NCBI GenBank assembly: GCA_001871445.1 | Contig: MNVD01000011.1 | Coordinates: 29,382-93,381 of the forward strand | From: Candidatus Magasanikbacteria bacterium CG1_02_41_34 | GTDB lineage: Bacteria > Patescibacteriota > Patescibacteriia > Magasanikbacterales > UBA922 | Reading direction: 5' to 3' | DNA length: 64,000 nucleotides | Part shown: piece by piece, positions 1 through 64,000 of the stretch | Layout of the letters: every line of letters starts with the position of its first letter | Numbering within the stretch: the stretch's first letter is position 1 | Position numbers and translations under genes: made by a program | The notes under the pieces: model-generated | The model's input: only the letters and a program-made list of their open reading frames with translations | Databases searched by the model: none | Told to the model about the DNA's origin: nothing

Positions 1-1710
1 AATGCCAGTAGTGTCGACAGTACAATGAGAAAAAAACTTATCTCAAATATACATGAGTCTATGTATTTGTATGATACGACTGGAAAAAAACTTACGTACT
101 GGCCAGGGACATATTTACTAAATATGACGAGTGCATCTGTTCGAGATACTATAAGTGATTTTGTTGCACAAGACATCCTTTCTTCTGGATTGTGGGACGG
201 GGTATTTTATGACAATGCATGGGGATCACTTGATTGGGCAATTCCTGGTGGAAATGTGGATTTTGATAGAAATGGAACGAATGATTTGCCTGGATCTGGT
301 AATGCCGTATGGACAGAGGCAACAAGGCACTTATATCAGGAAACAAGAAAAAAAATTGGGAAAGATGCAATCATGGTTGGCAACGGGTGGACAGATATCT
401 ACGCAGATGTGCTCGATGGTATGATGATCGAGGGATTTGATGAAGGAAATTGGACACAGCACATGACATTGTATAGAAACAACCATAGACCAGGAGGGTC
501 TTACAATATTATCAATGTGAATACAGAGAATACAGGATTATCAGCTGATTATAGAGCTATGCGTTTTGGATTGACGAGTTCTTTACTTGAAGATGGGTAT
601 TATTCTTTTGATTTTGGAAATCAAAATCATGGTCAGACGTGGGCATATGATGAGTATGCTGTGCATCTTGGTAATGCCACAGGTATTGCTTCTTCTGATT
701 CTGGAGTAGTAACGTACAATCCTGATGTGTGGAGGAGAGAATATGAACAAGGCATATCGGTAGTGAATAGTACGGGGCAAACAAAACAAATAGACCTTGG
801 TGGAGAATATGAAAAAATTCATGGCATCCAAGACCTTGTTGCCAATGATGGCTCTATTATTTCTGAGCTGACATTAGACGGATATGATGGTCGTGTGTTG
901 CTCAAAACCTTTGATAGTCTTGATGACGTGTTATTCCCCAATGGAGCATTTCTTCGTTTTTTTCGAAATGATGGATCTCGTGTAAGAAATGGTTTTTTTG
1001 TATTTGAAGATGGCTATAAGGGGGGGGATCAAGTAGCACATATTGATCTGAATGGCGATGGATTGAGAGATTTGTTTGTCGTTGCTGGAAATAAAATTCT
1101 TGCCTGGCGACACGATGGTCAACCATACATCAATCCACTGTACCCATACACGGCGAATTACAAAGGTGCACTTCGTGTCATGATAGGCGATATAAACAAT
1201 GATAACAATATGGAAGTATATGTTGCACCAGAATCAGGTTACCCTGCACCAATCAAAGTATATACACGATATGGATTTCCATTGCGTCAAGATTGGTTTC
1301 CGTTTGGTGAGACGTACAATGGAGGATATACCTTGGCACTCGCAGGATCGTCTCCTGTAGAAACAAAACATATTTTACTTGGTAGTGGTACCGGAGTGGA
1401 GCCTCGTGTTGGCATCTATACATGGGATTATAAATTTTTAAACAGCTGGCTTGCATTTGAAAAGTCATTTACCGGAGGGGTCAACGTTGCTGCTGGAGAT
1501 GTTAATGGAGATGATATTGATGAAGTGGTTGTCGGAGCTGGGAAGGGAAAAGGACCTCTTATCAGAGTGTTTAACGAAAATGGTATTCAACAAGGAGAGG
1601 ACATCTCTGCCTATGCATCAGTGGAGAAAACAGGTATTGACGTCCGTGTTCAGGATGTTGATTTTGATGGGAATGCTGATATTATTGGAATGAGCAATGA
1701 TGGATTTTAG
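1..1710 (+). CDS. Secreted/surface protein, 5'-truncated (frame open to the window edge). The N-terminal part may be a glycoside-hydrolase-like domain. The C-terminal part carries FG-GAP/VCBS-type Ca-binding repeats.
   Basis: The frame is open from nt 1 to the stop at 1708-1710. Repeated 'D-x-D/N-x-D-G' motifs are present: 'DLNGDGLRDLFVV', 'GDINNDNNMEVYV', 'GDVNGDDIDEVVVGAG', 'DVDFDGNADIIG'. The N-terminal half contains 'WDGVFYDNAWGS...MVGNGW...MMIEGFDEGNW', which resembles a TIM-barrel hydrolase-like domain. The family assignment of the N-terminal domain is uncertain. Confidence 0.5.
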   Translation, partial: NASSVDSTMRKKLISNIHESMYLYDTTGKKLTYWPGTYLLNMTSASVRDTISDFVAQDILSSGLWDGVFYDNAWGSLDWAIPGGNVDFDRNGTNDLPGSGNAVWTEATRHLYQETRKKIGKDAIMVGNGWTDIYADVLDGMMIEGFDEGNWTQHMTLYRNNHRPGGSYNIINVNTENTGLSADYRAMRFGLTSSLLEDGYYSFDFGNQNHGQTWAYDEYAVHLGNATGIASSDSGVVTYNPDVWRREYEQGISVVNSTGQTKQIDLGGEYEKIHGIQDLVANDGSIISELTLDGYDGRVLLKTFDSLDDVLFPNGAFLRFFRNDGSRVRNGFFVFEDGYKGGDQVAHIDLNGDGLRDLFVVAGNKILAWRHDGQPYINPLYPYTANYKGALRVMIGDINNDNNMEVYVAPESGYPAPIKVYTRYGFPLRQDWFPFGETYNGGYTLALAGSSPVETKHILLGSGTGVEPRVGIYTWDYKFLNSWLAFEKSFTGGVNVAAGDVNGDDIDEVVVGAGKGKGPLIRVFNENGIQQGEDISAYASVEKTGIDVRVQDVDFDGNADIIGMSNDGF

Positions 1711-1730
1711 TGACAACACATAGGACGCAT

Positions 1731-1764
1731 AAAAAAACACCGTTTGATTACGGTGTTTTTTTTG
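1731..1764. terminator. Rho-independent-type hairpin between convergent genes
   Basis: An A-run precedes the stem 'acaccgt' (1737-1743). The loop is 'ttgatt' and the second arm is 'acggtgt' (1750-1756). An 8-T run follows. The element lies between the + gene ending at 1710 and the - gene ending at 1775. Confidence 0.6.
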
Positions 1765-1774
1765 TTATGTTATT

Positions 1775-2986
1775 TTATGCATTATTGTGTGCTGTTTTTA
1801 CCTGATGTTTAGCCGTAGGTTTGATATGTGTTGCATATGCTGATTCGTACAAGTTTACAAGCATTTCGGTACTATGTTTCCAATCATAATTTTTGGTGAC
1901 ATATATTTTATTTGCCTGTCCAATGGCATCTTGTTCTTGTTGTGACAAATTCAAAAATTCAAGAATTTTTTCTTCGAGTGCATCAGGATCATTTTCTCTG
2001 AAGAGCATGTGTGGATTTTGGATGAGCTGTATGTGCTCTGGAATGGCAGAAACCAATGTTGGTTTTCCATATCCCATTGCCTCAAGAACAGCCAAGGGCA
2101 TCCCCTCTGTAATTGATGGATGTATAAAGCCAAGTGAGCCTCTAAACAAATCTTCGAGTGCACCACCAGACTGAAAGTCTGTAAAAATAATATCACTACA
2201 GGCACTCGCTTGCTTGTGAAGAGAGGCAACATAGGTATTTGTATATACAGAACCACCAACAATAACAAGTTTTAATGTTCGTACAATGTCGTTTTCTTTG
2301 TGAGACTCTTTGAGATGCACAAAAGCATCGATCAATATATGGCTGGCCTTTGCAGGAATAAGCCTGCTCACAAGAAGTAGATAGTTATTTTTTTCAAGAT
2401 TAAATTCATCTAAGATGGTTGTTTTTGTATGATATGGTACAGTGGCATCTTCATCGTGTATTGTTGTCCCATTTGGTATATAATGTGTTTTTGCCTTAAA
2501 TTCTTTTCTACAATAGGATTCCAATGCTGGTGCAATAACGATTGTTTCATGAGGAAATATATGAGAGAATCGCTCTCCAAGACGAAGCATCGTGCGGGCA
2601 AACCATCCCCATTTTTCGTGGTATCTATCGATAGAGTGAAACGTACTCACAATAAGCGTTTTTGGTGAAAATACTCGTGGAATCCATGACAAAAGAGAAG
2701 GCCCAACCCCGTGGTAGTGAATAATATCTACCTTTTTGAAGATAGCATGAAATGTTGAAAGAAAGGTGTGGACAATAGCATCAAGGTGCTTTGTACGGAT
2801 CGTAGGGACCGTTGTAATCGTTATACCATTCACGTTGCCATGCTGCTTGCCTCCATACCATTCACGATTGTATACCGTGACTGTATGCCCATAACGAACA
2901 AGACGTTCACTGATTTCAGCGACGTGTCGTTCCACCCCACCGTAGTGAGCTGGATAGCCTTTTTGTCCGATCATTGCAATCTTCAT
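1775..2986 (-). CDS. GT4-family glycosyltransferase (GT-B fold)
   Basis: The N-terminus 'MKIAMIGQKGYPAHYGGVERHV' is typical of GT4. The C-terminal motif is 'EGMPLAVLEAMGYGKPTLVSAI' (E-x7-E). An alternative in-frame ATG lies at 3049, giving 21 extra residues. ATG 2986 is preferred. Confidence 0.75.
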   Translation of the reverse strand: MKIAMIGQKGYPAHYGGVERHVAEISERLVRYGHTVTVYNREWYGGKQHGNVNGITITTVPTIRTKHLDAIVHTFLSTFHAIFKKVDIIHYHGVGPSLLSWIPRVFSPKTLIVSTFHSIDRYHEKWGWFARTMLRLGERFSHIFPHETIVIAPALESYCRKEFKAKTHYIPNGTTIHDEDATVPYHTKTTILDEFNLEKNNYLLLVSRLIPAKASHILIDAFVHLKESHKENDIVRTLKLVIVGGSVYTNTYVASLHKQASACSDIIFTDFQSGGALEDLFRGSLGFIHPSITEGMPLAVLEAMGYGKPTLVSAIPEHIQLIQNPHMLFRENDPDALEEKILEFLNLSQQEQDAIGQANKIYVTKNYDWKHSTEMLVNLYESAYATHIKPTAKHQVKTAHNNA

Positions 2987-3101
2987 ATGTTCGTGTTCAC
3001 CTTTTGAGGATAATACAAATTTGCCTAAATTAACAGAAAAATATACCATATGTTCGTGTGTTTGTCAAGTGTGTTGATGCGTTGGTAAAGATAATTAAAA
3101 A

Positions 3102-3125
3102 AGCGCTCTATAGAGCGCTTTTTTA
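3102..3125. terminator. Palindromic hairpin with flanking A-run and T-run. It lies downstream of the minus-strand gene 3139..4932.
   Basis: Sequence 'aaaaaagcgctctatagagcgcttttttaa'. It contains the perfect palindrome gcgctcta|tagagcgc, flanked by an A-run and a T-run. Confidence 0.6.
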
Positions 3126-3138
3126 ATAGATTTTCTTG

Positions 3139-4932
3139 CTACTGTACCCGTACACCTTTTGATTGTCCTATGGAGTCACTAACAAGTGATGCTGATACCG
3201 ATCCGTAGGATGTTGTGAGTGTGTTGTCTATATACGGATCTCTGGCAGATACCGTTGCTCCTGAGGTCAATGCAGGAATTGTCCCTATGGCAGAAGCACT
3301 TGGTGTTACTGCAATTTCAAAATATATACCAACGGTTTCATAGGGATTCATCGTTCTTGCATACCAGGTTGCTTTTCCTGTTGTAGGATTGAACGTAATA
3401 TCGCCGCCACGACTGACGCTTGATTTTCCAGTCCACACAGCTCCTGTGGCAAGTGTTGTTGAAAAGGATATGTCTTCTAGTTCACCTACGGTATTATGTA
3501 TCTGTGTAAAAATCCAATACGTTGTTTCTTCCCCGACCTGTGGTGGCAGTGAACCTCGTCCGAGCTGATCTCCTTCGTCCGTATAATAGCGTGATGATTG
3601 GCTGAGTGATAGTGTTGTTCCTACTGGAAGTGGTGGTGTTTCTGTCAGTGTATGATACGTGTAGGCAGGAAGAGAAAATATATTAGCATCAAATGAGATC
3701 GATGGCGCAAATACTGCTCCTTGTGTTGCCTGGATTACGTTTGTTGCATTGACGAGTGTGTTGATGGTCACAGGAATTGTTTCTCCTGGCTGCAACATAC
3801 TTTTTTTCAAGTTTACTGTTTTTCCAAGCACGGTCACACGTGAATGTTCGAGTGGAGTATTTCCTGTATTTTCAACACGAAGTGTCAAGAGTATGTTGTC
3901 ACCGAGTGTGACATAGGTATTATCCCAAGATGCCGAAATTTTCACTTGTGGTGTTGCAAGCGGAAGGGTAAAAGGGTGTTGTACTTCTGGCAGTGGATAT
4001 TCCACTGTCGGTACAGATATCCATGGTACAAATGACCAAGGAAAATTTGAGGGACCTGTCGGTGGTGAGATATGAATAGTACCCGATAGCGTTGCTTTGT
4101 CATGAGAATTGAGATTTGATATGTACCACTTTCCTTCGTCAAAATCAATGCTTCCAATCGAAGACGTTGCCGTATCCCATGTGGCATACCCATGATCTTC
4201 TTGTATATCAATATAAAAATCTGGAAATACAAAGTCCTGCTGATTTGTTACCGTGAGTGAAACAGGAATAGATGTGTTTGCAATATATTGCGGTGGTCCA
4301 TCAAATGAAATATTGAGACTTTGTTCACGAGTCGTGAGATACAACCGACGTACATCAGATTCAGGTGTTTGTTTCCCCTCCTGTGTATAAAGAAGCATGG
4401 TATTGAAAGACTGATGTTCTCCTGGAGAGCTAAACAGTTGTCCTGAAATAGTAACCTTTCCTACTTCACCTGGTGGCAGTGATGCCACAGCAATACGAAT
4501 TGTGTTGTCTTTTTCGAGTATATATGGCTCAGTTGATGAGGTTATAATGAATCCTCTATATGTATGAAGAATAAGTTCTGGTTGTATGAGTGTGACATTG
4601 CTTTCATTTGTATACGTGATACGAAGCAAAACTTCGTCACCACTGCGAAAACGTTCTTGTGTGACCTCTGCTGTCACATCGAGATGCACGAGTGCAGTGA
4701 TTGTAGGGTCATAGAGCCACCAAAACATGGTTGCAACAAAAAGCACAATTGTTGATAGCGTGAGGAGCATGTCAAACACAAATAATTTTTTCGCATGAGA
4801 AAATTTGAGGTGATACTGCGTTTTGTATCTCATCTCCGCATGGTGAATAGGGGAGAGGAGGAGAGCCGCAAACCACTTGTGAGGATTGTGTTTGAATTGG
4901 TGAAAAGTGAAGTGTTGCTCGTAAAATTTCAT
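3139..4932 (-). CDS. Membrane-anchored protein with CARDB/DUF11-like repeats ('conserved repeat domain'). Function unknown.
   Basis: N-terminal TM helix 'LLTLSTIVLFVATMFWWLY'. Repeated beta-sandwich-like segments such as 'LTLRVENTGNTPLEHSRVTVLGKTV...PGETIPVTINT' and 'LRITYTNESNVTLIQPELILHTY'. The family call comes from the pattern only. Confidence 0.4.
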   Translation of the reverse strand: MKFYEQHFTFHQFKHNPHKWFAALLLSPIHHAEMRYKTQYHLKFSHAKKLFVFDMLLTLSTIVLFVATMFWWLYDPTITALVHLDVTAEVTQERFRSGDEVLLRITYTNESNVTLIQPELILHTYRGFIITSSTEPYILEKDNTIRIAVASLPPGEVGKVTISGQLFSSPGEHQSFNTMLLYTQEGKQTPESDVRRLYLTTREQSLNISFDGPPQYIANTSIPVSLTVTNQQDFVFPDFYIDIQEDHGYATWDTATSSIGSIDFDEGKWYISNLNSHDKATLSGTIHISPPTGPSNFPWSFVPWISVPTVEYPLPEVQHPFTLPLATPQVKISASWDNTYVTLGDNILLTLRVENTGNTPLEHSRVTVLGKTVNLKKSMLQPGETIPVTINTLVNATNVIQATQGAVFAPSISFDANIFSLPAYTYHTLTETPPLPVGTTLSLSQSSRYYTDEGDQLGRGSLPPQVGEETTYWIFTQIHNTVGELEDISFSTTLATGAVWTGKSSVSRGGDITFNPTTGKATWYARTMNPYETVGIYFEIAVTPSASAIGTIPALTSGATVSARDPYIDNTLTTSYGSVSASLVSDSIGQSKGVRVQ

Positions 4933-5024
4933 ATGGTGATAGTATACGTCTTTTCTGGATGCATTGGAAGAATACGCAACTCAATCTTCTTAAAACAAAA
5001 AATCGGCTTTCACCGATTCTTTGT

Positions 5025-5363
5025 TTATGAAGTTACCTCTTGAGTTTCATCCTCTTTGTTTTTGTGTAATCTCTTTGCTGACTTCTTGCTGGGAGAGTAA
5101 AGGGTATTCTTAATTTTCCACTTATCCACATACTGTCCAATGCCTTTTGTATTCGATTTATTTCGAACGGTCGTCTTCTGTTGTGACCACTTTACTAGAC
5201 TTTCGAAGTTGATCTTGTATCTTCCTGCTACCACTACATAGGTCACTTCTTGGCTTTTGATTGCTCGTCGTATAGTCTGAGGGTTCACCCCAAAGAGGCG
5301 AGCTGCCTCGGATATAGATACTCGAACAATTTCTTGACCTTCGTTTTGAATGATTTCAGGCAT
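5025..5363 (-). CDS. Small excisionase-family (MerR-like) HTH DNA-binding protein
   Basis: Motif 'VSISEAARLFGVNPQTIRRAIKSQEVTYVVVAGRYKINFESLVKW', followed by a basic C-terminal tail. The ATG at 5363 is preferred over the ORF-track TTG at 5387. Confidence 0.55.
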   Translation of the reverse strand: MPEIIQNEGQEIVRVSISEAARLFGVNPQTIRRAIKSQEVTYVVVAGRYKINFESLVKWSQQKTTVRNKSNTKGIGQYVDKWKIKNTLYSPSKKSAKRLHKNKEDETQEVTS

Positions 5364-5803
5364 ATTTGTGTATGTTTTTGTATACAAAATGTATCATAAA
5401 ACCACTTTTTTGTCAAGAGCGTTATCTTTCTTTTTTATTTAAATAGTATACTAGTATATACAAAAACTGCATCTGTAGTACTGTGCGTAGAATAATATTG
5501 AGCAAAGTATACAATAATATATACAAATAGGTACAACAATGTAGAGTTTCCTTTTGTGAATATATGTATATTGTACGACGCATATTAGACGGTTGGTACG
5601 TATATGAGTCAAATTATAACGTAGTTTATTAGCATTGTTGACATTTTTTGTACACTTTTGACATTCAACCTATAAACAATTGCACTATTACACCTCGTAA
5701 GTATGGATTTTTTTAGGTATATCTGCTATACTGCTCTCGTTTCCGGTTGAAATGGATGGACAAAGGAACTGTAACGTTTTCTTATCTTTCACGTCTTCTA
5801 TTT

Positions 5804-6361
5804 ATGAAGAAGGTTAAAAGCCGAATCATTGTACAACGCATACAGAAAGGAAAGGATAGTAATGCTTTCGCAGAGCTATATGACGCGTATGTAGAAAAGA
5901 TGTATCGGTTCATTTCATTTAAAGTGGGCAATCGCCATGTTGCTGAGGATCTGACTAGTGAGTTGTTTCTCAAACTTTGGGAATATCTGACTACCGGAAA
6001 GCAGGTGGACATACAGAGTCTCAACGGACTCGTGTATAGAATGGCGAGAAACCTAGTTATCGATTATTATCGAAAACATGCAGCAGTACAGGAATGTGCG
6101 GTTGAAGATATTTTGCATATATCCGATGGTGTAGATATTGCCGAGCGAGTACATCTTGATATCGAAGTTACAAGTATCCTTTCTCATGTACGAGATTTGA
6201 AACAAGAATATCAGGAGGTTATTCTCCTCAGGTACATTGAAGAACTTTCTATCAAAGAAATTGCAGAAGTGATGAAAAAAAAACGTGGAGCTGTCCGAGT
6301 TACATTGCATCGAGCGACAAAAACACTTCAAGATATACTCATAGATCATCCTTCATCGTAA
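5804..6361 (+). CDS. ECF-type sigma-70 family RNA polymerase sigma factor
   Basis: Region 2 reads 'FAELYDAYVEKMYRFISFKVGNRHVAEDLTSELFLKLWEYL'. Region 4 HTH reads 'ILLRYIEELSIKEIAEVMKKKRGAVRVTLHRATKTLQ'. The ORF-track start (5747) is a TTG. The in-frame ATG at 5804 gives a typical length of about 185 aa. Confidence 0.8.
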   Translation: MKKVKSRIIVQRIQKGKDSNAFAELYDAYVEKMYRFISFKVGNRHVAEDLTSELFLKLWEYLTTGKQVDIQSLNGLVYRMARNLVIDYYRKHAAVQECAVEDILHISDGVDIAERVHLDIEVTSILSHVRDLKQEYQEVILLRYIEELSIKEIAEVMKKKRGAVRVTLHRATKTLQDILIDHPSS

Positions 6362-6371
6362 TACTCATTTT

Positions 6372-7718
6372 GTGTCAAGAATACTCAAAGCACAACTCAA
6401 AAAAGTAAAAAACCTTGAAGGACGTATCAATCCTGACCAGGCTTGGGTTGCGCGTACAAAAACATCATTACTCCAAACAATTGCTTCTGAGACTATAGTA
6501 GCTACAACACCTGTCCGTGCAATGGTAGGAAAAAAACGAGCAGAACAGATGCTTCAAGGGTTTCAAGCTTTTTTCCCAAAAAATATTTTTTCACAAGCAA
6601 GACCAGTATTTATTTCATTGCTGGTTTTTTTGCTTGCTGGGAGTGGGTGGATTGCAAGCGCAAGTGCATCAGAAAGTCTTCCTGGTGACACGTTATGGCA
6701 AGTAAAATTGGCATCAGAAAAAACACAGATTGTTCTTGCAAGCATTACCGGTAATGATAAAAAGAACGTTGCTCTCCAGCTCAAATTTGCAGCACGACGA
6801 GCTGACGAGATCAAGATTGTTACTGGCGAAGAAAAATTTGCACCTGAAGAAAAAGCAAAGCGTGCAGGAGAGGGACTCAAGCAGTTGCAAGAAAACATTG
6901 CTTCTGTAGATACTGCTGTTCATTCTGATGAACAAAAAGAAGATATTAGTAAAGGCGCAAAAGAACTCAATGAGAGTACGGCACAAATCAGTGCTACATT
7001 AAAAGAAGTTGCAAGTACAGTGCAGGATGGTGATGCAGATGCCACACTTACCAAACAAGTCGCCGCAGCACAGCAAGCTGTCGATGAAGTGGGTATCAAT
7101 GCTGTGAAGGTCGCCGTAGAAGGTGCGCAAAATGATGTAGAGCGCACTGCTGCTCAAGTGTTGGTAGAAGAAAAAATAGTCTCAGTGCTCTCTGATGCTG
7201 ATGGTGCGTTGTCCAAAAATGCAGAAGCAAAGGCGCTCATCGAGAATGTAGATGTATCTGAAGGAACTGACGCTACTCACGTTTCTTCTACGATTGCGTT
7301 GAATGACGCACAAGCATCGAGTACTACTGTTACAACAGTAACGAGTGTTTTCGGCACAACAAGTACTGTTAAAGGAATTTCTACTGAAGGAGATGGTGTA
7401 GTTCCTTCACAGACAACAAAACAAATGGTTACTGCCATCCTGGAGCAAGCAGACAAAACGTCTGAGGCAGTGCAAGCGCAAGTTGATCAAATAAAGCAGC
7501 TTATTTCAAACAATGATTTGACTGGGGCACTCGAAAAAGCAAAAGAATTGAAACGAACAACTGTTGTTTCCACACTTCAGACATTGGAAATAAACAAAAC
7601 TGTAGAGCAAGTGACGAATGCTACGCAAACAAAAACATCTGTTGTTCCAAGTAGTAGTGTCACACCACAAAAAACAATTCTTGTACCGATAATATCTACA
7701 AGTACTAGTAAGATCTAG
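6372..7718 (+). CDS. Putative anti-sigma factor or sigma-associated membrane protein. It has a DUF5667-like extracytoplasmic domain and a coiled-coil region rich in Ala, Thr and Ser.
   Basis: A GTG start lies 11 nt after the sigma stop, which suggests translational coupling. There is a short cytoplasmic N-terminus and then a TM helix, 'PVFISLLVFLLAGSGWIASASA'. The segment 'LPGDTLWQVKLASEKTQIVLASITG' resembles DUF5667. A long Ala/Glu/Lys coiled-coil region follows, then a Thr/Ser-rich tail. Confidence 0.45.
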   Translation: MSRILKAQLKKVKNLEGRINPDQAWVARTKTSLLQTIASETIVATTPVRAMVGKKRAEQMLQGFQAFFPKNIFSQARPVFISLLVFLLAGSGWIASASASESLPGDTLWQVKLASEKTQIVLASITGNDKKNVALQLKFAARRADEIKIVTGEEKFAPEEKAKRAGEGLKQLQENIASVDTAVHSDEQKEDISKGAKELNESTAQISATLKEVASTVQDGDADATLTKQVAAAQQAVDEVGINAVKVAVEGAQNDVERTAAQVLVEEKIVSVLSDADGALSKNAEAKALIENVDVSEGTDATHVSSTIALNDAQASSTTVTTVTSVFGTTSTVKGISTEGDGVVPSQTTKQMVTAILEQADKTSEAVQAQVDQIKQLISNNDLTGALEKAKELKRTTVVSTLQTLEINKTVEQVTNATQTKTSVVPSSSVTPQKTILVPIISTSTSKI

Positions 7719-8052
7719 TAACGCACCATGTGTGTACGTGTGTGTTGCTCTAAGATGAAGAGGGGCAGTACACACGTGTACGATATGTGCACGGACGTTA
7801 ATTCAACTTATGACGTGTTACTGTATGGCTTTTCCTTCGACCTCTGGTCGGGGGAGGCTGCCATACAGTAGGCACCTTCTTGATTTGTTCACCCATATTG
7901 GGTGAGATCAAGAACCCATAATACAAAGGTCGAGTCTTCCCAGGCGTATCATGGCATGTACTCTGGGTACATAACACTTCATCTTTATTGACCGTCCTTG
8001 CTATCGCTATGGATGAGCGCAACAAAGGTGGAGCATATATATAAATATTATT

Positions 8053-11000
8053 ATGACTGATGTAATTAACCTTACAAAAAAGGCATTTACATGGTCTGTC
8101 GTTGTAATGACGATAGCCTGGAGTATTGGTCTTTCTGCACTCGCAGCACCTCTTGCTGCAAATGCTGCAGATTGTCCTACACTCGAAGCTGGAGATCTTT
8201 TTAAAGTAAAAGGAAACACAGCTGTATATCTCCTCGACGCAGACATGAAACGTTTGTACTTCCCACATTCTGATGTATATCACACATGGTTTAGTGATTT
8301 CTCAGGTGTTGTAGAAATTGATTCTACATGTGTAAGTGCATACCCAAACGCTGTAAACCCATCTGGTGTTGACTACCGACCAGGCTCACGCCTTGTAAAA
8401 GTAGTTATCTCACCTGAAGTATATGCTGTAGGACCTGGCAATATGCGCCATCTCCTCGGTAGTGAAGAAGAAGCCTCATCACTTTATGGTGCTAACTGGG
8501 CTTCTCTTGTTCGTGATGTTCACGACTTCCACTGGCCAAACTATACGACTGGTGCAGAAGTTAATGGACTTATGAATGGTATGCTTGTAAAGCGTGCTGA
8601 TACTTCTGATGTGACTACTGTGTACGTTGTACAAGATGGAAAACTCCATACTGTAGACGGAACACTTCCTGCTTTTGTAAAAGCAGATGTCCGCACTGTA
8701 GCATCAACACTCGTTGACGCTCTTGAATTGAGCGTTGACTCTGTAACAGCTGCTTCACTTACTGCTGACCCTTCACAGGGAAGTGGAAGTGGAACTCCTG
8801 GAACACCCGTAGTAACTGGTGGAAACGTTTCTGTTTCTCTCGCTGCTGAAACTCCAGGATCTACTGATATTCTTTCTGACAGTGGTTCTGATTACAACCA
8901 AGCAAACATTCCTTTCACCGCTGTACGATTTACAGCTGGAAGTGACGCTGTTGTTGTAAAGACAGTCAAGTTCACGCGAACTGGTATTGCTTCAGACTCT
9001 GATCTTGGAAATTTGTATCTTTATGATGGAGACGCTCGACTTGCAGAATATACAAGCTTTAATGCTAAAGTTGTAACATTCTCAAATAGCACTGGTCTCT
9101 TTACTGTCCCTGCAAACAGCAGTAAGACCGTTATGCTCCGTGGTGACCTTGCAAAATCTGCAGTCACTGGTGGCAAAAAGATCGGATTTGAAGTAGCTAG
9201 CTCTGATCATGTTGTGATCAATGGTGGTAGTGTTACTGGATCATTTCCTGTAGCTGGTAGTCAAATGGCTACTGCACAGGTAACTGATCTTGGTGATCTA
9301 TATCTCACTGGATACACAACATTCCCTGCAACGGTAAAAGCTGATGAAGCTGGAAAAGAACTCTGGCGCATGACCTTGAACGCTGCAGAACAAGACATGG
9401 AACTTCGTTACATGAAATTGACCATGATTGGTACAATTTCTACGAGCGATGTTCAAAACTTGAAACTTGAAGTTGGTGGTGCCCAAGTTGGTGCTACTGC
9501 AAACATTTCTGACGACAGAACTGTTATCTTTGATCTTTCAAGTGCTCCTATTGCTGTGAATGCTGGACAAAGTAAGATTGTTGTCCTTCGTGGTGATATG
9601 ATGGGTGGATCTGGACGTGTATTCAAGTTTAGTGTACAACGTCAAAATGATCTCAAAGCATACGACACAGAATATGGTGTCTATGTAAATCCAACTATCA
9701 CAACTGCTGCTACTTCATTTGGAGTTGTAGAGCCAGAAACTGGAAATGGTACTGACGTAGACAGTGGAACACTCACTATTGGTGTTGCTACTGATTCACC
9801 TACCGGAAGCACTGTTGACGGTGGTACAGGTGTCACCCTAGCTAAATTTACCTTTGATGCCTCTGGTGAAAGTGTAAAGGTAACCAGTTTGCCTGTCTAT
9901 TGTACTGGATCTGACAATACTGACATTCTTGCAAATGTAAAAGTTTTGCTTAATGGCTCACAAGTCGGTTCTACGGATGCTGCAATGACATGTTCTGGTG
10001 TTGGTGGAGTAAACAGCTTTACCTTTGGCAACACATTTGTTGTTGACAGAGATACTGATTCTGTTGTAACTATCGTAGCTGATACTACAGATGCTACGAT
10101 CGTAAATGCTGCTACTCTTTCTGTAAGTCTCAATACTGGTGATACTGGTAATGGGCAAGGTCAAACAACATTGACCGGTATCACTACTACAGGATTGACT
10201 GCTCGTACTCTTACGGTACGAAGTGGAGTCGTGACTGTTTCAGAAAACTCAGCATTTGGTGACAAAACAGCTACAAACCCAACTGGTACTGTAAATGCAG
10301 CTGGTGCACGAATTGCATCATTTGTTATTACAGCTGGTTCTGGTGAAGCTGCTGATGTAACACAAATTTCACTTGCTGATGATGCTACGACAGGATTGGC
10401 ATCAAACTACCAAAAGCTCATGTTGATGCATGATGGTGTACAGATTGGTACAACCGTCAATACACTCAACACAACTGCAAGCACTTACTCATTTACTCCA
10501 TCTACTGCTATCCGTATCGCTGCTGGACAACAGTATGTAGTAGATGTCTATGCTGACATCAAGAGTAGTGCTGCTGATGCTGGTGAAGCTGCATATGCAC
10601 CTGTTCGTCTCGCTGCTACTGCAGTTACTGCGACAGGTGTGAACACAACATCAAATATTAGCTCAACAAACAGTGCTACATCTCTTCAGAATGCATATAT
10701 CGCTGCAAGTGGTAACTTGACTGTTGCTATTTCTGGTGATACTGCTGAAGCTGCTCAAATCGTTCTTGGATCTACAGCTGTAGAACTTGGAACATTCGAA
10801 TTGACAGCTGATGCTGCTGAAAGAATCAACGTTACAGATCTCGTTGTATCTGTTTCGTCTACTGCTGGATACCAAGGTACACTCCGAAACCTCCGCCTCT
10901 ATAAGGACGGTGTTGCATTTGGACCAGCCGTGAATCTTCCAACAGGAGCTGCATCTACTGGAACCTACTACAATGCGACCTTCTCTGGTCTTGCATTGAC

Positions 11001-11718
11001 AGTAGAAAAGAACAGTACTGCAGTAATCACTGTAAAAGCAGACGTTACTACTTTCACCAATGGTGGTGCAAATGGAGACGTAAATGGTTCATTCTTCGCT
11101 GCAATGTTGTCTAACGTTGGAAGTGGAAGTGAACCTGTAACTGCTGTCGGTGAATCATCTGGTGCAAGTATTACCGGTGCACAACTTGACATGGGTACTT
11201 CCCCTGATCTCAATCAAGTCGCAAATGAGATGGTTGCATACCGATCGAAAATTACTGTAGCATTCGCAGGTGACTCACCTAGTGGATCATCTGTTGGAGC
11301 AAGTGCTCAGACTATCGCGAAGTTCGTCGTATCAAACTCAAGCAATGTAGGAAACTACAAAGCAACAGTGAACACAATGAACTTTGCTATTAGCAATACA
11401 GGAATCTCAAATACAGCAACACGAACGATGAATGTATATAAAGATTCTGTTTCTGCTAGCAACTTGCTTGCTACGACCACTGCTGGTTCAGGCACCTTGA
11501 ACTTCGCTGATACTAGTATCAGCACGTTTACAGATGTTGATATCACAGCTGGAAGCTCAAAGACCTTCGTTGTAACACTTGATACAAGTGATGCTGGTAC
11601 TGATGACAAATTGTCTATCGGATTGGCTCAAGGAGATATCGTTTGGTCTGATGACGCTGTAAACGTCATCACCGAAGTAGATGGTCTCCCTCTCGTATCC
11701 AAGACACTTACCTACTAA
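8053..11718 (+). CDS. Giant secreted surface protein with tandem repeats, rich in Thr, Ser, Ala and Gly. It is a candidate S-layer or adhesin glycoprotein.
   Basis: Signal peptide 'KKAFTWSVVVMTIAWSIGLSALAAPLAANA|AD'. About 1221 aa with almost no charged or aromatic core. It contains recurring ~100-120 aa modules. Examples are 'TAVRFTAGSDAVVVKTVKFTRTG...LYLYDGDARL...VTFSN...VPANSSKTVMLRGDL', 'MELRYMKLTMIGTIS...LKLEVGGAQVG...VIFDLS...VNAGQSKIVVLRGDM' and 'LRNLRLYKDGVAFG...ATFSGLALTVEKNSTAVITVKADV'. No stop codon interrupts 3.6 kb. Confidence 0.7.
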   Translation: MTDVINLTKKAFTWSVVVMTIAWSIGLSALAAPLAANAADCPTLEAGDLFKVKGNTAVYLLDADMKRLYFPHSDVYHTWFSDFSGVVEIDSTCVSAYPNAVNPSGVDYRPGSRLVKVVISPEVYAVGPGNMRHLLGSEEEASSLYGANWASLVRDVHDFHWPNYTTGAEVNGLMNGMLVKRADTSDVTTVYVVQDGKLHTVDGTLPAFVKADVRTVASTLVDALELSVDSVTAASLTADPSQGSGSGTPGTPVVTGGNVSVSLAAETPGSTDILSDSGSDYNQANIPFTAVRFTAGSDAVVVKTVKFTRTGIASDSDLGNLYLYDGDARLAEYTSFNAKVVTFSNSTGLFTVPANSSKTVMLRGDLAKSAVTGGKKIGFEVASSDHVVINGGSVTGSFPVAGSQMATAQVTDLGDLYLTGYTTFPATVKADEAGKELWRMTLNAAEQDMELRYMKLTMIGTISTSDVQNLKLEVGGAQVGATANISDDRTVIFDLSSAPIAVNAGQSKIVVLRGDMMGGSGRVFKFSVQRQNDLKAYDTEYGVYVNPTITTAATSFGVVEPETGNGTDVDSGTLTIGVATDSPTGSTVDGGTGVTLAKFTFDASGESVKVTSLPVYCTGSDNTDILANVKVLLNGSQVGSTDAAMTCSGVGGVNSFTFGNTFVVDRDTDSVVTIVADTTDATIVNAATLSVSLNTGDTGNGQGQTTLTGITTTGLTARTLTVRSGVVTVSENSAFGDKTATNPTGTVNAAGARIASFVITAGSGEAADVTQISLADDATTGLASNYQKLMLMHDGVQIGTTVNTLNTTASTYSFTPSTAIRIAAGQQYVVDVYADIKSSAADAGEAAYAPVRLAATAVTATGVNTTSNISSTNSATSLQNAYIAASGNLTVAISGDTAEAAQIVLGSTAVELGTFELTADAAERINVTDLVVSVSSTAGYQGTLRNLRLYKDGVAFGPAVNLPTGAASTGTYYNATFSGLALTVEKNSTAVITVKADVTTFTNGGANGDVNGSFFAAMLSNVGSGSEPVTAVGESSGASITGAQLDMGTSPDLNQVANEMVAYRSKITVAFAGDSPSGSSVGASAQTIAKFVVSNSSNVGNYKATVNTMNFAISNTGISNTATRTMNVYKDSVSASNLLATTTAGSGTLNFADTSISTFTDVDITAGSSKTFVVTLDTSDAGTDDKLSIGLAQGDIVWSDDAVNVITEVDGLPLVSKTLTY

Positions 11719-11770
11719 TCGTCTAAACAATTCTATTGTTTAGCATAGTAGTTCTCTTCTCGAAGAGATC

Positions 11771-11799
11771 AAACACCCCCGGAATTCGGGGGTGTTTTG
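11771..11799 (+). terminator. Strong rho-independent terminator after the giant surface-protein gene
   Basis: The sequence 'acacccccg gaatt cgggggtgt' gives a 9-bp GC-rich stem with a 5-nt loop. A T-run, 'tttt', follows at 11795-11798. Confidence 0.8.
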
Positions 11800-11858
11800 A
11801 TCTATCCATGTTACTTGCTTCGGAGGCGTCTATCGGCTATACTATTGTTCATATGTAT

Positions 11859-14099
11859 ATGAATAAAATAACAAAGATCATTGTAGGAGGGCTCTTTGTT
11901 TCTGTTATTTTTCCTCTTCTCTTCACCCCTCAGACTATGTTTCCTTGGGGGTATGGGAAAGAGTTGTTTTTTGTATTTCTCATTGCATGTTTAGGGTTGC
12001 TTTCTCTACCGATATTGTGGAAGTACAAAAATACTACAACAGCTATGATGAGTCATATCACCATGGTTGATGTATTTTTTTTGTTGTTTATATGTTCATT
12101 TTTTCTCAGTACGTTCCTAGGTTTTGAGCCTGTTCGTAGTTTTTGGGGAGATCAAAGTAGAGGAGGGGGAGCGCTATTGTGGGGACAACTCGGAGTGTAT
12201 TACGTATTCCTTCGTATATTTTTTCAAACCAAAAAACAATGGAGGTACTTTGGCATGGGTATTATAGGGGTAGGACTAGTAGGAAGCCTTATTGCATGGC
12301 TAGGTGCGTATACGTCAGCATTTTCTGGCGTTATTATGAAAAGTAGTCATCTCAGTGGACTCGCAGGCAATCCTATATTTTTTGCATCGTCATTGATACC
12401 ACCCTTATATGTTTCACTTTCTTTTCTCTTTGTAGAGACAGAAAAGTGGAAACGTTACATATTCGGTGGTGTTGCAGGTATTTTGCTCATTACTCTGCTT
12501 GCGACACAAGTGCGAGGAGCATTTCTTGGGTTGCTCGTGTCTCTTGTCAGTATGGGGGTATATTTTACGATTGCAAAAAAAGCGTTTGTGAAAAAAAGAA
12601 GGATTTCCGTTTTGCTTTCTTTAGTTGTAAGTAGTGTATTGATTGTGGGGTTAATTTTTTGGAATACTCGAACGAGCGTACTTGCAGAAGTCTCACCAAC
12701 ACTGTCTCGTATGTTTACCATATCTACAGAGACAGGCACTGGACAAACGCGTCTTATGGCATGGAAGATCGCATTGAGGGGAGCTGTAGAGCATCCTGTC
12801 TTAGGATGGGGGCCAGAGTCATTTCAATTTATATTTGACACCTATTACAACCCTGCATTTTTAAGATTTTCTTTTTCGGAAACAGTGTGGGATCGTCCAC
12901 ATAATTTTTTTCTTTCAATTTTGACAGGACAAGGGCTTGTGGGGCTGTCACTCTATCTGTTTTTTTTGGCTTTGTTGGCAGGGGCCTTATTCAAAAAAAT
13001 TCGACAGGAGGTGAACCCTGCACAGGTGTGGTTTCTTCTGTTTCTTTTTGGTGGGATTGTGAACTATGTAGTCCAAAGTTTTTTTGGTGTGGAAGTATTC
13101 CATTCCCTCATTGTGTGGGTTGCATTTTTGGCATATGTATCTTTTGTTATTGGATCGAACACACAGAGCGCCTCATGGTTTCAAGGATCTCATCATAAAT
13201 CTATCGTACTTGTTGGTGCTGGTATTCTTCTCCTTTGTACCCCGTGGATTTTGTTCACAGTCCCACGATTGTATCAATCGAGTGTTGCTATGGCTTCAAG
13301 TAGAGATATCGCTCGATCAGGAAACTCTGAAGGGTGGAAGGAATCAGTGGAAAAAGTAGTAGGGATAGATGCTCCTATACAGTGGGAGCAAGCAAGATAT
13401 ATTGTACAGGATATTTCTTATCTTGATGGAGCAAAACTATTGAAAAGCAAAGATCTCAGTCTAATTGCCCCCAAACTTTTGAATATATTTGAAACTGATA
13501 TATCTCGAAATCCAAAATCATATCAATATTATTTTTGGACTGCAGAGCTCTATGGATTTATGGGTGAATATATGGATTCGCAGTACTTGGAAAAAAATAA
13601 AGAATTTTTGCTTAGGGCAGGAGAGCATAGCCCTACACAGCAACGTATTCCACTTCTTTTGGCAAAAAATGATATCCTAAACGGAAACGTTGATGGTGGT
13701 GTTGAGAGGCTTCATCAATTGTTGGATACAGATCCAAGCATAGCTGAGGTCCGTTGGTTTTATGGCCTTGCGCTTATTGAACAGGGTAATAAAGATAGTG
13801 GGCTGGAAGAACTTGAAGCAAGTGGTTCTTTTGGTTTTACTGTTGATTCTAATATCGTATATGTGATAGATTTGTATGCACAAGATGAACAATATGAACA
13901 TATTATTCCATTGTATCAATTGTTGATACAGCGTCATCCTGGCGAGAGTACGTGGTATGCCAGAATTGCCGCAACATACGCAGCAATGGGACAAAGAGAT
14001 AATGTGATAGAAGCTATCAATACTGCTGTAGAGTTAGATCCTTCCTTAAAAACAGAAGCCATGGAATTTTTACAGTCTCAAGGAATTTCCTCCTTTTGA
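11859..14099 (+). CDS. Wzy_C-domain polytopic membrane protein with a C-terminal TPR domain. It belongs to the O-antigen ligase / O-oligosaccharyltransferase / polymerase family.
   Basis: At least 10 predicted TM helices. Family motifs are 'QVRGAFLGLLVSL', 'HPVLGWGPESFQFIF' and 'RPHNFFLSILTGQGLVGL'. The third matches the H-N-x-x-L-E...G-x-x-G signature seen in WaaL and PglL. About 300 C-terminal residues look like TPR ('AATYAAMGQRDNVIEAINTAVELDPSL'). The ATG at 11859 is preferred over the ORF-track start at 11736, which would overlap the upstream terminator. Confidence 0.65.
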   Translation: MNKITKIIVGGLFVSVIFPLLFTPQTMFPWGYGKELFFVFLIACLGLLSLPILWKYKNTTTAMMSHITMVDVFFLLFICSFFLSTFLGFEPVRSFWGDQSRGGGALLWGQLGVYYVFLRIFFQTKKQWRYFGMGIIGVGLVGSLIAWLGAYTSAFSGVIMKSSHLSGLAGNPIFFASSLIPPLYVSLSFLFVETEKWKRYIFGGVAGILLITLLATQVRGAFLGLLVSLVSMGVYFTIAKKAFVKKRRISVLLSLVVSSVLIVGLIFWNTRTSVLAEVSPTLSRMFTISTETGTGQTRLMAWKIALRGAVEHPVLGWGPESFQFIFDTYYNPAFLRFSFSETVWDRPHNFFLSILTGQGLVGLSLYLFFLALLAGALFKKIRQEVNPAQVWFLLFLFGGIVNYVVQSFFGVEVFHSLIVWVAFLAYVSFVIGSNTQSASWFQGSHHKSIVLVGAGILLLCTPWILFTVPRLYQSSVAMASSRDIARSGNSEGWKESVEKVVGIDAPIQWEQARYIVQDISYLDGAKLLKSKDLSLIAPKLLNIFETDISRNPKSYQYYFWTAELYGFMGEYMDSQYLEKNKEFLLRAGEHSPTQQRIPLLLAKNDILNGNVDGGVERLHQLLDTDPSIAEVRWFYGLALIEQGNKDSGLEELEASGSFGFTVDSNIVYVIDLYAQDEQYEHIIPLYQLLIQRHPGESTWYARIAATYAAMGQRDNVIEAINTAVELDPSLKTEAMEFLQSQGISSF

Positions 14100-14119
14100 T
14101 ACATGTTATCTATACTTAT

Positions 14120-14752
14120 ATGAACAAAAAAAAATATATCATTTTTATCCTTATCACTGTACTTTTCGTTGCCGGAGGTGCTTACTTGTTTGTACAACGT
14201 TCTCATTCTTCGCTGCAGAACGAACAGTATTATAGTAAGACATCATACATCGAAGCACTACACGCATTTTCATTGGAGCATCCTGAACTGAGTGAGTTTA
14301 CGACCCTTGTAGACGAAGAAGAAGCAAAAATTGCAGCAGCTCCGTCAAATACAGAGGGATATCTGAGTCTTGGGTTGGCATGGAAAAGTCTTGCAGACAG
14401 GGCAGGAGACCCTCCAAACATGTTTTATGAAGCAGCATTTGAAGTATATAAGAGAGGTATAGAACTTACGGATAGAAGGGATACAACGTTTTTAAAAAAT
14501 GCAGCAAACATGGCGGAGTTTCAAAAGGATTTTGATACCTCTGAAACATTATTGCAAGAAGCTATTGTAGCAACTCCGGGTGATGCTGATCTATATATTC
14601 GGTTAGCAGACGTATATACATATCTTATGAAGAAGCCGACACAAGAAATTATAGATTTTTTGGATACTGGCATTGAAATTTTGCCAAATGCGACAAGATT
14701 AGAAAATTACAAAAAACGTCTAGAGACGAATGAGCAGAGTAATAATTTATAA
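14120..14752 (+). CDS. Small membrane-anchored TPR-like protein (hypothetical)
   Basis: N-terminal TM helix 'YIIFILITVLFVAGGAYLFV', then a helical repeat region. It lies between the two Wzy_C-TPR paralogs. ATG at 14120. Confidence 0.35.
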   Translation: MNKKKYIIFILITVLFVAGGAYLFVQRSHSSLQNEQYYSKTSYIEALHAFSLEHPELSEFTTLVDEEEAKIAAAPSNTEGYLSLGLAWKSLADRAGDPPNMFYEAAFEVYKRGIELTDRRDTTFLKNAANMAEFQKDFDTSETLLQEAIVATPGDADLYIRLADVYTYLMKKPTQEIIDFLDTGIEILPNATRLENYKKRLETNEQSNNL

Positions 14753-14758
14753 ATTTTC

Positions 14759-16846
14759 ATGTTGTACTCAAAATTGTTAGATAAAACCGAACAAATACTC
14801 CGTTATACAATATTGTGTTTGATCACGACAACTTTTTTAGTCCCATTGATCATGGCTCCATCTTTTATTTTTCCTTTTATTGTACCAAAAATACTGGCAT
14901 TTCGCACAATTGTTATTTTGATGAGTGTTACGTATGTCATGTTGCTCTGGAAATATCCAAAAAAATATGCACCTGGAAAAAACATTGTTACTATAAGCGT
15001 ATTCCTTTTTTTGTTCAGTTTTGCTATATCTACATTTACTGGTGTAGATTGGTATAGAAGTCTTTGGGACAATCATGAACGAATGTTGGGACTTTTTACC
15101 TTTGTTCATTATGTTATTTATTTTTTCGTGTTGTCGAGTGTCATACAGTCGAAGGAAGAATGGATACAATTGTTTCGTTTTTTTCTCGGTGCAGGGATGC
15201 TGGTAGTTATTATTGGCGTATGGCAAAAATCAATCAATCCTGAACTTTTGCTCAATAGAGGTGCTTTTCGTGTCTCTTCTACACTTGGAAATGCTATCTA
15301 CTTAAGTGGATATGGCCTTTTTTTGGCTACAATCGGTGCATTACTTGCATATTGGGAGAATGTAAACATGTGGCGTATTTATGCCGCAATTGGGGCTTTT
15401 CTTGGTATAGTAGGTATTTTTTTAGGAGGAACACGAGGAACCTTGCTTGGGTTTCTCGCTGGCTTGGGAATTGGTCTTGCTTGGTTTATATTCTATGCAA
15501 AAGCAAATAAAAGAATGAAGAAATTTGTATTGCTGGGTACAAGTTGTTTGTTGATGTTTTTTGTGTCTTTGTTCTTTTTTCGTAGTTCGGATGTCGTGCG
15601 TCACATGCCATTGATTGGTCGTCTTGCCGAAACATCATTGTCGTCAGGGACTGCGGAAACACGTATTATGGCGTGGCAGATTGCTTTTGAAGCGTGGAAA
15701 GATAAACCATTTTTTGGGTGGGGACCAAATAATTTTTATTATGCATTTAACGAATTCTACAACCCAACGTTTCTCGAGCATGGATATCAAGAGACATGGT
15801 TTGATAATGCACATAATATTGTCATGAATACACTCACGACACAGGGTGCTTTTGGACTGGCAGTGTATATTATCCTATTTGGTGGAGCAATATATGCTCT
15901 GATAAAAATGAAAGATGACGATATACTTGGCGGGCTGGTAAGTGTTATCATTGTCAGTTTTCTGATAGCACATTTTATTCACAATGTATTCGTATTCGAA
16001 AATCCTACGTCATATTTGTACTTTTTTACGATACTAGGTTTTATCGCCAGTTCGTACAAAACCTTTTTAAAGAAAACAAAAACCGTGAAAGTTAAAAACG
16101 TTGTATCGCAACACCTTGGGGTAGGAAAAATGTCTATACTTTTGTTTGTTGCACTACTTTTTGTGTTTTCAACAGAAATAAATCCAGCTCGAGCAAATAA
16201 GACCATTGCTCTAGCTATCAAATCTGTCAGTACAGACCCTGAACTAAGTATTGCTCAGTATCGTAAGGCAACATCAATCCCAAGTCCTCATATTGATGAT
16301 ATTAGGAATGATATGTCCCGCATTTATTTACAGGCAATACCTTTTTTGATTGATCAGCATCAAAATGAAATAGCAAATACATATTTTGCAGAAGCAAAAA
16401 AGAGTATGGAAGAAAATCTTCTTTTGCATCCACGAGATATTCGTGTGCATATGCAGTTGGCTCAGGTGCTTTTGCAGGGAGCGCGGCTAAAACAGGATAT
16501 TTCCTATATTCAGCAGGCAAAACAGATACTGCGTATTGCATTGGTCTATTCTCCCAAACGTCAACAGTTAGTTTTTCAATATACTCAAATATTGGATATT
16601 CTTACTGAATATGATGAGGCCTTATCTCTTCTAAGACAAGTTGTAGACGACGACCCTCATATTGTAGAAAGTTGGGCACGGTTGATTTATATGTATGGAA
16701 GAGCAGGAGAAAAGGACTTGGCTGTACAGGTATATCAAGAAGCATTAACAGCTGGTATTGATTTTAGTGGTGATTTTTCAAATACGGTAAATTCAGTAAT
16801 ATCGGCATCTACATCATCGACATCCAATATTCATTCAGTAGAGTAA
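14759..16846 (+). CDS. Second Wzy_C-domain membrane protein with a C-terminal TPR domain, paralogous to 11859..14099
   Basis: Same motif set as the first paralog: 'GTRGTLLGFLAGL', 'DKPFFGWGPNNFYYAF' and 'NAHNIVMNTLTTQGAFGL'. The TPR-like tail reads 'VDDDPHIVESWARLIYMYGRAGEKDLAVQVYQEAL'. Confidence 0.65.
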   Translation: MLYSKLLDKTEQILRYTILCLITTTFLVPLIMAPSFIFPFIVPKILAFRTIVILMSVTYVMLLWKYPKKYAPGKNIVTISVFLFLFSFAISTFTGVDWYRSLWDNHERMLGLFTFVHYVIYFFVLSSVIQSKEEWIQLFRFFLGAGMLVVIIGVWQKSINPELLLNRGAFRVSSTLGNAIYLSGYGLFLATIGALLAYWENVNMWRIYAAIGAFLGIVGIFLGGTRGTLLGFLAGLGIGLAWFIFYAKANKRMKKFVLLGTSCLLMFFVSLFFFRSSDVVRHMPLIGRLAETSLSSGTAETRIMAWQIAFEAWKDKPFFGWGPNNFYYAFNEFYNPTFLEHGYQETWFDNAHNIVMNTLTTQGAFGLAVYIILFGGAIYALIKMKDDDILGGLVSVIIVSFLIAHFIHNVFVFENPTSYLYFFTILGFIASSYKTFLKKTKTVKVKNVVSQHLGVGKMSILLFVALLFVFSTEINPARANKTIALAIKSVSTDPELSIAQYRKATSIPSPHIDDIRNDMSRIYLQAIPFLIDQHQNEIANTYFAEAKKSMEENLLLHPRDIRVHMQLAQVLLQGARLKQDISYIQQAKQILRIALVYSPKRQQLVFQYTQILDILTEYDEALSLLRQVVDDDPHIVESWARLIYMYGRAGEKDLAVQVYQEALTAGIDFSGDFSNTVNSVISASTSSTSNIHSVE

Positions 16847-16856
16847 CGGTGGTAGT

Positions 16857-17645
16857 ATGCCAAAAATAAGTGTTCTATTATGCGTGTATAACGGTGATGA
16901 CTATGTACGCGGTGCTCTTGATAGTATTCTTTCTCAGACGTATAGTGATTTTGAGTGTGTTATTATTGATGACGCTTCCTCAGACACAACACCACACATA
17001 CTACGTGAGTATGCATCAAAAGATAATAGGATACATATACATACAAATGATAAAAATATGGGACTCACAGCATCTCTCCAAGATGGGCTGTCATATTGCA
17101 ATGGAAAGTATATAGCAAGAATGGATGTCGATGATATTGCAAGACGTGATAGGTTCGAAAAGCAATATGCATTTATGGAAGAACATCCTGACGTGGCGTT
17201 ATGTGGTTCCTTTGCAACTGTTATCGATGAAAAAGAAAGTACTATTGGAAAAAAGATATTTCCGACATCCTCAGTAGATATAAAAAAAAGACTTTTATTT
17301 AACAATCAGTTTGTTCACTCTACTCTTTTTTTTATAAAAGAAAAAATAGTAGACATTGGAGGGTATGATGTTTTTTTCAAAAAAAGTCAGGATTATGATT
17401 TGGTATTCCGTGTTGGATCTGTATACACCGTTGCAAATATTCCTGAATATCTTGTATCATGGCGCTTGGGCTCTCGGAGCATTTCTTGGCAGAGTAGGGG
17501 ACAAGAAATGTATGCGCTTCGGGCACGATGGAACGCAATTACAAGATATGGATATCCAAAAATCAATGGAATATACCACATTGTGGTACGAGCAATTTGG
17601 TTGTGTGTACCACTTTCGTTAAAAAGAAAGCGATATGTTCGTTAG
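16857..17645 (+). CDS. GT2-family glycosyltransferase
   Basis: 'ISVLLCVYNGDDYVRGALDSILSQTYSDFECVIIDDASSDTT', followed by a DxD-type motif, 'ARMDVDD'. Confidence 0.8.
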   Translation: MPKISVLLCVYNGDDYVRGALDSILSQTYSDFECVIIDDASSDTTPHILREYASKDNRIHIHTNDKNMGLTASLQDGLSYCNGKYIARMDVDDIARRDRFEKQYAFMEEHPDVALCGSFATVIDEKESTIGKKIFPTSSVDIKKRLLFNNQFVHSTLFFIKEKIVDIGGYDVFFKKSQDYDLVFRVGSVYTVANIPEYLVSWRLGSRSISWQSRGQEMYALRARWNAITRYGYPKINGIYHIVVRAIWLCVPLSLKRKRYVR

Positions 17646-18585
17646 TCTTATTATTCCCACAATTGTAGAAAGAAAAAATGAACTTGTTCGTTTATTGTCT
17701 TCCGTGGCATCTCAAAAAAAAATACCTGATGAAGTTATTATTGTTATGCAGGGATTTGGTAATAATTATGTATCAGCTGTAGCATCTATACAGCAATCGT
17801 TTCCAATGCTTACATTCGTATGTATTCAGAGTAGTATCCGCTCCCTTACAAAAGCTCGAAATGAGGGGGTGTGTAAAAGTAGGGGAGATATTATTGCATT
17901 TTCAGATGATGATATTATATTGGAGCCCAACTATATTGAAAAAATGATTCATTTTTTTGAAACATATCCCAAGGCACTTGGTGTTCAGGGACTTATTACA
18001 GACTTTGTAGAGGGACACACAAAAAAAATTGGGGGAAATTCATTTGTGTATGCCTGTTACAATGTGTTTGCCAAAATATTCTTATTGAATAATAGTAGTA
18101 CCAAAAACAAGTTATTACTATCTGGACGTAGTCAATATGCGACTCATGTAAAAACTGTGACACCCTGTGAATGGCTCAGTGGTATCGGAGCGTATAGAAA
18201 ATCTGTATTTACAGAGTTTACGTTTGACGAATCACTAGGTGGGTATGCACTCGGTGAGGACAAATTGTTTTCATATCCAATAAATCAAACATATCCAGGT
18301 GTATTGTATATTGACCCTTCAATTCGTTGCAAACATGTGTATGGAGAACAAGGTCGACCTAAAAATGAAGAATTGGTTCGTATGAAGGTGCAAAATATTC
18401 ACTATATCTGGAATAAACTGATGTCAGATCGTGGGTTTCTTGCCAAAATTGCGTTTTGGTGGGCGAATATAGGAGATTTCATCAGCGTGTTTTTTGCATC
18501 TATACTGCGTGTATATTCTTTTCGTTTTTTTTTGCTTCATGTGAGAGCCTATTTTGCACTTATTGGACATACGTATGATACCTAA
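17635..18585 (+). CDS. GT2-like glycosyltransferase
   Basis: 'VSLIIPTIVERKNELVRLLSSVASQ...DEVIIVMQG' and 'IAFSDDDIILEPNY'. It overlaps the previous gene by 11 nt. Confidence 0.6.
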   Translation: MFVSLIIPTIVERKNELVRLLSSVASQKKIPDEVIIVMQGFGNNYVSAVASIQQSFPMLTFVCIQSSIRSLTKARNEGVCKSRGDIIAFSDDDIILEPNYIEKMIHFFETYPKALGVQGLITDFVEGHTKKIGGNSFVYACYNVFAKIFLLNNSSTKNKLLLSGRSQYATHVKTVTPCEWLSGIGAYRKSVFTEFTFDESLGGYALGEDKLFSYPINQTYPGVLYIDPSIRCKHVYGEQGRPKNEELVRMKVQNIHYIWNKLMSDRGFLAKIAFWWANIGDFISVFFASILRVYSFRFFLLHVRAYFALIGHTYDT

Positions 18586-19717
18586 AAAACAAAATAAACA
18601 ATTAGTTCTTTTTTTCACGTATGGTGTATCCCTGGCTATTTGGGAAAAAGCAGGGACCCTGGGGCGTGATGCTCGTCTATATCAAGAATTACAAAAGCAT
18701 AATATAGACGTGCTATTTGTAACATACGGTAAAAGCAGAAGAGAAAAAGAATTGGCTGATAGATTGGGGATCTCTATTTTTTATAACAAGTGGCATCTTC
18801 CAACATTCTTATACTATGTGTTTCTTCCGGTATTGTTACTATTTCAATCTTACAAAAATATAGGTTGGATTAAATCCCATCAGTATATAGGTGTTTTTCC
18901 TGCATATGTATATGCAAGATTGAAAAAAGTCTCATATGTCGCTCGCGGAGGCTATCTTCCTACCTATTTTTTTGCAAAAGAAAAAAGATATAGTCTTCGG
19001 CGTTGGCTGAAATATATCTTTGTGAGTATTGACGAATGGATAGTGGTCAAGAAGGCAACTGTAATTTGTCTTCCAAGCAAAGAGGAAGAAGAGTATTTAC
19101 AGAGGAAATATACGACATGTTGTCCCAACATTGTCTATCAACCAAACTGGGTTGATACTGATACTTTTTTTCCTCTACCTCTTGCAAATAAAAAGAAAGA
19201 TATCCTTTTTGTTGGTCGTTTGGAATCTCAAAAAAGACCACTGCTTTTTTTGGATGCATATAAAAAAATAGGGAAGGGAGTAAGCGGAACGCTTGTGGGA
19301 ACAGGCTCTCTGGCAAGCACCGTATCGGATATTATTGCAGACAATGATCTTTCTCTTCATTTTTTACATAATCGATTGCCGAATAATGATTTGATTCCTA
19401 TTTATCAATCGCATAAAGTATATGTGCTTACTTCTTCCTATGAGGGAGGGTCTGCAAAAACTGTATTAGAAGCGATGGCATGTGGTGTTCCTGTTGTTGT
19501 TACAAATGGATTTGGTCTTGCTGCCACGGTTACTGATGGATATGATGGATTTGTCTGTCCGCCAGATCCTGACATCTTGGCAAAAAAAATTGACCTGCTC
19601 CTCACGAATGAAAGTGTATATACTCGTATGAGTGAGCATGCTCGGTCTACAAGTATACAAAAATTTAGTATGCAGGCCGTTTTGAAAAATGAACTTGCAT
19701 GGTTACACAATTATTGA
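18575..19717 (+). CDS. GT4-family glycosyltransferase
   Basis: C-terminal motif 'EGGSAKTVLEAMACGVPVVVTNGFGLAATVTDGYDGFV'. The ATG at 18575 is preferred over the TTG at 18554. It overlaps the upstream gene by 11 nt. Confidence 0.7.
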   Translation: MIPKKQNKQLVLFFTYGVSLAIWEKAGTLGRDARLYQELQKHNIDVLFVTYGKSRREKELADRLGISIFYNKWHLPTFLYYVFLPVLLLFQSYKNIGWIKSHQYIGVFPAYVYARLKKVSYVARGGYLPTYFFAKEKRYSLRRWLKYIFVSIDEWIVVKKATVICLPSKEEEEYLQRKYTTCCPNIVYQPNWVDTDTFFPLPLANKKKDILFVGRLESQKRPLLFLDAYKKIGKGVSGTLVGTGSLASTVSDIIADNDLSLHFLHNRLPNNDLIPIYQSHKVYVLTSSYEGGSAKTVLEAMACGVPVVVTNGFGLAATVTDGYDGFVCPPDPDILAKKIDLLLTNESVYTRMSEHARSTSIQKFSMQAVLKNELAWLHNY

Positions 19718-19754
19718 TACAGTACTATTCTTATACTCGTGAAGCATAGATACT

Positions 19755-20777
19755 ATGAAAAAAGCACTTATTACAGGTATTACCGGTCAAGATGGCTCTT
19801 ATCTTGCTGATTTTCTTTTGGAGAAGGGATACGAAGTACATGGTATTATCCGTCGTTCGAGTAGTTTCAATACTGAACGAATTGACCATATATACAAAGA
19901 TCCTCATGAAAAAGGTGTGAAGATGTTTTTGCATTATGGAGATTTGGCAGACGCGAGTAATATCGAACGTATTTTGAAGAAAATCAAGCCAGATGAAGTA
20001 TATAATCTTGGAGCACAAAGTCATGTTCGTGTAAGTTTTGATATCCCTGCCTATACTGGAGATGTTGTCGGGCTAGGGACACTGCGATTACTTGAGGCAA
20101 TTAGAAATTCAGGTATTGATACAAAATTTTATCAAGCGTCTAGTTCTGAAATGTTTGGAAAAGTTCAGGAAACTCCACAAAAAGAAACAACGCCATTTTA
20201 TCCACGTTCACCATATGGATGTGCAAAAGTTTTTGCCTATTGGACGACGATAAATTATCGTGAGAGTTATGGAATGTTCGCATGTAATGGAATTCTTTTT
20301 AATCATGAATCACCTCGACGTGGAGGAACATTTGTTACAAAAAAGATTGTAGACGGTCTCATACACATAAAAGAAGGAAAACAAGACACCCTCTTTTTAG
20401 GGAACCTTGATGCAAAACGTGACTGGGGATACGCAAAAGAGTATGTAGAAGCCATGTGGCTTATGTTACAACAAGATACTCCTGACGATTTTGTCATAGC
20501 CACAGGAGAGACACATAGTCCACGTGAGTTTGTAGAAGAAGCCGCAGGATTGCTGGGTTTTGATATTGAATGGAGAGGAGATGGACTCAAAGAAAAAGGT
20601 ATTGATAAAAATAGTGGAAAGACGATTATTGAAATTGATCCAAAATATTTTCGTCCAGCTGAAGTAGATTTACTTATTGGGGACGGGACAAAAGCAAAGA
20701 ATATGCTCAATTGGGAACCAAAAGTGAAGTTTAAAGAGTTGGTTAAAATTATGGTGGAGGAAGGAATCGGGAAATAG
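19755..20777 (+). CDS. gmd: GDP-mannose 4,6-dehydratase
   Basis: '[47 protein letters not shown]'. Also '[10 protein letters not shown]' (the YxxxK motif) and 'NHESPRRG'. Confidence 0.9.
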
Positions 20778-20783
20778 TTATAT

Positions 20784-21698
20784 ATGAGAGAAGTAGAAAC
20801 AGAATTAATACCAGTCCAGGAAGCTCTTGAACGGTTTCGGGGAGAAATACAAGAAACTCATTCTGTATCTTTTCAAATTATGGAGATCGGCGGTATCCAC
20901 CCAGATAAAGGAAATGAACCATTTTTTGATCCATATACTCAGCAAGAAAGTACAGAAGACTTTAGTAATATTGGGAAACATTGCATAGCCGTCGGATATT
21001 GTGCAGATAAAATAGCTGAAAAGCTTTTGGAAAAAAAAGCGTTGACTCCAGAAGATTTTCATACTATTGTTGCTAGGGCGCTGGTTCATGATGTGATGCG
21101 TCGTCTCGTCGCTTGCGAAAGGAGAACAAAACAATCATTTGAAGAATGGGAAATACATAATGAAGATGATGTTGCACTTCATGAATTGTTTGAAAATTTT
21201 TCAGAAGAGGATGCACCCGGGAAAGACATGATTAATTATTTGGGAGTAGCTGGACGTGAAACAGGGCACATGAGTCTAAAAGAATTTGTTACGCTTGACC
21301 CTGAAGGAAAGCCTATACTCAAACCAGACAAAACACTTGTTGACATAATTGTACATGTGGCAGATGATATGACAGCGTCACCAAAACCTGGAGTTTCTGA
21401 AGAAACGAAATTTGTAGCAATTGAAGAACGAATGAGATTGGGGAATTTTCCCGAAAGACACCCACACTTATTTAGATCTGGTTTTGGATTTGACGCAGAC
21501 AATCATCCTGTCTTAGTGGATGATGTACATGATCAGTTAGTAATACAAGGATTGAAACAAGTAAAGTCTTATAAAGAGTGGCAAATATTGGTGTTTACTT
21601 TTTGTACTGATCGATTATCCAATATAATTGATCCACATTCATCATCTTCTTCACGTGAACATATAAAAAAAATTGTGAATAGTGGATTACTTACATAA
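20784..21698 (+). CDS. HD-domain (metal-dependent phosphohydrolase-like) protein inserted between gmd and fcl
   Basis: H...HD signature: 'HCIAVGYCADKIAEKL...ARALVHDVMRRL'. There are no other recognisable motifs. The function is unknown. Confidence 0.4.
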   Translation: MREVETELIPVQEALERFRGEIQETHSVSFQIMEIGGIHPDKGNEPFFDPYTQQESTEDFSNIGKHCIAVGYCADKIAEKLLEKKALTPEDFHTIVARALVHDVMRRLVACERRTKQSFEEWEIHNEDDVALHELFENFSEEDAPGKDMINYLGVAGRETGHMSLKEFVTLDPEGKPILKPDKTLVDIIVHVADDMTASPKPGVSEETKFVAIEERMRLGNFPERHPHLFRSGFGFDADNHPVLVDDVHDQLVIQGLKQVKSYKEWQILVFTFCTDRLSNIIDPHSSSSSREHIKKIVNSGLLT

Positions 21699-21704
21699 AT
21701 TACT

Positions 21705-22640
21705 ATGAACAAAGACTCGAAAATATATGTAGCAGGCCATAACGGAATGGTTGGTTCTGCAATTGTAAGAAAATTACAAGCAGAAGGGTATACCAATTTT
21801 GTTTTTCGGACGAGCAGGGAGCTTGATTTGCGTGATCAAAAAGCCACAGCAGATTTTTTTGCAATAGAAAAACCAGAATATGTTTTTTTGGCTGCTGCAA
21901 AAGTAGGCGGAATACTTGCAAACAAGGAACAAAAAGGTGAGTATTTTTATGATAACGCAATGATTGAGTTGAATGTTATTCACAACGCATATAAAAGTGG
22001 GGTAAAGAAATTATTTTTCTTAGGGAGTAGTTGTATTTATCCAAAATTTTCTGAACAACCGATTAAAGAAGAATATTTGATGACTGGGCACCTGGAACCC
22101 ACGAATGACGCATATGCGGTGGCGAAAATTGCAGGAATACAAATGTGCAAGGCGTATTACGAACAATATGGATTTCAATCAATTTCTGTCATGCCATGTA
22201 ATCTGTATGGTCCTGGAGACAATTTTGATCCAAAGACGTCGCATGTATTACCAGCGTTACTTCATAAAGTCATTGAAGCAAAAGAACATGGGGATAAAGA
22301 AATTGTGATGTGGGGGACAGGAAAGCCAAAACGAGAATTTTTGTATGTTGATGATGTTGCGAGCGCCTGTGTTTTTCTTATGAATAGTGATGTTGAAAAT
22401 GATATATTTAATGTTGGTATGGGAGATGACATCGCTATCAAGGATCTTCTTTCATTAATTTGTGAGATAGTTGGATTTGAAGGTGAGATTACGCACGACT
22501 TGGAGAAGCCCGATGGGACCCCACGAAAGTTGTTGGATGTAGGCAAGTTGCACGATCTTGGGTGGAAGCATGAAATTGAGCTGAGAGAAGGAATTGAAAA
22601 ATTGTATGCTTGGTATACAGAGCATAGAGATAACAAATAA
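21705..22640 (+). CDS. fcl: GDP-L-fucose synthase (GDP-4-keto-6-deoxy-D-mannose 3,5-epimerase/4-reductase)
   Basis: 'KIYVAGHNGMVGSAIVRKLQAEGYTNFVF', 'YAVAKIAGIQMCKAY', 'PCNLYGPGDNF'. Confidence 0.88.
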   Translation: MNKDSKIYVAGHNGMVGSAIVRKLQAEGYTNFVFRTSRELDLRDQKATADFFAIEKPEYVFLAAAKVGGILANKEQKGEYFYDNAMIELNVIHNAYKSGVKKLFFLGSSCIYPKFSEQPIKEEYLMTGHLEPTNDAYAVAKIAGIQMCKAYYEQYGFQSISVMPCNLYGPGDNFDPKTSHVLPALLHKVIEAKEHGDKEIVMWGTGKPKREFLYVDDVASACVFLMNSDVENDIFNVGMGDDIAIKDLLSLICEIVGFEGEITHDLEKPDGTPRKLLDVGKLHDLGWKHEIELREGIEKLYAWYTEHRDNK

Positions 22641-22644
22641 TAGT

Positions 22645-23613
22645 ATGAAAAAAGCATTGGTATTTGGTATTTGTGGACAAGATGCGGCGTATATGTCGGA
22701 GTTGTTACTTGAAAAGGGGTATGAAGTTTACGGAATTGGAAGATCCGTTACTCATGAAAGGTTATGGCGCTTAGATGAGCTTGGTATAACTGAAAAAATT
22801 AATATTTCCAGTGGAGATATCACTGATGCTTCTTATTTAGTTCAATTATTTTCTGATATACAGCCAGATGAGTGCTACAATTTTGCAGCAATTTCATTTA
22901 TAGGACAATCATGGAAGACAGCCGAGACCACGTTGCATGTGAATACTACTGGTGTATTACACATGTTGGAGGCAATAAAGACGGTTTCTAAACATACACG
23001 TCTGTATCAAGCTGGCAGTTCAGAGATATTTGGTCGTCCAGATACAAACATTCAAGATGAAACTACTCTTAGTAATCCATGCAATCCGTATGGTGCTTCA
23101 AAACTTGCTGCATATAATTTTTTGCATATTTATAGAGAGGCGTATGGTATTTTTGCATCAAATGCATATTGTTATAATCATGAATCTCCTTTGCGTGGTA
23201 TCGAGTATATAACACGAAAAATTACTGATGGTGTTGCGCGTATTTCTCTTGGAATGGCAAAAGAGCTTCGGCTTGGCAATATTGAATCATCGAGAGATTG
23301 GGGACATGCAAGAGATTATGTTCAAGCCATGTGGTTGATGCTCCAGCAAGATAAACCAGATGATTATGTTCTTGCAACAGGTCAGACACATAGTATAAAA
23401 GATTTGCTTACCATTGCGTTTGCTCATGCAGGAGTAGACAATTGGGAAAAATATGTTGTTGAGGATGAAAAATTCTATAGACCATTAGAACCCCATACAT
23501 TGTGTGGAAACAATGCAAAAGCAAAAGAAAAATTGCGCTGGGAACCTTCTACTTCATTTGAGACTTTGGTAGGGGAGATGGTTACAGCAGACATAAAAAG
23601 GCTCAAACGGTAA
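22645..23613 (+). CDS. Second GDP-mannose 4,6-dehydratase-family paralog (GMD-like or Rmd-like SDR)
   Basis: '[34 protein letters not shown]', 'YGASKLAAYN', 'NHESPLRG'. The ATG at 22645 lies just after the fcl stop. The ORF-track start at 22594 overlaps fcl. Confidence 0.7.
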   Translation: MKKALVFGICGQDAAYMSELLLEKGYEVYGIGRSVTHERLWRLDELGITEKINISSGDITDASYLVQLFSDIQPDECYNFAAISFIGQSWKTAETTLHVNTTGVLHMLEAIKTVSKHTRLYQAGSSEIFGRPDTNIQDETTLSNPCNPYGASKLAAYNFLHIYREAYGIFASNAYCYNHESPLRGIEYITRKITDGVARISLGMAKELRLGNIESSRDWGHARDYVQAMWLMLQQDKPDDYVLATGQTHSIKDLLTIAFAHAGVDNWEKYVVEDEKFYRPLEPHTLCGNNAKAKEKLRWEPSTSFETLVGEMVTADIKRLKR

Positions 23614-23615
23614 GT

Positions 23616-24677
23616 ATGTTTAGAAAAATTCAAAAAGGTCTCGTAGTTTTAAAAAATAACGTATGGAATCCAAATAAGCTTATTTTTATTTCAGAGCCTA
23701 TCAATTGGGTTATAGAAGAAATTTGTTTTGAACTCATTAACAAAATAAATAAGAAGTATTCAATAAAATCAAACATAAGTTACTCACCAATTTTTTTGAA
23801 AAATAAAATCTTGCATTTTTCAAGTATTGCCACACTAGTAAAAAGGAATGGCCTCGTACATTTTGATACATCAAACAAATCTGTTCTCAGCTGGTATCAT
23901 ATTTTGGAAAATGATCAGAAAATTTCCTTTATCCCGGAATTGAATAAGAGGATTGATTTTGTGCACACAGCATGTCGTACAACACAGCAAGATTTGATTG
24001 GGCATGGTTTTGATGAAAAAAAAGTAATTTTAATTCCAGAAGGAATCAAACTAGAAAATTTTAGAGTTTTTTCTGAAAAACAGAAAATTAAAGTTAAAGA
24101 AGAATTGCAGTTACCCAAAAATAAGATTATTATTGGTTCATTTCAAAAAGATGGACATGGGTGGAAAAATGGTTTGGAACCAAAAGAAGAGAAGGGGCCT
24201 GATGTTTTTTGTGATGTTGTAGAAAAATTATCAGAACAATTTGATATACATGTGTTGCTTACGGGGCCTGCCAGGGGGTATGTGAAAAACCGATTAGAAA
24301 AAGCTGGAATATCATATACACATGAATATGTAAAAGAGTATACTGACATTGTGAAATATTATAATGCGCTAGATGTATATATCATAGGCTCTAGAGTAGA
24401 GGGTGGACCGAAAGCATTGTTAGAATCTTGGGCATGTGGTGTCCCGCTTGTCTCTACGAAAGTTGGTATGTCTGCAGATCTTATACGAAATGGTGAAAAT
24501 GGTTTTTTGGCAGAAGTGGAAGATATTGATGATATAACCGAAAAAGTCATACATATTTTGAATAATAACGAGAGTAAAGAAAAGTGTATACGTGGTGGTT
24601 TAACAGATGTACAAACGTATAGTTGGGACAACATTTCACAAATGTATTTTGAACGCATGTATAAAAAATTAATATGA
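23616..24677 (+). CDS. GT4-family glycosyltransferase
   Basis: 'EGGPKALLESWACGVPLVSTKVGMSADLIRNGENGFL'. Confidence 0.75.
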   Translation: MFRKIQKGLVVLKNNVWNPNKLIFISEPINWVIEEICFELINKINKKYSIKSNISYSPIFLKNKILHFSSIATLVKRNGLVHFDTSNKSVLSWYHILENDQKISFIPELNKRIDFVHTACRTTQQDLIGHGFDEKKVILIPEGIKLENFRVFSEKQKIKVKEELQLPKNKIIIGSFQKDGHGWKNGLEPKEEKGPDVFCDVVEKLSEQFDIHVLLTGPARGYVKNRLEKAGISYTHEYVKEYTDIVKYYNALDVYIIGSRVEGGPKALLESWACGVPLVSTKVGMSADLIRNGENGFLAEVEDIDDITEKVIHILNNNESKEKCIRGGLTDVQTYSWDNISQMYFERMYKKLI

Positions 24678-25747
24678 AAGTGAGTTTGAGTATAAAAAAA
24701 GTAGAAGGCCCTTTTGGTGGAGGTGCTATATTTGCCAACACGGTTTCCGAATATTTGGTGAGTAGAGGAATTGAAGTGGTACATACGTTAGATGATGCTG
24801 ATATTGACGTCGTGTTACACGTGAATCCGTTTCCTTTTATAATGAAATCGTCATCATATTCTTTTTTTGATGCATATATATATAAATTAAAGCATCCTAA
24901 AACAGTTATTATACAGGGGATTCATGAGTGTGACGAAAGAAAAGGCACACATTATATGAATAAACTTTTGGTAAATGCCTGTAATCATGCTGATTTTGTT
25001 ATTTTTGTGGCAAGTTGGCTGAAGCCATTATTAGAAAAAAATGGTCTTGATAAAAAGAAACCTTCACAAGTTATTTTGCACGGAGTTCCCGAAGAGATTT
25101 TTAATACAAAAGACAAAAACTTTTGGGACAAACATAGTAAAATGAAAATAGTCACACATCATTGGGGTGGCCAATTTTTGAAAGGACATGATTTTTATCA
25201 GCGATTAGACAAATTGTTAGCGAGTAGTGAGTTTGGTGATAAATTTGAATTTACGTATATTGGCAATTATCCAAGCAATCTAGAATATAAAAATACAACG
25301 TTGATTGCCCCGATATCTGGAAGTGTACTTGGCGAAGAATTGAAGAATCATGATGTCTATATCACGGGATCTCGTAATGAGCCTGCAGGGATGCATCACG
25401 TAGAAGGTGCACTATGTGGTCTGCCTTTACTCTATATCGATTCAGGTGCACTTAAGGAATATTGTGACGGATATGGTATTGAGTTTAATGAGGATAATTT
25501 TGAAGAAAAGATCTTGGAAATGTATCGTGATTACGATATATATTTAGAAAAAGTGAAGAAATATGACAGAGTGGCTTCAAAAATGGGACAGGAATATTAT
25601 GAGTTGCTGACAGAATTATATAAAAATAGAGACCAATATGCGTTTAAAAATAAAAAAAATATTGGAAAGATTTTTTTTATTAGTATATATTCCTTTTTTT
25701 ATGACGGAATTTGGAGACTTAGAAGAATATTGAAATTGCTCAAGTAA
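24674..25747 (+). CDS. GT-B-fold glycosyltransferase-like protein
   Basis: Gly-rich N-terminal loop 'EGPFGGGAIFAN'. C-terminal motif 'EPAGMHHVEGALCGLPLLYIDSGALKEY'. It overlaps the previous gene by 4 nt. Confidence 0.5.
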   Translation: MKVSLSIKKVEGPFGGGAIFANTVSEYLVSRGIEVVHTLDDADIDVVLHVNPFPFIMKSSSYSFFDAYIYKLKHPKTVIIQGIHECDERKGTHYMNKLLVNACNHADFVIFVASWLKPLLEKNGLDKKKPSQVILHGVPEEIFNTKDKNFWDKHSKMKIVTHHWGGQFLKGHDFYQRLDKLLASSEFGDKFEFTYIGNYPSNLEYKNTTLIAPISGSVLGEELKNHDVYITGSRNEPAGMHHVEGALCGLPLLYIDSGALKEYCDGYGIEFNEDNFEEKILEMYRDYDIYLEKVKKYDRVASKMGQEYYELLTELYKNRDQYAFKNKKNIGKIFFISIYSFFYDGIWRLRRILKLLK

Positions 25748-25756
25748 TAGTAATAT

Positions 25757-26824
25757 ATGGAGTGGATTTTTGAATTAAAAAAAGAAACGGCTTCTTTTTT
25801 AGCACACATGGAAGGAAAAAAACGTCCGGGATTTTTCAAGTATTCATATTCAGGAGATTACTTTGGAGAGCGTGTACATTGGGGACTTGGGCAATCAGCT
25901 TTTTTTCTCAAAATCGTATACACACTCAATATACAAGATCAATTTGAAAAAGAAATTGAAGAAGTAGAAAAATATATAAAGACATTTGAACATGATTCAG
26001 GATTATATTTTGATCCGTTAGTTCGTTTACTTTCTTCACCGAGAAGTGTATTTAATGGTTTGAGATATCGAGATTGGAACCATGCTGTTGGGATGTATAC
26101 CAAGCTTGGTGAAACACGACAGGCTATTTCATCTCTGAGATTGTTTGATCAAAATATTGTGTCAAAATATCCAAAATCACTCCCACGTGATGAAAAGGGT
26201 ATTGAAAGGTATCTTTCACAATTGCAGTGGACACGTCCGTGGCATGCTGGTGCTCATTATAGTATTTTGGTCTTTTTTTTATACACAAGCAAGCTTCATA
26301 ATAAAGAAATATTAATAGAAACGGCACAAGAGTGGCTCAAAAATGTAGCACAAAAGGATGGTTTTTGGTATACAGAAGGTGCAAGTTTGCAAGAACGTAT
26401 CAATGGTGCTATGAAAGTCATCACAGGTATGAATGTGCTGGGTAAAGTGACGTTACATAACCCTGGAGGTTTGATTGATGTGTGTCTCGAGTCTCAGCAT
26501 GATACACAAGCCTGTGATAATTTTAATATATTGTACGTATTGAAGTATGCTAATCTCGCGACTAATGGGCAATATCGTCATGAAGAAATAGTTTCATTTG
26601 TTGAAGATCGTTTGGAATTATACAAAAAGTACTATTACAAAGATAAAGGTGGTTTTTCATTTTTTGAAAACAAGGCAAATACACGTTACTATGGCGCTCG
26701 TTTGTCTCGCGGGTATGATGAGCCTGATATGCACGGGACTGTCCTATTTTTGTGGGGAGTAAGTATAATCGCACAGATACTTGGCATTGAAAAAGAGCTC
26801 AACATACGAGAATTTAGAACATAG
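25757..26824 (+). CDS. Hypothetical protein (possibly alpha/alpha-toroid, hydrolase- or lyase-like). No diagnostic motif.
   Basis: A 355-aa ORF in an operon context. It is rich in Trp and Tyr and has no TM helix. Confidence 0.3.
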   Translation: MEWIFELKKETASFLAHMEGKKRPGFFKYSYSGDYFGERVHWGLGQSAFFLKIVYTLNIQDQFEKEIEEVEKYIKTFEHDSGLYFDPLVRLLSSPRSVFNGLRYRDWNHAVGMYTKLGETRQAISSLRLFDQNIVSKYPKSLPRDEKGIERYLSQLQWTRPWHAGAHYSILVFFLYTSKLHNKEILIETAQEWLKNVAQKDGFWYTEGASLQERINGAMKVITGMNVLGKVTLHNPGGLIDVCLESQHDTQACDNFNILYVLKYANLATNGQYRHEEIVSFVEDRLELYKKYYYKDKGGFSFFENKANTRYYGARLSRGYDEPDMHGTVLFLWGVSIIAQILGIEKELNIREFRT

Positions 26825-26834
26825 CTGACACCCT

Positions 26835-26864
26835 TTGACACTTATTGGCCCTTTATGGTAATAT
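26835..26864 (+). promoter_or_regulatory. Near-consensus sigma-70-type promoter upstream of the HTH gene
   Basis: TTGACA (26835-26840), an 18-nt spacer, then TAATAT (26859-26864). It lies 24 nt upstream of the ATG at 26889. Confidence 0.5.
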
Positions 26865-26888
26865 ACAATTGTTGGTCTAATTGTAAAT

Positions 26889-27134
26889 ATGGGTGAAATC
26901 AAACCAAATGAAGTATATACCACTGCTGAAGTAGAGACCCTTTTGAAAGTGAGTAAAAGTACTGTGAAACGCCTGATAAAAAAAGGTCTTATTCGTACTA
27001 ATAAAATTGGTGGACAATATCGTATTTTGGGGCACGAGCTTTTACGTATGTTATCTCCTGATGTGGATAAGAAAGCAACAAACGCATACAAATCAATAAA
27101 GGAAAAGACCAAGAAACGTGTTAAAAATTGGTAA
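26889..27134 (+). CDS. Small excisionase-family HTH DNA-binding protein
   Basis: 'VYTTAEVETLLKVSKSTVKRLIKKGLIRTNKIGGQYRILGHELLRML', followed by a Lys-rich tail. It is the same family as 5025..5363. Confidence 0.55.
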   Translation: MGEIKPNEVYTTAEVETLLKVSKSTVKRLIKKGLIRTNKIGGQYRILGHELLRMLSPDVDKKATNAYKSIKEKTKKRVKNW

Positions 27135-27227
27135 TTGTATGGGAATATGTGTCACTTATGGAAAATAACAAGCTGGCTCTGTATTAGAATTTTTTTTTAA
27201 ATTAAGTTTTTTGATTTAGCCTCTGAT

Positions 27228-28790
27228 ATGACCGTTTCCTATGTCAGAAAAATTCAAAACGGATCAATTGCACTTTTTACGTCTCAAACAGTGACAGCAT
27301 TTATTGCAATTGTAACAACTCCATTACTCATACGTACACTTGGCCTCGAAATGTACGGATTGTATATGGCTTTTCTTTCTTTTGCGAGCGTGACTGGAGG
27401 AGTAAATTTAGGGATGAATAGCGCACTAGTTAATAAAATTAGTTTTCTTTTTGCTGAAAAAAAATATTCTGACATAACAAAATTAATAAGCGGTTTTTTG
27501 TTGTTATATACCATAGTTTTAGTACTGGTGTTGTCTCTTGTTGTTTTTTTGTCTAAATTTGGATTTATAAATATACGAGCGTTGTTGAATGCTGCTTCGT
27601 TTTCAAGTCTACCAGTACTAGAAATCATAACTATAGTTCTTTTTACAGTTTTGTTTAATAGTTTTTTTGGTGCAGTTTTCCCGGCCTTTTTAACGGGTAT
27701 TAATCAAATATCACAATTACAAAAAATTGTCATAGGATATAGTATTTTTTATAATCTTTTCTATATCCCATTCTTACTTTTTTTGAAGCCTTCAATTTAT
27801 GAGTTAGTTCTTTTTCAGCTGTGTAGTGATTTGTTTAAATTTGTGGTTATATTTTGGTTTGTTCATAGATCTTATTCTTGGCTGAGGGTTGTTTTAAAAT
27901 TTTCTTACTTGAAAAATGCATTGAAAATGGTTAGATCCGGTATTGAGTATTTTTTGTCTTTTTTGGCTCAATCGTATTGGTCAAAAATAGATATATTAAT
28001 CATTTCTCATTTTTTAGGGAATGCACTTGTGTCGGTATATGTAATTACCGAGAAGGTGTTTAGATTCCCCTCTAATTTATTTAGTATAGCTTCTGCAGCA
28101 CAACCAAGTTTTGCTCAATTGTATGCTGCACAAAAGAAGTCAGAACTTAGCATATTATTTATACGTGTTTTGAGATTGCACTTTATTAGTAAATTTGTTT
28201 TTATTTCAATTTTTGCTGTTTTTTTTAAGGAGTTTGTTGAGATTTGGATTCCTTATGAAAAAGTATTTTTTAGCTATGGGTTGGTTGCATTATTTTCTAT
28301 AATTTTTTTGTCATATGCATGGGGTGGGCCTTTCGTTATATGCCTAAATGCAATGTTTAAACAAAGATATTTAATACTATCTAGTGTTGTAGGCCTTATC
28401 ATCAATGTCGTGCTTTCACTAGTACTTGTCAACAGGATGGGATTGATAGGTGTTGTGGTTGCTACCGTAGTTGTGCATCCTTTTTTCTTTGGTATAGTTA
28501 GTCCATATATTTTAAGAAGGTTTATAGATATAAATCCTACTTTTGAGTATTTTAGAATAGTAATTCGTCTAATTGGACCTTTTCTATTATTCTTGGTAGG
28601 GTACAGGCTCTTAGTTTTGTTTATTGCACAGACTATACTATCAATATTTTTTTTCTTTTTGTTGACGAGTATGTATGTATATTTAGTATATAGGTATAGT
28701 TTGATTGATGAAGAACAACTTTTTTTTCAACATAAAATTAATAATATAATGCATAGATTTAAACGAATATTTATAAATAATACAAATTAA
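27228..28790 (+). CDS. wzx: Polysaccharide/oligosaccharide-unit flippase (Wzx-like, MOP superfamily)
   Basis: 520 aa and about 12-14 TM helices, very hydrophobic. The N-terminus 'SIALFTSQTVTAFIAIVTTPLLIRTLGLEMYGLYMAFLSFASV' is typical of the PST/Wzx family. Confidence 0.6.
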   Translation: MTVSYVRKIQNGSIALFTSQTVTAFIAIVTTPLLIRTLGLEMYGLYMAFLSFASVTGGVNLGMNSALVNKISFLFAEKKYSDITKLISGFLLLYTIVLVLVLSLVVFLSKFGFINIRALLNAASFSSLPVLEIITIVLFTVLFNSFFGAVFPAFLTGINQISQLQKIVIGYSIFYNLFYIPFLLFLKPSIYELVLFQLCSDLFKFVVIFWFVHRSYSWLRVVLKFSYLKNALKMVRSGIEYFLSFLAQSYWSKIDILIISHFLGNALVSVYVITEKVFRFPSNLFSIASAAQPSFAQLYAAQKKSELSILFIRVLRLHFISKFVFISIFAVFFKEFVEIWIPYEKVFFSYGLVALFSIIFLSYAWGGPFVICLNAMFKQRYLILSSVVGLIINVVLSLVLVNRMGLIGVVVATVVVHPFFFGIVSPYILRRFIDINPTFEYFRIVIRLIGPFLLFLVGYRLLVLFIAQTILSIFFFFLLTSMYVYLVYRYSLIDEEQLFFQHKINNIMHRFKRIFINNTN

Positions 28791-28793
28791 TAT

Positions 28794-30206
28794 ATGAACA
28801 GATATTTTGTAGAGTTTGAAAACAATATTACTTCACAGTGGGGTGAAGATGGTATTCTTGAAGAAATTTTTAGGCGGATTGGTGATGGAACAAAAATGGC
28901 CATTGAATTTGGTGCGTGGGATGGGAAGCATTGTAGTAATGTTTGGAACCTGTGGAACAACAAAGGGTGGTCAGCAATATTGATAGAATCTGAGGAAAAA
29001 AGAGTTGAAGAATTAAAGCAGAATATTGAAGGATTTGATAACGTAATACCTGTACACGCTTTTGTAGAAACTGAGGGTGATAATACGTTGGATAAAATTC
29101 TTGGCAAGTATCTGCCCGGGAAAAAGGTTGATTTACTTTGTATAGATGTAGATGGAGATGATTATCATATTTTGGAATCAATTGAAACAATAAAACCGCG
29201 TGTAATTGTTATTGAATATAACCCCACTGTTCCTCCACACATAGATATTGTACAAGCAGAAGGTGAATATTTTGGGGCATCTGCAAAAGCTTTGAATAGA
29301 CTTGCGACAGACAAGGGATATGTATTGGTAGATATCACTTCTACTAACATGATTTTTGTAATTGATGATGAATTTCAAAAGATTGACATATCTAGACAAA
29401 CGGTGGATGAACTCTTTGACAAAAGTTTGCTGACTTATGTTATTAGTGGATATGGAGGCTATTCTTTCTTAACTCGTTTACCAAGATTTTCCAATTTTTT
29501 CCAGTTTCGTCGTAAGAAAAAGGTTGGTTTGTCTATACGTGATAAAGACACTTCATGTATTCCCGTTATTATTCGTAGGAATGAATCAATGCTTGCTTTT
29601 GTGAGTAAACGGTTCCATGTCCCCGGTACAAAAGTCACATGGCATCGTGTGTTGGTCCGGTTGATTAATAAAAAAAGAGAATTAAAATTCAGATGGACTC
29701 ATTACAAGAAGCAGAAGACTATACGAGCATATCAAAAAAAATATGATATAAGTACGATGCTTGAAACGGGTACCTATAAAGGGGACATGGTATTTAAGAT
29801 GCGTAATGTATTTAAGAAAATTTATACAATAGAATTAGGGAAGAAGTTGTACGAAGATGCTTGTGTTCGTTTGAAAGATTTTTCTCACATAACATTACTT
29901 CATGGAGATAGTGGAGAAAAAATTACTGAAATACTAACTTCTATAAAAGAACCGACATTGTTTTGGCTTGATGGACATTATTCCGGTGGTGAGACAGCTT
30001 TAGGAAATTTGGAAACGCCTGTGATTGCGGAGTTAAAAAGTATACTAAAACATCCTGTCAAAAATCATGTGATTTTAATTGATGATGCTCGTTGTTTTAA
30101 TGGGGAAAAGGATTATCCCACAATGAAAGAGCTTACTGCTTTAGTTACCCAATTTTCAAATTACACATTGGAGGTTAAGAATGACATAATTAGAGTAGTT
30201 AATTAA
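28794..30206 (+). CDS. Two-domain methyltransferase: an FkbM-family N-domain plus a class I (TylF/macrocin-OMT-like) C-domain
   Basis: The N-domain reads 'MAIEFGAWDGKHCSNVWNL...LLCIDVDGDDYHILESI'. The C-domain reads 'LETGTYKGDMVFKM...LHGDSGEKITEIL...LFWLDGHYSGGET...HVILIDD'. Confidence 0.5.
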   Translation: MNRYFVEFENNITSQWGEDGILEEIFRRIGDGTKMAIEFGAWDGKHCSNVWNLWNNKGWSAILIESEEKRVEELKQNIEGFDNVIPVHAFVETEGDNTLDKILGKYLPGKKVDLLCIDVDGDDYHILESIETIKPRVIVIEYNPTVPPHIDIVQAEGEYFGASAKALNRLATDKGYVLVDITSTNMIFVIDDEFQKIDISRQTVDELFDKSLLTYVISGYGGYSFLTRLPRFSNFFQFRRKKKVGLSIRDKDTSCIPVIIRRNESMLAFVSKRFHVPGTKVTWHRVLVRLINKKRELKFRWTHYKKQKTIRAYQKKYDISTMLETGTYKGDMVFKMRNVFKKIYTIELGKKLYEDACVRLKDFSHITLLHGDSGEKITEILTSIKEPTLFWLDGHYSGGETALGNLETPVIAELKSILKHPVKNHVILIDDARCFNGEKDYPTMKELTALVTQFSNYTLEVKNDIIRVVN

Positions 30207-30227
30207 AACACAATAGATATTAAAAAC

Positions 30228-31298
30228 ATGAAAATACTTTTCGCGTTTAATTTATTTTATTATGATTCACACGAATTGAATTGTGCGTATTATTTTTTTG
30301 TTGACACCTGTTTAAAAATGGGCCATCAAGTTCAGATTGTCGATTTTGGGACACTAAATAGAACAAGCGGTCAAAGATCAATTTCCTCCTTAGTAATGAG
30401 TTATGTGACAAATTATAAGCCAGACCTATTATTTACAGTACCTTCTGGGCGAGAATTGTCAAAGAGTTTATTATTCATAATAAAAAATTTTACAAATACA
30501 GTGACCTTGGCTTGGAATAGTGATGATGACCGGCGCTGGGAAAATTATTCTAGTACATATGTTGACTTGTATGACTTAATGATTACCACATATGAAAATA
30601 TTTTTGATAAGGCTAGAAAAGAAGGACATAACAATGTTTTGCTCAGTCAATGGGCGTCTAATCCGGACTATAATAAACCAATAAAAGGCTTGTCAAAAAA
30701 ATACGATGTAGCTTTTGTTGGTGTCGCCTATGGTGATAGGCCTAATTATATTCAACATTTAATTAATAAGGGTTTTAACGTAAAAGTTGCTGGTAAAAAT
30801 TGGGATAAATATATTTCTGATAGTGATTCTACGCTATCTCAACAAGACATGAGCTTGATTTATAATCAATCGAAGATTGCATTGGTTTTTTCAGGTGGGT
30901 ACGAGAAGGGGAAACAAATAAAGGGAAGAGTTTTTGAAACACCTGCATATAAAGTATGTACCTTTATTGAGGATACTCCGGGATTGGAGAAATTTTATAT
31001 CGATAAGAAAGAAGTAGTCAGTTTCACTGATAAAAATGATTTAGTTGAAAAATTAAAGCTATATTTAGAAGATGATGAATTAAGAGAAAAAGTGGCCCAA
31101 AATGGATACAAAAAAACCAACACATTTAACACGTATCAAAAACGAATGGAGGATATTTTTATTGAAGTTGGGAAAATACAAAAAAAAAATAATATCATTT
31201 CAAGATGGTTGGGAAGGATATTATTAAAAATATCAATTGAGAGTGCTAGGATATATAGTTTATCTAAAAAGATTATAAAAAAACTGAAATTTATATAA
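30228..31298 (+). CDS. CgeB-family / GT-B-like glycosyltransferase-domain protein
   Basis: 'YDVAFVGVAYGDRPNYIQHLINKGFNVKVAGKNWDKY' and 'RVFETPAYKVCTFIEDTPGLEKFY'. Confidence 0.35.
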   Translation: MKILFAFNLFYYDSHELNCAYYFFVDTCLKMGHQVQIVDFGTLNRTSGQRSISSLVMSYVTNYKPDLLFTVPSGRELSKSLLFIIKNFTNTVTLAWNSDDDRRWENYSSTYVDLYDLMITTYENIFDKARKEGHNNVLLSQWASNPDYNKPIKGLSKKYDVAFVGVAYGDRPNYIQHLINKGFNVKVAGKNWDKYISDSDSTLSQQDMSLIYNQSKIALVFSGGYEKGKQIKGRVFETPAYKVCTFIEDTPGLEKFYIDKKEVVSFTDKNDLVEKLKLYLEDDELREKVAQNGYKKTNTFNTYQKRMEDIFIEVGKIQKKNNIISRWLGRILLKISIESARIYSLSKKIIKKLKFI

Positions 31299-31336
31299 AT
31301 AAAAATTTCAGTAGGTATGTCTGCTTGTAAAAAAAT

Positions 31337-32059
31337 ATGAAGAAAAAATATTCATTCGGAGGAGCAAAAAGATTTTTTATTCATTGCTTAAGAAAACCCT
31401 TTATAAGTATGCGTATCTATAAGCATGCTCCTCGTATTTTTTTGTTATTCAAATTTGGTGTCGGTAAAAATAAAAATACACAGTCATATTGGAGCGGAGT
31501 TCACGCATCTGAAGGACATCTGGGAGAAACACAGCATTCGAGATTTGGTAATTCAGTTTCGTCGTTACTAGATCGTATAGATTTTACTGATAGGGATGTT
31601 TTGGATGTTGGATGTGCTCGAGGAACTTTTTTGGAAAGTATACCAGAAGCAAAATCACGTACAGGAGTTGACATTTCTCATGCTGCTGTAGCGGAAGTAC
31701 AAAAAAAAGGTATGATGGCATGGCAGGTCACACTTCCTTACTTATACTTAAAAAAACAGTTTGATATTGTTACTTGCTTTGAAACGTTGGAACATGTCTT
31801 GAAATGGCAAGAAACTATAATTCAACTTGTTCGTCATACTCGAGACAATGGTTATGTCATTATTTCAGTCCCCTTTGAAGATAGTATCGTTATAGATGAA
31901 CATGTTGTATACTTTGATGTATCACGTATATATAAAGAGATGAGAAAACATCTTACTGTTGTGGAGATGCGTATACTGGGTCCCTGGATACTTGTGGTAG
32001 GTCAAAAAAAGAAGTATGTCCGTGGGCAAGTGTATGATGCATATCCAGAACTACTGTGA
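31337..32059 (+). CDS. Class I SAM-dependent methyltransferase
   Basis: Motif I 'VLDVGCARGTFLESI'. The acidic motif is 'DIVTCFETLEHV'. Confidence 0.6.
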   Translation: MKKKYSFGGAKRFFIHCLRKPFISMRIYKHAPRIFLLFKFGVGKNKNTQSYWSGVHASEGHLGETQHSRFGNSVSSLLDRIDFTDRDVLDVGCARGTFLESIPEAKSRTGVDISHAAVAEVQKKGMMAWQVTLPYLYLKKQFDIVTCFETLEHVLKWQETIIQLVRHTRDNGYVIISVPFEDSIVIDEHVVYFDVSRIYKEMRKHLTVVEMRILGPWILVVGQKKKYVRGQVYDAYPELL

Positions 32060-32140
32060 TGTTTGCAAAAGATAGATCGTTAGATGTATGTCTCCTCAAG
32101 ACATGTTGCAGAGAAGGTTTTTAAAGTATATTTTTGATGT

Positions 32141-33226
32141 ATGAAAGAGAAAATAGATTTATCAAAGAAAGCAATAGAGATGTGGAATACATTTGATACA
32201 GATCAAAAAAGTTTTTGGTCTGATTATTTTGAATTGCAAACTGTCTCAATAGAAGATATAAATAAATTTTCTTCATACAGTCATGAATATTTATATTCTC
32301 TAAATAATGAAGAAATCACCAAAGTAGTTTTTTGTATTGTCGTTGAGATTTTGAGATACAATGATATGCATAAAATGAATAGAGCGTTTTTTGGTAATTC
32401 TGGAGGATTGGATAGTGCTACAGTCTGTGCCTTATTGTCAAAAGCCAAAAAAATGGCTAAAGATTTGGGCAATGATTTTGATATTATTTCTTTGGGGTTA
32501 CCAATATATAGTAATCCAGAGCATGATATGCGTGCAAAACAAACTGCACAGAAATTCGAAATAAGTCATGTATTAATAGAAAATCTTGACAATGTTTTGA
32601 AAGAGTGTAAAAAATCTTTAAGTCCGTTGGTTGAAGATTTTAATTTTAATGAAGAAGAAGTGCGTCGTGGTTTTGGTAATGTGAAGGCACGAATGAGGAT
32701 GATTGTAAATTTTTTTGGAACAACGCAACCAGGAAGCTATGTTGTTTCAACTGACAACTTGTCAGAGCTCTACATGGCCTTTTGGACACTCATGGGAGAT
32801 GTGGGGGCATTTGGGCCAATTCAAAATATTTTCAAAGGTTTGGAATTGCCCTCTATTGCGTTTGCACTCGGTGTACCCGAAGAGACGTTGGGTGCAAAAC
32901 CAACAGATGGATTGGAAATACATGCATCATTGGATGAAAGAGAGGGTGGGGATGTCGATGCCTTCAAAGGTGTTCAGTATCCGCATCTTGATGCTATTAT
33001 TTGTTATGCTGTAAAAAATGGTTTAATGTTGGACAAAGACACATTTGTTACGGTTCCAGCCGGAAATATTGATTCGGATTTTGCAACCCAAGAAGTTGTG
33101 GATGGCTTGGTAAGACAGATGTCTAGTCCTGGCTCTGTGTGGAAGAGAAAGAGTGGATCTATTGGTACTGCCATTTGCAGAGAAGATCTCGGTTTATCTC
33201 CTCTAGAGAATATTACGTTAGTTTGA
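32141..33226 (+). CDS. NadE-family PP-loop ATP pyrophosphatase (NAD+ synthetase-like amidating enzyme)
   Basis: PP-loop 'FGNSGGLDSATVCALLSKA'. The NadE-type segment is 'VSTDNLSELYMAFWTLMGDVGAFGPI...LGVPEETLGAKPTDGLE'. Confidence 0.55.
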   Translation: MKEKIDLSKKAIEMWNTFDTDQKSFWSDYFELQTVSIEDINKFSSYSHEYLYSLNNEEITKVVFCIVVEILRYNDMHKMNRAFFGNSGGLDSATVCALLSKAKKMAKDLGNDFDIISLGLPIYSNPEHDMRAKQTAQKFEISHVLIENLDNVLKECKKSLSPLVEDFNFNEEEVRRGFGNVKARMRMIVNFFGTTQPGSYVVSTDNLSELYMAFWTLMGDVGAFGPIQNIFKGLELPSIAFALGVPEETLGAKPTDGLEIHASLDEREGGDVDAFKGVQYPHLDAIICYAVKNGLMLDKDTFVTVPAGNIDSDFATQEVVDGLVRQMSSPGSVWKRKSGSIGTAICREDLGLSPLENITLV

Positions 33227-33235
33227 AGATATACT

Positions 33236-34285
33236 ATGAAACCAACAGTATATATAACCGGTGGATCAAAAAATCCAAGCGGCGGAACAAAAGTCATGAA
33301 TGAATTGACTAATCTTTTTATTGAAAAAGGTTTTGAAAGTTATGCTGTAACTTCAGACGATAGTGGTCCAGCAAGTTTTTTGGAAAATCCCGCCCCTACG
33401 TTGAGTATAAATGAATATGAAAATGGGCTAAAAGAGGATGACATCACGATTGATTTTTGGCCTACCAAGAGATTTTTTAATATATCAAGTAGAAAAAAAA
33501 ATAAGAGAAGAGTTTTTTGGCAGCATGGGGCATCCATACCCATAGGAAATGAATTCGCGGGAGAAGATGTTTTTAAAAAGGGGAACCCCTATACACACCA
33601 TTGGAATGTGAGTAGTGCGTGCGCTGATTATATTGAGTATGCGTATGATTTAAAAAATATTGATATTGTTCATCCATTTTTTGATACAGACATAATGAAA
33701 AAATTTGTTGCAGAAAAAGATAAGCATTCACGAGAAGGGTTCTTAATTTTAGCTAGACGAGGACAAAAGTATATACCAAAAATCATTAAAAAATTTGGGA
33801 CAACGCAAAAAATTACAGTGATGAAACCTCCGTTTCATGAAAAAGATTTCTTTGCACAATTGTTAACGCACGAATTTTATATTTCCGTGGATGATGGCAT
33901 ACACAATGTTATATTAAAAAATAAAATAAAAACAGAAATAAAAAAAATAGTTAATAAAGATTTTAGGATTAAAGAGAATTCAAGAAACAACTGGATAATC
34001 CCAAAAGGTAATTTATTGGGTTTTCCGATGCCACCTGTCGAAGCTGCCTTGTTGGGAACGGTTGTCATTGGTTTTGCTATGGGTGGTGGATTGGAATGGA
34101 TGAATGATAAAAATTGTTTTTTAGCAAAAGATAAAAATGAAAAATCGTTATTTGAAAATATTGAAAAAGCAATTCAAACTCCTTTGCCTGATTTACATAT
34201 AACCAAAGAACAATCTTTTAAAGATATACAAAAGTTTACTAAGACACATACATGGGATCAGATTACTAATTCATTATCTTTATGA
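33236..34285 (+). CDS. Hypothetical, possibly a divergent GT-B glycosyltransferase
   Basis: N-terminus 'VYITGGSKNPSGGTKVMNELTNLF'. The C-terminal segment 'PVEAALLGTVVIGFAMGGGLEWMNDKNCFL' is weakly GT-B-like. Confidence 0.3.
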   Translation: MKPTVYITGGSKNPSGGTKVMNELTNLFIEKGFESYAVTSDDSGPASFLENPAPTLSINEYENGLKEDDITIDFWPTKRFFNISSRKKNKRRVFWQHGASIPIGNEFAGEDVFKKGNPYTHHWNVSSACADYIEYAYDLKNIDIVHPFFDTDIMKKFVAEKDKHSREGFLILARRGQKYIPKIIKKFGTTQKITVMKPPFHEKDFFAQLLTHEFYISVDDGIHNVILKNKIKTEIKKIVNKDFRIKENSRNNWIIPKGNLLGFPMPPVEAALLGTVVIGFAMGGGLEWMNDKNCFLAKDKNEKSLFENIEKAIQTPLPDLHITKEQSFKDIQKFTKTHTWDQITNSLSL

Positions 34286-35082
34286 TTAAAAAAATTATTA
34301 AACAATTTTTTGGATATTTTGGCTTTGATTTGATAAAAAGAAAGAATGTCGAGAGGAAAACTATGTCGGGTATATTGAAGCAGATTTCCAAACAGTGGCA
34401 GCCAGATGTGGTTGTGGACGTTGGGGCAGCTTTTGGTGAATGGTCAAAAGAATGTTATAGTGTATTCCCCAAAGCAAAATATGTATTATTGGAGCCTTTG
34501 GAAGAATACAATAAACCCCTGACAAAAGTTAAAAATAAAATTACAGATTCTATATTTTTGCCAGTAGCCGCTTGCCCTCAAAATGGTAAAATCAATTTTC
34601 ACGTACACGAAGACTTGGTTGGATCTTCGTTAAAAAATGAAACAGAAGGACCGGAAGTTGATGGTAAGGTCAGGATTGTAGAAGGTAAGACTTTGGACAA
34701 TGTCTGTAGTGAAAATGAATTGCAAGGAAATTTTTTAATAAAGATTGATGTTCAAGGAGCGGAATTGGATGTTCTTCGGGGTGCACAGCATATGTTAGCT
34801 AATACACAGTGTGTTATTTTAGAGGTCTCATTTTTCAAATCTTTTGTTAATGCTCCAGACGTATATGAAGTCATTATATTTATGAAAGAAAAAGGTTTTG
34901 TTATTTACGACATAGGTTCTTTTTTATATAGACCTTATGACGGAGCATTGTCTCAGACTGATATGGTTTTTGTAAGAGAAACAAGTATACTCAGAAAATT
35001 TCATGGGTATGCAACTCCAGAACAACGAAACATTCAGAACGATAAATTTAAGAAGCAACGCAATTCGTTTTATGGTATATAA
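34282..35082 (+). CDS. FkbM-family methyltransferase
   Basis: 'VVVDVGAAFGEWSKE', '...LIKIDVQGAELDVLRGAQHML'. It overlaps the upstream gene by 4 nt. Confidence 0.6.
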   Translation: MIKKIIKQFFGYFGFDLIKRKNVERKTMSGILKQISKQWQPDVVVDVGAAFGEWSKECYSVFPKAKYVLLEPLEEYNKPLTKVKNKITDSIFLPVAACPQNGKINFHVHEDLVGSSLKNETEGPEVDGKVRIVEGKTLDNVCSENELQGNFLIKIDVQGAELDVLRGAQHMLANTQCVILEVSFFKSFVNAPDVYEVIIFMKEKGFVIYDIGSFLYRPYDGALSQTDMVFVRETSILRKFHGYATPEQRNIQNDKFKKQRNSFYGI

Positions 35083-35226
35083 TATGTTCAATAACAAAAT
35101 ATATTTGTTGACAACATATCCCTTTTTTCTATTCCAGAATACAAAAAATAAGCCATATGAATCAATAAAATTTTTTACAAAAGAACATACGTGGAATAAA
35201 CAATCAGAGTTGTAAATCTATAATAT

Positions 35227-36051
35227 ATGACAAATAATCAAACAATTGAGGATGTAAAAAACTATTGGAACAAGAGGCCGTGTAATATTCGACATTCAAA
35301 TAAGGAGGTGGGTACAAGGGAATATTTTGATGAAGTAGAAAAAAGGAAATACTTCGTAGAGCCTCATATTCCTGGTTTTGCAGAGTTTGAAAAATGGAAA
35401 GGTAAAAATGTTATGGAGATAGGGTGTGGTCTAGGTACAGATACCATGAGTTTTTTGCGTTCAGGAGCACGAGTTACCGCGATTGATCTCTCTAAAGAGT
35501 CTGTAATGATGGCAGAAAAACGCGCGGAGGTATTTGGTCTGCAAGATCGGGTAGATTTTTATGTTGCAAATGCTGAAAAACTTGATGACGTTGTTCCTAT
35601 CAAACAGTATGATTTGATATATTCATTTGGGGTTATACATCATACACCCCATCCCGAAGTAGTAGTTGAGAAAATAAAAAAATATCTTCCAAAAGGTGGT
35701 GTATTTAAAATGATGGTATATTATAAATTTTCTTGGAAAGTTTTGTGGATCATTATGAGATATGGAAAATTTCAATTTTGGAAGATAAAAGAGTTGGTAC
35801 CAAAATATTCAGAGGCACAAGTAGGGTCTCCTGTCACTTTTTATTATAGTAGAAGGGAAGTGAAGAAGTTATTGGAAGGTTTTGAAATAAAAAATATATT
35901 TGTTGATCACATATTTCCTTTTTCTATTCCTGAATACAAAAAATATGAATATAAAAAAGTTTGGTATTTCCGTTTTATGCCAAAATCGTTGTTCCTTCTC
36001 TTAGAGAAAATGTTTGGATGGCATTTATGTATAACCGCTGTAAAAAAGTAA
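35227..36051 (+). CDS. Class I SAM-dependent methyltransferase
   Basis: 'VMEIGCGLGTDTMSFLRSGARVTAIDLS', '...YDLIYSFGVIHH'. Confidence 0.65.
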   Translation: MTNNQTIEDVKNYWNKRPCNIRHSNKEVGTREYFDEVEKRKYFVEPHIPGFAEFEKWKGKNVMEIGCGLGTDTMSFLRSGARVTAIDLSKESVMMAEKRAEVFGLQDRVDFYVANAEKLDDVVPIKQYDLIYSFGVIHHTPHPEVVVEKIKKYLPKGGVFKMMVYYKFSWKVLWIIMRYGKFQFWKIKELVPKYSEAQVGSPVTFYYSRREVKKLLEGFEIKNIFVDHIFPFSIPEYKKYEYKKVWYFRFMPKSLFLLLEKMFGWHLCITAVKK

Positions 36052-36060
36052 TTTATATAT

Positions 36061-37368
36061 ATGCAACATATTTCAATAATCGGACTTGGCAAATTAGGGG
36101 CTTGTATGGCAGCAACGTATGCGAGCAAGGAACATCGTGTAATTGGAGTTGATATAAATCAAAATGTTGTAAATGCAATTAATGATGGGAAAGCACCTGT
36201 TGATGAAAAAGATCTTGCAGAATATATTGAAAAAAGTGGCGAAAGACTTCGGGCAACTACTGACTACAATGATGCTGTAAAAAATAGCGATATTACATTT
36301 ATTATAGTTCCAACTCCTACAGACGAGACCGGCGGTTTTACATCTCGCTATGTTCAAAAGGCATGTGAGAGCATCGGAGCTGTATTAAAAGAAAAAGAGA
36401 CTTATCACCTGGTGGTTTTGACCAGTACACTTTTACCAGAAGTTTGCGAAGAAGAGGTAATCTCTGTTCTTGAAAAGTTTTCTCAAAAAAAATGTGGAAA
36501 AGATTTTGGTTTTTGTTATAGTCCTGAATTTATTGCGATAGGTACGGTCATACACGATCTATTGAATCCAGATTTCTTCTTGATAGGAGAGTTTGATAAG
36601 AAGTCTGGAGATATACTAGAGAATTTTTATAATTCTGTTTCAGACAACAATGCTCTCTGTAAACGTATGAGTATAACATCTGCAGAACTTACTAAGATTA
36701 GTATAAATTCTTTTCTTACCATGAAAATAACGTATGCTAATATGCTTGCTGAGATTTCAGAACATATTCCCGGTGTAAATGTTGATCATGTCACAAATGC
36801 TCTTGGCAGTGATAAACGGATAGGGAAATATTATTTACATGCTGGACTTGGGTTTGGTGGACCGTGTTTTCCACGAGATAATCGAGCGTTCGCCTATATG
36901 GCAAAAAAGAGGGGTGTCGAAGCACCATTTGCGCAGCAAACTGATGAATACAATAAAACAATTATTAATAGAGCTATAAAATATATTAAAGAGAATATAG
37001 AAAAGGGAGGGGCGGTTGGTATTATTGGCCTTAGTTATAAACCGGGTACATATTTTTGTGAAGAATCTCAAGCCATATCTATAGCCAAACAATTATCAGA
37101 AGATGGATATAGCGTACATGTATTCGAACCCTATGGTCATTCTCATGCCAAAGAACTTTTAGGAGATAGTGTTTCGTATTGTGAATCTTTAAATGAGTGT
37201 ATAGAAAAGAGTTCTCTATTGTTTTTAAGTAATAGGGATAAAGAACTATCTGTTTTGCCAAAATTGCTAGATTCATCTAGCCGTAAAATTATTCTAGACC
37301 CATGGCGTCAGTTTGATAAAGGTGAATTTAGGAATAGCTCAACATATATTACATTTGGAATTAGATAG
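36061..37368 (+). CDS. Nucleotide-sugar dehydrogenase (UDP-glucose / UDP-ManNAc 6-dehydrogenase family)
   Basis: The NAD-binding N-terminus is 'ISIIGLGKLGACMAATYA'. The catalytic motif is 'GLGFGGPCFPRD'. Confidence 0.85.
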   Translation: MQHISIIGLGKLGACMAATYASKEHRVIGVDINQNVVNAINDGKAPVDEKDLAEYIEKSGERLRATTDYNDAVKNSDITFIIVPTPTDETGGFTSRYVQKACESIGAVLKEKETYHLVVLTSTLLPEVCEEEVISVLEKFSQKKCGKDFGFCYSPEFIAIGTVIHDLLNPDFFLIGEFDKKSGDILENFYNSVSDNNALCKRMSITSAELTKISINSFLTMKITYANMLAEISEHIPGVNVDHVTNALGSDKRIGKYYLHAGLGFGGPCFPRDNRAFAYMAKKRGVEAPFAQQTDEYNKTIINRAIKYIKENIEKGGAVGIIGLSYKPGTYFCEESQAISIAKQLSEDGYSVHVFEPYGHSHAKELLGDSVSYCESLNECIEKSSLLFLSNRDKELSVLPKLLDSSSRKIILDPWRQFDKGEFRNSSTYITFGIR

Positions 37369-37371
37369 ATT

Positions 37372-37995
37372 ATGAAAAAATATATAAAAAAAATTACACT
37401 TAAAATCTTTAAAATTTTTGGTATAACAAGGAAAAGAATAGCTTTTCCTATGTTTCGTCATGATATATATTCACAAAACGGAGAGGACGGGATTGTGGAA
37501 TTTATAATTAAAAAAATTCCTTCTTTACCAAAGTATATAATTGATATAGGGGCAAATGATGGTGTGTTGGGAAGTAACAGTCGTTTGTTGATAGAAAAAT
37601 ATAAGTTTGGGGGCCTATTAGTTGAGCCATTTAGCGAGGCGTTCAAAAAATTGGAAGAATTATATGCACATAATGATAACGTAGAGATAAGTAATTTTGC
37701 AGTTGGCTGTGAATCTACCATTGAGGGCAAAATAAATTGGCATGGGCATTTTTCGCAAATGAAGTCTCAGATTGTTAATATCAATGATTTGTTGTCGCAA
37801 TATAATATCCCAAAAGATATAGGATTTTTGTCTATAGATATTGACGGAAATGATAACGATGTTTTATCAGCGATAGACTGGACGGAATACTCACCCATAT
37901 TTGTTATTCAGAGATTGATTCTTCGTCTGACAAGAATTTACAAGAACAAATCAATATTATGGACGACGCGGGGTATTTACCTATGCTTCATATAG
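37372..37995 (+). CDS. FkbM-family methyltransferase
   Basis: 'YIIDIGANDGVLGSNSRLL', '...FLSIDIDGNDNDVL'. Confidence 0.55.
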   Translation: MKKYIKKITLKIFKIFGITRKRIAFPMFRHDIYSQNGEDGIVEFIIKKIPSLPKYIIDIGANDGVLGSNSRLLIEKYKFGGLLVEPFSEAFKKLEELYAHNDNVEISNFAVGCESTIEGKINWHGHFSQMKSQIVNINDLLSQYNIPKDIGFLSIDIDGNDNDVLSAIDWTEYSPIFVIQRLILRLTRIYKNKSILWTTRGIYLCFI

Positions 37996-38099
37996 GAAAT
38001 GTGTTTTATTGTAGAAAAGAGTATAGTGGTAGATTCTTTTTTAATTGGAAATTGAAATTGGAAAATGAATTTGGTTTTTTTAAGCAGTAGCAATTTAGT

Positions 38100-38999
38100 A
38101 TGTCTGAGAAAAAATACCCCAAAATTACATTGGTGACAACTTGCTATAATCATGCAGATTTTATTGCAGAGACAATTGAATCTATTCTATTCCAAGAATA
38201 TCCCAATTTAGAATATATTGTGATAGACGACGGAAGTACTGATGGAAGTTGGGATATTATACAAACATATAAAGATAAGCTTACTGTATGTGAGCACATG
38301 GATGGATATAGGACAACACCCACAATAGCGCTTAATTATGCGATAAAAAAAGGGACAGGGGGAATAATGGGGTGGTTAAATAGTGATGATATTCTTTTAC
38401 CTGGAAGTTTATTTCGGATAGCTCAAATATTTACCGATAATGAAAACGTTGAATGGCTTACTGGAATGGCAAGTACAATTAATATTAAATCAGAACTTGT
38501 TAATTCTACATTGCGGTTAAAAAACAAATATGATTTTTTAATTGGAGATTGGAAAATCATTCAACAAGAGTCCACTTTTTGGCGTAGATCTCTTTGGGAT
38601 AAAACGGGAGGGACTCTGTGTAAAGAATGGGCATTTGATACAGAGCTATGGACACGTTTTTTTATGGAAACAGATCATTATCATGTGGATGTTCCGCTCG
38701 GTGCTTTTAGAAAAGGGCCACAGAGCAAAAGTGTAAGTGATGAAAAATCTTTTTTGGATCCGAGTGAAAGACATTTATCTAAAATGAGAGAAAAAACACG
38801 TATCAAGGATAAAATATATACAGTTTTGTATGTTGTATGTAAAAAGGTATTTTGGCCAGTGTTGGCTATAATTCCTTCTTCTTGGTATGTTCGTGTCCCT
38901 ATTTTGAATATATTTAGTTATACGTTGCTGAAGTATTCATTTAGTAAGGCTAAATGGTGTGAAAAAAGAATTAATCCTTTTAAAACTAAATTTTTATAA
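38100..38999 (+). CDS. GT2-family glycosyltransferase
   Basis: 'KITLVTTCYNHADFIAETIESILFQEYPNLEYIVIDDGSTDGS'. A DxD-type motif follows ('NSDDIL'). Confidence 0.7.
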   Translation: MSEKKYPKITLVTTCYNHADFIAETIESILFQEYPNLEYIVIDDGSTDGSWDIIQTYKDKLTVCEHMDGYRTTPTIALNYAIKKGTGGIMGWLNSDDILLPGSLFRIAQIFTDNENVEWLTGMASTINIKSELVNSTLRLKNKYDFLIGDWKIIQQESTFWRRSLWDKTGGTLCKEWAFDTELWTRFFMETDHYHVDVPLGAFRKGPQSKSVSDEKSFLDPSERHLSKMREKTRIKDKIYTVLYVVCKKVFWPVLAIIPSSWYVRVPILNIFSYTLLKYSFSKAKWCEKRINPFKTKFL

Positions 39000-39337
39000 A
39001 GATCGCAAAAAGTTTTCTGTAGAGGAATATGATCAATCATTTGACGAAAGTTATGCAGATGCTTTTATAGAGAGTTTTTCTTTGAACACCTCGAAAGTAC
39101 TGAATTGTAAACTATCAAAATCATGAGAAGGCCAGACTATTGCTATGGCACAACTCAGTACATTTCTCGGCCGTGTATAGCGCAAAACAAATATAACCTG
39201 ATACCAATTTGATTTAAGAGAGTTAAATCGAGTGCATCTGGGGGGTGGGTAGCTTGATTTATTGCCTCTGTCCGAGTAGACTGTGTATATAACAAGTTGG
39301 GTAATCTACAGAGATAGTCCAAGTAATATACCTACAT

Positions 39338-39763
39338 GTGGACAGTATAACAGTCAATAATTCAGGAATAATTAGTCTCCAAACGTTCAAAGATGGTTTT
39401 GATGGTATTTTGTCTATTGCTGAGTCTGGGAAACAAATTCCTTTTGATGTAAAGTGCACATATTATATTTATAACTTAGTAAACCACGAATCTGTCGTGC
39501 GTGGTAAACATGCTCATAAGTCTCTCAAACAGGCAATCTTTTGTATCAACGGTTCATTTACGTTGTCCCTTGATGATGGTGAGAGTAAACAGGAGATCAT
39601 AATGGATAACCATGGTGTAGGTGTGTATCTTGGACCGGAGTTGTGGCACACAATGACAAATTTCAAGAATAATTGTATTTTGCTTGTGTTGGCATCAGAT
39701 TGGTATGATGAGTCTGACTACATACGAGAGTATGGTGAATTTCTTGCATATATAAAAAAGTAA
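39338..39763 (+). CDS. FdtA/WxcM-like cupin. The family is that of NDP-4-keto-6-deoxyhexose 3,4-ketoisomerases.
   Basis: '[43 protein letters not shown]...[10 protein letters not shown]'. The start is a GTG at 39338 and is uncertain. Confidence 0.55.
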
Positions 39764-39764
39764 T

Positions 39765-40850
39765 ATGATTCCATTTGTCGATTTTAAAACTCAATATAAT
39801 AATTTGAAAACTGAGATAGATAAGGCCGTTCATCGAGTGCTTGACAGTGGGTGGTATATCTTGGGAAATGAGGGAATAGCTTTTGAACAGGAATTTGCTT
39901 CGTATGTAGGTACAACATATTGTGTGGGTGTCGCTTCTGGTACAGAAGCGATTGCTCTTGGTCTTATGGCGCTTGGAATAGTTCACGGTGATGAGGTTAT
40001 TACCACAAGTCTCACCGCATATCCAACAATCACGGCAATTGTTCAGTCCGGAGCAACCCCAGTACTTGTTGATATACATACTGAAGATGGTCTGATAGAT
40101 GTTTCAAAAATTGAACAACACATTACATCCAAAACAAAAGCAATAGTCCCGGTTCATCTTTATGGGCAGAGTTGCGACATGGATGCCATCAAGATTGTTG
40201 CAGACAAGCATGATCTTATGATAGTAGAAGATTGTGCTCAAGCCGTAGGTGCCTTATACGAGGGGAAAAAAGTTGGATCGATAGGAGAATGTGGTGCATT
40301 TTCTTTTTATCCTACGAAAAATCTTGGTGCGTATGGTGATGGTGGAGCTATTACTACAAATAACGAGGAATTATATAATCGATTGCTCGCAATGAGAAAT
40401 TATGGACAAACCTCTCGTTACTCACATGATAGTGCGGGGATTAACAGTAGACTTGACGAAATGCAAGCAGCAATATTGCGTGTCAAACTCCTTCATTTGG
40501 ATAAGGATAATAATAGACGGAAAAGTATTGCTCAAAGATATAAAAATGAACTTGTTGGAGTTGAGACACTTTTAGAGCGGACGTATGGTGAAGGTGTGTA
40601 TCATTTATTTGTAGTAAAGACAGACAAAAGAGAGGAATTCATGAAATATATGGAGGAGAATGAAATTAAGACGTTAATTCATTTTCCAATGCCAATTCAT
40701 GCACAAAAAGCATTTGTATGGGAAAGGGATGACGAATATACAAATGCGACTCAGTTTGCAAGCATGATAGTAAGCATTCCTATATATCCAGAATTGGAAG
40801 ATGACCAAATCGATACAATAATTTCAACTATTAATGCCTTTGATAATTAA
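39765..40850 (+). CDS. DegT/DnrJ/EryC1/StrS-family PLP-dependent sugar aminotransferase
   Basis: '[10 protein letters not shown]', '...[44 protein letters not shown]', where the Lys falls in the 'YPTKNLG' motif. Confidence 0.85.
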
Positions 40851-40853
40851 CAT

Positions 40854-41774
40854 ATGCGTGTCTCCATTGTTATCCCTGTCTATAATGGTTCTGAAAGTAT
40901 AGAGAGACTAGTAAGTGGGCTGGTAGAAAAAGTTGGTTCTTTGTATGATTTAGAAATTGTACTAGTAAATGATTTTTCGCCAGATAACTCAAGAGATGTT
41001 TGTGTGGACGTACAAAAACGGTTTTGTAAAAATGTTAAATTTTATAGTTTGGCCAAAAATGCAGGAGAACACAACGCAGTCATGGCAGGTCTCAATAAAT
41101 GTACAGGTGACTATGCTATCATCATGGATGATGATTTTCAAAATCCAATTAGTGAAGTAATAAAACTTATTACATACATCAGTGAACATGATTACGATGT
41201 CGTATATACATATTATGAAGAGAAAAAGCATTCACGTTTTCGTAATTTAGGAAGTTCTTTTAATGACAAGGTCGCAAATATAATGCTTCAAAAGCCAAAA
41301 GATTTGTACCTCTCCAGCTTCAAGGTGATAAACCGGTTTACGATAAATAATATAATTTCATACAAGCTACCTTTTCCATATATTGATGGACTTATCTTAC
41401 GTACGACACGTCATATTGGAAAGCTCAAAGTGGAGCACGCAGCTCGCGAGGTAGGGAAATCGAATTATACACTCAAAAAATTGGTATCATTGTGGTCCAA
41501 CATGTTTATCAATTTTTCTATATTACCACTTCGCATCATGGTCGCTGTTGGATTTCTTTTTGCAGCATGTTCTTTTATTTTTGGAGTATTTGTCGTGTAT
41601 GAAAAATTTACAGACCCGTCACTTCCTCTTGGTTATCCATCACTCCTTATTGCGATTTTGATGTTGTCAGGTATTCAATTAATTTCTATTGGGGTCATGG
41701 GTGAATATATCGGACGTATGTTTTTATCACAAAATAAAACTCCTCAATATACTATAAGAGAGTCATTTGAATAA
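40854..41774 (+). CDS. GtrB/ArnC/CsbB-like polyprenyl-phosphate sugar transferase. It is a GT2 enzyme with a C-terminal TM anchor.
   Basis: The GT2 N-terminus is 'VSIVIPVYNGSESIERLV...IVLVNDFSPDNS'. The DxD-type motif is 'IIMDDDFQNP'. The C-terminal part has two TM helices, 'FSILPLRIMVAVGFLFAACSFIFGVFVV...LLIAILMLSGIQLISIGVMGEYI'. Confidence 0.7.
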   Translation: MRVSIVIPVYNGSESIERLVSGLVEKVGSLYDLEIVLVNDFSPDNSRDVCVDVQKRFCKNVKFYSLAKNAGEHNAVMAGLNKCTGDYAIIMDDDFQNPISEVIKLITYISEHDYDVVYTYYEEKKHSRFRNLGSSFNDKVANIMLQKPKDLYLSSFKVINRFTINNIISYKLPFPYIDGLILRTTRHIGKLKVEHAAREVGKSNYTLKKLVSLWSNMFINFSILPLRIMVAVGFLFAACSFIFGVFVVYEKFTDPSLPLGYPSLLIAILMLSGIQLISIGVMGEYIGRMFLSQNKTPQYTIRESFE

Positions 41775-41785
41775 TAGTACTGTTT

Positions 41786-42529
41786 ATGGAAAAGTATGAA
41801 TATGATGCAATGTATAAATATGAGAATAATCATTGGTGGTATTTGGTATTGGATGATTTGATAAAGAAATATTTAGATAATAAAATCAATGATGACAAAA
41901 TTAATACCCTTCATATTTTTGATGCAGGATGTGGAACAGGGAGGATGATAAAATTGTTGAGTTCCTATGGTGAAGTTCATGGGATCGATTTTTCTGAAGA
42001 GGCAGTTAATTTTTCAAGGAAAAGAGGGTGTAAAAATGTAAAAAAGGAAGATTTAAATAAGTGGAATCCAAAAAATGAAAAGTACGATGTCATTACCTGT
42101 CTAGATGTACTTTACCATTCAAATATAAAAGATGATCTAGATGTGATGAAAGTTTTTTATAGAGCTCTAAAATCAGATGGAATTTTGATAATGAATGTAC
42201 CTGCGTTTGATTTTTTAAAAAGGAACCATGATTTAAAGGTTTCTACAAAAAAGAGGTATATAAAAAAAATACTTAAAAATAATTTAAAAAAAATAGGTTT
42301 TAAGATAGAAATACAGACATATAGATTACCTCTTCTTTTCTTTGTTATTTCGTTTAAAAAAATAATCGAATTTTTTCTAAAATCAACGGATGAAACATCG
42401 GAGTTAAAAGAGTTGCCAACTTTTTTCAATCGATTATTATTTTTTGTACATAGATTAGAAAATAGAATTATATTAAGTAGAGTATCAATTCCCTTTGGAA
42501 GCTCTGTGTTTGTTGTCTGTCGAAAATAA
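41786..42529 (+). CDS. Class I SAM-dependent methyltransferase
   Basis: 'IFDAGCGTGRMIKLL', 'YDVITCLDVLYH'. Confidence 0.6.
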   Translation: MEKYEYDAMYKYENNHWWYLVLDDLIKKYLDNKINDDKINTLHIFDAGCGTGRMIKLLSSYGEVHGIDFSEEAVNFSRKRGCKNVKKEDLNKWNPKNEKYDVITCLDVLYHSNIKDDLDVMKVFYRALKSDGILIMNVPAFDFLKRNHDLKVSTKKRYIKKILKNNLKKIGFKIEIQTYRLPLLFFVISFKKIIEFFLKSTDETSELKELPTFFNRLLFFVHRLENRIILSRVSIPFGSSVFVVCRK

Positions 42530-42552
42530 ATATTAGAGATAAATATAACATT

Positions 42553-43179
42553 ATGAAACATAATATATTAGAAATAATAAAGAAAATAATACATGAATTA
42601 GCTGAAAGACCTGTTATTTTTAATTTACTTCGTCGTATATTGGAATTTAACTATAGAGGAGAAAAAAGAGTCATCCGAGATGAAATTACTGTGTATGATC
42701 GAGTACTTGATTTGGGTTGCGGAACTGGAGAACTTTGTAAAGAATTTATCTCAAAAAAATATGTAGGAATTGATTTAAATGATTTATATATACGATATGC
42801 TAAAGAGAAATATCCTGATTATATATTTGAAACAATGGATGCGACTCAATTGCAGTTTTCTGATAATAGCTTCGATACCATATTAATTTCAGGGGTTTTA
42901 CATCATTGTAATAACGAAGTTGCGATGTCCATTTTGAAAGAAGTACATAGGGTCTTAACACCAAATGGTAAAGTAATTATATGGGAAGATGCGTTGACAT
43001 GTAGTAAGATGAATATAGTAGGTCGGGTAATTCAAAAATTAGATGAAGGTGAACATATTTTAGATAAGGACGGTTATCTCAATCTTTTTCATTTATATTT
43101 TAAAATCACTAAATCATACAACATGGTCAGTGGTTTTTGTGATTACCATGTATTTATTTTGGAAAGTAAATCTAATTAA
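42553..43179 (+). CDS. Class I SAM-dependent methyltransferase
   Basis: 'VLDLGCGTGELCKEF', 'FDTILISGVLHH'. Confidence 0.65.
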   Translation: MKHNILEIIKKIIHELAERPVIFNLLRRILEFNYRGEKRVIRDEITVYDRVLDLGCGTGELCKEFISKKYVGIDLNDLYIRYAKEKYPDYIFETMDATQLQFSDNSFDTILISGVLHHCNNEVAMSILKEVHRVLTPNGKVIIWEDALTCSKMNIVGRVIQKLDEGEHILDKDGYLNLFHLYFKITKSYNMVSGFCDYHVFILESKSN

Positions 43180-43196
43180 AATCTATCAATTCATTT

Positions 43197-45320
43197 ATGA
43201 TAAAATTTCAAAATATAATGAAAAAAATTAGACATATACGGGATCCCAGAATCATTTTTTTGATAGTAACTGTCTTTTTTTGTTTTGAATATTTTATTTT
43301 GGGTCCTTTTTCTTATGCACGCATTGGAGACAATCTAGATAGTTTTGTAATAAGAGCTGTAGTATATTGGCAGAGTATGTTTCGCGATGGAATGATGAGT
43401 TATTGGCTTCCTTATTTTACTGGTGGCATGGACAGACTATCAAATATGTCTTCGTTTGGTGAAATAGGTAATTTATTATATATTTTTCCTGCATGGTTTG
43501 CCTCGGCAATTGTTATTTTATCTTCAGTTTTTTTTGGAGGGTATTATACTTTTAAGATTGGTCATGAAATTTTGGATTTGGATAAAAAAGCTAGTCTTAT
43601 CGCTGGTATTTTATTTTCATCGTTTTTTGTCATTCAGGATCTCAAACCGTTTATGTTAGGGATCGTGGTGTTGCCATTTACTTTATTTTTTTTAGAAAAG
43701 ATATTTTTTAACAAAACTTTTTCTTTATTTAAGAAAAGTATACTTTTCCTCATATTAGGAATCGTGTTTTCGTCTTTTTCGTCTATTACATTAACCATGC
43801 CTTTTGTGGCAATTGCAATAGTAGTTTGGTTTACTCTAGTTAGAAAACAAAAAAATTTAATTTTTTATTTATTACTTTCCATTTTTTTTCTTTTGTCTTT
43901 TCTATTGAAATCTCAAGAGATTTGGAGTTTATTTATTAACACACCATTATCTCGCCGTAGTGCTGAATCATTGTATTATAAAGCAGACCTAAGTCAATTA
44001 TTATCTGAGCTTAGAAATACTTTTAAGACTAACAGCATCGCTCTTCTCATAGTTTTTTTTGGATTTTTTCTTTCGAAAAAAGATAAATTATTTATTATAT
44101 TAATGACTATCTCTCTAGTGTTTATGTTATTACCTACATTTTTTCCAATATTATCAGGTAGTAATTTTGGAAGAGTGTTAGGTCCTTTTCGTAATTTTGG
44201 TTTTAAGTGTTTATATCTTGTTTCTCCTTTATTTTTTTCTTTGGCGGCTGGATACGTATTTAATTATTTTAAAGATACAAGAGCTAGTGTGTTTCTACAA
44301 AAGACCAATAAAGATTACTTATTTTACATACAGAATATCCTAATTTCGATTACTTTGGTTCTGGTTGTTTTTGTAAATTTTTCTATAAAAACGAATCATT
44401 TTTATGTCTGGTTGAAAACTGGTGGATATTATGCAAATACTCACAGTCCTGATGTGTCAGCGTTGGTTGATAGAGAAAAAAATTCTTTACCTTATCGCGT
44501 TGCAATCATAAGTCCTAAATCTTATAAAAGTCTTTATCCCTTTTTATCAAATTTTTATGGATTGGAAACTTCTGATGCTTCCACCGACGTGATGCCACAA
44601 AGAATTGATGAATTTTTTAGGATTATGTCAAATGCAGACACTCGGACATCCCAGTATTTTTTACCAGATGTTGATAGCCAAACAGCAAAGAAAATGATGA
44701 CAAATTTTGATTTGAATAATTTGGTCAATACATCACTTATGTCGTTATTCAATGTGAAATTTGTCTTGACTGACCATATCATCAATTCTGACGGTTTTGA
44801 ATTAATTCAGACTCCTAGCGTGAGTGAATGGAAATCATGGACAGACATGAAAGAATCGGAGAAAATTAAACTTAAATTGGAAGAAAATTTTTTTGGCAAA
44901 AAATTATTAGTGTATGAAAACAAAAATTCTTTTCCAAGATTTTTTTTGGCAAAAAAAGTGGAATTTTTTGATACAGATAATGATCTCTTGAATGCCTTAT
45001 CAGATGCTGATATAAAAAGATTGAGAGAAACTGTTTTTTTGTTAAAACAATACACTGACAAAATTCCTGAAATGAATGGTGTCGATACAGATGTTGATGT
45101 CATAGAATATTCAAATGATAAAATAAAATTGAAAGTTGAAACTGATGGACCATCTGTGTTAGTCATTAGTAATAATTTTACTCCTTTTTGGGAAGTCTAT
45201 GTGGATGGGGTAAAGAAAGAGATAATCCCAGCCTACCATGCTTTAATGGCTGTATCGCTTGAGAGAAATAATAATGAAGTAGAATTAATCTATAAACCTC
45301 CATATGTAGTAAAATTATAG
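43197..45320 (+). CDS. Large polytopic membrane protein, likely a GT-C-fold glycosyltransferase (YfhO- or GtrC-like), with a C-terminal soluble domain
   Basis: 707 aa. There are about 12 TM helices in the first 400 aa or so, followed by a roughly 300-aa hydrophilic C-domain. It sits between a GtrB-like gene and a GtrA-like gene. No family-specific motif was confirmed. Confidence 0.45.
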   Translation: MIKFQNIMKKIRHIRDPRIIFLIVTVFFCFEYFILGPFSYARIGDNLDSFVIRAVVYWQSMFRDGMMSYWLPYFTGGMDRLSNMSSFGEIGNLLYIFPAWFASAIVILSSVFFGGYYTFKIGHEILDLDKKASLIAGILFSSFFVIQDLKPFMLGIVVLPFTLFFLEKIFFNKTFSLFKKSILFLILGIVFSSFSSITLTMPFVAIAIVVWFTLVRKQKNLIFYLLLSIFFLLSFLLKSQEIWSLFINTPLSRRSAESLYYKADLSQLLSELRNTFKTNSIALLIVFFGFFLSKKDKLFIILMTISLVFMLLPTFFPILSGSNFGRVLGPFRNFGFKCLYLVSPLFFSLAAGYVFNYFKDTRASVFLQKTNKDYLFYIQNILISITLVLVVFVNFSIKTNHFYVWLKTGGYYANTHSPDVSALVDREKNSLPYRVAIISPKSYKSLYPFLSNFYGLETSDASTDVMPQRIDEFFRIMSNADTRTSQYFLPDVDSQTAKKMMTNFDLNNLVNTSLMSLFNVKFVLTDHIINSDGFELIQTPSVSEWKSWTDMKESEKIKLKLEENFFGKKLLVYENKNSFPRFFLAKKVEFFDTDNDLLNALSDADIKRLRETVFLLKQYTDKIPEMNGVDTDVDVIEYSNDKIKLKVETDGPSVLVISNNFTPFWEVYVDGVKKEIIPAYHALMAVSLERNNNEVELIYKPPYVVKL

Positions 45321-45366
45321 TGTTCAATTTATTTATTCAAATAGGAGTTTTTAGTAATTATTACTA

Positions 45367-45777
45367 ATGATAAAACATATAATGAAAATTATCAGTCCTC
45401 AATTAATAAGATTTATATTCGTTGGAAGTGTAAATATGGTTTTGAGTTATAGTATTTTTTTGATATGTATTTATTTTTTTTATTTTCATTATACTTTAGC
45501 TCTTATCGTTGAATATTTTTTTGGTATTCTAAATAGTTATTTTTGGAATAGAAGATGGACTTTTAAGAGTGATGGTAATGTCAAGAAGGAAATTAGAAAA
45601 TTTATTTTTGTATATCTCGTGATGTTTGGTTTAAATTATGTATTACTTTCTATATTTATAGACTTGATTAATATGAGAGTTTTTTTTGCACAAATGGTAG
45701 CTATAATAATTATTACCCCCGTAACCTTTTTAGCTCATAAAATGTGGTCTTTTGTTAAGAAAGAAACACACAATTAA
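45367..45777 (+). CDS. GtrA-family small membrane protein (a polyprenyl-P-sugar flippase component)
   Basis: 136 aa with 4 TM helices. The N-terminus 'LIRFIFVGSVNMVLSYSIFLICIYFF' resembles the GtrA 'F..VG...t..d' start. Confidence 0.6.
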   Translation: MIKHIMKIISPQLIRFIFVGSVNMVLSYSIFLICIYFFYFHYTLALIVEYFFGILNSYFWNRRWTFKSDGNVKKEIRKFIFVYLVMFGLNYVLLSIFIDLINMRVFFAQMVAIIIITPVTFLAHKMWSFVKKETHN

Positions 45778-45781
45778 TTTT

Positions 45782-46612
45782 ATGAATCCTCTTATCTCAG
45801 TAATTATGCCATGTCACAGTGATGGGCTTTATATAGCACAAGCTATTAAGGCTGTACAAGCTCAGACGTACACCAATTGGGAGCTTATTATTGTTGATGA
45901 CCATAGTATTGATAATACAGCAAAAATTGTAGAATCATTTGTAAAAGATGATACGAGAATTCGTTATGTATTTTTGGAAGAAGAAGATACGGAGCGAATT
46001 AATAAAAAAGGAGACAATATAAATGCTGGATGGCTTGCGCGTAATTATGGCATGTCTTTGGCAAATGGTGAACTTATTACATTTCAAGACGCAGATGATG
46101 GATCACACACAAATCGTTTTGAAATTCAATTGTATGGGATGGAAAAATATAAAAGTGATCATGTCGTTGTGGATTGGCGTAAGTATAGTGACGATTTAAA
46201 TGAAACGGTATATGATGTGGATATAGATACTTTGCAAGTGATCGATACAGACACTATTTTGAAAACTGTACAAAAAAATAAAAAAGGATTTTTTAAGTAT
46301 CCATTTTCAAGAAATGAAGATAACAATTACTTATCATCAGTTGCTCATAGGTTTGATAGAAAATATTTGAGATCTTGGGACTCGTATCCTTTGGCAGCAA
46401 GTATGCCATTATTTAGACGCTCTGTGTTAGGCGAAGTCCGTTTTAGGCAGTTATATGAGCGTGTCTGGCCATCAGGAAGAGGACGAGGCGCTGATAGAGA
46501 TTTTAATTTTTGGCTTGCAGAGACTTGTAAAACAAGTATAGGACTTGAAGTTCCATTGGTGTTGTGGCGTCATAATGGTTTAGATAATAAAAAATATGTA
46601 GATAGAAATTAG
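45782..46612 (+). CDS. GT2-family glycosyltransferase
   Basis: 'ISVIMPCHSDGLYIAQAIKAVQAQTYTNWELIIVDDHSIDNT', '...FQDADDGS'. The ATG at 45782 lies just after the GtrA stop. Confidence 0.7.
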   Translation: MNPLISVIMPCHSDGLYIAQAIKAVQAQTYTNWELIIVDDHSIDNTAKIVESFVKDDTRIRYVFLEEEDTERINKKGDNINAGWLARNYGMSLANGELITFQDADDGSHTNRFEIQLYGMEKYKSDHVVVDWRKYSDDLNETVYDVDIDTLQVIDTDTILKTVQKNKKGFFKYPFSRNEDNNYLSSVAHRFDRKYLRSWDSYPLAASMPLFRRSVLGEVRFRQLYERVWPSGRGRGADRDFNFWLAETCKTSIGLEVPLVLWRHNGLDNKKYVDRN

Positions 46613-46613
46613 T

Positions 46614-47702
46614 ATGAAAAAAACAAAAATACTATTTATATTTCGTACACCAATGGAAAACATCGGGCAAATTAATGATGGAAAAGTCGATGAGCCTGCA
46701 GAATTTTTATGGGGTATGAAAGATTTGGATCGTTCAATATATGATGTACGTTTTATAAATGCCCCTCGTTTTGGTAAGCGAACAGGTATACGTAGATTCA
46801 CATGGATTTTTGAGGTGGTATTTGCGAAGTATGTCCGTATAGGATTGCCTATAGATATATATTTGAAATATAAAAAAGATATTGTTTGGGCAGATGAAAT
46901 AGTATGTACATATGATCAGGTGTCTATCGGTATATTATTTTGGCGTTTATTCGGCTTTCTTAGAAAGAAAAAAATTCACGCAATTGTAATGAGCTTATCT
47001 GAGCGTATCGTATATTTTAAAAACATTTATCCATTGAAATGGTTTGTTTCATTGCTGTTGCGTCAAGCTGATACTATATTAACTCTTTCAGATGTGGCCT
47101 CACAGGCGATTGAAAAAGAATACGGTGTAGAACGAACAAAAATATATACATGGTATTTTGGGATCGACATTGATTTTTGGAAATCAAAAAAAGAAAATAT
47201 GATATATGATATCATGTCTATTGGAAATGATATGAATCGTGATTTTGAGACACTTATCAGTGCTATTTCATCTGATGATAAGGTAGTTCTTGTGACTAAA
47301 AAAAATATTAGACAAGTGCATAATGATGCGGTTACCGTACTTTCTGGTATTGAGAATACAGAAGTAAGAGAATTATACAATAAGTCTCGTATTATTGTTA
47401 TACCAAGTATTGCCCTAAAAACAGAATCTGCTGGATTAAGCTGTTTTTTGCAAGCACTTTCTTGTGAGAGACCTGTTATTATATCGGATTCACCACCTTT
47501 TAGAGAAATATTTAAAGATGGTATGCATTGTCTTTTTTATATCCCTGGTTCGGTAGATGATTTACGTAAAAAAATTGAATTGTTGAAGAATGATGAAAAA
47601 TTAGCCAAAAAAATAGCAACACAGGGTTATGAATTAGTACGTAATAGGTATACTTGCAAAGACATGTCTAATCAGTTAGACTATCTATTCAAACATAGGT
47701 AA
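46614..47702 (+). CDS. GT4/GT-B glycosyltransferase
   Basis: The C-terminal region 'KTESAGLSCFLQALSCERPVIISDSPPFREIFKDGMHCLFY' is GT4-like (E-x7-E). Confidence 0.65.
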   Translation: MKKTKILFIFRTPMENIGQINDGKVDEPAEFLWGMKDLDRSIYDVRFINAPRFGKRTGIRRFTWIFEVVFAKYVRIGLPIDIYLKYKKDIVWADEIVCTYDQVSIGILFWRLFGFLRKKKIHAIVMSLSERIVYFKNIYPLKWFVSLLLRQADTILTLSDVASQAIEKEYGVERTKIYTWYFGIDIDFWKSKKENMIYDIMSIGNDMNRDFETLISAISSDDKVVLVTKKNIRQVHNDAVTVLSGIENTEVRELYNKSRIIVIPSIALKTESAGLSCFLQALSCERPVIISDSPPFREIFKDGMHCLFYIPGSVDDLRKKIELLKNDEKLAKKIATQGYELVRNRYTCKDMSNQLDYLFKHR

Positions 47703-47711
47703 TATACTTTT

Positions 47712-49091
47712 ATGAACATACTCTACATCGGTGCCGGCTTCGTAGGAGCTTGCTCAGCTGCCGTCTCCGCAGACAGTGGGCATAAAGCTCTTGTCTATGA
47801 TATTGACACAACCAAAATTGAAAAATTAGGGAGTGGAGATCGAGATGTTATTGAATCTTGCCTTTTTGAAAAAGGACTTGGTGATTTGTTGATACGTAAT
47901 AATGAACGTATTGTTTTTACCACTGATTATGCGAAAGTGGAAGCGTTCCTTGACACGTGTGATGCTGTGTTCATGTGTCTTCCTACTCCTGAGGTAGGGA
48001 ATACTGGGGAAAGTGATTTGTCATATTATCGAGCTGCTGCAAATGATCTTGCTGAGGCTCTCGTAAAGAGAAATGATGGAAAACAAGAAGGATATATCGT
48101 TGTTGTAAATAAAAGTACTGTCCCTATTGAAATGGTGGATGAAACTGCACATATCCTGGATAGTCATGGTGTTACATCATACGGTGTTGTTTCAAATCCA
48201 GAATTTCTTGTAGAAGGAAAGGCCATTCAAGGTGCTCTGAAGCCTGATCGTATTGTGGTAGGGGCATGGAACCAAAAGGATTTTGATGTCATGAAACAAG
48301 TGTATCAGCGTTTTTATGACGCTCCAGACGTAAAGTATCTTGAAGTCAACCCAAAAGAAGCTGCTGCTGGTAAACTTTTAGCAAATTATTATTTGTTTGC
48401 AAAACTCGCGATTTGTTTTGATGTCATCGGAAGAACTGCTGAAACATTTTCAGATATTCAATTTGAAGTACTTCGAAAGATTATTGCTTCAGATGTGCGT
48501 ATTGGTGGATGGGGTTTTTATGACAGTCTTTATGCTGGAGGAAGTTGTCTTATAAAAGATGCACGGTCTTTGTCTCATCAATTGCAAACATCTGGACAGG
48601 AAGCCACATTAGTGAATGATACGTATGTCGCGAACCGAAGGCAACTAGAAACATTTCTTGCTCGAGCTGAAAATGATGCTCATTTTGATTGGCGTGGAAA
48701 AAAAGTAGCACTGCTCGGAACAGCGTTCAAACGAGATACCAACGATATTCGTAATTCTCCCAGTATTGATATTCTTCATTTTTGTAAGGAACAAGATGTT
48801 GTTGATGTCGCTGTGTATGATCCTTCTGCCCTTCCTTTGTTTCAGGAGATGTTTCCAGCGTCTGAGAGTATTCATTATACTCAACATGAGTTTGATGCCA
48901 TTGTGGACGCAGATGTTGTTATCATCGCTACTGATTGGCCACAGTTTCGAGGGCTTGCTGATGTCATGATCGGAGAACTTAAGAAAAAACCACTTGTCAT
49001 GGATGGACGTCGTATGTTGCAGCATCGATACGATGATCTCAAAGAAGCTGGTTTTCAGATTATTGCTGTAGGGAGTCCCTTCATTTCATAA
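47712..49091 (+). CDS. ugd: UDP-glucose 6-dehydrogenase-family nucleotide-sugar dehydrogenase
   Basis: 'MNILYIGAGFVGACSAAV', '...LYAGGSCLIKD', '...GTAFKRDTNDIRNSPSI'. Confidence 0.8.
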   Translation: MNILYIGAGFVGACSAAVSADSGHKALVYDIDTTKIEKLGSGDRDVIESCLFEKGLGDLLIRNNERIVFTTDYAKVEAFLDTCDAVFMCLPTPEVGNTGESDLSYYRAAANDLAEALVKRNDGKQEGYIVVVNKSTVPIEMVDETAHILDSHGVTSYGVVSNPEFLVEGKAIQGALKPDRIVVGAWNQKDFDVMKQVYQRFYDAPDVKYLEVNPKEAAAGKLLANYYLFAKLAICFDVIGRTAETFSDIQFEVLRKIIASDVRIGGWGFYDSLYAGGSCLIKDARSLSHQLQTSGQEATLVNDTYVANRRQLETFLARAENDAHFDWRGKKVALLGTAFKRDTNDIRNSPSIDILHFCKEQDVVDVAVYDPSALPLFQEMFPASESIHYTQHEFDAIVDADVVIIATDWPQFRGLADVMIGELKKKPLVMDGRRMLQHRYDDLKEAGFQIIAVGSPFIS

Positions 49092-49103
49092 ATAGGAACA
49101 TAT

Positions 49104-50021
49104 ATGTCAACCTATCTCATCACTGGGGGCGCAGGCTTCATTGGAACAAATCTTACAAAGCAGTTATTGGAAGAAGGGCATACTGTTCGCATTATTGATA
49201 ATTATGCAGGAGGTAAAAAGGAAGAACGTATACAAGAAGGAGCAGAATATATAGAAGGAGATATACGTGACTTTGATATGCTCCTTCGTGTAATGGATGG
49301 AGTGGATGGTGTGTTTCACATGGCAGCACTGCCACGAGTAACATTTTCTGTTGAACATCCTTTGGAAACGCATGATGTAAATGTAAATGGTACCCTCAAT
49401 GTCTTTTTGGCGGCAAGAGATGCTGGAGTAAAAAAAGTAGTGTTTTCTTCATCCTCTTCTACATACGGTGATCTCCCAAAAGAAATGTATCCTGTCAAAG
49501 AAGAGGGTGTTGTCAAAATGCCTCTTGCACCATATGCACTGCATAAGTTCATAGGAGAACAATATGCACGTATTTTTTCTTCATTGTATGGTCTCAAAAC
49601 AGTCTCTCTCGTGTATTTCAATGTGTATGGTCCTTATGCTGATCCAAATGGAGCCTATGCGCTCGTGATCGCAAAATTTCTTCAACAAGTAAAAAATGGT
49701 GAGCCGATGACTATTTGTGGTGATGGAGAATATTATCGTGACTACACACATGTATCTGATATTGTACGAGCAAATATTCTTGCCATGACATCAGATACTG
49801 TGGGGAAAGGAGAGACTATCAATATTGGAAATGACAATCCGCATTCAGTCAATGACATTGTGAAGCTTATTGGTGGAGATTCTGTGAATATTGATCCACG
49901 TCCAGGAGACGTTAGGTTTACACAAGCAAACATCACAAAAGCAAAGCAACTCCTTGGGTGGAAGCCTACTGTTGAATTAGTAGATGGGATTGCAGAATTA
50001 AAAAAAGAATGGGAAGTGTAA
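49104..50021 (+). CDS. NAD-dependent nucleotide-sugar epimerase/dehydratase (SDR). It is probably a UDP-hexose or uronate 4-epimerase.
   Basis: 'YLITGGAGFIGTNLTKQLLEEGHTVRIIDN', 'YALHKF' (the YxxxK motif), '...SSSTYGD'. Confidence 0.8.
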   Translation: MSTYLITGGAGFIGTNLTKQLLEEGHTVRIIDNYAGGKKEERIQEGAEYIEGDIRDFDMLLRVMDGVDGVFHMAALPRVTFSVEHPLETHDVNVNGTLNVFLAARDAGVKKVVFSSSSSTYGDLPKEMYPVKEEGVVKMPLAPYALHKFIGEQYARIFSSLYGLKTVSLVYFNVYGPYADPNGAYALVIAKFLQQVKNGEPMTICGDGEYYRDYTHVSDIVRANILAMTSDTVGKGETINIGNDNPHSVNDIVKLIGGDSVNIDPRPGDVRFTQANITKAKQLLGWKPTVELVDGIAELKKEWEV

Positions 50022-50041
50022 AAAATATGTTATGCCTATGT

Positions 50042-50069
50042 TAAAATATACACTTACGTGTATATTTTT
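50042..50069 (+). terminator. AT-rich hairpin followed by a T-run, ending the long plus-strand operon
   Basis: 'aaaatatacac ttac gtgtatatttt' followed by 'tttt'. The stem has few G/C pairs, so confidence is moderate. Confidence 0.45.
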
Positions 50070-50339
50070 TTGGATTATCCTATAAATATGGTTTTCAATT
50101 TCTTTTCTCTGTTTTTTAAGAATGTATTTTTCTTAATAAAGAAAAGAAGTAATTTTTGTTGAATAAACACAATAAAGACTGAAATACAAATTATAATTAT
50201 ATATTTTATAAAAATATAATCAAATTCTTTAAAATGTAAGAAAAGTGTGATAGGAATATGCCATAGATATATCCATAGTGTCGATGAGCCAATAAAATGG
50301 AAAATTTCGGTGTGTCATATGTATGGGTGTGGTATTTAT

Positions 50340-51731
50340 TTACTGTCCCATCCCACGCATCACAACATTGACCGTTTTCAAGAGAATAGACAGATCGAGT
50401 AATATTGATCTGTTTTTTATATAATATAAATCGTACTGCAGTTTTTGCAGAGACTGTTCGAGTGTATCTGTATAGTGTTGATTAACTTGTGCCCAGCCGG
50501 TGATACCAGGTTTTACCAGGTGGCGAACTTGATAGTATGGCATTCTACTTTCTAATTGGCTCACAATCTCTGGCCGTTCTGGACGCGGTCCAATAATACT
50601 AATATCTCCTCTGATTAAATTAATCGCTTGTGGAAGTTCGTCAATGCGAGATTTTCTCAAAAATCTGCCAACATGAGTTACACGCGAATCATTTTTTGTG
50701 GCAAACTGTACTCCTTCGGTTTCTGCACTGCCGTCTGGTGCCAATGCATACATGGAACGAAATTTGAACAACTGAAAGGTCGTAGCTGACATTCCTACTC
50801 GTTCTTGACGAAAAATAACAGGGCCTTTTGATTCAATACGTATTGCAAGTGCAATGGCTGGGTAGAGGATAAAAAAACAAAGGAGCATTAACAGACCTAG
50901 TACAACATCAAACATTCTTCGGACACGACCGTAGACAGGATGGACACTTTGTTGCAAGTGATCCAAAAACCAATGTTCTGAAAAAATATACGGTGGGATG
51001 CGACCGGTGATAGATTCGTAGAGCGAGGCAAGGCTTAAAATATGCGTTTGCCAAAAGAGTAATTCATACAATTCTTGAACTATGGATGTATCATTCTTGA
51101 TATTGTGTGCCACCACTACTGTGTCAATTGTATGTACGGATACAGAGGGACGGATTGCTTTTAGAGATTCATAAAAAGTTGTATTTGGGTATTTGCTTTT
51201 ATCGATATCTTTTGGTCCTGCAATCCATGCTGCAAGTGCATAGCCACGTTCTGGCATGTCATAAATAAGATCTGCAAGTTCAGTCATTTCTTCCATATCT
51301 CCAATAAATAGAACTGGAGAGATCAGTGTTTTTGTTGCGACAAGCGAAGAAAAGATTATTCGCCAGATTGCTACAAAAGAATATCCAGCCATGATACTCA
51401 AGAGAAGTACTGTCTTTGGAGAAATAATTTTCTGTGGCAGGAGATAAAAGAACATGACGCCCATAATGATATTGACCACACTTGCTTGGAGCATACGCGA
51501 AAACAGGACCGAACGATGCTTGTGCCGTGCCAACTCATACAGGCCATTGATATAATTTATAACGACCCAGATGCCTATAAGAATGGCAAACAGTGGTAAA
51601 GTCGTCTCCAATTCATGTACTGAAGGAAGACGAAGATTTCGGAGTGACATGCCAGCAAGGACGCCCAAAAAAAGACAAAGGATATCTCCCAAGAGAAGAA
51701 TAAGTTGTTTTGCGCGATATCTACTATTCAT
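50340..51731 (-). CDS. Polyprenyl-phosphate glycosyl-1-phosphate transferase. It is the initiating sugar transferase of the WbaP/WcaJ/PglC family.
   Basis: Five N-terminal TM helices. The C-terminal catalytic domain reads 'RPLESKGPVIFRQERVGMSATTFQLFKFRSM...KNDSRVTHVGRFLRKSRIDELPQAINLIRGDISIIGPRPERP'. The ATG at 51731 is preferred. The ORF-track start at 51890 would overlap the divergent gene. Confidence 0.8.
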   Translation of the reverse strand: MNSRYRAKQLILLLGDILCLFLGVLAGMSLRNLRLPSVHELETTLPLFAILIGIWVVINYINGLYELARHKHRSVLFSRMLQASVVNIIMGVMFFYLLPQKIISPKTVLLLSIMAGYSFVAIWRIIFSSLVATKTLISPVLFIGDMEEMTELADLIYDMPERGYALAAWIAGPKDIDKSKYPNTTFYESLKAIRPSVSVHTIDTVVVAHNIKNDTSIVQELYELLFWQTHILSLASLYESITGRIPPYIFSEHWFLDHLQQSVHPVYGRVRRMFDVVLGLLMLLCFFILYPAIALAIRIESKGPVIFRQERVGMSATTFQLFKFRSMYALAPDGSAETEGVQFATKNDSRVTHVGRFLRKSRIDELPQAINLIRGDISIIGPRPERPEIVSQLESRMPYYQVRHLVKPGITGWAQVNQHYTDTLEQSLQKLQYDLYYIKNRSILLDLSILLKTVNVVMRGMGQ

Positions 51732-51799
51732 ATTGGTATGAAACAATTGCTCCAGAAATGAAAATATAGTATACTGAAGAGTACATAAAGTATAGCTAT

Positions 51800-53329
51800 A
51801 TGAAGCGAAAAAATCAAGCTTCACTTCTTGCCACAATTGGGTGTCTTTTGGTATCTGTGTTGTATATGACAGATACGCGTGCTGCAACAAAAGAAATTGT
51901 GATTAATGACGACGATACGCAGACGGCAAGTAGAGACGTGGTTTTGGAATTCAATGCACCGACAGGCGTTACTTTGATGCGTGTTTCTGAATCATATTCA
52001 CCTGCAGCAATATCATGGTCACCGTATCGAAAAAAGATTGCATGGACCCTGTCTCGAAATGAAGGGGCGAAGACGGTGTATGTACAGTTTCGGTATAGAG
52101 ATGGTAGTACTACTGAGATTTATAAAGATGCTATCGCTCTCGTTGCTTCTGATGATACTGATCCGCAAAAGGTTGTAATCAATGGCGGTGAAACATCTAC
52201 GAAATCACGAAAGGTTACCCTTTCTCTCACCTATAACAAAGATACAGAAGATATTTTTATTAGCAATACACGAGAGTTTGCTGCATTCAATAGGTATGAA
52301 CCAACCGCAAAGATCGAGTGGACATTGGCAACGGGTGGTGGAGAAAAAACAGTATATGTACAATTTATGAAAGCCAATGATGATTATCAAACCGTACAAG
52401 ATACCATTGACTACGAAGAACAACCAAATGAAATTCCCGGAGGCACTGTTGTACAATCTCCAGATTCGCAGATGTATTATCTTGGATTTGATGGACAAAT
52501 ACATCCGTTTTTACATGCCTCCGTGTTTCATTCTTGGTTTGACAGTATCTCTGATGCAAAGATACAGACCGTCACCAATGTTGAATTGAGACAATATCAA
52601 GTTGGCAAATCTGTCTGTATCCGTGGTGGTACATGGTTGGTCAAGTTTGGCAATTTGTCACAGATCTATGCCTCTGAACTTGGGTGTAGACTGGTTCCCT
52701 TATTGTCCGATGTTGAAGCACAATTGATATACGGAGAACAGTGGAGAAAACGTATTGTAGTACTCAGTGAAATTGAAATCGCAAACTATACGATCCTGGA
52801 TCGAGGTGTAGAAGACAAAGACAACAAAATTGTTGATAAAGATAAGGATGGTGTAGATGCTCTCACTGAAGATTTGTATGGAAGTAATGATCGATTGCCC
52901 GACAGCGATGGGGATGGACTTACTGATGTAGAAGAAATAGCGGTGTGGTTTACTGACCCTATCGACAGTGATACTGACAATGATGGTGTGCGAGACAAGG
53001 AACAGGTACTCACAGAGTTTCTCCCTTCGATCAAAGAAAAAAAAGAACGTATAGGCACGGGTATCTATCAGTATCCAGGTGGTCTCCTCATTCTTTCACA
53101 GGATGACGGCAAATATTATATGAGCCACGTCGATGGTTTTACCTATTACATGTCACGACGGACTTCTGACAATATATTTACATCAAATAATTTTGATACA
53201 ACGTTTATCGTACCATCATCATCGCAACTTTCATTTACTGTTCGCACTCGTTGGTATGTGGAAGCCAATGCTGATGTCCTCAAGTATCCTTCATTAATAA
53301 CAAAATTAGGAAATTTGTATGCACTATAA
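51800..53329 (+). CDS. Secreted repeat protein with thrombospondin-type-3-like Ca-binding Asp-rich repeats
   Basis: Signal peptide 'LLATIGCLLVSVLYMTDTRAA'. Two tandem ~90-aa repeats are present: 'VINDDDTQTASRDVVLEF...ISWSPYRKKIAWTLSRNEGAKTVYVQF' and 'VINGGETSTKSRKVTLSL...TAKIEWTLATGGGEKTVYVQF'. The Asp-rich stretch is 'DKDKDGVDALTEDLYGSNDRLPDSDGDGLTDVEEIAVWFTDPIDSDTDNDGVRD'. Confidence 0.5.
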   Translation: MKRKNQASLLATIGCLLVSVLYMTDTRAATKEIVINDDDTQTASRDVVLEFNAPTGVTLMRVSESYSPAAISWSPYRKKIAWTLSRNEGAKTVYVQFRYRDGSTTEIYKDAIALVASDDTDPQKVVINGGETSTKSRKVTLSLTYNKDTEDIFISNTREFAAFNRYEPTAKIEWTLATGGGEKTVYVQFMKANDDYQTVQDTIDYEEQPNEIPGGTVVQSPDSQMYYLGFDGQIHPFLHASVFHSWFDSISDAKIQTVTNVELRQYQVGKSVCIRGGTWLVKFGNLSQIYASELGCRLVPLLSDVEAQLIYGEQWRKRIVVLSEIEIANYTILDRGVEDKDNKIVDKDKDGVDALTEDLYGSNDRLPDSDGDGLTDVEEIAVWFTDPIDSDTDNDGVRDKEQVLTEFLPSIKEKKERIGTGIYQYPGGLLILSQDDGKYYMSHVDGFTYYMSRRTSDNIFTSNNFDTTFIVPSSSQLSFTVRTRWYVEANADVLKYPSLITKLGNLYAL

Positions 53330-55304
53330 AAAAACTTTTTTGTTATACATCGGGGGTTTTTTGACGGTATTATGTTTGCCTATGTTTGTATACGCCGTAA
53401 ATGACCCTCTCTCACAACAGTGGGCGTTCAATGATACTGGTGTGTATACTGCGTGGGTAAAAACGCAAGGATCACGTGATGTAATTGTGGCAATTATTGA
53501 CAATGGGTTTGATATGCTGCATCCAGATCTTTTGGGAAATGCTTGGCAAAATACTGATGAAGTAGCAAATAACGGTATTGATGATGATAATAATGGGTAT
53601 GTCGATGATGTTTGGGGATGGAGTTTTATTCCAGAAGATGTCGATGGTAATGGTATATTCAGTGATCGAGAATTGCTTGGTACAAATAATCCACGCCCAC
53701 GCCCAGAAGGTCTGACTGATATCGAAAAGCAAGAAGGTATATTGCACCACGGTACCGTAGTAGCAGGTCTTATCGGTGCTGTAGGAAATAATGGCAAAGG
53801 GCTTTCCGGTGTCGCCCAACAAGTACGACTTATGAATGTCCGAGTGGTGGATGAATCAGGACAGGGGACATTCAATATGCTCGATGAAGCAATCCGGTAT
53901 GCAGTAGATAATGGTGCGTCTGTGATCAATATGAGTTTGGTGGGTCCTGGTAATGAAGATATCAAGTCAGCAATTGAGTATGCCTACAAAAAAGGTGTGG
54001 TCGTAATAGCCGCAGCAGGAAATAATCGTCAAGATTTGAATCTTTCACCTCTGTATCCACTCTGTGAAGATGTTGGACTTGCAGAACAACATATTCTTGG
54101 TGTGAGTTCTATTGACGAAGAACATCATATCAGCTCTTTTTCAAATCAAGGATATACGTGTATTGATATTACGGCGCCAGGAGATGACGTCACTTCAACT
54201 GTTAGATTTTCCCCAACAAATGGTTTGTTTGATCAATATCTGGGTGGTTGGCATGGGACATCTTTTGCTGCGCCACTTGTTAGCGGTGCGGCAGCGCTTA
54301 TCAAAGCAATTCAACCATCGTGGGGGCCAAAAGAAATTTATGAGGCATTGCTGTCTACTGTTCACCGTACGGCTGGACAGGATGATGCTGTATATCAAGA
54401 ACTTTTTGGTGCAGGGCTTTTGCAAGTAGACAAGGCTGTTGCCTACGCACTTGAACGAGTGACAGCAAATAAAGATTTTCGAGATATTTTGTTTGTCTCG
54501 GCTCAGACGGGGATATCTGACAACTCTACAGAAGGAAAACCCTCCACTGTCTATGCCAAGGCTCTGCAAGATATTGATGATGTCGCAAATTATGCGATTG
54601 ACGGACAGTCTGGCTTTATTACAGTACAAAAAAAAAGTAATACAGAGCGTTTGATTACCAGATACACAGGAGACTGGGAGTTTGTCGGTTCGTTTACCAT
54701 ATTAGCATCTGGTCCGTTGCATATTGCGTCATTTGATAATACCTTGTTTGTTTCGCCAGACTATCCAGACACCATTCTTTTTTCTGCATATTCATTCGCT
54801 GGCTCGTTGTTGTCGCAATACAATTTGCCACACAAGCATAGTGGTGTCTCCCTTGCTGTGTCTGATAGTGGAGTGCTATATACATATTCGGCGCAACCTA
54901 CGTTGACCGTACAGCATTTTGATGCGCCGTTTACACAGGAGACATCTCACTTTACCGTGCAGAGCTTGGTAAAGAGAGGAAGTATCGTTGCTGCAGATAT
55001 CGATGGGGATCATGTAGAAGAAATTGCTCTTGGTGGTGCAGTAGGAGATCGACCTCTCATGAGTTACTACGAACATGATGGAACGTACAAACGAACATTT
55101 AGTGCATATGATTCATATGTAGGTGGTTTTTCATTGAGATTTGTAGATTATGATCGTGATGGCAAAGATGGCATTATAACAATTCCTTTTAACAATAGTG
55201 AACCTGTGCGTATCTGGACAAACAAATCAAAAAAAATTGCAGAATGGCAAACATTTTCTTCATCTCGAATTGTTGATCAAATTGCAACGGTTCGATTTTT
55301 CTAA
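53319..55304 (+). CDS. Secreted subtilisin-like (S8) serine protease with a C-terminal FG-GAP/VCBS-like repeat domain
   Basis: Signal peptide 'FLLYIGGFLTVLCLPMFVYA'. The Asp region is 'VAIIDNGFD'. The His region is 'HHGTVVAGLIGAVGNNGKGLSGVA'. The Ser motif is 'GTSFAAPLVSGAAALI'. The C-terminus carries 'AADIDGDHVEEIALGG' and 'DYDRDGKDGIITIP'. It overlaps the upstream gene by 11 nt. Confidence 0.8.
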   Translation: MHYKKTFLLYIGGFLTVLCLPMFVYAVNDPLSQQWAFNDTGVYTAWVKTQGSRDVIVAIIDNGFDMLHPDLLGNAWQNTDEVANNGIDDDNNGYVDDVWGWSFIPEDVDGNGIFSDRELLGTNNPRPRPEGLTDIEKQEGILHHGTVVAGLIGAVGNNGKGLSGVAQQVRLMNVRVVDESGQGTFNMLDEAIRYAVDNGASVINMSLVGPGNEDIKSAIEYAYKKGVVVIAAAGNNRQDLNLSPLYPLCEDVGLAEQHILGVSSIDEEHHISSFSNQGYTCIDITAPGDDVTSTVRFSPTNGLFDQYLGGWHGTSFAAPLVSGAAALIKAIQPSWGPKEIYEALLSTVHRTAGQDDAVYQELFGAGLLQVDKAVAYALERVTANKDFRDILFVSAQTGISDNSTEGKPSTVYAKALQDIDDVANYAIDGQSGFITVQKKSNTERLITRYTGDWEFVGSFTILASGPLHIASFDNTLFVSPDYPDTILFSAYSFAGSLLSQYNLPHKHSGVSLAVSDSGVLYTYSAQPTLTVQHFDAPFTQETSHFTVQSLVKRGSIVAADIDGDHVEEIALGGAVGDRPLMSYYEHDGTYKRTFSAYDSYVGGFSLRFVDYDRDGKDGIITIPFNNSEPVRIWTNKSKKIAEWQTFSSSRIVDQIATVRFF

Positions 55305-55313
55305 CCTGTCACT

Positions 55314-56342
55314 ATGAACGACAATCATCCTATCTTTGAGAAAAAAAATGTGCTTGTTACTGGTGGTGCTGGTTTTCTTGGAGCGCATCTGTGTGAGCGA
55401 CTCTTGAAAGAGGCAAAAGTCATTTGTGTGGATGACTTGTCAAATTCAACAATCCAAAACATTGATCATCTTTTGCAGTATCCTGATTTTGAATTTATCA
55501 AGTATGATGCAACCCATCATCTTGATCTCAGTGAATTTCCAGAACTTGATAAATTTGGCATCAAATTTCAGGGTATTCAGGAAGTTTATCATCTTGCATG
55601 TCCAACAAGCCCTAAAAATTTTCAGAATTTAAAATTGCATTCACTTCATGCAAATTCACGAGCCATGCTTTCAACACTTGATCTCGCAGTAAAATATAGA
55701 GCAAAATATTTGTTTACGTCTAGCTCCGTGGTATATGGAGCACCAGAAGCCAGAGAATTTTTTCATGAAGAAGATGAAGGTATTGTAAATCATCTTTCCC
55801 CACGCGCATGCTATGATGAAGGAAAACGATTTGCAGAGACCTGCGTAGAGACCTATCGACAAGTGCATGGCATCGATACCAAAATTGCTCGTGTGTTTAC
55901 TACGTATGGTCCGCGTATGAAATTGCGTGACGGACTTCTTATTCCTGATTTTATTTTGGATGCATTGGTGGGAAGAGATTTAGTTATTTATGGAAATGAA
56001 GATTTGGTACAGTCACTCTGTTATATTTCAGATATGGTTGATGGTCTTGTCCGTCTTATGCATGCTGGTCCAGAAGTTCCCATTGTCAATTTGGGTATTG
56101 ACGAGCCGATGAAGATGGTGGATGTTGCGAATAAGATTATTGCTATGACAGGATCGTTGTCACGAGTAAAATTTGAGGAACCACTCGAATTTCTGACAAA
56201 AAAAGGATTGCCAGATCTGACAAAGGCAAAAGAAGAGCTTGGTTGGATTCCTCTCGTGCGTCTGGATGAGGGGCTCCGAAAAACAATTGACTATACAATT
56301 GCAAATAAGGAAATGCTTGATTTGTCCCGCCAGCGGATGTAA
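55314..56342 (+). CDS. UDP-glucuronate decarboxylase (UXS)-like NAD-dependent epimerase/dehydratase
   Basis: 'KNVLVTGGAGFLGAHLCERLLKEAKVICVDDLSNSTIQNIDHLLQYPDFEFIKYDATHH' shows the UXS/ArnA-C-type layout. 'YDEGKRFAE' is the YxxxK motif. Confidence 0.7.
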   Translation: MNDNHPIFEKKNVLVTGGAGFLGAHLCERLLKEAKVICVDDLSNSTIQNIDHLLQYPDFEFIKYDATHHLDLSEFPELDKFGIKFQGIQEVYHLACPTSPKNFQNLKLHSLHANSRAMLSTLDLAVKYRAKYLFTSSSVVYGAPEAREFFHEEDEGIVNHLSPRACYDEGKRFAETCVETYRQVHGIDTKIARVFTTYGPRMKLRDGLLIPDFILDALVGRDLVIYGNEDLVQSLCYISDMVDGLVRLMHAGPEVPIVNLGIDEPMKMVDVANKIIAMTGSLSRVKFEEPLEFLTKKGLPDLTKAKEELGWIPLVRLDEGLRKTIDYTIANKEMLDLSRQRM

Positions 56343-56354
56343 GGTAGTGCCACT

Positions 56355-57020
56355 ATGTTTTTGGCTATTGTCCCGGCATACAATGAATCTGATCGCGTAG
56401 GATCCGTCGTCCGGAGTCTTCTTTCGTATGTGGATACCGTACTGGTCGTAGATGATGGATCAACTGATACTACTGCTAAGATCGCTAGACAGGCGGGTGC
56501 AACGGTACTTTCTCATAGGCTCAATAGGGGGCAGGGGGCTGCACTGGAAACAGGACATGCCTATGCAAGAAAGATAGGGGCAACACACGTCCTCCATTTT
56601 GATGCTGATGGACAATTTTCTGTCGGAGATATTATCCCTGCACGCGAGGCAATGAAACAAGCCAAGGCAGACGTAGTATTCGGTTCGCGATATGCAACAG
56701 AGAAACACAACCTACGTGTTCCATGGACAAAACGTGTTTTACTCCGTCCCATTGGAAAAATTGTTGATCGACTTTTTGGTGGTGTGCATTTGTCTGATGC
56801 ACACAATGGCTTTCGTATCCTTAATAAAAAAGCGTTAGAGTGTATTCATCTTTCCCACTCTGGTATGGCGCACGCAAGTGAAGTCCCTGCATTGGTAAAA
56901 AAATATGGTCTTAGATACATTGAAGTTCCTGTGTCAGTCACGTACCATGAATATGGACAGGGAGTTAGTGGTGGCATTCGTGTGGTGAGGGATTTAGTTT
57001 TAGGAAAATTTAGTAAGTAA
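56355..57020 (+). CDS. Small GT2-family glycosyltransferase. It resembles a polyprenyl-P sugar synthase but has no TM anchor.
   Basis: 'FLAIVPAYNESDRVGSVVRSLLSYVDTVLVVDDGSTDTT...RLNRGQGAALETG', '...HFDADGQF'. Confidence 0.7.
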   Translation: MFLAIVPAYNESDRVGSVVRSLLSYVDTVLVVDDGSTDTTAKIARQAGATVLSHRLNRGQGAALETGHAYARKIGATHVLHFDADGQFSVGDIIPAREAMKQAKADVVFGSRYATEKHNLRVPWTKRVLLRPIGKIVDRLFGGVHLSDAHNGFRILNKKALECIHLSHSGMAHASEVPALVKKYGLRYIEVPVSVTYHEYGQGVSGGIRVVRDLVLGKFSK

Positions 57021-57040
57021 CGTATTAGTAATTTTTATAT

Positions 57041-57370
57041 ATGATCATCTTTCAATTTTTGTTTATTCTGTTTTCACTTTTTGCCATTATCACTGTCATA
57101 AAGCGAAAAAAAGATGCAGTCATGTCAAATGTAGGAACGACCTTTTGGATTATCTTTTGGATGTTGACAGATGTTGTAGTGTTGTTTCCGGATAGTACCA
57201 CACTCTTTGCAAATAGATTGGGTATTGGACGTGGATCAGACTTGATTACGTATGTGTCACTTGCGATCGTTTTTTTTGTTCTTTTTCGTCTACATGTAAA
57301 ACTTCATGAAATTGAGCGAGATATTACGAGCGTTGTGAGAAAAGATGCATTGAAAGATGTAGACGTATAA
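57041..57370 (+). CDS. DUF2304-like small membrane protein (commonly paired with GT2 genes)
   Basis: 109 aa with 3 TM helices: 'IIFQFLFILFSLFAIITVI', 'FWIIFWMLTDVVVLF' and 'LITYVSLAIVFFVLF'. It lies directly downstream of the GT2 gene. Confidence 0.4.
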   Translation: MIIFQFLFILFSLFAIITVIKRKKDAVMSNVGTTFWIIFWMLTDVVVLFPDSTTLFANRLGIGRGSDLITYVSLAIVFFVLFRLHVKLHEIERDITSVVRKDALKDVDV

Positions 57371-57371
57371 T

Positions 57372-57734
57372 ATGGGTATTCAAGTAGAATTCAATCCAGA
57401 CCTCGCCTTGCGACATATCAATGAATTTGAAGCTGGAAGACGAAAGGAAGCCGAGTGTATACCAGCTACGTTACAAGAAGGAGAAGCATATCTTTTTCTG
57501 AAACAGGGACAACGAAATTATTGGCTTGAAGGAGAAATTCCACTTTTGGAAACAAAAGGAAATGGGGAACTTTCTCTTCCACTTGCCAGTATTCAAATAG
57601 AAGAGGCCACGCATATCATGAAGGACAGTATACTTTGGACACATGGAACATATCGAGTAAAGGAAGTATTTTATGATAAAGATGTACATTTCAATGGTTT
57701 TACAAAAGTACATTCTTCTGCATCCCAAACCTAG
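57372..57734 (+). CDS. Hypothetical protein
   Basis: A 120-aa ORF in an operon position between DUF2304 and GT4. No motif was recognised. Confidence 0.25.
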   Translation: MGIQVEFNPDLALRHINEFEAGRRKEAECIPATLQEGEAYLFLKQGQRNYWLEGEIPLLETKGNGELSLPLASIQIEEATHIMKDSILWTHGTYRVKEVFYDKDVHFNGFTKVHSSASQT

Positions 57735-57761
57735 AATCTAGAATTAAGAATTTCTTCATTT

Positions 57762-58937
57762 ATGAAAATTGCGCACATCGTTTGTTCGTATCCTCCCTAC
57801 TATGGCGGCATGGGCAATGTTGTGTTACAGACAGTACAAGAACTTGGAAAGCGAGGACATGAGGTCGAAGTATTGACGCCTCTGTATAAAACAAAGCCAG
57901 GGATTGCCCCAGAAAATTTTGAAGAACCTGTAAAAGCACAGGTGGACTATGCCAGAAGAATGACTCCTCATATTCAGTATGGGAATGCTGCCCATATTCC
58001 TGAGATAACAGATGAACTTGATACATTTGATCTTGTGCATTTGCATTATCCATTTTTTGGAACAGCAAATCTTGTTCGAAAATGGAAGCTTCGCAATCCT
58101 CACAAGCCATTGGTTATTACGTATCATATGGATTCACGTGCACCAGGGTGGAAAGGATTATTTTTTAAATATTACAATGCATTTTGGATGCCGCGCATTT
58201 TGGGGAGTGCGGATATAGTAATTGGAAGTTCTTTTGACTATATCGAAGCAAGCGATGCTGCGCCAATGTTTCATGCCTCGAGAGACAGGTGGCGTGAGCT
58301 TCCGTTTGGTGTGGATGTGGATAGATTTCAGCCAAGAGATAAGCCGATGGATTTGTTTCAAGAAGCCGGATTTGATCCTGCTATCCCTACTATTCTTTTT
58401 GTAGGTGGTATGGACCAAGCGCATTATTTCAAAGGCGTGGATGTTCTTCTTAAGGCTCTTCTGAGGCTTAAAAAGAACGATTATAGCGTACAAGCATTCT
58501 TTGTGGGGGATGGAGACTTGAGAGCTCGATATGAAGCTCAGGCGAAAGGATATGGTCTCCAGGAGAGAGTCAAATTCCTTGGGTATGTAGAAGATGCATT
58601 GTTACCCATTGCATACAATGCTGCAGATTTGTTTGTGTTATCTTCTACGACACGTGGTGAAGCGTTTGGTATGGTCCTTCTCGAAGCTTTGGCGAGTGGG
58701 GTTCCTGTGGTCGCGAGCGATCTTGCTGGTGTACGGAGTGTTGCAGAAGATGCAGGGATGGTGTTTCCTCCGGGAGATGATTTTGCACTTGCTGAAGTTA
58801 TTGCAGGGTATATTGCGGATCCTCAGAATAAGGAAGATTTTTCGGCCGTGGCTCGTCATGTTGCTCTTGATCTGTATGCGTGGCCACACATTATTGATCA
58901 ACTTGAAGCACTGTACACGGAGCTTGTAGAAGGATAG
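57762..58937 (+). CDS. GT4-family glycosyltransferase
   Basis: 'MKIAHIVCSYPPYYGGMGNVV', '...TTRGEAFGMVLLEALASGVPVVASDLAGVRSV'. Confidence 0.8.
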   Translation: MKIAHIVCSYPPYYGGMGNVVLQTVQELGKRGHEVEVLTPLYKTKPGIAPENFEEPVKAQVDYARRMTPHIQYGNAAHIPEITDELDTFDLVHLHYPFFGTANLVRKWKLRNPHKPLVITYHMDSRAPGWKGLFFKYYNAFWMPRILGSADIVIGSSFDYIEASDAAPMFHASRDRWRELPFGVDVDRFQPRDKPMDLFQEAGFDPAIPTILFVGGMDQAHYFKGVDVLLKALLRLKKNDYSVQAFFVGDGDLRARYEAQAKGYGLQERVKFLGYVEDALLPIAYNAADLFVLSSTTRGEAFGMVLLEALASGVPVVASDLAGVRSVAEDAGMVFPPGDDFALAEVIAGYIADPQNKEDFSAVARHVALDLYAWPHIIDQLEALYTELVEG

Positions 58938-59011
58938 TGTAAATTGCTATACTACGCGTATCTTTTCATCTACTACACTATTCAACTTTTTAACTCTTTA
59001 ATCTTAACTAT

Positions 59012-59326
59012 ATGGGCAAATTTAATAAAGGCGTTGTACTCGGGGGAGTTCTTGGTGCAGCACTTGTGTGGCTCAATACCAGTACAAAAGGAAAACACTA
59101 TCGTAGCCAACTTGTTGAACAAGCATCTGATATTTATGAAAAAGTAAAACAGGAAGTGCAGCAAAGTGGTGCGATGGATAAAATGAATAAAAATAAATAT
59201 GTGTCTATGGTAAAGAAAGCTGTAGATAAACATGCTATTGAAAATGGCATGGTTGCAAATGTAAAAAATACAATTGTACGTCTTCTCAGTAGTCAGTGGA
59301 AAACGTTTAAAAAGGAAGTGAAATAA
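59012..59326 (+). CDS. YtxH-like (DUF948) small membrane-associated protein
   Basis: 'MGKFNKGVVLGGVLGAALVWLNTSTKGKHYRSQL', followed by a charged coiled-coil tail. Confidence 0.45.
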   Translation: MGKFNKGVVLGGVLGAALVWLNTSTKGKHYRSQLVEQASDIYEKVKQEVQQSGAMDKMNKNKYVSMVKKAVDKHAIENGMVANVKNTIVRLLSSQWKTFKKEVK

Positions 59327-59332
59327 TAATTT

Positions 59333-60367
59333 ATGTCATCTCTTGAAACTTATTTTGATAAAGCAATTGAAGCTGGTGCATCAGATATTCATCTTGTGGC
59401 AGGAGAATATCCGATGATTCGTGTCGAGGGGGTGCTTACCAATATTGCGGAAAAAGAACTCACAGAGACAATAGTTACCACACTTGTCAATGAGTTATTA
59501 TCTGCTGACGAACGAAAAGAATTTGAAGAAATAAAGGATGCTGATGTAAGTTATGCACATGGTGATGTACGGTTTCGTGTGAATGTACATAGTCAGGACG
59601 GAAAAGTGGGTGTTGCTGCGCGCCTTATTCCAAAAGAAATTCCTACTCCAGATCAACTTCGGTTTGAGTCTGTCCTTAGGGGTGCGACAGATTTGCTTGA
59701 TGGTCTTGTTCTGGTCGTAGGGCCTACAGGCCATGGAAAATCCACAACGATAGCAAGTCTGATTGAAGAAATAAACAAAAGTAGAAAAGCACATATTATT
59801 ACAATAGAAGATCCTATAGAGTTTGTTTTTGAAGACAAAGAAAGTCTTATCGAACAACGAGAAATTGGGATTGATACACCATCGTTTGCAAGTGCACTCA
59901 AACATATCCTCCGGCAAGATCCTGATGTCATTGTCGTAGGAGAAATGCGTGATCCAGAGACGATTGCCACGGTTCTGACTGCTGCTGAAACAGGACATCT
60001 TGTATTTTCTACCCTCCATACTTCTTCTGCCGCAGAAGCGATTGAGCGTATTGTAGATGTATTTGACGGAGCAAAACAAAAACAAGTTTTAATTCAGCTT
60101 GCGGCAGTCTTACGCATTGTGGTTTCTCAGCAACTTATCCCAACTGTAAATGGAAAGCGTGTGGTTGCTCGTGAAATATTGATCAATACACCTGCTGTAT
60201 CAAATCTTATTCGAGAAAATAATATTTCGCAGATAGGGAGTATACTCCAGACTAATGCAAAAGAGGGGATGATATCTATGGGGCGTGCAGTCGAAGCACT
60301 CGAAAAAGAAGGCTTGATTGATGAAGCGATGGCAAAGAAGCGTACAGAAAAACAACGAAAAGCATAG
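59333..60367 (+). CDS. pilT: Type IV pilus retraction ATPase PilT (secretion ATPase superfamily)
   Basis: 'ASDIHLVAGEYPMIRVEG'. The Walker A site is 'LVLVVGPTGHGKSTTIASLI'. Also 'HIITIEDPIEF', 'VIVVGEMRD' and 'GHLVFSTLHT'. Confidence 0.88.
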   Translation: MSSLETYFDKAIEAGASDIHLVAGEYPMIRVEGVLTNIAEKELTETIVTTLVNELLSADERKEFEEIKDADVSYAHGDVRFRVNVHSQDGKVGVAARLIPKEIPTPDQLRFESVLRGATDLLDGLVLVVGPTGHGKSTTIASLIEEINKSRKAHIITIEDPIEFVFEDKESLIEQREIGIDTPSFASALKHILRQDPDVIVVGEMRDPETIATVLTAAETGHLVFSTLHTSSAAEAIERIVDVFDGAKQKQVLIQLAAVLRIVVSQQLIPTVNGKRVVAREILINTPAVSNLIRENNISQIGSILQTNAKEGMISMGRAVEALEKEGLIDEAMAKKRTEKQRKA

Positions 60368-60400
60368 TGCTTCAAAAAAATATCCTGTACTTGCTGCTTT

Positions 60401-62191
60401 ATGTCACGGAAGAGAATTCAAAACAGAAATACTGCCGTTGCCTCACACTATAGCGAGGAGGTGGCTGAAACCGCGCGGCTTAAGATTGCCGCGCTTTGTA
60501 TCGTGGCGGTGACAGTAGTTCTCGTCATACGACTTTTTTCTCTCATGGTGTTGCAACACGCATTTTATACTGCGCTCGCAGCTGGTTCACATACATTGTA
60601 TGAACAATTATTTCCTGATAGAGGAAGCGTTTACATCCAAGATTCACGCACTGGAGAAGAATTTCCTCTGGCTATCAATAAAGATGTCTTTACGATATTT
60701 GTTGATACTCGCCAACTAGAAACGGAAGAAGATTCCAACAACGTTGTTGATGCACTGGCAAGTGCATTTTCCTATGATGATGAAAAAAAAATGGATATAT
60801 TGGATAGAATCAATGGAAAAGACGATCCGTACGAACCCGTTGAGCAAGATGTTGAAGAATCAATTGTTGATAGTTTGAAAGAAAAAAAATTGCCAGGACT
60901 TGGTTTTGTGCGTCATCCTATTCGGTACTATCCAGAAGGAACCCTCGCCGCACAAACAATCGGATTTGTGGGGAAAACTGATGATGGAAGTGATATTGGA
61001 CGCTATGGGATAGAAGGTTATTGGCAGGAAGAACTTGCTGGGAGCGGGGGATTTCTCGAAGCAAGTAAGAGTCTTGGTGGTGGTGTCATTGCTTTTGCCT
61101 CAAAATCATTCAAACCTGCTCAGGATGGAGCAGATATATTGCTCACCCTCGACCGAACATTGCAGTATAAGGCGTGTGAGAGGATGAGAGTGGCGATGGA
61201 GGATTATGGTGCGACCAGTGGCGCATTACTCATTTTAGAACCCAAAACAGGTGCTATACGTGCTATGTGTTCATTGCCAGATTTTGATCCCAATACATAC
61301 AATAAAGTAGAAGATGCTCGAGCATATAATAACACCACCATTTTTACCCCCTACGAACCGGGTTCTATTTTCAAACCGATCACGATGGCTGCTGCACTCA
61401 ATGAGGAAAAGGTACAGCCTGATACGTATTTTTATGATAGCGGATCTGTGGATGCAAACTGTACCAAACCAATTAAAAATGCAGAGAGTAAAGCCTACAA
61501 AGATCAGACAATGACAGGGGTTTTAGAAAATTCTATCAACACTGGCATGGTGCATGTGGTCCAGCAGTTGGGGAAGCATCCGTTTATTTCATATCTTGAA
61601 TCGTTTGGGTTTGGTGTGAAAATTGGCATTCAGCTTGACAGTGAAACCACAGGAACGATCAATACACTGTATGTCAATAAAAAAGATGATGTGGATTGTT
61701 ATACTGCTACAGCATCATTTGGACAGGGTATCACTGCCACGCCACTCCAGATGGCAAGCGCATTTGCCGCGATTGCAAACGGAGGAACGATGATGAGACC
61801 CTACATTGTCCAGGAAGTACGGTATGCTGATGGAACAATAGATCGAACCGTTCCAGAAGTATTGAGAAACATTGTTAGCAATCATGCCGCGTCACTTCTT
61901 TCTGCCATGCTTGTGCGTGTGATTGATAGCGGACAAGCACATGCGGCGGCTATTCCGGGGTATTATATTGCAGGAAAGACCGGAACAGCGCAAATCGCAG
62001 GACCTGGTGGATATGGTATTGACACCAATCATTCCTTTGTTGGATTTGGACCGGTGGATGATCCGAAGTTTGTCATGATCGTAAAGTTTGAAAAACCAAA
62101 ACGAGCCTATGCCGACAGCACTACGATTCCTGTGTTTGCCGATGTCGGCGCATTTCTCGTTGATTATTATCATATCCCTCCGAGTAGATAA
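60401..62191 (+). CDS. Class B penicillin-binding protein (PBP2/FtsI-type peptidoglycan transpeptidase)
   Basis: N-terminal TM helix 'IAALCIVAVTVVLVIRLFSLMVL'. The SxxK motif is 'PGSIFKPITMAAAL', the SxN motif is 'LENSINTG', and the KTG motif is 'AGKTGTAQI'. Confidence 0.85.
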   Translation: MSRKRIQNRNTAVASHYSEEVAETARLKIAALCIVAVTVVLVIRLFSLMVLQHAFYTALAAGSHTLYEQLFPDRGSVYIQDSRTGEEFPLAINKDVFTIFVDTRQLETEEDSNNVVDALASAFSYDDEKKMDILDRINGKDDPYEPVEQDVEESIVDSLKEKKLPGLGFVRHPIRYYPEGTLAAQTIGFVGKTDDGSDIGRYGIEGYWQEELAGSGGFLEASKSLGGGVIAFASKSFKPAQDGADILLTLDRTLQYKACERMRVAMEDYGATSGALLILEPKTGAIRAMCSLPDFDPNTYNKVEDARAYNNTTIFTPYEPGSIFKPITMAAALNEEKVQPDTYFYDSGSVDANCTKPIKNAESKAYKDQTMTGVLENSINTGMVHVVQQLGKHPFISYLESFGFGVKIGIQLDSETTGTINTLYVNKKDDVDCYTATASFGQGITATPLQMASAFAAIANGGTMMRPYIVQEVRYADGTIDRTVPEVLRNIVSNHAASLLSAMLVRVIDSGQAHAAAIPGYYIAGKTGTAQIAGPGGYGIDTNHSFVGFGPVDDPKFVMIVKFEKPKRAYADSTTIPVFADVGAFLVDYYHIPPSR

Positions 62192-62260
62192 ATTATCAAT
62201 AAACAAAAAACAATAAACAGGTTCACTGTTCATTGTTTTTTGTTTATATTGTGCTTTTGT

Positions 62261-62333
62261 GTCAGGAGGGAGAATCGAACTCCCGACCTTAGGGTTATGA
62301 GTCCTACGCTCTAACCGACTGAGCTACCCTGAC
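62261..62333 (-). tRNA. tRNA with CAT anticodon (elongator tRNA-Met or tRNA-Ile2)
   Basis: The reverse complement folds as a cloverleaf. It reads GTCAGGG-TA-GCTCAGTCGGTTAGAGC-G-TAGGA-CTCATAA-CCCTA-AGGTC-GGGAG-TTCGATT-CTCCC-TCCTGAC. A G1-C pair at the acceptor end argues against an initiator. CCA is not encoded. Confidence 0.8.
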
Positions 62334-62409
62334 TCGGTTTTTGTGAGAAGTATTGTTTTGACATGCTTTTTCCTGTCAGTCGCAATCCCAATTTTATTGG
62401 GATGAAACC

Positions 62410-62484
62410 TGGTAGCCCGTAGGGGAATCGAACCCCTGTTACTAGGATGAGAACCTAGCGTCCTAGCCACTAGACGAACGGGCC
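62410..62484 (-). tRNA. tRNA-Glu (anticodon CTC), with encoded CCA
   Basis: The reverse complement reads GGCCCGT-TC-GTCTAGTGGCTAGGAC-G-CTAGG-TTCTCAT-CCTAG-TAAC-AGGGG-TTCGATT-CCCCT-ACGGGCT-A-CCA. The D-loop is Glu-type and all four stems pair. Confidence 0.8.
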
Positions 62485-62595
62485 TTGCTTTCATGCCTAT
62501 ATGTAGGCAGTGAGCAAGAGTATAGTCACAAATGTACTTTTCGTCAATACAATACCCGTCCTACAGTATGAAGGACAGGTATGTATATAACTGTA

Positions 62596-62931
62596 TTATA
62601 TGGAACTTGGTGTGTTCATCTCAGTATGTTCAGAAATTGATTTCTTTTTTTTGAGACAATCCTTCAATGCTTTGCCAGCTTTAAATTTTGGAACGGTCAC
62701 AGGTGGAATTTGAATTTTTTCAGTAGGATTTTGTGGATTGACTCCTGTGCGTCCTGCGCGTGTTTTTGCACTAAAAGCCCCAAATCCTGCGATGGTCACA
62801 GACCCATCTCGTTGGAGAGTTTTCATGACGACATCGACAAATGCGGCAATCATGTCTTCTGCTTCTTTTTTTGAAACGCCAACTTTTTCGGCGATGCGCT
62901 CTGCAAGCGCAGCTTTGTTTACTTTATTCAT
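62596..62931 (-). CDS. hup: HU-family histone-like DNA-binding protein with a short basic C-terminal extension
   Basis: 'MNKVNKAALAERIAEKVGVSKKEAEDMIAAFVDVVMKTLQRDGSVTIAGFGAFSAKTRAGRTGVNPQNPTEKIQIPPVTVPKFKAGKALKDCL'. Confidence 0.85.
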   Translation of the reverse strand: MNKVNKAALAERIAEKVGVSKKEAEDMIAAFVDVVMKTLQRDGSVTIAGFGAFSAKTRAGRTGVNPQNPTEKIQIPPVTVPKFKAGKALKDCLKKKKSISEHTEMNTPSSI

Positions 62932-63043
62932 ATTAGTAAAGTTATTTCAAACTATATCAATAGTATACAGCAATGATTATTTATGTCAACAGAGCAAAAA
63001 CATTAGGTGCTTAGAAATCAAGGAAGGCTTAGAAGGTATGTAC

Positions 63044-63077
63044 AAAAAAACGTTCGAATTATCTCGAACGTTTTTTA
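63044..63077 (-). terminator. Rho-independent terminator downstream of rny. It is flanked by an A-run and a T-run, so it is bidirectional in shape.
   Basis: 'aaaaaaa cgttcgaa ttatc tcgaacg tttttt'. A 10-bp inverted repeat encloses it: aggcttagaa (63026-35) and ttctaagcct (63096-105). Confidence 0.55.
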
Positions 63078-63123
63078 AATGTTGCTTTCTAAGCCTACTA
63101 GACCTTCCTAGATTTCCGAGCTT

Positions 63124-64000
63124 TTAACGAGCGTACTCAATCACACGTGTTTCTCGGATGACATTTACTTTGATCTCACCTGGATATTGCAATTCACTTT
63201 CAATTTTCCGAGCAATATCTTTTGCTAGGTTGTATGCTGCGTAGTCATCAATTTCTTCTGGTGTGACAAAGACGCGTACTTCACGACCTGCTTGGATAGC
63301 ATAGACTTTTTCGATGCCTGGGAAGCTCATTGCGGTTTCCTCAAGTTCTTTGAGTCTACTTACATACTGTTCATAGGTGTCTCGGCGTGCACCTGTGCGA
63401 GATGCAGAGATTGCATCTGCTGCCATGACCAATTTTGTCAGGAGGAGTGGTGGATTGGTATCATGGTGCGTGTTGCAGACCTCTGCAAAGTCCGCATGCA
63501 TATTGAATTTTTCCATGATTTTCTTTCCGATCTCTGTATGAGCTCCCTCTGTATCATGGTCGATTGCTTTCCCAATATCATGAAAAAATCCTGCTTTTCG
63601 AGCATGTGCTGGGTCCATGCCGACTTCTTCTGCAATAAGTCCCGCAATATGTCCAACTTCGAGAGAATGGTTCAAAACATTTTGTCCGTAACTTGTTCTA
63701 TATTTCAAACGACCTACGATTGATGCGAGTTTTGGATCTGAAGCAATGATACCCATTTCTTGAAGAGCTACTTCACCAGATTTTTTCAAATCAATAGCAA
63801 GATCACGTTTTGCCTCTTCGATGTATTCTTCAATTTTTGCTGGCTGAATACGACCATCCTTGATTAGTTTTTCAATCGCGAGTTGGCAGACACGTCTGCG
63901 GATAGGGGAGAAGCTGGATATAACAAGCATTTCAGGTGTTTCATCAATAATGATTTCACAGCCAGTCATGCGCTCTATTGTCTTGATGTTTCGTCCTTCT
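63124..64000 (-). CDS. rny: Ribonuclease Y, C-terminal KH + HD part. The N-terminus lies beyond the window edge.
   Basis: The KH domain reads 'GRLKYRTSYGQNVLNHSLEV'. The HD domain reads 'GLIAEEVGMDPAHARKAGFFHDIGKAIDHDTEGAHTEIGKKIMEKF'. The C-terminus is '...IKVNVIRETRVIEYAR'. The frame is still open at nt 64000. Confidence 0.85.
   Translation of the reverse strand, partial: EGRNIKTIERMTGCEIIIDETPEMLVISSFSPIRRRVCQLAIEKLIKDGRIQPAKIEEYIEEAKRDLAIDLKKSGEVALQEMGIIASDPKLASIVGRLKYRTSYGQNVLNHSLEVGHIAGLIAEEVGMDPAHARKAGFFHDIGKAIDHDTEGAHTEIGKKIMEKFNMHADFAEVCNTHHDTNPPLLLTKLVMAADAISASRTGARRDTYEQYVSRLKELEETAMSFPGIEKVYAIQAGREVRVFVTPEEIDDYAAYNLAKDIARKIESELQYPGEIKVNVIRETRVIEYAR

Follow-up and report, generated by a model that had tools for sequence, protein, structure and literature searches.

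Does the genome of this Magasanikbacteria MAG, from a tiny uncultured groundwater bacterium of a candidate-phyla-radiation lineage, encode an enzyme that transfers glycans to the large secreted protein whose gene lies beside it? A sequence-only reading of the window, the whole 64-kb stretch of DNA analyzed here, had proposed a self-contained protein O-glycosylation module of five tightly linked genes. Every gene that it listed is present at its position on the + strand, but the count is one short: a sixth gene (14120-14752) lies between the two genes encoding Wzy_C-TPR proteins. The unit therefore consists, all on the + strand, of genes for a sigma factor, an anti-sigma candidate, a giant secreted protein, a ligase-family protein (OAL1), a small TPR protein, and a second ligase-family protein (OAL2). 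Tight linkage breaks down at the junction of the anti-sigma and giant genes because the spacer there is 334 nt long, and it contains a conserved structured RNA. The overall interpretation is partly supported. We give about an even chance to the reading that this is a conserved Magasanikbacteria cell-envelope locus resembling the S-layer glycosylation (slg) loci of Geobacillus and Paenibacillus.

The giant (8053..11718, + strand) is a 1221-aa protein of no named family with a signal peptide (aa 1-38), an N-terminal alpha/beta module (aa 39-238), a short disordered linker, and about seven beta-sandwich domains. The AF2 model has a pLDDT of 88.8, and the protein is acidic (pI 4.4), with 1183 mature residues. 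The description of it as extremely rich in Thr, Ser, and Ala was overstated: its composition is T 12.7%, S 10.1%, A 11.5%, G 9.6%, and V 11.1%, and the sole low-complexity tract is the linker, SQGSGSGTPGTP. There was no match in Pfam, NCBIfam, or PDB sequences, Foldseek returned only generic Ig-like arrays, and none of the Pfam, PDB sequence, and Foldseek searches matched a known S-layer protein or anchoring domain. At least 256 homologs, each of about 1200 aa, are found exclusively in Patescibacteria. Its N-terminal module ranks with the best conserved regions of the protein and is mobile, recurring in other secreted proteins. The giant is a candidate S-layer or surface-coat protein, which may form a surface layer, and a candidate glycan acceptor to which transfer would occur. 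No known sequon is enriched in it (6 occurrences of D[ST][AILVMT], where 8.9 were expected). Elsewhere in the window are genes for a PilT-like ATPase and for further secreted repeat proteins.

Two genes downstream of the giant encode proteins with a ligase-family domain and a C-terminal TPR region: OAL1 (11808..14099, + strand; 763 aa as in public assemblies, with an in-frame TTG upstream at 11736) and OAL2 (14759..16846, + strand; 695 aa). Both score above the Pfam gathering threshold for Wzy_C (E values of 7.5e-20 and 8.9e-20, respectively), both have TPR domains, and they share 26% identity over their full length (E 2e-45). The AF2 model of OAL2 (pLDDT 90.6, pTM 0.90) has as its best Foldseek match the WaaL structure 7tpg (E 1.9e-06; TM 0.67 over the target, 446 aligned columns), and a profile of the transmembrane domain matches only 7tpg (2.4e-07) and 9rmk (4.6e-07), a 610-aa chain annotated as "Oligosaccharyltransferase", which we take to be PglL from its length and motif rather than from its annotation. 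Residues R226, R302, and H352 of OAL2 are invariant across 61 and 30 sequences and are kept as R, R, and H in OAL1; the invariant Arg and His of the OAL2 family align with both 7tpg and 9rmk, H352 falling on the His of the HSHN motif of 9rmk. The assignment of both paralogs as WaaL/PglL-like membrane proteins thus holds, in that both have the ligase fold with the catalytic Arg/Arg/His.

OAL2 is predicted to have 13 transmembrane helices and a TPR domain at aa 494-689. Its Lys-rich loops (aa 66-75, 247-254, and 441-454) share one side of the membrane, and the catalytic loop (274-353) and the TPR domain lie on the other. From the AF2 model and the positive-inside rule, the TPR tails are predicted to be extracytoplasmic rather than cytoplasmic, as the sequence-only reading requires, and the 13th helix of OAL2 would be what puts its TPR domain outside the cell. 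WaaL of Cupriavidus metallidurans (7tpg) has the same periplasmic-loop Arg and His as OAL2; it has 12 transmembrane helices and no TPR, whereas OAL2 has the 13th helix and an external TPR domain of ~200 aa. To our knowledge, lipid A-core, the acceptor of WaaL, is not expected in a candidate phyla radiation lineage. OAL2 is a candidate O-oligosaccharyltransferase. Neither sequence nor fold favors WaaL over the oligosaccharyltransferase chain as a match for OAL2, so the identity of the acceptor does not follow from the enzyme, and these two criteria do not separate a protein O-oligosaccharyltransferase from a ligase with another acceptor.

Synteny across related genomes is strong. As predicted if target and ligase genes travel together, a giant homolog lies upstream of and co-directional with an OAL2-type ligase gene in 57 of 64 informative species-level loci from other species (48/55 loci with at least 9 kb of upstream sequence and 9/9 with 4.5-9 kb). 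The gap between the two genes is often only ~100-200 bp, and the giant is usually preceded by sigma and anti-sigma genes. In two further loci, the place of the giant is taken by an unrelated ORF (1159 or 1302 aa), and five OAL2 homologs are embedded in glycan clusters that have no giant close by. Among distant loci, including those of the Falkowbacteria type, sigma, anti-sigma, giant, and small TPR protein genes occur together without a Wzy_C neighbor, and the link between giant and ligase is therefore lineage-specific.

The same comparison argues against calling the module self-contained, which was too strong: OAL1 and the small TPR protein are both accessory components, each of them found in a minority of loci. 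A second Wzy_C-TPR gene, the place that the accessory paralog OAL1 has here, stands between the giant and OAL2 in only ~18 of 62 loci. The small TPR protein (14120..14752, + strand; 210 aa, TPR_14 1.2e-04) has an N-terminal transmembrane helix; from an alternative TTG start at 14096 the ORF would be 218 aa, with the helix at aa 15-33. Its N-terminal KKK-TM segment is predicted to place the TPR region outside. Its orthologs lie after the giant in Magasanikbacteria, as they do in distant lineages without an adjacent ligase.

The statement that about 33 kb of glycan-building genes come next is borne out by Pfam scans (16857..50021, + strand). The enzymes encoded include GT2 and GT4 transferases, GDP-mannose 4,6-dehydratase, epimerases, a DegT aminotransferase, FkbM and SAM methyltransferases, and two UDP-glucose/GDP-mannose dehydrogenase-family enzymes; the Pfam scans also place a Wzx-type flippase (27228-28790) and a DUF6044/YfhO-like GT-C protein (43197-45320) in the cluster. 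An initiating phosphoglycosyl transferase (PGT) of the WbaP/PglC type (Bac_transf 3.4e-63) is encoded at 50340..51890 on the - strand, so that PGT, glycosyltransferases, Wzx, and ligase are all present in the window.

With a Wzx flippase and a PGT at hand, one or both Wzy_C-TPR proteins could be Wzy-type polymerases that lengthen a capsule-like repeat unit, their position by the giant being incidental in what would be a general neighborhood of envelope genes. Pfam Wzy_C spans ligases and many Wzy polymerases, and a third Wzy_C gene, this one lacking TPR, is found ~2.7 kb beyond the left end of the window; with three genes of the family inside ~20 kb, different roles among them are likely. The sequence-only reading had itself named ordinary Wzy polymerases as the outcome that would overturn it. 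That third gene nearby, and the failure to find a Wzz, chain-length regulator, or tyrosine-kinase co-polymerase in the window's ORFs of 150 aa or more, point away from that outcome. Moreover, structures were found for just two relatives, a ligase and an oligosaccharyltransferase, with which the catalytic His aligns, and a polymerase would not readily account for the conserved place just 3′ of the giant, given that the surrounding glycan genes are not conserved. We consider polymerase function very unlikely.

A different account takes the proteins to be ligases that attach an envelope glycopolymer to a lipid or cell-wall acceptor rather than to the giant, whose N-terminal module would bind the polymer; the gene linkage would then reflect anchoring, much as S-layer anchoring domains bind the secondary cell wall polymer. 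WaaL, whose fold and residues these proteins share, is a glycan-to-lipid ligase, and the N-terminal module is common to other secreted proteins, as expected of an anchoring module. Firmicutes S-layer genes adjoin the genes of their anchoring polymer. Co-evolving anchor systems have been discussed (bioRxiv 10.1101/2025.04.02.646754). Yet the N-terminal module is well conserved while the adjacent glycan genes vary strongly between species: in each of the three loci scanned with Pfam they come after OAL2, with differing gene content, and in the window the cluster includes a low-GC island, GC falling to 28-35% within 24-47 kb. A conserved module with varying glycan genes is more what one would expect of a variable surface antigen than of a conserved anchoring ligand, and distant lineages retain the same module without an adjacent ligase. 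Polymers of monoderm walls are normally attached by LCP enzymes, and no LCP-family match was seen in the window; nor, as said of lipid A-core, is an acceptor of the WaaL kind expected in this group. On balance, we judge anchoring to be unlikely.

PglL-type enzymes are general O-oligosaccharyltransferases with many substrates, and OAL1 and OAL2 might serve chiefly other envelope proteins (type IV pilins and the DUF11 and TSP3/anchor-module proteins), with the giant at most one substrate among them. The PilT-like ATPase and secreted repeat proteins of the window would fit, and substrates could be divided between the two paralogs. The conserved neighbor, however, is the giant and not a pilin gene, and no pilin gene was identified in the window. 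Such a general role has, in our estimate, a slim chance of being the right explanation.

The sigma and anti-sigma genes upstream of the giant belong with it rather than with glycosylation. The sigma gene (5804..6361, + strand) encodes a 185-aa ECF sigma factor, an identification upheld by Pfam (Sigma70_r2 3.9e-09, Sigma70_r4_2 7.5e-13, and Sigma70_ECF) and by NCBIfam TIGR02937 (81 bits against a cutoff of 42.9). Its best NCBIfam subfamily resemblance is to TIGR02952, the BldN family that controls surface-layer proteins in Streptomyces, at 125 bits, far under the 206-bit cutoff. An ECF-type promoter, TGTAAC-N16-CGTC (5770..5795, + strand), ends 8 nt before the ATG at 5804, which makes this the real start; the promoter is near-leaderless and would be autoregulatory. 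The same motif precedes the sigma homolog in 39 of 44 upstream regions analyzed, and of 53 matches across loci, 42 are upstream of sigma and none is upstream of the giant; the window has a single exact copy. Divergent from the sigma gene is one for an HTH_17 (MerR/excisionase-like) DNA-binding protein (5025..5363, - strand; Pfam HTH_17 3.6e-07; 112 aa in public assemblies), which occupies this position in 37 of 55 related loci as well as in two distant ones, L093 and L095.

The putative anti-sigma gene (6372..7718, + strand) has a GTG start 10 nt past the sigma stop and encodes a single-pass membrane protein (helix at aa 79-97) with a DUF5667-like domain on the extracytoplasmic side and a Thr/Ser/Ala-rich tail; its anti-sigma role is suggested by position and topology. 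The DUF5667-like label does not reach the gathering score for this copy (23.5 bits against 27) and is confident for the orthologs in L091, L093, and L095; no known anti-sigma domain was detected in the candidate. Homologs of sigma and anti-sigma occur in 43 and 41 of 55 related loci, respectively. The pair had been counted as part of the glycosylation module; where no ligase adjoins, it still accompanies the giant and the small TPR protein. Like known ECF pairs with autoregulated AAC...CGT promoters, it combines a two-domain sigma factor (r2, r4), a co-transcribed single-pass membrane protein, and a conserved GTAAC-N16-CGTC motif upstream of the sigma factor's own gene; unlike them, the partner has no recognized anti-sigma domain, and no second copy of the promoter motif was found.

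The giant gene has a conserved structured RNA leader (7818..8047, + strand), with a fold z-score of -6.6. In its 5′ hairpin, ACUGUAUGGC (7820-7829) pairs with the invariant GCCAUACAGU (7860-7869); there follow an invariant AAGGUCGA (7926-7933), a covarying hairpin (7934-7945), and a covarying long-range helix (7982-7994 with 8020-8031). Compensatory changes occur at 17/17 pairs, and the covariation score of 0.672 exceeds those of the shuffled (0.266) and slid (0.14-0.25) controls. The covariance model, R1, gave 44 matches in 1.53 Mb, one per locus and 21 of them outside the training set, every one ending at the giant start codon; the leader was found only upstream of the giant. No Rfam family matches it, and it is previously undescribed.

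The unit resembles loci for coat-protein glycosylation known from some Gram-positive bacteria. The slg cluster of Geobacillus stearothermophilus NRS 2004/3a encodes a Wzy_C O-oligosaccharyltransferase candidate, WsaB, and alongside it a separate 168-aa TPR protein, WsaA, of which the 210-aa protein here is the positional analog; it also has an initiating Gal-1-P transferase, here a Bac_transf PGT, with a co-directional glycan cluster, and the S-layer gene close by, here a large secreted protein gene directly upstream (PMC2943079). Both sgsE and sgtA are close to their slg clusters (PMC2943079). In contrast to NRS 2004/3a, the ligases here carry their own TPR tails, export is of the Wzx type rather than through a Wzm/Wzt ABC transporter, the giant has no similarity to SgsE and no SLH or other known anchoring domain, the conserved unit includes the ECF pair and the RNA leader, and the host is a member of the Patescibacteria. 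A C-terminal TPR on a Wzy_C enzyme, as in OAL1 and OAL2, is also reported for WsfB of Paenibacillus alvei and PglL of Neisseria (PMC2943079), although the sequence similarity is distant and does not extend beyond the catalytic region, and WaaL 7tpg matches just as well. The OAL2 gene adjoins the giant, whereas wsfB is not adjacent to its target gene spaA (PMC2943079).

In the S-layer-glycosylation-like reading that we favor, the Bac_transf enzyme would start an oligosaccharide on undecaprenyl phosphate, the downstream glycosyltransferases and modifying enzymes would extend it, the cluster being the presumed source of the glycan, and the Wzx-type flippase would carry the lipid-linked product over the membrane. 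The giant would be exported via Sec, anchored at the surface by its N-terminal module, and assembled into a coat through its beta-sandwich domains. TPR domains occur in polysaccharide-export scaffolds too, which counts against this reading; that of OAL2 may recognize or hold the protein substrate while the enzyme, with its catalytic loop and TPR domain facing outward, moves the glycan en bloc to Ser/Thr (or Tyr) residues of the giant, and OAL1 and the small TPR protein would have accessory roles in the present genome. The ECF sigma factor and membrane anti-sigma would form an autoregulated envelope-signaling pair tied to the giant, whose mRNA bears its own conserved structured leader, these regulatory targets of the sigma factor and leader being presumptive. 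A conserved OAL2 beside differing glycan genes is consistent with a conserved transferase that acts on a variable surface glycan.

The module that the sequence-only reading had described as five tightly linked genes consists of six. An extracytoplasmic function (ECF) sigma factor gene (5804-6361, +) is followed by the gene for a single-pass membrane protein with a weak DUF5667 match, the putative anti-sigma (6372-7718, +), and, across a 334-nt spacer that holds a structured RNA, by the gene for a 1221-aa secreted protein with a signal peptide and no family match, hereafter the giant (8053-11718, +). The ligase candidates OAL1 (763 aa; 11808-14099, +) and OAL2 (695 aa; 14759-16846, +) come next, with a small 210-aa TM and TPR protein encoded between them (14120-14752, +). 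All the genes named earlier lie at their places, but this last one had been missed, and with such a spacer upstream of the giant the linkage is not tight throughout. The Thr, Ser and Ala content of the giant, previously called extreme, is moderate at 34% combined. Pfam confirmed the approximately 33 kb of glycan genes directly downstream of OAL2, among them those for a Wzx-type flippase and for a GT-C protein resembling YfhO/DUF6044, and also detected a Bac_transf initiating transferase on the opposite strand (50340-51890, −). An HTH_17 protein is encoded upstream of the sigma gene on the minus strand, as is a DUF11/CLIPPER-repeat protein of 597 aa with a membrane segment at its N terminus (3139-4932, −). 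Twelve public contigs encode exactly this giant protein, and several of them belong to Magasanikbacteria/Patescibacteria metagenome-assembled genomes (GCA_002322435.1, GCA_002792975.1, and GCA_002788415.1). A fragment of OAL2 with 100% identity is recorded under the name Candidatus Magasanikbacteria bacterium CG1_02_41_34.

OAL1 and OAL2 were correctly recognized from the sequence as Wzy_C paralogues with TPR domains: their Wzy_C (PF04932) scores in Pfam are 71.7 and 71.4 bits against a gathering cutoff of 31.7, and they align end to end with 26% identity (E 2e-45). TPR matches in both proteins and in the small TPR protein are supportive of the O-oligosaccharyltransferase (O-OTase) class, not diagnostic of it. 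An origin of the OAL tails by fusion with the small TPR protein was considered and dropped, the similarity being marginal (E 0.009-0.03). Three residues of OAL2, R226, R302, and H352, are invariant in an alignment with 60 homologues of 44-51% identity and stay invariant once OAL1, which has all three, is included; we take them to correspond to EcWaaL R215, R288, and H337 and to NmPglL H349. The AlphaFold (AF2) model of OAL2 built on the homologue alignment (pLDDT 90.6, pTM 0.90) has a polytopic WaaL-like fold, in which nine TM helices lead to a large extracytoplasmic loop of 80 residues (274-353) that carries both R302 and H352, followed by four TM helices and approximately ten TPR-type helices (494-689). 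Loops 66-75, 247-254, and 441-454 are Lys rich and mark the cytoplasmic side, which puts on the outside both the catalytic loop and the TPR domain that follows TM13. The TPR domain of OAL2 is thus predicted to be extracytoplasmic, the topology on which the proposed role of the tails had depended.

The best PDB match of the OAL2 model in Foldseek was the WaaL ligase 7tpg (E 1.9e-06, TM 0.67 over WaaL), and the remaining matches were TPR proteins. Since a full-length PDB sequence search with OAL1 returned TPR proteins only, a profile restricted to the TM domain of OAL2 was used, and it found just two solved families, 7tpg (2.4e-07) and a 610-aa "Oligosaccharyltransferase," 9rmk (4.6e-07), at near equal significance. 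The second Arg (TR-MAW motif) and the His of OAL2 align in both structures, the His falling on that of the FTHSHN motif of 9rmk, and the first Arg aligns cleanly with 7tpg only. These profile matches with aligned Arg and His residues identify OAL1 and OAL2 as members of the ligase-type family, an assignment made by sequence and modeled fold, from which a protein acceptor is indistinguishable from any other. That the Wzy_C-TPR proteins are instead polymerases seems to us improbable. We know of no general polymerase-specific sequence signature for Wzy proteins; no solved polymerase was among the PDB matches of OAL2 by Foldseek or by the TM-domain profile, and no Wzz/PCP chain-length regulator family was matched in Pfam by window ORFs of at least 150 aa. 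A third Wzy_C gene, encoding 436-483 aa without TPR, is located approximately 2.7-4.2 kb to the left of the window start (L088:14433-15884, on the minus strand of that locus), in an operon with a GT4 gene and the gene of a GHL15/FG-GAP protein, the 3′ part of which falls within the window at 25-1710. The third Wzy_C product has diverged far from OAL1 and OAL2, retains the loop His, and may be a ligase or, as one idea has it, the true polymerase.

A scan for the OAL2 family with one genome per species yielded 206 relatives, and the best 80 of the 206 loci were analyzed. At least 9 kb of sequence precedes the OAL2 homologue in 55 loci; among these, a co-directional giant homologue is found upstream in 48, sigma in 43, anti-sigma in 41, and HTH_17 in 37. 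The DUF11 protein, an envelope protein traveling with the module, is encoded there beside the HTH_17 gene in 28 of the 55. Loci with 4.5-9 kb upstream have the giant homologue in 9 of 9 cases, for a total of 57 of 64 informative loci. Two of the seven exceptions have an unrelated ORF in the slot of the giant (1302 aa, L052:5843-9749; 1159 aa, L084:6012-9489), which may reflect cassette-like exchange of a surface protein gene. The interval between giant and OAL2 varies: the two are directly adjacent in about 20 loci, separated by the small TPR gene only in 8 and by a second Wzy_C-TPR gene in 7, and separated by both in the window's order in 6 and in the reverse order in 4. This variability indicates that OAL2 is the constant partner and that OAL1 and the small TPR protein are accessory. 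Whether ligase and target genes always travel together had been named as a check; they do so in the 57 loci but not in the distant locus L093, of Falkowbacteria type, or in L095, where HTH_17, sigma, DUF5667 protein, giant, and small TPR protein are encoded in order with no Wzy_C gene near the giant. The small TPR proteins of these distant lineages are orthologous to those of window-type loci. From this gene order, the oldest unit comprises sigma, anti-sigma, giant, and small TPR protein, the ligase link being a Magasanikbacteria feature. Given how regularly giant and OAL2 genes co-occur, we regard it as quite unlikely that the enzyme is a general O-OTase with main substrates other than the giant. 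For many contigs with the locus (L010, L012, L020, and others), the deposited name is "uncultured Gammaproteobacteria bacterium," and for one it is "Candidatus Udaeobacter"; these public records are probably taxonomically mislabeled.

Homologues of the giant number at least 256, all in Patescibacteria (Magasanik-, Uhr-, Falkow-, Azam-, Woese-, and Parcubacteria), and hold a length near 1200 aa. None contains a Pfam domain, and a PDB sequence search with the giant gave no match. The mature protein is acidic (pI 4.4), and in its model (pLDDT 88.8), an α/β module with two conserved Cys makes up the N terminus (mature residues 1-200), followed by a disordered Gly/Ser/Thr/Pro linker and by about seven β-sandwich domains; Foldseek with the giant returned generic Ig-like arrays only (integrin legs, alpha-2-macroglobulin, and titin). 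Neither the Bacteroidetes-type O-glycosylation sequon nor N-x-S/T is enriched in the giant. A hidden Markov model (HMM) of the N-terminal module matches, split by an insertion, a 509-aa bacterial TSP3-repeat protein in the window (51800-53329, +; E 1.9e-20), after which an S8 subtilase is encoded (53319-55304). The module is also found C-terminally in other large ORFs of four related loci (L038, L047, L039, and L067), and a Woesebacteria relative has the central array in common with the giant and a different, swapped N terminus. It is likely a shared surface-anchoring module without a family name. A mobile terminal module joined to a β-sandwich array is as expected for a wall-anchored surface or S-layer protein; because no known anchoring domain (SLH, CWB2, and the like) or S-layer family was matched in Pfam and NCBIfam, we infer this role and treat the giant as a candidate of that kind.

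Glycan genes follow OAL2 in all three loci inspected with Pfam, with differing content. Within the cluster of the window, GC drops from about 40% to 28-35% (24000-47000, minimum 42000-46000), and the lowest-GC part holds methyltransferase genes and the DUF6044/YfhO-like GT-C gene (43197-45320). Hypervariable surface-glycan clusters often contain low-GC stretches, and the drop suggests that this part of the cluster is hypervariable and exchanged horizontally. In the main rival to glycosylation of the giant, the product of the ligase would be an envelope polymer, to which the N-terminal module of the giant perhaps binds; glycan gene content varies beside a module that is conserved, which argues against it, and we consider it unlikely. 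All the parts for en bloc O-glycosylation are in the window: a ligase of WaaL/PglL type that faces outward is accompanied by an initiating transferase, glycosyltransferases, and a flippase. Among documented systems, the S-layer glycosylation loci of Bacillales come closest, with WsaB and WsfB as the Wzy_C proteins; WsfB, like PglL, has TPR at its C terminus, a separate 168-aa TPR protein is encoded alongside WsaB, and sgsE and sgtA are located near their clusters, each transcribed on its own (PMC2943079). With the parts complete, the giant gene fixed beside the ligase gene, and these precedents in Bacillales, we favor glycosylation of the giant by OAL2, with OAL1 and the small TPR protein as helpers or complements, a prediction by analogy to which we assign about an even chance. 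Compared with known S-layer glycosylation, the locus adds a conserved ECF pair with a DUF5667 partner and an RNA leader.

The sigma factor has regions 2 and 4 only and scores above the cutoff of a family-level model, so that half of the proposed sigma/anti-sigma pair stands, but its partner has no anti-sigma-domain match in Pfam or NCBIfam and carries DUF5667 on its outer side only; position and topology are what make it a putative anti-sigma. The motif TGTAAC-N16-CGTC at 5770-5795 (+), the sole exact copy in the window, ends 8 nt short of the sigma start codon. By its sequence, it is the usual form of an autoregulated ECF promoter (AAC −35 element, CGT −10 element). It was found upstream of the sigma homologue in 39 of 44 upstream regions analyzed, and 42 of 53 matches across loci are upstream of sigma. 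Its position fixes ATG 5804 as the sigma start and implies a near-leaderless sigma transcript. Direct transcription of the giant by the ECF sigma was rejected, as none of the loci scanned has the motif upstream of the giant; read-through from the sigma promoter is possible. Repeated palindromic words around TGTATACA / TTTGTATACAAA are present at 5370-5620, between the HTH_17 and sigma genes, and recur upstream of sigma in about 29-30 of 44 related loci. Judged by sequence, these words may act as operators of the HTH_17 protein, whose gene is transcribed divergently.

The structured RNA leader of the giant (7818-8047, +) is present at the same position in 43 related loci and folds strongly (z −6.6). 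It contains the invariant words GCCATACAG (about −200 relative to the giant) and AAGGTCGA (about −110), also given as GCCAUACAG and AAGGUCGA within 7818-8047, alongside two covarying helices. These helices lie in the 3′ half and show compensatory changes in 17 of 17 pairs, with 82.9% of cells paired compared with 60.3% in shuffles and a covariation score of 0.672 compared with 0.266 when shuffled (0 of 500 reach it) and 0.14-0.25 when partners are slid. Searched against 1.53 Mb, a covariance model of the 3′ half matched 44 loci once each and nothing else in that sequence; every match is on the strand of the giant and stops at the giant start codon, and 21 of the 44, including that in a Falkowbacteria locus, come from outside the training set. 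RNAalifold on the gappy full-length alignment recovered the 3′ helix only. The 5′ hairpin has an invariant 3′ arm and a 5′ arm with mismatches and G-U pairs, without compensatory changes, and is predicted from conservation and folding energy only. No Rfam family was matched at gathering or relaxed thresholds, and the leader may represent a new class of cis-regulatory or stabilizing RNA in Patescibacteria. Among highly expressed S-layer genes, long structured leaders are a known feature, and this one may likewise have a stabilizing or regulatory role.

Taken jointly, these features lead us to a tentative proposal, less probable than glycosylation of the giant by itself, that the giant is a major surface-layer protein, O-glycosylated and under an ECF/DUF5667/RNA-leader circuit. 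The approximately 1200-aa family would be the major surface-layer protein of Magasanikbacteria and related Patescibacteria, and TPR-fused PglL-like enzymes would O-glycosylate it with a hypervariable glycan. Production of the giant would be set by a dedicated circuit of ECF sigma, DUF5667 membrane sensor, and structured RNA leader, and the leader would report envelope or glycan status. Our literature searches found no paper tying the candidate phyla radiation to O-antigen-ligase-type enzymes or S-layer glycosylation, and nothing usable on DUF5667, PglL cryo-EM, or S-layers of the radiation. The locus, its functions being predicted, would be a variant of an S-layer-type glycosylation system in a lineage without a described example.

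Cells of the candidate phyla radiation depend on other microbes or are attached to them, which makes the cell surface the place of their biology, and to our knowledge their envelopes are almost uncharacterized at the molecular level. The locus supplies testable candidates: an unannotated surface protein family of at least 256 members, a glycosylating enzyme, a regulator pair with its promoter motif, and a gene-specific RNA. Should the ligase not act on the giant, the strong synteny would still signal an unexplained functional coupling. If it does, WaaL-family protein O-glycosylation extends to a deep bacterial lineage, and the locus would offer an O-OTase of possible interest to glycoengineers, TPR-fused in nature and with its partner protein known. 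If the joint proposal is true, the candidate phyla radiation would have its first defined system of envelope assembly and protein glycosylation.

What the first reader, a model, noticed from the sequence alone, without database searches (positions are those of the whole stretch)
8053..11718. Giant low-complexity tandem-repeat surface protein
The 3.67-kb ORF has a clear Sec signal ending in ANA|AD. Its body consists of recurring ~100-120-aa beta-rich modules. Each has conserved hydrophobic anchors (…KFT/FxV…, LxLYDG/KDG, VTF/IFD, 'tVxLRGDL/M', 'VKADV') separated by Thr/Ser/Gly-rich linkers. There are no Cys pairs, few charged residues and no recognisable anchoring motif. The composition resembles S-layer or adhesin proteins.

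The gene is noticeably GC-richer than the downstream glycan genes. It ends in the strongest terminator in the window (11771-11799).
Basis: seen in the sequence. Interest (0 to 1): 0.6.

Follow-up and report, generated by a model that had tools for sequence, protein, structure and literature searches.

The report
Patescibacterial six-domain S-layer protein gene
This gene most likely encodes the main surface-coat (S-layer) protein of an ultra-small "candidate phyla radiation" bacterium; the protein family was already proposed in a 2024 preprint, but its conserved neighbours (a dedicated sigma/anti-sigma pair, sugar-attaching enzymes, an unexplained leader motif) appear not to have been described.

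Summary
The ORF 8053-11718 is real: 1221 aa with a Sec-type signal peptide. It is neither low-complexity nor a recent tandem repeat.

Architecture:
- An N-terminal domain of three ~65-aa repeats.
- One short disordered linker.
- Six anciently duplicated Ig-like beta-sandwich domains of about 150-180 aa each. They are 14-24% identical to each other and detectable only by profile comparison.
- The AlphaFold2 model has mean pLDDT 89.

There is no Pfam, NCBIfam or PDB sequence match. The family is nevertheless huge within Patescibacteria: 4280 clusters at 50% identity.

Size, six-Ig architecture and taxonomy match the "six Ig-like domain" Patescibacterial S-layer protein family of Johnston et al. 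2024. Homologues of that family are among the most highly expressed secreted proteins (Kuroda et al. 2024). I could not fetch the reference sequences for a direct comparison.

Points that seem new at the locus level:
- A conserved module: ECF sigma, DUF5667 anti-sigma, structured leader, S-layer gene, strong terminator, then Wzy_C-TPR / TPR / Wzy_C-TPR. A 35-kb low-GC glycan cluster follows in this window. This mirrors Gram-positive S-layer glycosylation loci.
- Mosaic swapping of the N-terminal anchor, which is PG_binding_1 in some homologues.
- A conserved leader motif, AAGGTCG.

Verdict: new member of a known (recently predicted) kind. Interest is moderate.

The parts
5025..5387 (-). Small HTH (excisionase/MerR-like, HTH_17-type) protein gene, divergent from the sigma gene. 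A possible extra regulator of the module.
   Evidence: ORF with an HTH-like sequence VSISEAARLFGVNPQTIRRAIK. An HTH_17 gene sits in the same position in L001 and L003. Not tested further.
5770..5796 (+). ECF-type promoter of the sigma operon: -35 TGTAAC (5770-5775), 16-nt spacer, -10 CGTCT (5792-5796). The ATG at 5804 follows 7 nt later, so the transcript is probably leaderless or nearly so.
   Evidence: Sequence read. The same TGTAA[CT]-N16-CGT[CA]T lies upstream of the sigma start in 15 of 16 related loci, about 35 nt upstream in 10 of them. The transcription start is inferred, not shown.
5804..6361 (+). ECF sigma factor, 185 aa from the ATG at 5804. The mechanical ORF begins at 5747.
   Evidence: Pfam Sigma70_r2, Sigma70_r4_2 and Sigma70_ECF; NCBIfam sigma70-ECF at 80.7 bits against a cutoff of 42.9. 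Found upstream of the big gene in 16 of 24 non-redundant loci, and also in L033-L035.
6372..7718 (+). Putative membrane anti-sigma factor, 448 aa. It has one TM region near residues 72-99, an extracytoplasmic DUF5667 domain and a Ser/Thr-rich tail.
   Evidence: DUF5667 match at E 7.6e-5, 23.5 bits, below the Pfam cutoff of 27. TM region from hydropathy. Homologues sit between sigma and the big gene in related loci and in Ca. Yanofskyibacterium. The anti-sigma role is inferred from position.
7719..8052 (+). 334-nt, highly structured leader/intergenic region with several long hairpins, for example about 7728-7790 and about 7811-7879.
   Evidence: RNA MFE -124.6 kcal/mol, z = -5.7 against dinucleotide shuffles. 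No Rfam family at gathering threshold or at E <= 5. The hairpin ACTGTATGGC...GCCATACAGT is shared with L001 and L015, with a different interior.
7926..7932 (+). Conserved leader motif AAGGTCG. Function unknown.
   Evidence: 17 occurrences in the 500-nt leaders of 27 loci against 0.35 expected, Poisson P 4e-23. In 13 of 15 cases a sequence-variable hairpin follows within a few nt, beginning 1 nt after the motif in 12; the control rate is 28%. The window copy is one of the two without that immediate hairpin.
8053..8166 (+). Signal peptide, residues 1-38, with predicted cleavage at ANA|AD.
   Evidence: Sequence features read: K9K10, a hydrophobic core, and A at -3 and -1. N-termini are conserved in orthologues.
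8167..8757 (+). N-terminal domain (mature 1-197) made of three ~65-aa alpha/beta repeats. Proposed cell-wall anchor. Cys41 and Cys93 probably form a disulfide.
   Evidence: Internal repeats at 5-68, 69-133 and 134-192 by HHalign. AlphaFold2 pLDDT 96, pTM 0.89. The only fold matches are weak ones to EccB repeat domains, E 2e-3. Some homologues carry PG_binding_1 or other N-termini instead. A copy of the repeat occurs in a second secreted protein at 52463-52792.
8758..8826 (+). Ser/Gly/Thr/Pro-rich disordered linker between the anchor and the body.
   Evidence: Contains the only stretch with pLDDT below 50, mature 206-216.
8827..11715 (+). Six consecutive Ig-like beta-sandwich domains. D1 8827-9279, D2 9280-9735, D3 9736-10206, D4 10207-10704, D5 10705-11250, D6 11251-11715. 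Proposed lattice-forming body.
   Evidence: Profile self-alignment. All 15 domain pairs are homologous at HHalign probability 96-99.7%. AlphaFold2 pLDDT 89.3, all beta. Foldseek hits only multi-Ig proteins.
11771..11802 (+). Intrinsic terminator: an 11-bp GC-rich stem, a 5-nt loop and a short T tract.
   Evidence: An equivalent strong hairpin plus T tract follows the stop codon in about 14 related loci despite unrelated sequence.
11853..14099 (+). Wzy_C (O-antigen-ligase family) membrane protein with a C-terminal TPR domain. Candidate oligosaccharyl:protein O-transferase or glycan ligase.
   Evidence: Pfam Wzy_C 7.5e-20 plus TPR. A Wzy_C homologue is the next homologous gene downstream of the big gene in 17 of 19 loci that have downstream sequence. 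The function is inferred by analogy with WsaB/WsfB/PglL.
14096..14752 (+). Small TPR protein with an N-terminal TM or signal anchor, so the TPR domain is probably outside the membrane.
   Evidence: Pfam TPR_14. One TM at residues 15-33. Conserved between the two Wzy_C genes. Analogous to WsaA next to WsaB.
14759..16846 (+). Second Wzy_C-TPR membrane protein.
   Evidence: Pfam Wzy_C 8.9e-20 plus TPR. Conserved position.
16857..51890 (.). Low-GC glycan biosynthesis cluster. It contains GT2 and GT4 glycosyltransferases, GDP-mannose 4,6-dehydratases and epimerases, a Wzx-like flippase (27228-28790), methyltransferases, UDP-Glc dehydrogenases, a DegT aminotransferase and a YfhO/DUF6044 GT-C (43197-45320). 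A WbaP-like initiating transferase lies at 50340-51890 on the minus strand.
   Evidence: Pfam scans. GC 0.339 for 14-47 kb against about 0.40 in the flanks. Its link to the S-layer protein is inferred from adjacency.

Best explanation
The gene encodes the S-layer protein of a Patescibacteria (CPR) bacterium, probably of the ABY1 group (Uhrbacteria/Magasanikbacteria-like).

**Proposed mechanism**
1. The precursor is exported by Sec and cleaved after Ala38.
2. The N-terminal three-repeat domain holds the protein on the peptidoglycan or wall polymer of this outer-membrane-less cell.
3. A short flexible linker leads to six Ig-like domains. These assemble into the paracrystalline coat seen on CPR cells by cryo-EM. 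[quoted passage not shown]
4. During or after export, the Thr/Ser-rich surface is probably O-glycosylated by the adjacent Wzy_C-TPR / TPR / Wzy_C-TPR proteins. They would use lipid-linked glycans made by the downstream low-GC cluster.
5. Expression is high. The gene has a long, very stable structured leader and its own strong terminator.
6. Expression is coupled to an upstream autoregulated ECF sigma / DUF5667 anti-sigma pair, which probably reports on envelope or S-layer status.

**Shown:** domain architecture, homology of the six domains to one another, family size, conserved gene order, conserved terminator, the sigma promoter and the leader motif.

**Inferred:** lattice formation, wall binding, glycosylation and sigma control.
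For: **Architecture**
- Signal peptide, three-repeat N-terminal domain, then six homologous Ig-like domains.
- Mature protein is 121 kDa, pI 4.4, 41% hydrophobic, 23% Ser+Thr, with only 4 Cys. These are classic S-layer protein statistics.

**Match to the published family**
- Johnston et al. 2024 describe a Patescibacterial S-layer protein with "six Ig-like assembly domains". [quoted passage not shown] They predict a p6 lattice of 18.5 nm.
- The family here has 4280 clusters at 50% identity with E <= 1e-3, mostly 1100-1350 aa.

**Expression evidence from relatives**
- Homologues with PG-binding N-termini are among the five most expressed signal-peptide genes in Paceibacteria.
- I find PG_binding_1-type homologues with 39% identity to the body of this protein.
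- The highly expressed Ca. Yanofskyibacterium gene 00350 sits directly after a DUF5667 gene (00351) and an ECF sigma gene (00352). That is the same order as here.

**Conserved locus features**
- The sigma / anti-sigma / S-layer gene order holds in 16 of 24 loci, and also in L033-L035, which include a Nealsonbacteria locus.
- A strong terminator follows the gene in about 14 loci.
- The leader folds with z = -5.7.

**Glycosylation context**
- A Wzy_C gene follows the S-layer gene in 17 of 19 loci with downstream sequence, usually as Wzy_C-TPR, small TPR protein, Wzy_C-TPR.
- A low-GC glycan cluster follows in this window.
- This mirrors S-layer glycosylation loci: the WsaB/WsfB O-transferases carry Wzy_C, WsfB has a C-terminal TPR, and the small TPR protein WsaA sits next to WsaB. 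The sgsE gene is adjacent to its slg cluster and monocistronic, and slg clusters have low GC.

**Other support**
- Anchor and body have discordant histories, as expected for S-layer proteins.
- S-layers are seen on CPR cells by cryo-EM.
Against: - pTM is only 0.53, so the arrangement of domains relative to one another is not established.
- Direct sequence comparison with the published reference proteins (A0A1G2EN61, A0A1F5NRV7, A0A0G1WWP5, A0A1F4NSF7, GMX59286.1) could not be done. Identity of the two families rests on architecture, taxonomy, the PG-binding variants and synteny.
- The published S-layer assignment is itself a prediction in a preprint. Kuroda et al. read the same highly expressed proteins as host-attachment factors.
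- The N-terminal domain has no significant match to any known wall-binding fold. The best hit is EccB at E 2e-3, TM about 0.24.
- The ECF promoter motif is absent from the S-layer gene leader in most loci, so sigma control of this gene is unproven.
- ECF control would be unusual for a constitutive coat protein.
- Wzy_C proteins could instead polymerise or ligate a wall polysaccharide.
Confidence: 0.72

Rival explanations
1. It is a wall-anchored fibrillar adhesin or host-attachment factor rather than a lattice-forming coat. The six Ig-like domains would act as a stalk that projects a binding surface toward the host cell of this presumably episymbiotic bacterium.
For: - Foldseek's best matches include adhesin-type Ig arrays such as PrgB, cadherin and integrin legs.
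- Kuroda et al. interpret the highly expressed PG-binding-domain/Ig proteins as host-adhesion related.
- CPR bacteria are mostly episymbionts.
- The C-terminal half is replaced in some relatives, as might be expected for host-specific tips.
Against: - The repeats are ancient (14-24% identity). Most near-full-length homologues are 1100-1350 aa and the aligned orthologues cover all six domains, unlike stalk repeats, which are near-identical and vary in number.
- No distinct non-Ig tip domain is present.
- No LPXTG or other adhesin sorting signal is present.
- The family is very large and widespread in Patescibacteria, with one main copy per locus examined.
- Very high expression and a published lattice prediction for the matching family.
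Confidence: 0.17
2. It is a wall-associated scaffold or substrate of a polysaccharide export/ligation machine. The Wzy_C-TPR proteins would build a wall glycan and the big protein would organise or bind it, without forming an S-layer.
For: - Tight and widespread linkage to two Wzy_C-TPR genes and a TPR protein.
- A large glycan cluster lies downstream.
- A YfhO-like GT-C, typical of teichoic-acid glycosylation, is in the cluster.
Against: - Some homologous loci lack an adjacent Wzy_C gene (L003, L035), yet keep the sigma / anti-sigma / big-gene order.
- A terminator separates the big gene from the Wzy_C genes.
- The size and six-Ig architecture fit the published S-layer model better.
Confidence: 0.07
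3. It is an enzyme or a protease-trap (alpha-2-macroglobulin-like) protein.
For: Foldseek lists alpha-2-macroglobulin and complement proteins among its hits.
Against: - These hits are generic matches between Ig/MG domain arrays, with TM 0.09-0.12.
- No thioester, bait region or catalytic domain is present.
- No Pfam, NCBIfam or PDB sequence match was found.
Confidence: 0.02

Closest known systems
Patescibacterial six-Ig-domain S-layer protein family (Johnston, Isbilir, Alva, Bharat, Doye 2024, bioRxiv 10.1101/2024.05.28.596244; for example A0A1G2EN61, A0A1F5NRV7, A0A0G1WWP5, A0A1F4NSF7, GMX59286.1)
   Same: - Signal peptide, six consecutive Ig-like domains, and 1131-1274 aa against 1221 aa here.
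- Restricted to Patescibacteria and very numerous there.
- Some members carry a peptidoglycan-binding N-terminus.
- A related 3-domain member (GMX57981.1 = PMX_810_sub_00350) sits in the same sigma / DUF5667 / S-layer gene order.
   Different: - Direct sequence homology to the named proteins was not testable here.
- This protein carries a different N-terminal module: three ~65-aa repeats with no Pfam match.
- As far as I could read it, the preprint does not describe the sigma/anti-sigma pair, the Wzy_C-TPR genes, the anchor swapping or the leader motif.
Haloferax volcanii S-layer glycoprotein (csg)
   Same: Six Ig-like domains in a row and heavy glycosylation. Johnston et al. note a "striking resemblance" in basic architecture.
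   Different: - It is archaeal, has a C-terminal PGF-CTERM lipid anchor and is N-/O-glycosylated by AglB-type machinery.
- A profile search of the PDB found no sequence similarity.
- Here the anchor is N-terminal and the predicted tip is the C-terminal domain.
Gram-positive S-layer glycoproteins and their slg loci (Geobacillus stearothermophilus SgsE with WsaA/WsaB; Paenibacillus alvei SpaA with WsfB)
   Same: - A monocistronic S-layer gene sits next to a low-GC glycan cluster.
- The predicted O-oligosaccharyltransferase has a Wzy_C domain.
- A TPR is either fused (WsfB) or encoded as a separate small protein (WsaA).
- A WbaP-like initiating transferase is present (one search compared).
   Different: - No sequence or domain homology between the S-layer proteins; there is no SLH domain and no Pfam hit.
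- Two Wzy_C-TPR genes here instead of one.
- A Wzx-type flippase here rather than the Wzm/Wzt ABC transporter.
- An ECF sigma/anti-sigma pair lies upstream.
Highly expressed PG-binding-domain/Ig-like secreted proteins of Ca. Yanofskyibacterium and Ca. Minisyncoccaceae (Kuroda et al. 2024, mBio 15:e03102-23)
   Same: - Same phylum.
- An N-terminal wall-binding module followed by Ig-like domains.
- Among the top-expressed secreted proteins.
- The neighbouring DUF5667 and ECF sigma genes match.
   Different: - Those proteins have an InterPro-recognisable PG-binding domain, and one has only three Ig domains.
- The authors interpreted them as host-attachment enzymes, not as an S-layer.

Membership tests
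Patescibacterial six-Ig-domain S-layer protein (Johnston et al. 2024) | N-terminal signal peptide for export | tested here: met
   Residues 1-38 with K9K10, a hydrophobic core and ANA|AD. Conserved in orthologues.
Patescibacterial six-Ig-domain S-layer protein (Johnston et al. 2024) | [quoted passage not shown] | tested here: met
   Six homologous beta-sandwich domains. Precursor is 1221 aa.
Patescibacterial six-Ig-domain S-layer protein (Johnston et al. 2024) | A means of anchoring to the cell | tested here: inconclusive
   A distinct N-terminal three-repeat domain exists (pLDDT 96). Some homologues carry PG_binding_1 in its place. Its own fold matches only EccB repeats, weakly. Wall binding is inferred.
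Patescibacterial six-Ig-domain S-layer protein (Johnston et al. 2024) | Sequence homology to the reference proteins (A0A1G2EN61, A0A0G1WWP5, GMX59286.1 and others) | not testable with these tools
   The reference sequences could not be fetched. Two cluster look-ups of length-matched hits did not return those accessions. The afdb50 library was unavailable.
Patescibacterial six-Ig-domain S-layer protein (Johnston et al. 2024) | Confident multimer prediction of hexamer plus trimer/dimer contacts giving a p6 lattice | not testable with these tools
   Only monomer prediction is offered. Monomer pTM is 0.53.
Patescibacterial six-Ig-domain S-layer protein (Johnston et al. 2024) | Numerous homologues across Patescibacterial classes | tested here: met
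   4280 clusters at E <= 1e-3 and 712 at E <= 1e-30. Named hits include Magasanikbacteria, Uhrbacteria, Falkowbacteria, Komeilibacteria, Azambacteria, Woesebacteria, Nealsonbacteria, Pacebacteria and Sungbacteria.
Patescibacterial six-Ig-domain S-layer protein (Johnston et al. 2024) | Very high expression | not testable with these tools
   Only indirect signs are available: a stable structured leader, a conserved strong terminator, and the same sigma/DUF5667 neighbourhood as the highly expressed Yanofskyibacterium gene.
SLH-anchored Gram-positive S-layer (glyco)proteins (SgsE/SbsA/Sap/SpaA type) | SLH or another catalogued wall-binding domain; sequence relation to known S-layer proteins | tested here: not met
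   No Pfam or NCBIfam family at E <= 1 apart from noise. No PDB sequence relative by profile search.
SLH-anchored Gram-positive S-layer (glyco)proteins (SgsE/SbsA/Sap/SpaA type) | Adjacent slg-type glycosylation locus with a Wzy_C O-oligosaccharyltransferase and TPR | tested here: met
   Wzy_C-TPR, TPR and Wzy_C-TPR at 11853-16846, plus the glycan cluster. Conserved in 17 of 19 loci. Compare the review.
SLH-anchored Gram-positive S-layer (glyco)proteins (SgsE/SbsA/Sap/SpaA type) | Covalent O-glycans on Ser/Thr/Tyr of the protein | not testable with these tools
   Requires mass spectrometry. The sequence shows only 23% Ser+Thr.
Fibrillar adhesins with Ig/Big stalks | Near-identical tandem stalk repeats, variable in number | tested here: not met
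   No DNA tandem repeat and no BLASTP self-hit. Domains are 14-24% identical. Most near-full-length homologues are 1100-1350 aa.
Fibrillar adhesins with Ig/Big stalks | C-terminal LPXTG/sortase signal or an autotransporter/T1SS signal, and a distinct adhesive tip domain | tested here: not met
   The C-terminus is ...LPLVSKTLTY, with no LPXTG followed by a TM. All domains after the linker are the same Ig-like type.

The most novel reading that the evidence does not exclude
The conserved module would be a previously undescribed, self-monitoring S-layer assembly and glycosylation system specific to Patescibacteria. The module is: leaderless ECF sigma, DUF5667 anti-sigma, structured leader with AAGGUCG, S-layer gene, terminator, then Wzy_C-TPR / TPR / Wzy_C-TPR.

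In this reading:
- The extracytoplasmic DUF5667 domain of the anti-sigma senses S-layer or wall status.
- The AAGGUCG-plus-hairpin element is a new cis-acting RNA signal. It could act in processing, stabilisation or protein binding, and would uncouple the very high S-layer mRNA level from the weakly expressed sigma operon.
- The paired Wzy_C-TPR enzymes are protein O-oligosaccharyltransferases that recognise the Ig domains through their TPRs.
Probability: 0.2. Interest if true: 0.65.

Novelty: new member of a known kind. Interest (0 to 1): 0.45.

Why it matters
CPR/Patescibacteria are a large, mostly uncultured part of bacterial diversity. Their envelope is their interface with host cells. The S-layer has been seen by cryo-EM, but its genetics rest on one recent structure-prediction study.

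This locus adds testable context:
- A dedicated ECF sigma/anti-sigma pair with a clear promoter.
- Candidate S-layer O-glycosyltransferases and a glycan cluster.
- Modular exchange of the wall anchor.
- A conserved leader motif.

Together these give concrete handles for metatranscriptomics, glycoproteomics and work in the few cultivable CPR systems. They also provide a practical marker set for annotating thousands of "hypothetical" 1200-aa CPR proteins.

Tried and rejected
- **Repeat detection.** DNA tandem repeats (TRF) and BLASTP self-comparison found nothing. The repeats appeared only with profile-profile self-alignment.
- **Family and structure look-ups.** Pfam and NCBIfam scans of the protein gave no family. 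A profile search of PDB sequences gave only spurious designed WD-like repeats. Foldseek of the N-terminal domain against the PDB gave only weak EccB hits. I recalled from memory that EccB repeats resemble an endolysin wall-binding domain, but a literature search for that link found nothing, so I do not rely on it.
- **SLH idea.** I suspected that the Woesebacteria homologue P0067 has an SLH-like N-terminus. Pfam did not support this, so the idea was dropped.
- **Reference accessions.** Two cluster look-ups failed to reach the published accessions.
- **Foreign origin.** The higher GC of the gene does not indicate foreign origin, because GC3 equals that of its neighbours.
- **ECF promoter in front of the S-layer gene.** It is absent in most loci and present only in L012 and L027.
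- **Leader as a known RNA.** The leader matches no Rfam family. RNAalifold on an ungapped MAFFT alignment of the motif region gave no consensus structure. The hairpin evidence is therefore alignment-free only.
- **AAGGTCG as a promoter element.** Reading the motif as a -35 or -10 element was rejected, because its distance to the downstream AT-rich boxes varies from 17 to 34 nt (inspection).
- **Wzy_C topology.** Hydropathy could not settle the membrane topology of the Wzy_C-TPR proteins.

Full report

The ORF at 8053-11718 (+) exists and encodes 1221 aa. The N-terminus is a typical long monoderm-type Sec signal. It has K9K10, a hydrophobic core and Ala at -3 and -1, giving ANA|AD with cleavage after residue 38.

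However, Tandem Repeats Finder sees no DNA repeat and BLASTP finds no self-hit. I therefore built a 72-sequence alignment of homologues (A1) and aligned its profile against itself.

- Strong off-diagonal matches (E 1e-65 down to 1e-7) define six units. In mature-protein coordinates these are about 221-371, 372-523, 524-680, 681-846, 847-1028 and 1029-1183.
- Three shorter repeats lie at the N-terminus: 5-68, 69-133 and 134-192.
- All 15 pairs of the six units are homologous, with HHalign probability 96-99.7% and E 1e-9 to 1e-24. They share only 14-24% identity.

The modules are therefore real, but they are about 150-180 aa long and ancient. They are not 100-120 aa low-complexity repeats.

AlphaFold2 on A1 gives a confident model with mean pLDDT 89.3. 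It shows an alpha/beta N-terminal domain, one disordered stretch (mature 206-216) and six all-beta domains.

**2. Other details of the finding**

- There are four Cys (41, 93, 617, 647), forming two plausible pairs. The first pair is conserved in most orthologues that have this N-terminus, and C647 in at least 90% of close ones.
- The mature protein is 121 kDa, pI 4.42, 40.7% hydrophobic and 22.9% Ser+Thr, with D+E 114 and K+R 65.
- The gene's GC is 0.433, against 0.339 for 14-47 kb. But GC3 is 0.26, like its neighbours at 0.26-0.33. The difference therefore reflects Ala/Gly/Thr/Val-rich coding. It is the glycan cluster that is GC-poor relative to the flanks, which are about 0.40.
- The hairpin at 11771-11799 is as described. 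The region folds at -33.6 kcal/mol, z = -5.1. It ranked first in my window-wide scan for hairpin plus T tract, although the consensus scanner missed it.
- A comparable GC-rich hairpin plus T tract follows the stop codon in about 14 related loci, with unrelated sequences.

**3. What family is it?**

No Pfam or NCBIfam model matches. No solved structure is related by sequence. Foldseek of the full model against the PDB returns only generic multi-Ig arrays at low TM. These include PrgB Ig domains, integrin legs, alpha-2-macroglobulins, cadherin and the Nitrosopumilus S-layer.

Yet the family is very large.

- The word-indexed search found at least 256 homologues, all from Patescibacteria where named. 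Most near-full-length ones are about 1200-1270 aa.
- The exhaustive search of 1.84 billion representatives found 4280 clusters at E <= 1e-3, 2953 at 1e-10 and 712 at 1e-30.
- The closest named relatives are Magasanikbacteria and "Paceibacter" MAGs, at 58%.
- The N-terminal domain is 85% identical to an Uhrbacteria protein. This places the organism in the ABY1-type Patescibacteria.

**4. Literature**

CPR cells carry S-layers and lack an outer membrane according to cryo-EM.

The supplement of Johnston et al. 2024 (bioRxiv 10.1101/2024.05.28.596244) reports the following:

- It resembles the Haloferax volcanii S-layer protein.
[quoted passage not shown] - The listed proteins are 1131-1274 aa.
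- Homologues were among the five most expressed signal-peptide genes in two Paceibacteria species studied by Kuroda et al. 2024 (mBio 15:e03102-23). A three-domain version was among them in a third species, Ca. Yanofskyibacterium.

Kuroda et al. describe those proteins as carrying peptidoglycan-binding domains and interpret them as host-attachment factors.

The present protein fits this family in signal peptide, six Ig-like domains, length and taxonomy. I could not obtain the reference sequences, so direct homology remains untested. Two bridges support identity of the families.

- Many homologues of this protein's body carry an N-terminal PG_binding_1 domain. P0050 scores 36.8 bits for that domain and has 39% body identity. 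Others are named [quoted passage not shown].
- In Kuroda's supplementary table, the highly expressed gene PMX_810_sub_00350 (692 aa) is followed on the same strand by 00351 (DUF5667) and 00352 (ECF sigma). That is the gene order seen in this window.

**5. Genomic context, which I believe is the new part**

Upstream lie an ECF sigma gene (5804-6361) and a 448-aa membrane protein with a DUF5667 domain (6372-7718).

Across 24 non-redundant related loci the pattern is as follows.

- The sigma gene precedes the big gene in 16 loci.
- Of the other eight, three lack enough upstream sequence. Three are Azambacteria-type proteins with a different N-terminus. Two are distant Saccharibacteria hits.
- The triad is also present in three PG-binding-type loci, including a Nealsonbacteria locus.

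Upstream of the sigma gene there is a textbook ECF promoter, TGTAA[CT]-N16-CGT[CA]T, in 15 of 16 loci. In 10 of these it lies about 35 nt upstream of the sigma start. In the window, the -35 element is at 5770-5775 and the -10 element at 5792-5796. The ATG at 5804 follows only 7 nt after the -10, which implies a leaderless sigma mRNA. This promoter is not found in front of the big gene, except in L012 and L027.

Downstream, after the terminator, come three genes: Wzy_C-TPR (11853-14099), a small TPR protein with an N-terminal membrane anchor (14096-14752) and a second Wzy_C-TPR (14759-16846). A Wzy_C gene follows the big gene in 17 of 19 loci that have downstream sequence, usually in this three-gene arrangement.

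A low-GC glycan cluster of about 35 kb then follows in this window. It contains:

- GT2 and GT4 glycosyltransferases.
- GDP-mannose dehydratases.
- A Wzx-like flippase.
- Methyltransferases.
- UDP-Glc dehydrogenases.
- A DegT aminotransferase.
- A YfhO-like GT-C.
- A WbaP-like initiating transferase at 50340-51890 (-).

This matches the logic of Gram-positive S-layer glycosylation loci reviewed by Ristl et al. (PMC2943079):

- The predicted S-layer O-oligosaccharyltransferases WsaB and WsfB carry Wzy_C.
- WsfB, like PglL, has a C-terminal TPR.
- WsaB is accompanied by the small TPR protein WsaA.
- sgsE and sgtA lie next to their slg clusters and are transcribed monocistronically.
- slg clusters have lower GC than the rest of the genome.

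**6. Anchor**

The N-terminal 197 residues fold confidently on their own (pLDDT 96, pTM 0.89). The only structural neighbours are the repeat domains of mycobacterial EccB, and these are weak (E 2e-3, TM about 0.24).

The argument for an anchoring role is evolutionary.

- In homologues the same body is fused to PG_binding_1, or to other N-terminal modules of about 150-200 aa.
- A copy of the repeat occurs in another secreted protein in this window, at 52463-52792.
- Anchor and body have discordant histories. P0052 and P0049 are 85% identical in the signal peptide and N-terminal domain but at most 38% in the body. P0001 and P0003 are 44-53% identical in the N-terminal domain but 54-75% in the body.

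**7. Leader**

The 334-nt region 7719-8052 is extremely structured, with MFE -124.6 kcal/mol and z = -5.7. It matches no Rfam family.

The heptamer AAGGTCG (window 7926-7932) occurs 17 times in the 500-nt leaders of 27 loci, against 0.35 expected (P about 4e-23). The loci with the motif include PG-binding-type and Nealsonbacteria loci.

- In 13 of 15 cases a sequence-variable hairpin follows within a few nt of the motif, beginning 1 nt after it in 12. The control rate is 28%.
- In 11 of 15 cases a GRYC tetramer 4-6 nt upstream can pair with GGUC, with G-U pairs allowed.

This suggests an RNA element. An ungapped alignment gave no RNAalifold consensus, however, and the window copy lacks the immediate hairpin. 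I leave its function open.

**8. Mechanism**

Shown: the architecture, the homology among the six domains, the family distribution, the conserved neighbours, the sigma promoter, the terminator and the leader motif.

Inferred:
1. Sec export and signal cleavage.
2. Wall attachment through the N-terminal domain.
3. Lattice assembly by the six Ig domains.
4. O-glycosylation by the Wzy_C-TPR proteins using the downstream cluster's glycan.
5. High, insulated expression from a stabilised or processed leader, with a link to ECF sigma/anti-sigma signalling.

**9. Rival explanations**

- *Host adhesin.* This is disfavoured by the ancient repeats, by the uniform length of most near-full-length homologues, by the absence of a tip domain or sortase signal, and by the size and wide distribution of the family.
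- *Glycan-machine scaffold.* This is disfavoured because the sigma / anti-sigma / big-gene order persists where no Wzy_C gene is adjacent.
- *Enzyme or macroglobulin-like protease trap.* There is no support for this.

**10. Verdict**

This is a new member of a recently predicted kind, the Patescibacterial six-Ig S-layer protein. The "low-complexity tandem repeat" description, the module size, the Cys statement and the "no anchor" statement were not.

Interest is moderate (0.45). The protein family is already in the literature as a preprint prediction. The conserved regulatory and glycosylation module, the anchor mosaicism and the leader motif are useful, testable additions.

Noticed in passing
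window 7926-7932 (and leaders of L001-L004, L006, L007, L009, L010, L013-L015, L022, L025, L032, L033, L035): The heptamer AAGGTCG is conserved in the leader of the S-layer gene: 17 hits in 27 leaders against 0.35 expected. In 13 of 15 cases a sequence-variable hairpin follows within a few nt, and a GRYC tetramer that can pair with GGUC often precedes it. There is no Rfam match. It may be a new cis-acting RNA or protein-binding element.
   Followed up: partly
window 7719-8052: The intergenic leader is exceptionally structured (MFE -124.6 kcal/mol for 337 nt, z = -5.7), with several long, near-perfect hairpins. The outer stem ACTGTATGGC/GCCATACAGT is shared with L001 and L015, while the inner stems differ but stay paired.
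   Followed up: partly
window 5770-5806: An ECF-type promoter, TGTAAC-N16-CGTCT, ends 7 nt before the sigma ATG at 5804, which implies a leaderless sigma mRNA. The motif is conserved in 15 of 16 related loci, and its spacing to the start is the same in 10 of them. It is missing from most S-layer gene leaders.
   Followed up: yes
window 51800-53329 (+): A second secreted protein (509 aa) carries a copy of the N-terminal ~65-aa repeat module at 52463-52792 (tblastn E 1e-6). Asp-rich, thrombospondin-type-3-like calcium-binding repeats follow. The next gene (53319-55304) looks like a subtilisin-type protease by eye (HGTSFAAP motif).
   Followed up: no
window 14000-47000: A low-GC island (0.27-0.38, against about 0.40 in the flanks) coincides with the glycan biosynthesis cluster. 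The lowest GC (0.27-0.30) is at 42-46 kb, around a DUF6044/YfhO-like GT-C membrane protein (43197-45320).
   Followed up: partly
homologues P0052, P0049, P0057 compared with window 8053-11718: Evolution is mosaic. The signal peptide and N-terminal domain are 70-85% identical to the window protein, while the Ig body is at most 38% identical (about 22-26% beyond D1). The opposite pattern is seen in P0001 and P0003. This suggests recombination between the anchor and body modules.
   Followed up: partly
window 5025-5387 (-): A small HTH_17-like gene lies divergent from the sigma operon and is conserved in L001 and L003. PG-binding-type loci (L033, L035) instead have an HTH_DeoR gene, with GTAGGACA/TGTCCTAC palindromes upstream of sigma.
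   Followed up: no
window 25-4932: The upstream neighbours are conserved with the Magasanikbacteria locus L001. They are a GHL15 glycosyl-hydrolase-like protein with FG-GAP repeats (25-1710), a GT4 glycosyltransferase (1775-3049, -) and a DUF11/CLIPPER-repeat protein (3139-4932, -).
   Followed up: no

Follow-up and report, generated by a model that had tools for sequence, protein, structure and literature searches.

Two diverged Wzy_C-TPR proteins flanking a small membrane protein beside a large secreted protein in Candidatus Magasanikbacteria: putative en bloc glycan transferases

Among the closest described counterparts of this locus are the S-layer glycosylation (slg) loci of Geobacillus stearothermophilus (WsaA and WsaB) and Paenibacillus alvei (WsfB), in which genes for a surface protein, a Wzy_C O-OTase, a small TPR protein and glycan biosynthesis are clustered, and G+C content is lower in the central region. 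The Geobacillus slg pathway uses an ABC transporter. In that species, the gene for the 168-aa TPR protein WsaA immediately precedes that for the O-OTase WsaB, and C-terminal TPR motifs have been reported for both WsfB and PglL (PMC2943079). Genes for pglL usually adjoin that of their target (21/31; PMC3643930).

The window analyzed here, a 64,000-nt stretch from a Candidatus Magasanikbacteria genome (Patescibacteria, Candidate Phyla Radiation), has the same kinds of genes clustered, as far as the likeness can be drawn from descriptions of the slg loci, and the same central drop in G+C (0.28–0.35 vs. 0.40–0.43). Translation gives three contiguous plus-strand ORFs, separated by 20 and 6 nt: A (11859–14099; 746 aa, or 748 aa from the GenBank start two codons upstream at 11853), B (14120–14752; 210 aa from its ATG) and C (14759–16846; 695 aa). 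For B, initiation at a TTG at 14096 would extend the protein to 218 aa, but the MNKKK start at the 14120 ATG is favored because it is supported by orthologue alignment. The window differs from the Geobacillus cluster in having a Wzx-like flippase rather than an ABC transporter, and from slg loci more generally in encoding two TPR-bearing enzymes plus a small TPR protein, and a surface protein (here called BIG) with no recognized S-layer domain. The main contextual clue is this 1221-aa protein upstream, together with a sigma/anti-sigma pair: the conserved cassette order is ECF sigma, anti-sigma, BIG, terminator, Wzy_C-TPR gene(s) and Wzx-dependent glycan cluster.

Our preferred explanation, held tentatively and at slightly less than an even chance, is that A and C are en bloc glycan transferases glycosylating BIG, with C the core enzyme and A plus B accessory, which would make the locus a Patescibacterial equivalent of slg. 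A Bac_transf enzyme encoded in the window would start the glycan, glycosyltransferases and methyltransferases would extend it, and the Wzx-like protein would flip it, after which A or C would move the finished undecaprenyl-pyrophosphate-linked glycan en bloc on the outer side of the membrane. A 13th transmembrane (TM) helix would place the C-terminal TPR solenoid of each enzyme outside the cell, able to hold a polypeptide acceptor, preferably BIG, encoded immediately upstream. C would be the core transferase; A and B may provide specificity for a second glycan or site or, with lower probability, polymerization. B would assist A as an extracytoplasmic, WsaA-like protein rather than linking A to C.

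A and C are clearly diverged paralogues, as an earlier note on this DNA proposed. Their homology is far above chance (BLASTP, 26% identity over ~690 aligned residues covering both membrane and TPR parts, E = 2e-45), both score well over the Pfam Wzy_C gathering cut-off of 31.7 bits (A, 71.5 bits; C, 71.4 bits), and each has several C-terminal Pfam TPR matches. Two of the three motifs said to unite them, GWGP..F and HN-x5-LT-x-QG-xx-GL, are indeed common to both; the third, RGxFLG, is exact in A only (RGAFLG; RGTLLG in C). To speak of a duplication is misleading, however: the two fall into separate clades (neighbor-joining bootstrap 170/200 and 200/200), and their split is ancient, preceding the radiation of these lineages. 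Both are also bona fide and apparently active members of the Wzy_C (WaaL/PglL/Wzy) superfamily: the catalytic Arg/Arg/His set is present without exception in A-type (38/38; R219/R298/H348 in A) and C-type sequences (14/14; R226/R302/H352 in C), and R298 and H348 (A numbering) in every class examined. Since this is the catalytic set of WaaL and PglL, neither is likely to be a dead paralogue.

The AF2 model of A (pLDDT 87.6, pTM 0.84) has 12 core helices, then a helix at 445–486 corresponding to the 13th TM, then an all-helical repeat domain. WaaL (7tpg_B) is its sole membrane-protein match among the 50 Foldseek matches listed, with a TM-score of 0.63 normalized to target length and 18% identity; the TPR part matches the TPR domains of OGT and SPY. 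The TM12–TM13 linker is K/R-rich (e.g., KTFLKKTKTVKVK in C), and from the topology we infer that the TPR tails of both A and C probably face outward. In the eukaryotic protein-modifying glycosyltransferases TMTC1-4 and OGT/SPINDLY a catalytic domain is likewise fused to a TPR solenoid that recruits polypeptides, but this is an analogy only, their catalytic folds and donors being unrelated and their catalytic domains without homology to A and C.

WaaL (Cupriavidus metallidurans, PDB 7TPG/7TPJ; also E. coli) shares with A and C the Wzy_C domain and the positions of Arg/Arg/His, with the A model the 12-TM fold, and, with what is proposed for both, a lipid-pyrophosphate-linked glycan donor used on the outer side of the membrane. 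Unlike A and C, it is only ~400 aa long, with neither the extra TM helix nor a TPR domain, and its acceptor is lipid A-core. Patescibacteria have, to our knowledge, no outer membrane or LPS, so this acceptor should be absent here. PglL-type O-OTases (Neisseria PglL, 9rmk; PilO/TfpO, PglS) also have a Wzy_C core. The PglL residues named as functionally important, R224, R298 and H349 (PMC3643930), correspond in the alignment to R219, R298 and H348 of A; P313, G316 and G318 are also common to A and PglL, and an E-x-P motif to PglL (LEYP) and C-type enzymes (FENP). As with pglL, a candidate target gene adjoins the transferase genes, but here an Ig-array surface protein would take the place of pilin, in a monoderm-like CPR host with two paralogues and a TM-TPR partner. 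Profile searches matched WaaL at 2.6e-11, 2.7e-9 and 5.3e-7, and 9rmk chain A, a 610-aa “Oligosaccharyltransferase” whose residue numbering agrees with the published N. meningitidis PglL positions, at 1.9e-7. The profiles scored better with WaaL than with this PglL-like chain, which was not reached by the separate profiles of A and C, and the PglL-specific Pfam models PglL_A and Wzy_C_2 had no match in either protein. Sequence, profile and fold comparisons leave A and C indistinguishable as ligase, O-OTase or polymerase, in agreement with published experience that sequence alone does not tell these apart (PMC3643930). Of the earlier suggestion that both are O-OTases, the part that stands is that the context fits protein O-glycosylation, because a giant secreted protein is encoded immediately 5′ of the three genes and a cluster for a lipid-linked glycan follows them; these comparisons do not separate it from a ligase plus a polymerase.

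BIG (8053–11718, plus strand), the presumed acceptor, is a secreted protein with a signal peptide, a conserved N-terminal alpha/beta domain, a G/S/T/P-rich low-complexity linker, ~8–9 Ig-like beta-sandwich domains and a C-terminal motif, LPLxxKTLTY. It is acidic, with 12.7% T and 10.1% S. Its AF2 model (pLDDT 85.8) matched generic Ig arrays only in Foldseek, and Pfam and NCBIfam scans gave no match, including to any recognized S-layer or anchoring domain. It has more than 255 homologues; all of those with a source name are Patescibacterial and “hypothetical.” BIG immediately precedes A in 27/28 loci. Of 40 C-anchored loci, 27 have BIG upstream of C, and in 10 of these the two genes are direct neighbors; the other 13 lack BIG within 10 kb, three of them encoding another large secreted protein in its place. 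In Woesebacteria, no Wzy_C gene neighbors a distant homologue of BIG. C itself has 682 homologues, the best 120 of them at 41–51% identity. From these distributions, C is the widespread core enzyme across Magasanikbacteria, often directly after BIG, and A and B are an accessory pair that a minority lineage carries as an insertion between BIG and C. Co-variation was evaluated by mirror-tree partial correlations controlled for sigma, in a sample of 13 taxa forming two deep groups. Phylogeny is imperfectly controlled, all pairs having p ≤ 0.01; values were highest for the A TPR domain with the BIG Ig array (0.77) and with B (0.74), followed by B with the Ig array (0.68), C membrane part with the BIG N-terminal domain (0.57), A TPR domain with the latter (0.41), and the C TPR domain (0.28–0.30; 0.30 with B).

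Downstream of C, and tightly packed or overlapping with it, are three plus-strand glycosyltransferase genes (GT2, GT2, GT4 by Pfam; 16857–19717), a trio also found 3′ of C in the closest loci (L001 and L005). They are followed by a GDP-mannose 4,6-dehydratase (19755–20777, plus strand; Pfam 1.5e-153), the first gene of a nucleotide-sugar/glycosyltransferase/methyltransferase cluster extending to ~50 kb; gmd/fcl-like or other sugar-nucleotide genes are directly 3′ of C at nine C-anchored loci inspected, as assigned by eye from N-terminal sequence, without a domain scan. The window contains at least 15 glycosyltransferase, methyltransferase or sugar-nucleotide genes, a Wzx-like flippase (Polysacc_synt, PF01943, 1.6e-8, above cut-off; 27228–28790, plus strand) and an initiating phosphoglycosyl transferase (Bac_transf, WbaP-like, PF02397, 3.4e-63; 50340–51890, minus strand). 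Pfam scans found no Wzz, ABC exporter or LCP protein in the window, and no multi-TM polymerase candidate besides A and C was seen among the ORFs scanned.

The flippase and initiator indicate a Wzx-dependent cluster, and with no exporter or other polymerase candidate found, one possibility is a classical Wzx/Wzy division of labor: one paralogue would be a Wzy-type polymerase elongating the flipped repeat unit, and the other a ligase or O-OTase moving the polymer onto its acceptor. A is the more plausible polymerase, in which case B would serve as its non-homologous co-polymerase or chain-length helper, although C could be the polymerase instead. We consider this unlikely, if by no means negligible. 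A second Wzy_C-TPR gene is present in 22/23 A-anchored loci, suggesting two non-redundant activities, and the occurrence of C alone beside BIG in many relatives fits an obligatory transferase C with an optional polymerase module A plus B. The A–B linkage is strict (B directly downstream of A in 30/32 loci), like the functional link of Wzy to Wzz. Wzy O-antigen/EPS polymerases are of the same superfamily, some with Wzy_C, and share the Wzx-dependent pathway logic; Wzz resembles B in being a membrane partner whose extracytoplasmic domain is helical. Wzz has two TM segments, however, where B has one and TPR-like repeats, and the window is without a Wzz/PCP domain. Both A and C, unlike Wzy, keep the ligase-type His along with the rest of the Arg/Arg/His set typical of ligases and a common loop architecture, and both match WaaL over the same region. 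TPR tails have been reported on O-OTases but, as far as we know, not on characterized Wzy enzymes, and co-variation of the A TPR domain with the Ig array would be unexpected for an enzyme handling lipid-linked glycan only.

Gene adjacency could also stem from co-regulation or polymer-mediated anchoring rather than an enzyme–substrate relation. In this rather improbable alternative, A and C would build or ligate a cell-wall-associated polysaccharide, similar to a secondary cell wall polymer, to which BIG would be anchored through its conserved N-terminal domain, and their linkage to BIG would reflect an anchor–ligand relation or shared ECF control. BIG has no TM or sortase anchor, its N-terminal domain is conserved and co-varies with the membrane part of C, and C is also found without BIG, heading glycan clusters; genes for Gram-positive S-layer proteins are often flanked by those for anchoring polymers. 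Nor was an LCP ligase seen in the window. Against this reading, we know of no Wzy_C enzyme that ligates polymers to peptidoglycan. Polypeptides are the typical ligands of TPR domains, that of A co-varies with the Ig array and not the N-terminal domain, and there is precedent for O-OTase genes adjacent to those of their targets.

B has one N-terminal hydrophobic segment (residues 4–28) preceded by KKK, predicting a small protein whose N terminus is cytoplasmic and whose TPR-like domain, beyond the single TM segment, is extracytoplasmic. Its earlier description as a TM-anchored helical-repeat protein is reasonable as to the single TM segment; the TPR assignment is borderline because its matches fall below threshold (TPR_14, 23.0 bits with a cut-off of 23.5; TPR_11 also sub-threshold). 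The B family has 191 representatives at E ≤ 1e-3, mostly of 190–255 aa. B is not a derivative of the TPR domains of A or C. An obligate heteromeric assembly of all three proteins, in which B would serve as a scaffold bridging both enzymes, now seems very unlikely. The three are contiguous here and in 12/23 A-anchored loci, and their TPR-type surfaces would, given the topology proposed above, be on the same side of the membrane. The scaffold suggested in the earlier note is weakened, however, by the constancy with which B accompanies A, and not C: about half of A-anchored loci have unrelated genes between B and C (10/22) or another Wzy_C paralogue class instead, and most C-type genes are without A and B, adjoining the surface-protein gene in most relatives. 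B co-varies with the TPR domain of A far more than with that of C, and neither A nor C is a degenerate, non-catalytic partner.

The ECF sigma factor gene (5747–6361, plus strand; Pfam Sigma70_r2/r4_2/ECF) is upstream of BIG in 23/25 A-anchored loci. The only TGTAAC-N16-CGTC site in the window, an ECF-type promoter motif, is at 5770–5795; it is conserved ~33 nt upstream of the sigma ATG in relatives, and its position suggests that the true sigma start is probably just past 5800. Between sigma and BIG, a position conserved at related loci, is a putative anti-sigma or membrane sensor (6372–7718, plus strand) with one TM segment (residues 72–99) and a weak, sub-cut-off Pfam match to DUF5667 (E = 7.6e-5). 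The BIG 5′ leader contains a candidate structured RNA (7916–7954, plus strand) without an Rfam match: P1 pairs 7916–7924 with 7946–7954, P2 pairs 7934–7937 with 7942–7945, and the loop AAAGGTCGA occupies 7925–7933. These pairings were assigned by eye because a constrained minimum-energy fold gave an alternative structure in the window; the same geometry is found in 25/30 distinct loci (22/3000 shuffles), with 4–6 canonical pair types at each pair position. Between BIG and A is an intrinsic-terminator-like GC hairpin followed by a T run (11767–11802, plus strand; dG = −26.6 kcal/mol), and nearly all related loci have an equivalent hairpin, of different sequence, no more than ~100 nt from the stop codon of BIG.

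The three open reading frames of the earlier note are all present: A (11859-14099, + strand, 746 aa), B (14120-14752, + strand; 210 aa, or 218 aa from an upstream TTG) and C (14759-16846, + strand, 695 aa). A and C are membrane proteins matching Pfam Wzy_C (PF04932) at 71.5 and 71.4 bits against a gathering cut-off of 31.7, and both have C-terminal TPR matches in Pfam. Their description as clearly diverged agrees with an identity of 26% across ~690 aligned residues (E = 2e-45). The motif trio they were said to share needs some correction: GWGP..F and HN-x5-LT-x-QG-xx-GL occur in both, but RGxFLG is exact in A only, C having RGTLLG. In Candidatus Magasanikbacteria bacterium CG1_02_41_34 (Patescibacteria/CPR), a protein annotated as hypothetical matches A at 100% identity; A has ~37 close, full-length homologues at 28-54% identity, beyond which identity is ~25%; C has 682 homologues, the best 120 of them at 41-51% identity. 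Named relatives are called only “tetratricopeptide repeat protein” or “O-antigen ligase family protein.” In GenBank, C is annotated as a 635-aa protein (P0092) whose start lies ~60 codons too far downstream: the omitted stretch (14759-14938) encodes residues that do not vary among C orthologues (P29, P34, FIFPF, K44), along with a conserved first TM helix.

The fold was modelled for A, with which C aligns over its full length. In the AlphaFold2 model (pLDDT 87.6, pTM 0.84), a core of twelve helices includes an extracytoplasmic loop (residues 272-349) and is followed by a long helix (445-486) and all-helical repeats to residue 740; the 12-TM fold is WaaL-like, TM9 and TM10 being joined by a large extracytoplasmic loop. 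WaaL (7tpg_B; E = 7e-5, TM-score 0.63 normalised to target length) is the sole membrane protein among the 50 Foldseek matches to the PDB listed for this model, the others being TPR proteins such as OGT and SPINDLY. Single-sequence PDB searches were insufficient (the C membrane domain gave no match and the full-length protein matched TPR proteins only), so the sequence matches come from profiles: a pooled A and C membrane-domain profile reaches WaaL at 2.6e-11 and 9rmk (“Oligosaccharyltransferase,” 610-aa chain) at 1.9e-7, the latter not being reached by separate A and C profiles. The residue numbering of 9rmk is the published numbering of Neisseria meningitidis PglL, and in its alignment R219, R298 and H348 of A fall on PglL R224, R298 and H349, equivalents of E. 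coli WaaL R215, R288 and H338 that are important for function (PMC3643930). The corresponding set in C is R226/R302/H352. No A-type (38/38) or C-type (14/14) sequence deviates from this set, which is also kept in all but two of 16 aligned proteins of an “x” class of further Wzy_C-TPR paralogues; R298 and H348 are invariant across all classes examined, and R219 differs only in those two of the 16 and in one other relative. A and C are intact WaaL/PglL-type enzymes; given this invariance both look active, and the idea that one of the pair is a dead pseudo-enzyme was rejected.

Assignment to a particular family within this group is harder. G316 and G318 (PMC3643930) were considered as discriminators between PglL and WaaL and rejected, C. 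metallidurans WaaL also having G-x-G there. The PglL-specific Pfam models PglL_A (PF15864) and Wzy_C_2 (PF11846) match neither A nor C at E <= 0.01, and NCBIfam returned only IctB, MamA and PrsT matches, all far below threshold. Classical WaaL has lipid A-core as its acceptor; Patescibacteria are not known to make LPS, so that such an acceptor should be absent, which argues against membership there too, and no LPS genes were seen within the 64-kb window. On the failed PglL motif test and the lack of the classical WaaL acceptor, A and C are filed here under the Wzy_C superfamily only.

The termini of WaaL are cytoplasmic, and in A and C the linker between helices 12 and 13 is K/R-rich (KTFLKKTKTVKVK in C, for example); helix 13 would thus take the TPR domain outside, and we infer that it lies there beside the catalytic loop. 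The characterization of B as a small TM-anchored TPR protein stands in its first part, with one N-terminal hydrophobic segment, and is borderline in its second, the TPR matches falling just under threshold (TPR_14, 23.0 bits vs. a cut-off of 23.5; TPR_11, 19.2 vs. 26.8); the B-like protein of a related locus, L047, has clearer ones. KKK precedes the TM segment, so that B should be N-in with an external repeat domain. The B family is small (191 representatives at E <= 1e-3 among 1.8 billion), its members mostly being 190-255 aa. The suggestion that B is a detached A or C TPR domain was rejected: the B-family HMM matches neither protein, and BLASTP gave a single 47-residue match (E = 0.001).

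The surroundings suggest a glycan for these enzymes to act on. Nearly all ORFs of at least 150 aa between ~5.7 and 50 kb are on the + strand. An ECF sigma factor gene (sigma) and then one for a single-TM DUF5667-like protein, the putative anti-sigma, lie upstream of BIG (8053-11718, +), which encodes a 1221-aa secreted Ig-array protein, and of A, B and C. On the 3' side of C are GT2, GT2 and GT4 genes (+ strand), followed by GDP-mannose dehydratase and related enzymes with many glycosyltransferases (GTs) and methyltransferases; the cluster also has a DegT aminotransferase, two UDP-sugar dehydrogenases, a Wzx-like flippase (Polysacc_synt; 27228-28790, +) and a Bac_transf initiating phosphoglycosyl transferase (50340-51890, -). 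On the presence of these sugar-nucleotide, GT, flippase and initiating genes, without an ABC exporter, the window encodes a full Wzx-type pathway leading to a flipped, lipid-linked glycan, and A and C are the sole candidates found in it for final extracytoplasmic transfer or polymerization. One possibility is that A with B forms a polymerase and its helper: a flippase and an initiating transferase are present as in Wzy polymerase systems, but a Wzz/PCP partner (PF02706, GNVR) was not found among the scanned window ORFs of at least 150 aa and several smaller ones, and this reading seems rather improbable. Another, less well supported and in our view unlikely, is a polysaccharide-anchor role for the enzymes, without protein glycosylation. 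Neither an ABC exporter nor an LCP ligase was found in the window. A 707-aa YfhO/DUF6044-type GT-C membrane protein followed by a GT2 (43197-46612, +) occupies the lowest-GC part of the window (0.28), and is a pair that we take to resemble the CsbB/YfhO pathway glycosylating teichoic acids outside the membrane. The cluster center as a whole (24000-48000) has a G+C content of 0.28-0.35 vs. 0.40-0.43 in the flanks; low-G+C, strain-specific centers have likewise been described for slg and O-antigen clusters (PMC2943079).

The reading tentatively preferred here is that A and C would transfer the flipped glycan en bloc to BIG, their TPR domains holding the BIG polypeptide during transfer. Besides the expected absence of an LPS acceptor, several known protein O-oligosaccharyltransferases (O-OTases) point this way: WsfB and PglL are reported to have a fused TPR domain, the TPR-less WsaB is preceded by a 168-aa TPR protein, WsaA (PMC2943079), and pglL genes typically adjoin those of their targets (PMC3643930). 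The gene order of the window (BIG, A, B, C, GTs, sugar-nucleotide genes) shares with the published description of the slg loci (WsaA/WsaB, WsfB; PMC2943079) the clustering of a surface-protein gene, a Wzy_C enzyme, a small TPR protein and glycan genes, and it is on gene order that this likeness is drawn. Functionally, the locus would most resemble slg loci and target-adjacent pglL systems, with a core structurally like WaaL.

BIG itself has a signal peptide and is acidic and rich in Thr, Ser, Ala, Val and Gly. Its model (pLDDT 85.8, pTM 0.45) has an N-terminal alpha/beta domain, a disordered linker and ~8-9 Ig-like beta-sandwich domains; despite these repeated domains, BLAST self-comparison found no internal sequence repeats. 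Foldseek returned generic Ig arrays only (integrin legs, mastigoneme and Gram-positive pilins, among others), and neither the whole protein nor four segments of it matched any Pfam or NCBIfam model at E <= 1, those of S-layer and cell-wall anchoring domains (SLH, CWB2, etc.) included. The linker is length-variable in 42/42 aligned family members and mostly G/S/T/P-rich (e.g., DPSQGSGSGTPGTPVV); PglL-type enzymes modify low-complexity segments of this kind. The family has more than 255 members, without a Pfam domain, and the closer orthologues conserve an LPLxxKTLTY-COOH end. Within ~100 nt of the BIG stop codon is a GC-rich hairpin followed by a T run (11767-11802, +, -26.6 kcal/mol), which a consensus terminator scan did not call; an equivalent terminator-like hairpin follows BIG in nearly all related loci (L001-L043), the structure being kept while the sequences are unrelated. 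Such a hairpin would be typical of a strongly expressed structural gene placed before less-expressed enzyme genes.

Comparison with other genomes helps in assigning roles to the paralogues. In an A-anchored scan (one genome per species; 41 loci annotated with the window proteins, with mechanical ORF calls; 37 distinct A loci counted), BIG immediately precedes A in 27/28 loci whose flank is long enough, sigma is upstream in 23/25, and B is directly downstream of A in 30/32. A second Wzy_C-TPR gene is downstream in 22 of 23, and in 12 it adjoins B; C, where displaced, is separated from B by unrelated genes (ArfB-like and secreted-protein), and in loci titled Falkowbacteria, Komeilibacteria and Azambacteria, among others, it is replaced by a different ~750-aa class. 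This sample is limited to loci with A, and a C-anchored scan of metagenome contigs was added (80 loci, typed with class-specific HMMs). Among the 40 loci where 8.4 kb or more precede C, BIG is upstream of it in 27, so that pglL-like adjacency to the presumed substrate gene is seen for both enzymes. C follows BIG directly (<400 nt) in 10 loci; the two are separated by a B-like TPR protein in three (plus L047), by another small single-TM protein in four and by another Wzy_C paralogue in four; BIG is >1.2 kb upstream in four; and the BIG, A, B, C order is found in two (2/40 of all, 2/27 of those with BIG). From these arrangements, C is the core enzyme, marking the junction of surface-protein gene and glycan cluster, and A with B is an accessory insertion in a minority lineage. 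An alternative in which A is dedicated to BIG and C loosely linked was rejected as an artefact of the A-anchored search, BIG-C being commoner than BIG-A-B-C. BIG is absent within reach in 13 of the 40 loci; in three of these, a different 900-1300-aa secreted S/T-rich protein is immediately upstream of C (L071, 5861-9751; L111, 7187-9931; L114, 6260-9880; N-terminus ..YDTNVAHPNIV..), and may be an alternative acceptor. Nine BIG-less loci inspected have gmd/fcl-type or other sugar-nucleotide-like genes directly 3' of C, an assignment made by eye on the N-terminal sequences. In Woesebacteria, a distant BIG homologue lacks any Wzy_C neighbor.

The loci with BIG and C alone bear on the choice between ligase, transferase and polymerase: assuming that the job is not done by a further Wzy_C gene at another place in those genomes, a single enzyme must there deliver the glycan to its final acceptor, and C is most simply a transferase. 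The whole model, in which BIG would be the substrate of both enzymes and A with B a second transferase of different glycan or site specificity, is held at somewhat short of an even chance. An obligate A-B-C complex, related to the earlier proposal of a pair scaffolded by B, is less well supported: B is regularly next to A, and C is found mostly without either, making such a complex very unlikely. The locus is also a hotspot of Wzy_C-TPR paralogue turnover. More classes (~740-780 aa) occur after B or between BIG and C (L008-L018, L028, L037, L053, L087, L088, L118), with three Wzy_C-TPR genes in a row in L028 and L037. A different small single-TM protein replaces B between BIG and C in L054 (9125-9991), L055 (9180-9956) and L058 (9165-9992); in L054 and L058 this protein is rich in Cys, and the two seem to be related.

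Phylogeny does not uphold the duplication as a recent event. In a neighbor-joining tree of membrane domains, A and C form separate clades (170/200 bootstraps for A, allowing two stragglers; 200/200 for C), C grouping with other Patescibacterial Wzy_C proteins with and without TPR; identities average 37% among A sequences, 53% among C sequences and 26% between the two groups, and the split is ancient. A and B evolve faster than C, BIG or sigma: in 13 genomes with all partners, p-distances are 0.66 for A and B, 0.52 for C, 0.50 for BIG and 0.48 for sigma. Partial correlations of distance matrices, controlled for sigma, are 0.77 for the A TPR domain with the BIG Ig array, 0.74 for the A TPR domain with B and 0.68 for B with the Ig array, vs. 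0.28 and 0.30 for the C TPR domain with the Ig array and with B; with few taxa in two deep groups, and every tested pair nominally significant, the co-variation of A and B with BIG is suggestive only. A more specific proposal, which we regard as distinctly doubtful, is that BIG would be the major S-layer-like glycoprotein of Magasanikbacteria-type CPR cells, C a general O-OTase, and A with B a rapidly evolving determinant of specificity, its TPR surfaces recognizing the Ig array of the matching BIG variant. The cassette of sigma, anti-sigma, RNA leader, BIG and Wzy_C-TPR genes would then form a self-contained, envelope-stress-controlled module for building and glycosylating the cell coat.

Some candidate regulatory elements are recognizable. 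An ECF-type promoter, TGTAAC-N16-CGTCTTC (5770-5795, +), lies ~33 nt 5' of a sigma ATG and inside the mechanically called sigma ORF, and in roughly 33/52 loci a motif GTGTAACA-N15-CGTCTTC precedes the sigma ATG by ~33 nt. From this placement, sigma would be autoregulated and its mRNA almost leaderless, and the true start would fall shortly after 5800, not at 5747. An additional ECF promoter in front of BIG or A was considered and rejected, 5770-5795 being the sole such site in the window. A candidate cis-regulatory RNA (7916-7954, +) is ~100-135 nt upstream of the BIG start codon: the internal loop enclosed by helix P1 (7-10 bp) is on the 5' side and ends in an invariant AAGGTCGA, and a hairpin P2 stacks directly onto the 3' arm of P1. 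MAFFT with RNAalifold gave no structure for the BIG leaders, their 3' halves being misaligned, so each sequence was folded separately with constraints and a shuffle control. The geometry is found in 25/30 distinct loci vs. 22/3000 shuffles (0.7%), with 4-6 canonical pair types at each paired position; no Rfam match was found. For the window itself, the constrained minimum-energy fold picked an alternative structure, and the pairings were assigned by eye. The BIG leader also has a perfect 11-nt inverted repeat, TACTGTATGGC-N29-GCCATACAGTA (7820-7870, +), which could be an operator or another RNA hairpin; its GCCATACAG half is upstream of BIG in 25/41 loci.

No description of the sigma/BIG/Wzy_C-TPR cassette was found in the literature searched. 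Several features appear undescribed there: the setting in CPR bacteria, BIG (a family without a Pfam match) as the presumptive target, the fixed framework of ECF sigma, anti-sigma, leader and terminator, and the layering of a core C with accessory A and B (or other paralogues). CPR bacteria are ultra-small, mostly uncultured episymbionts whose cell surface presumably mediates host attachment; to our knowledge, most of the proteins that make up their envelope layers have yet to be assigned. If the model is correct, the locus names a candidate major surface glycoprotein family (BIG), its dedicated glycosylation enzymes, and the elements that regulate them (the ECF sigma promoter, the structured RNA conserved in the leader, and the terminator), giving concrete targets for metaproteomics, cryo-ET labelling and heterologous glyco-engineering, a field in which TPR-tailed O-OTases would be of interest, as their acceptor rules may be new. 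Should the S-layer proposal also hold, no protein O-glycosylation system would have been defined in the Candidate Phyla Radiation before this one, and the locus would exemplify co-evolution of enzyme and substrate with surface variation as the driver. If the model is wrong, the locus would still offer a well-defined natural example in which to ask how ligase, O-OTase and polymerase differ within the Wzy_C superfamily.

Two observations concern the edges of the region. Just past the glycan cluster are genes for a TSP3-repeat protein (509 aa) and then an S8 subtilase (661 aa; 51800-55304, +). On the other side, synteny reaches 25-4932, upstream of sigma, with a GHL15/FG-GAP protein, a GT4 and a 597-aa DUF11 (CLIPPER-like) protein; the same upstream genes recur in the related loci L001, L003 and L047, where a small HTH_17 gene is also upstream of sigma.
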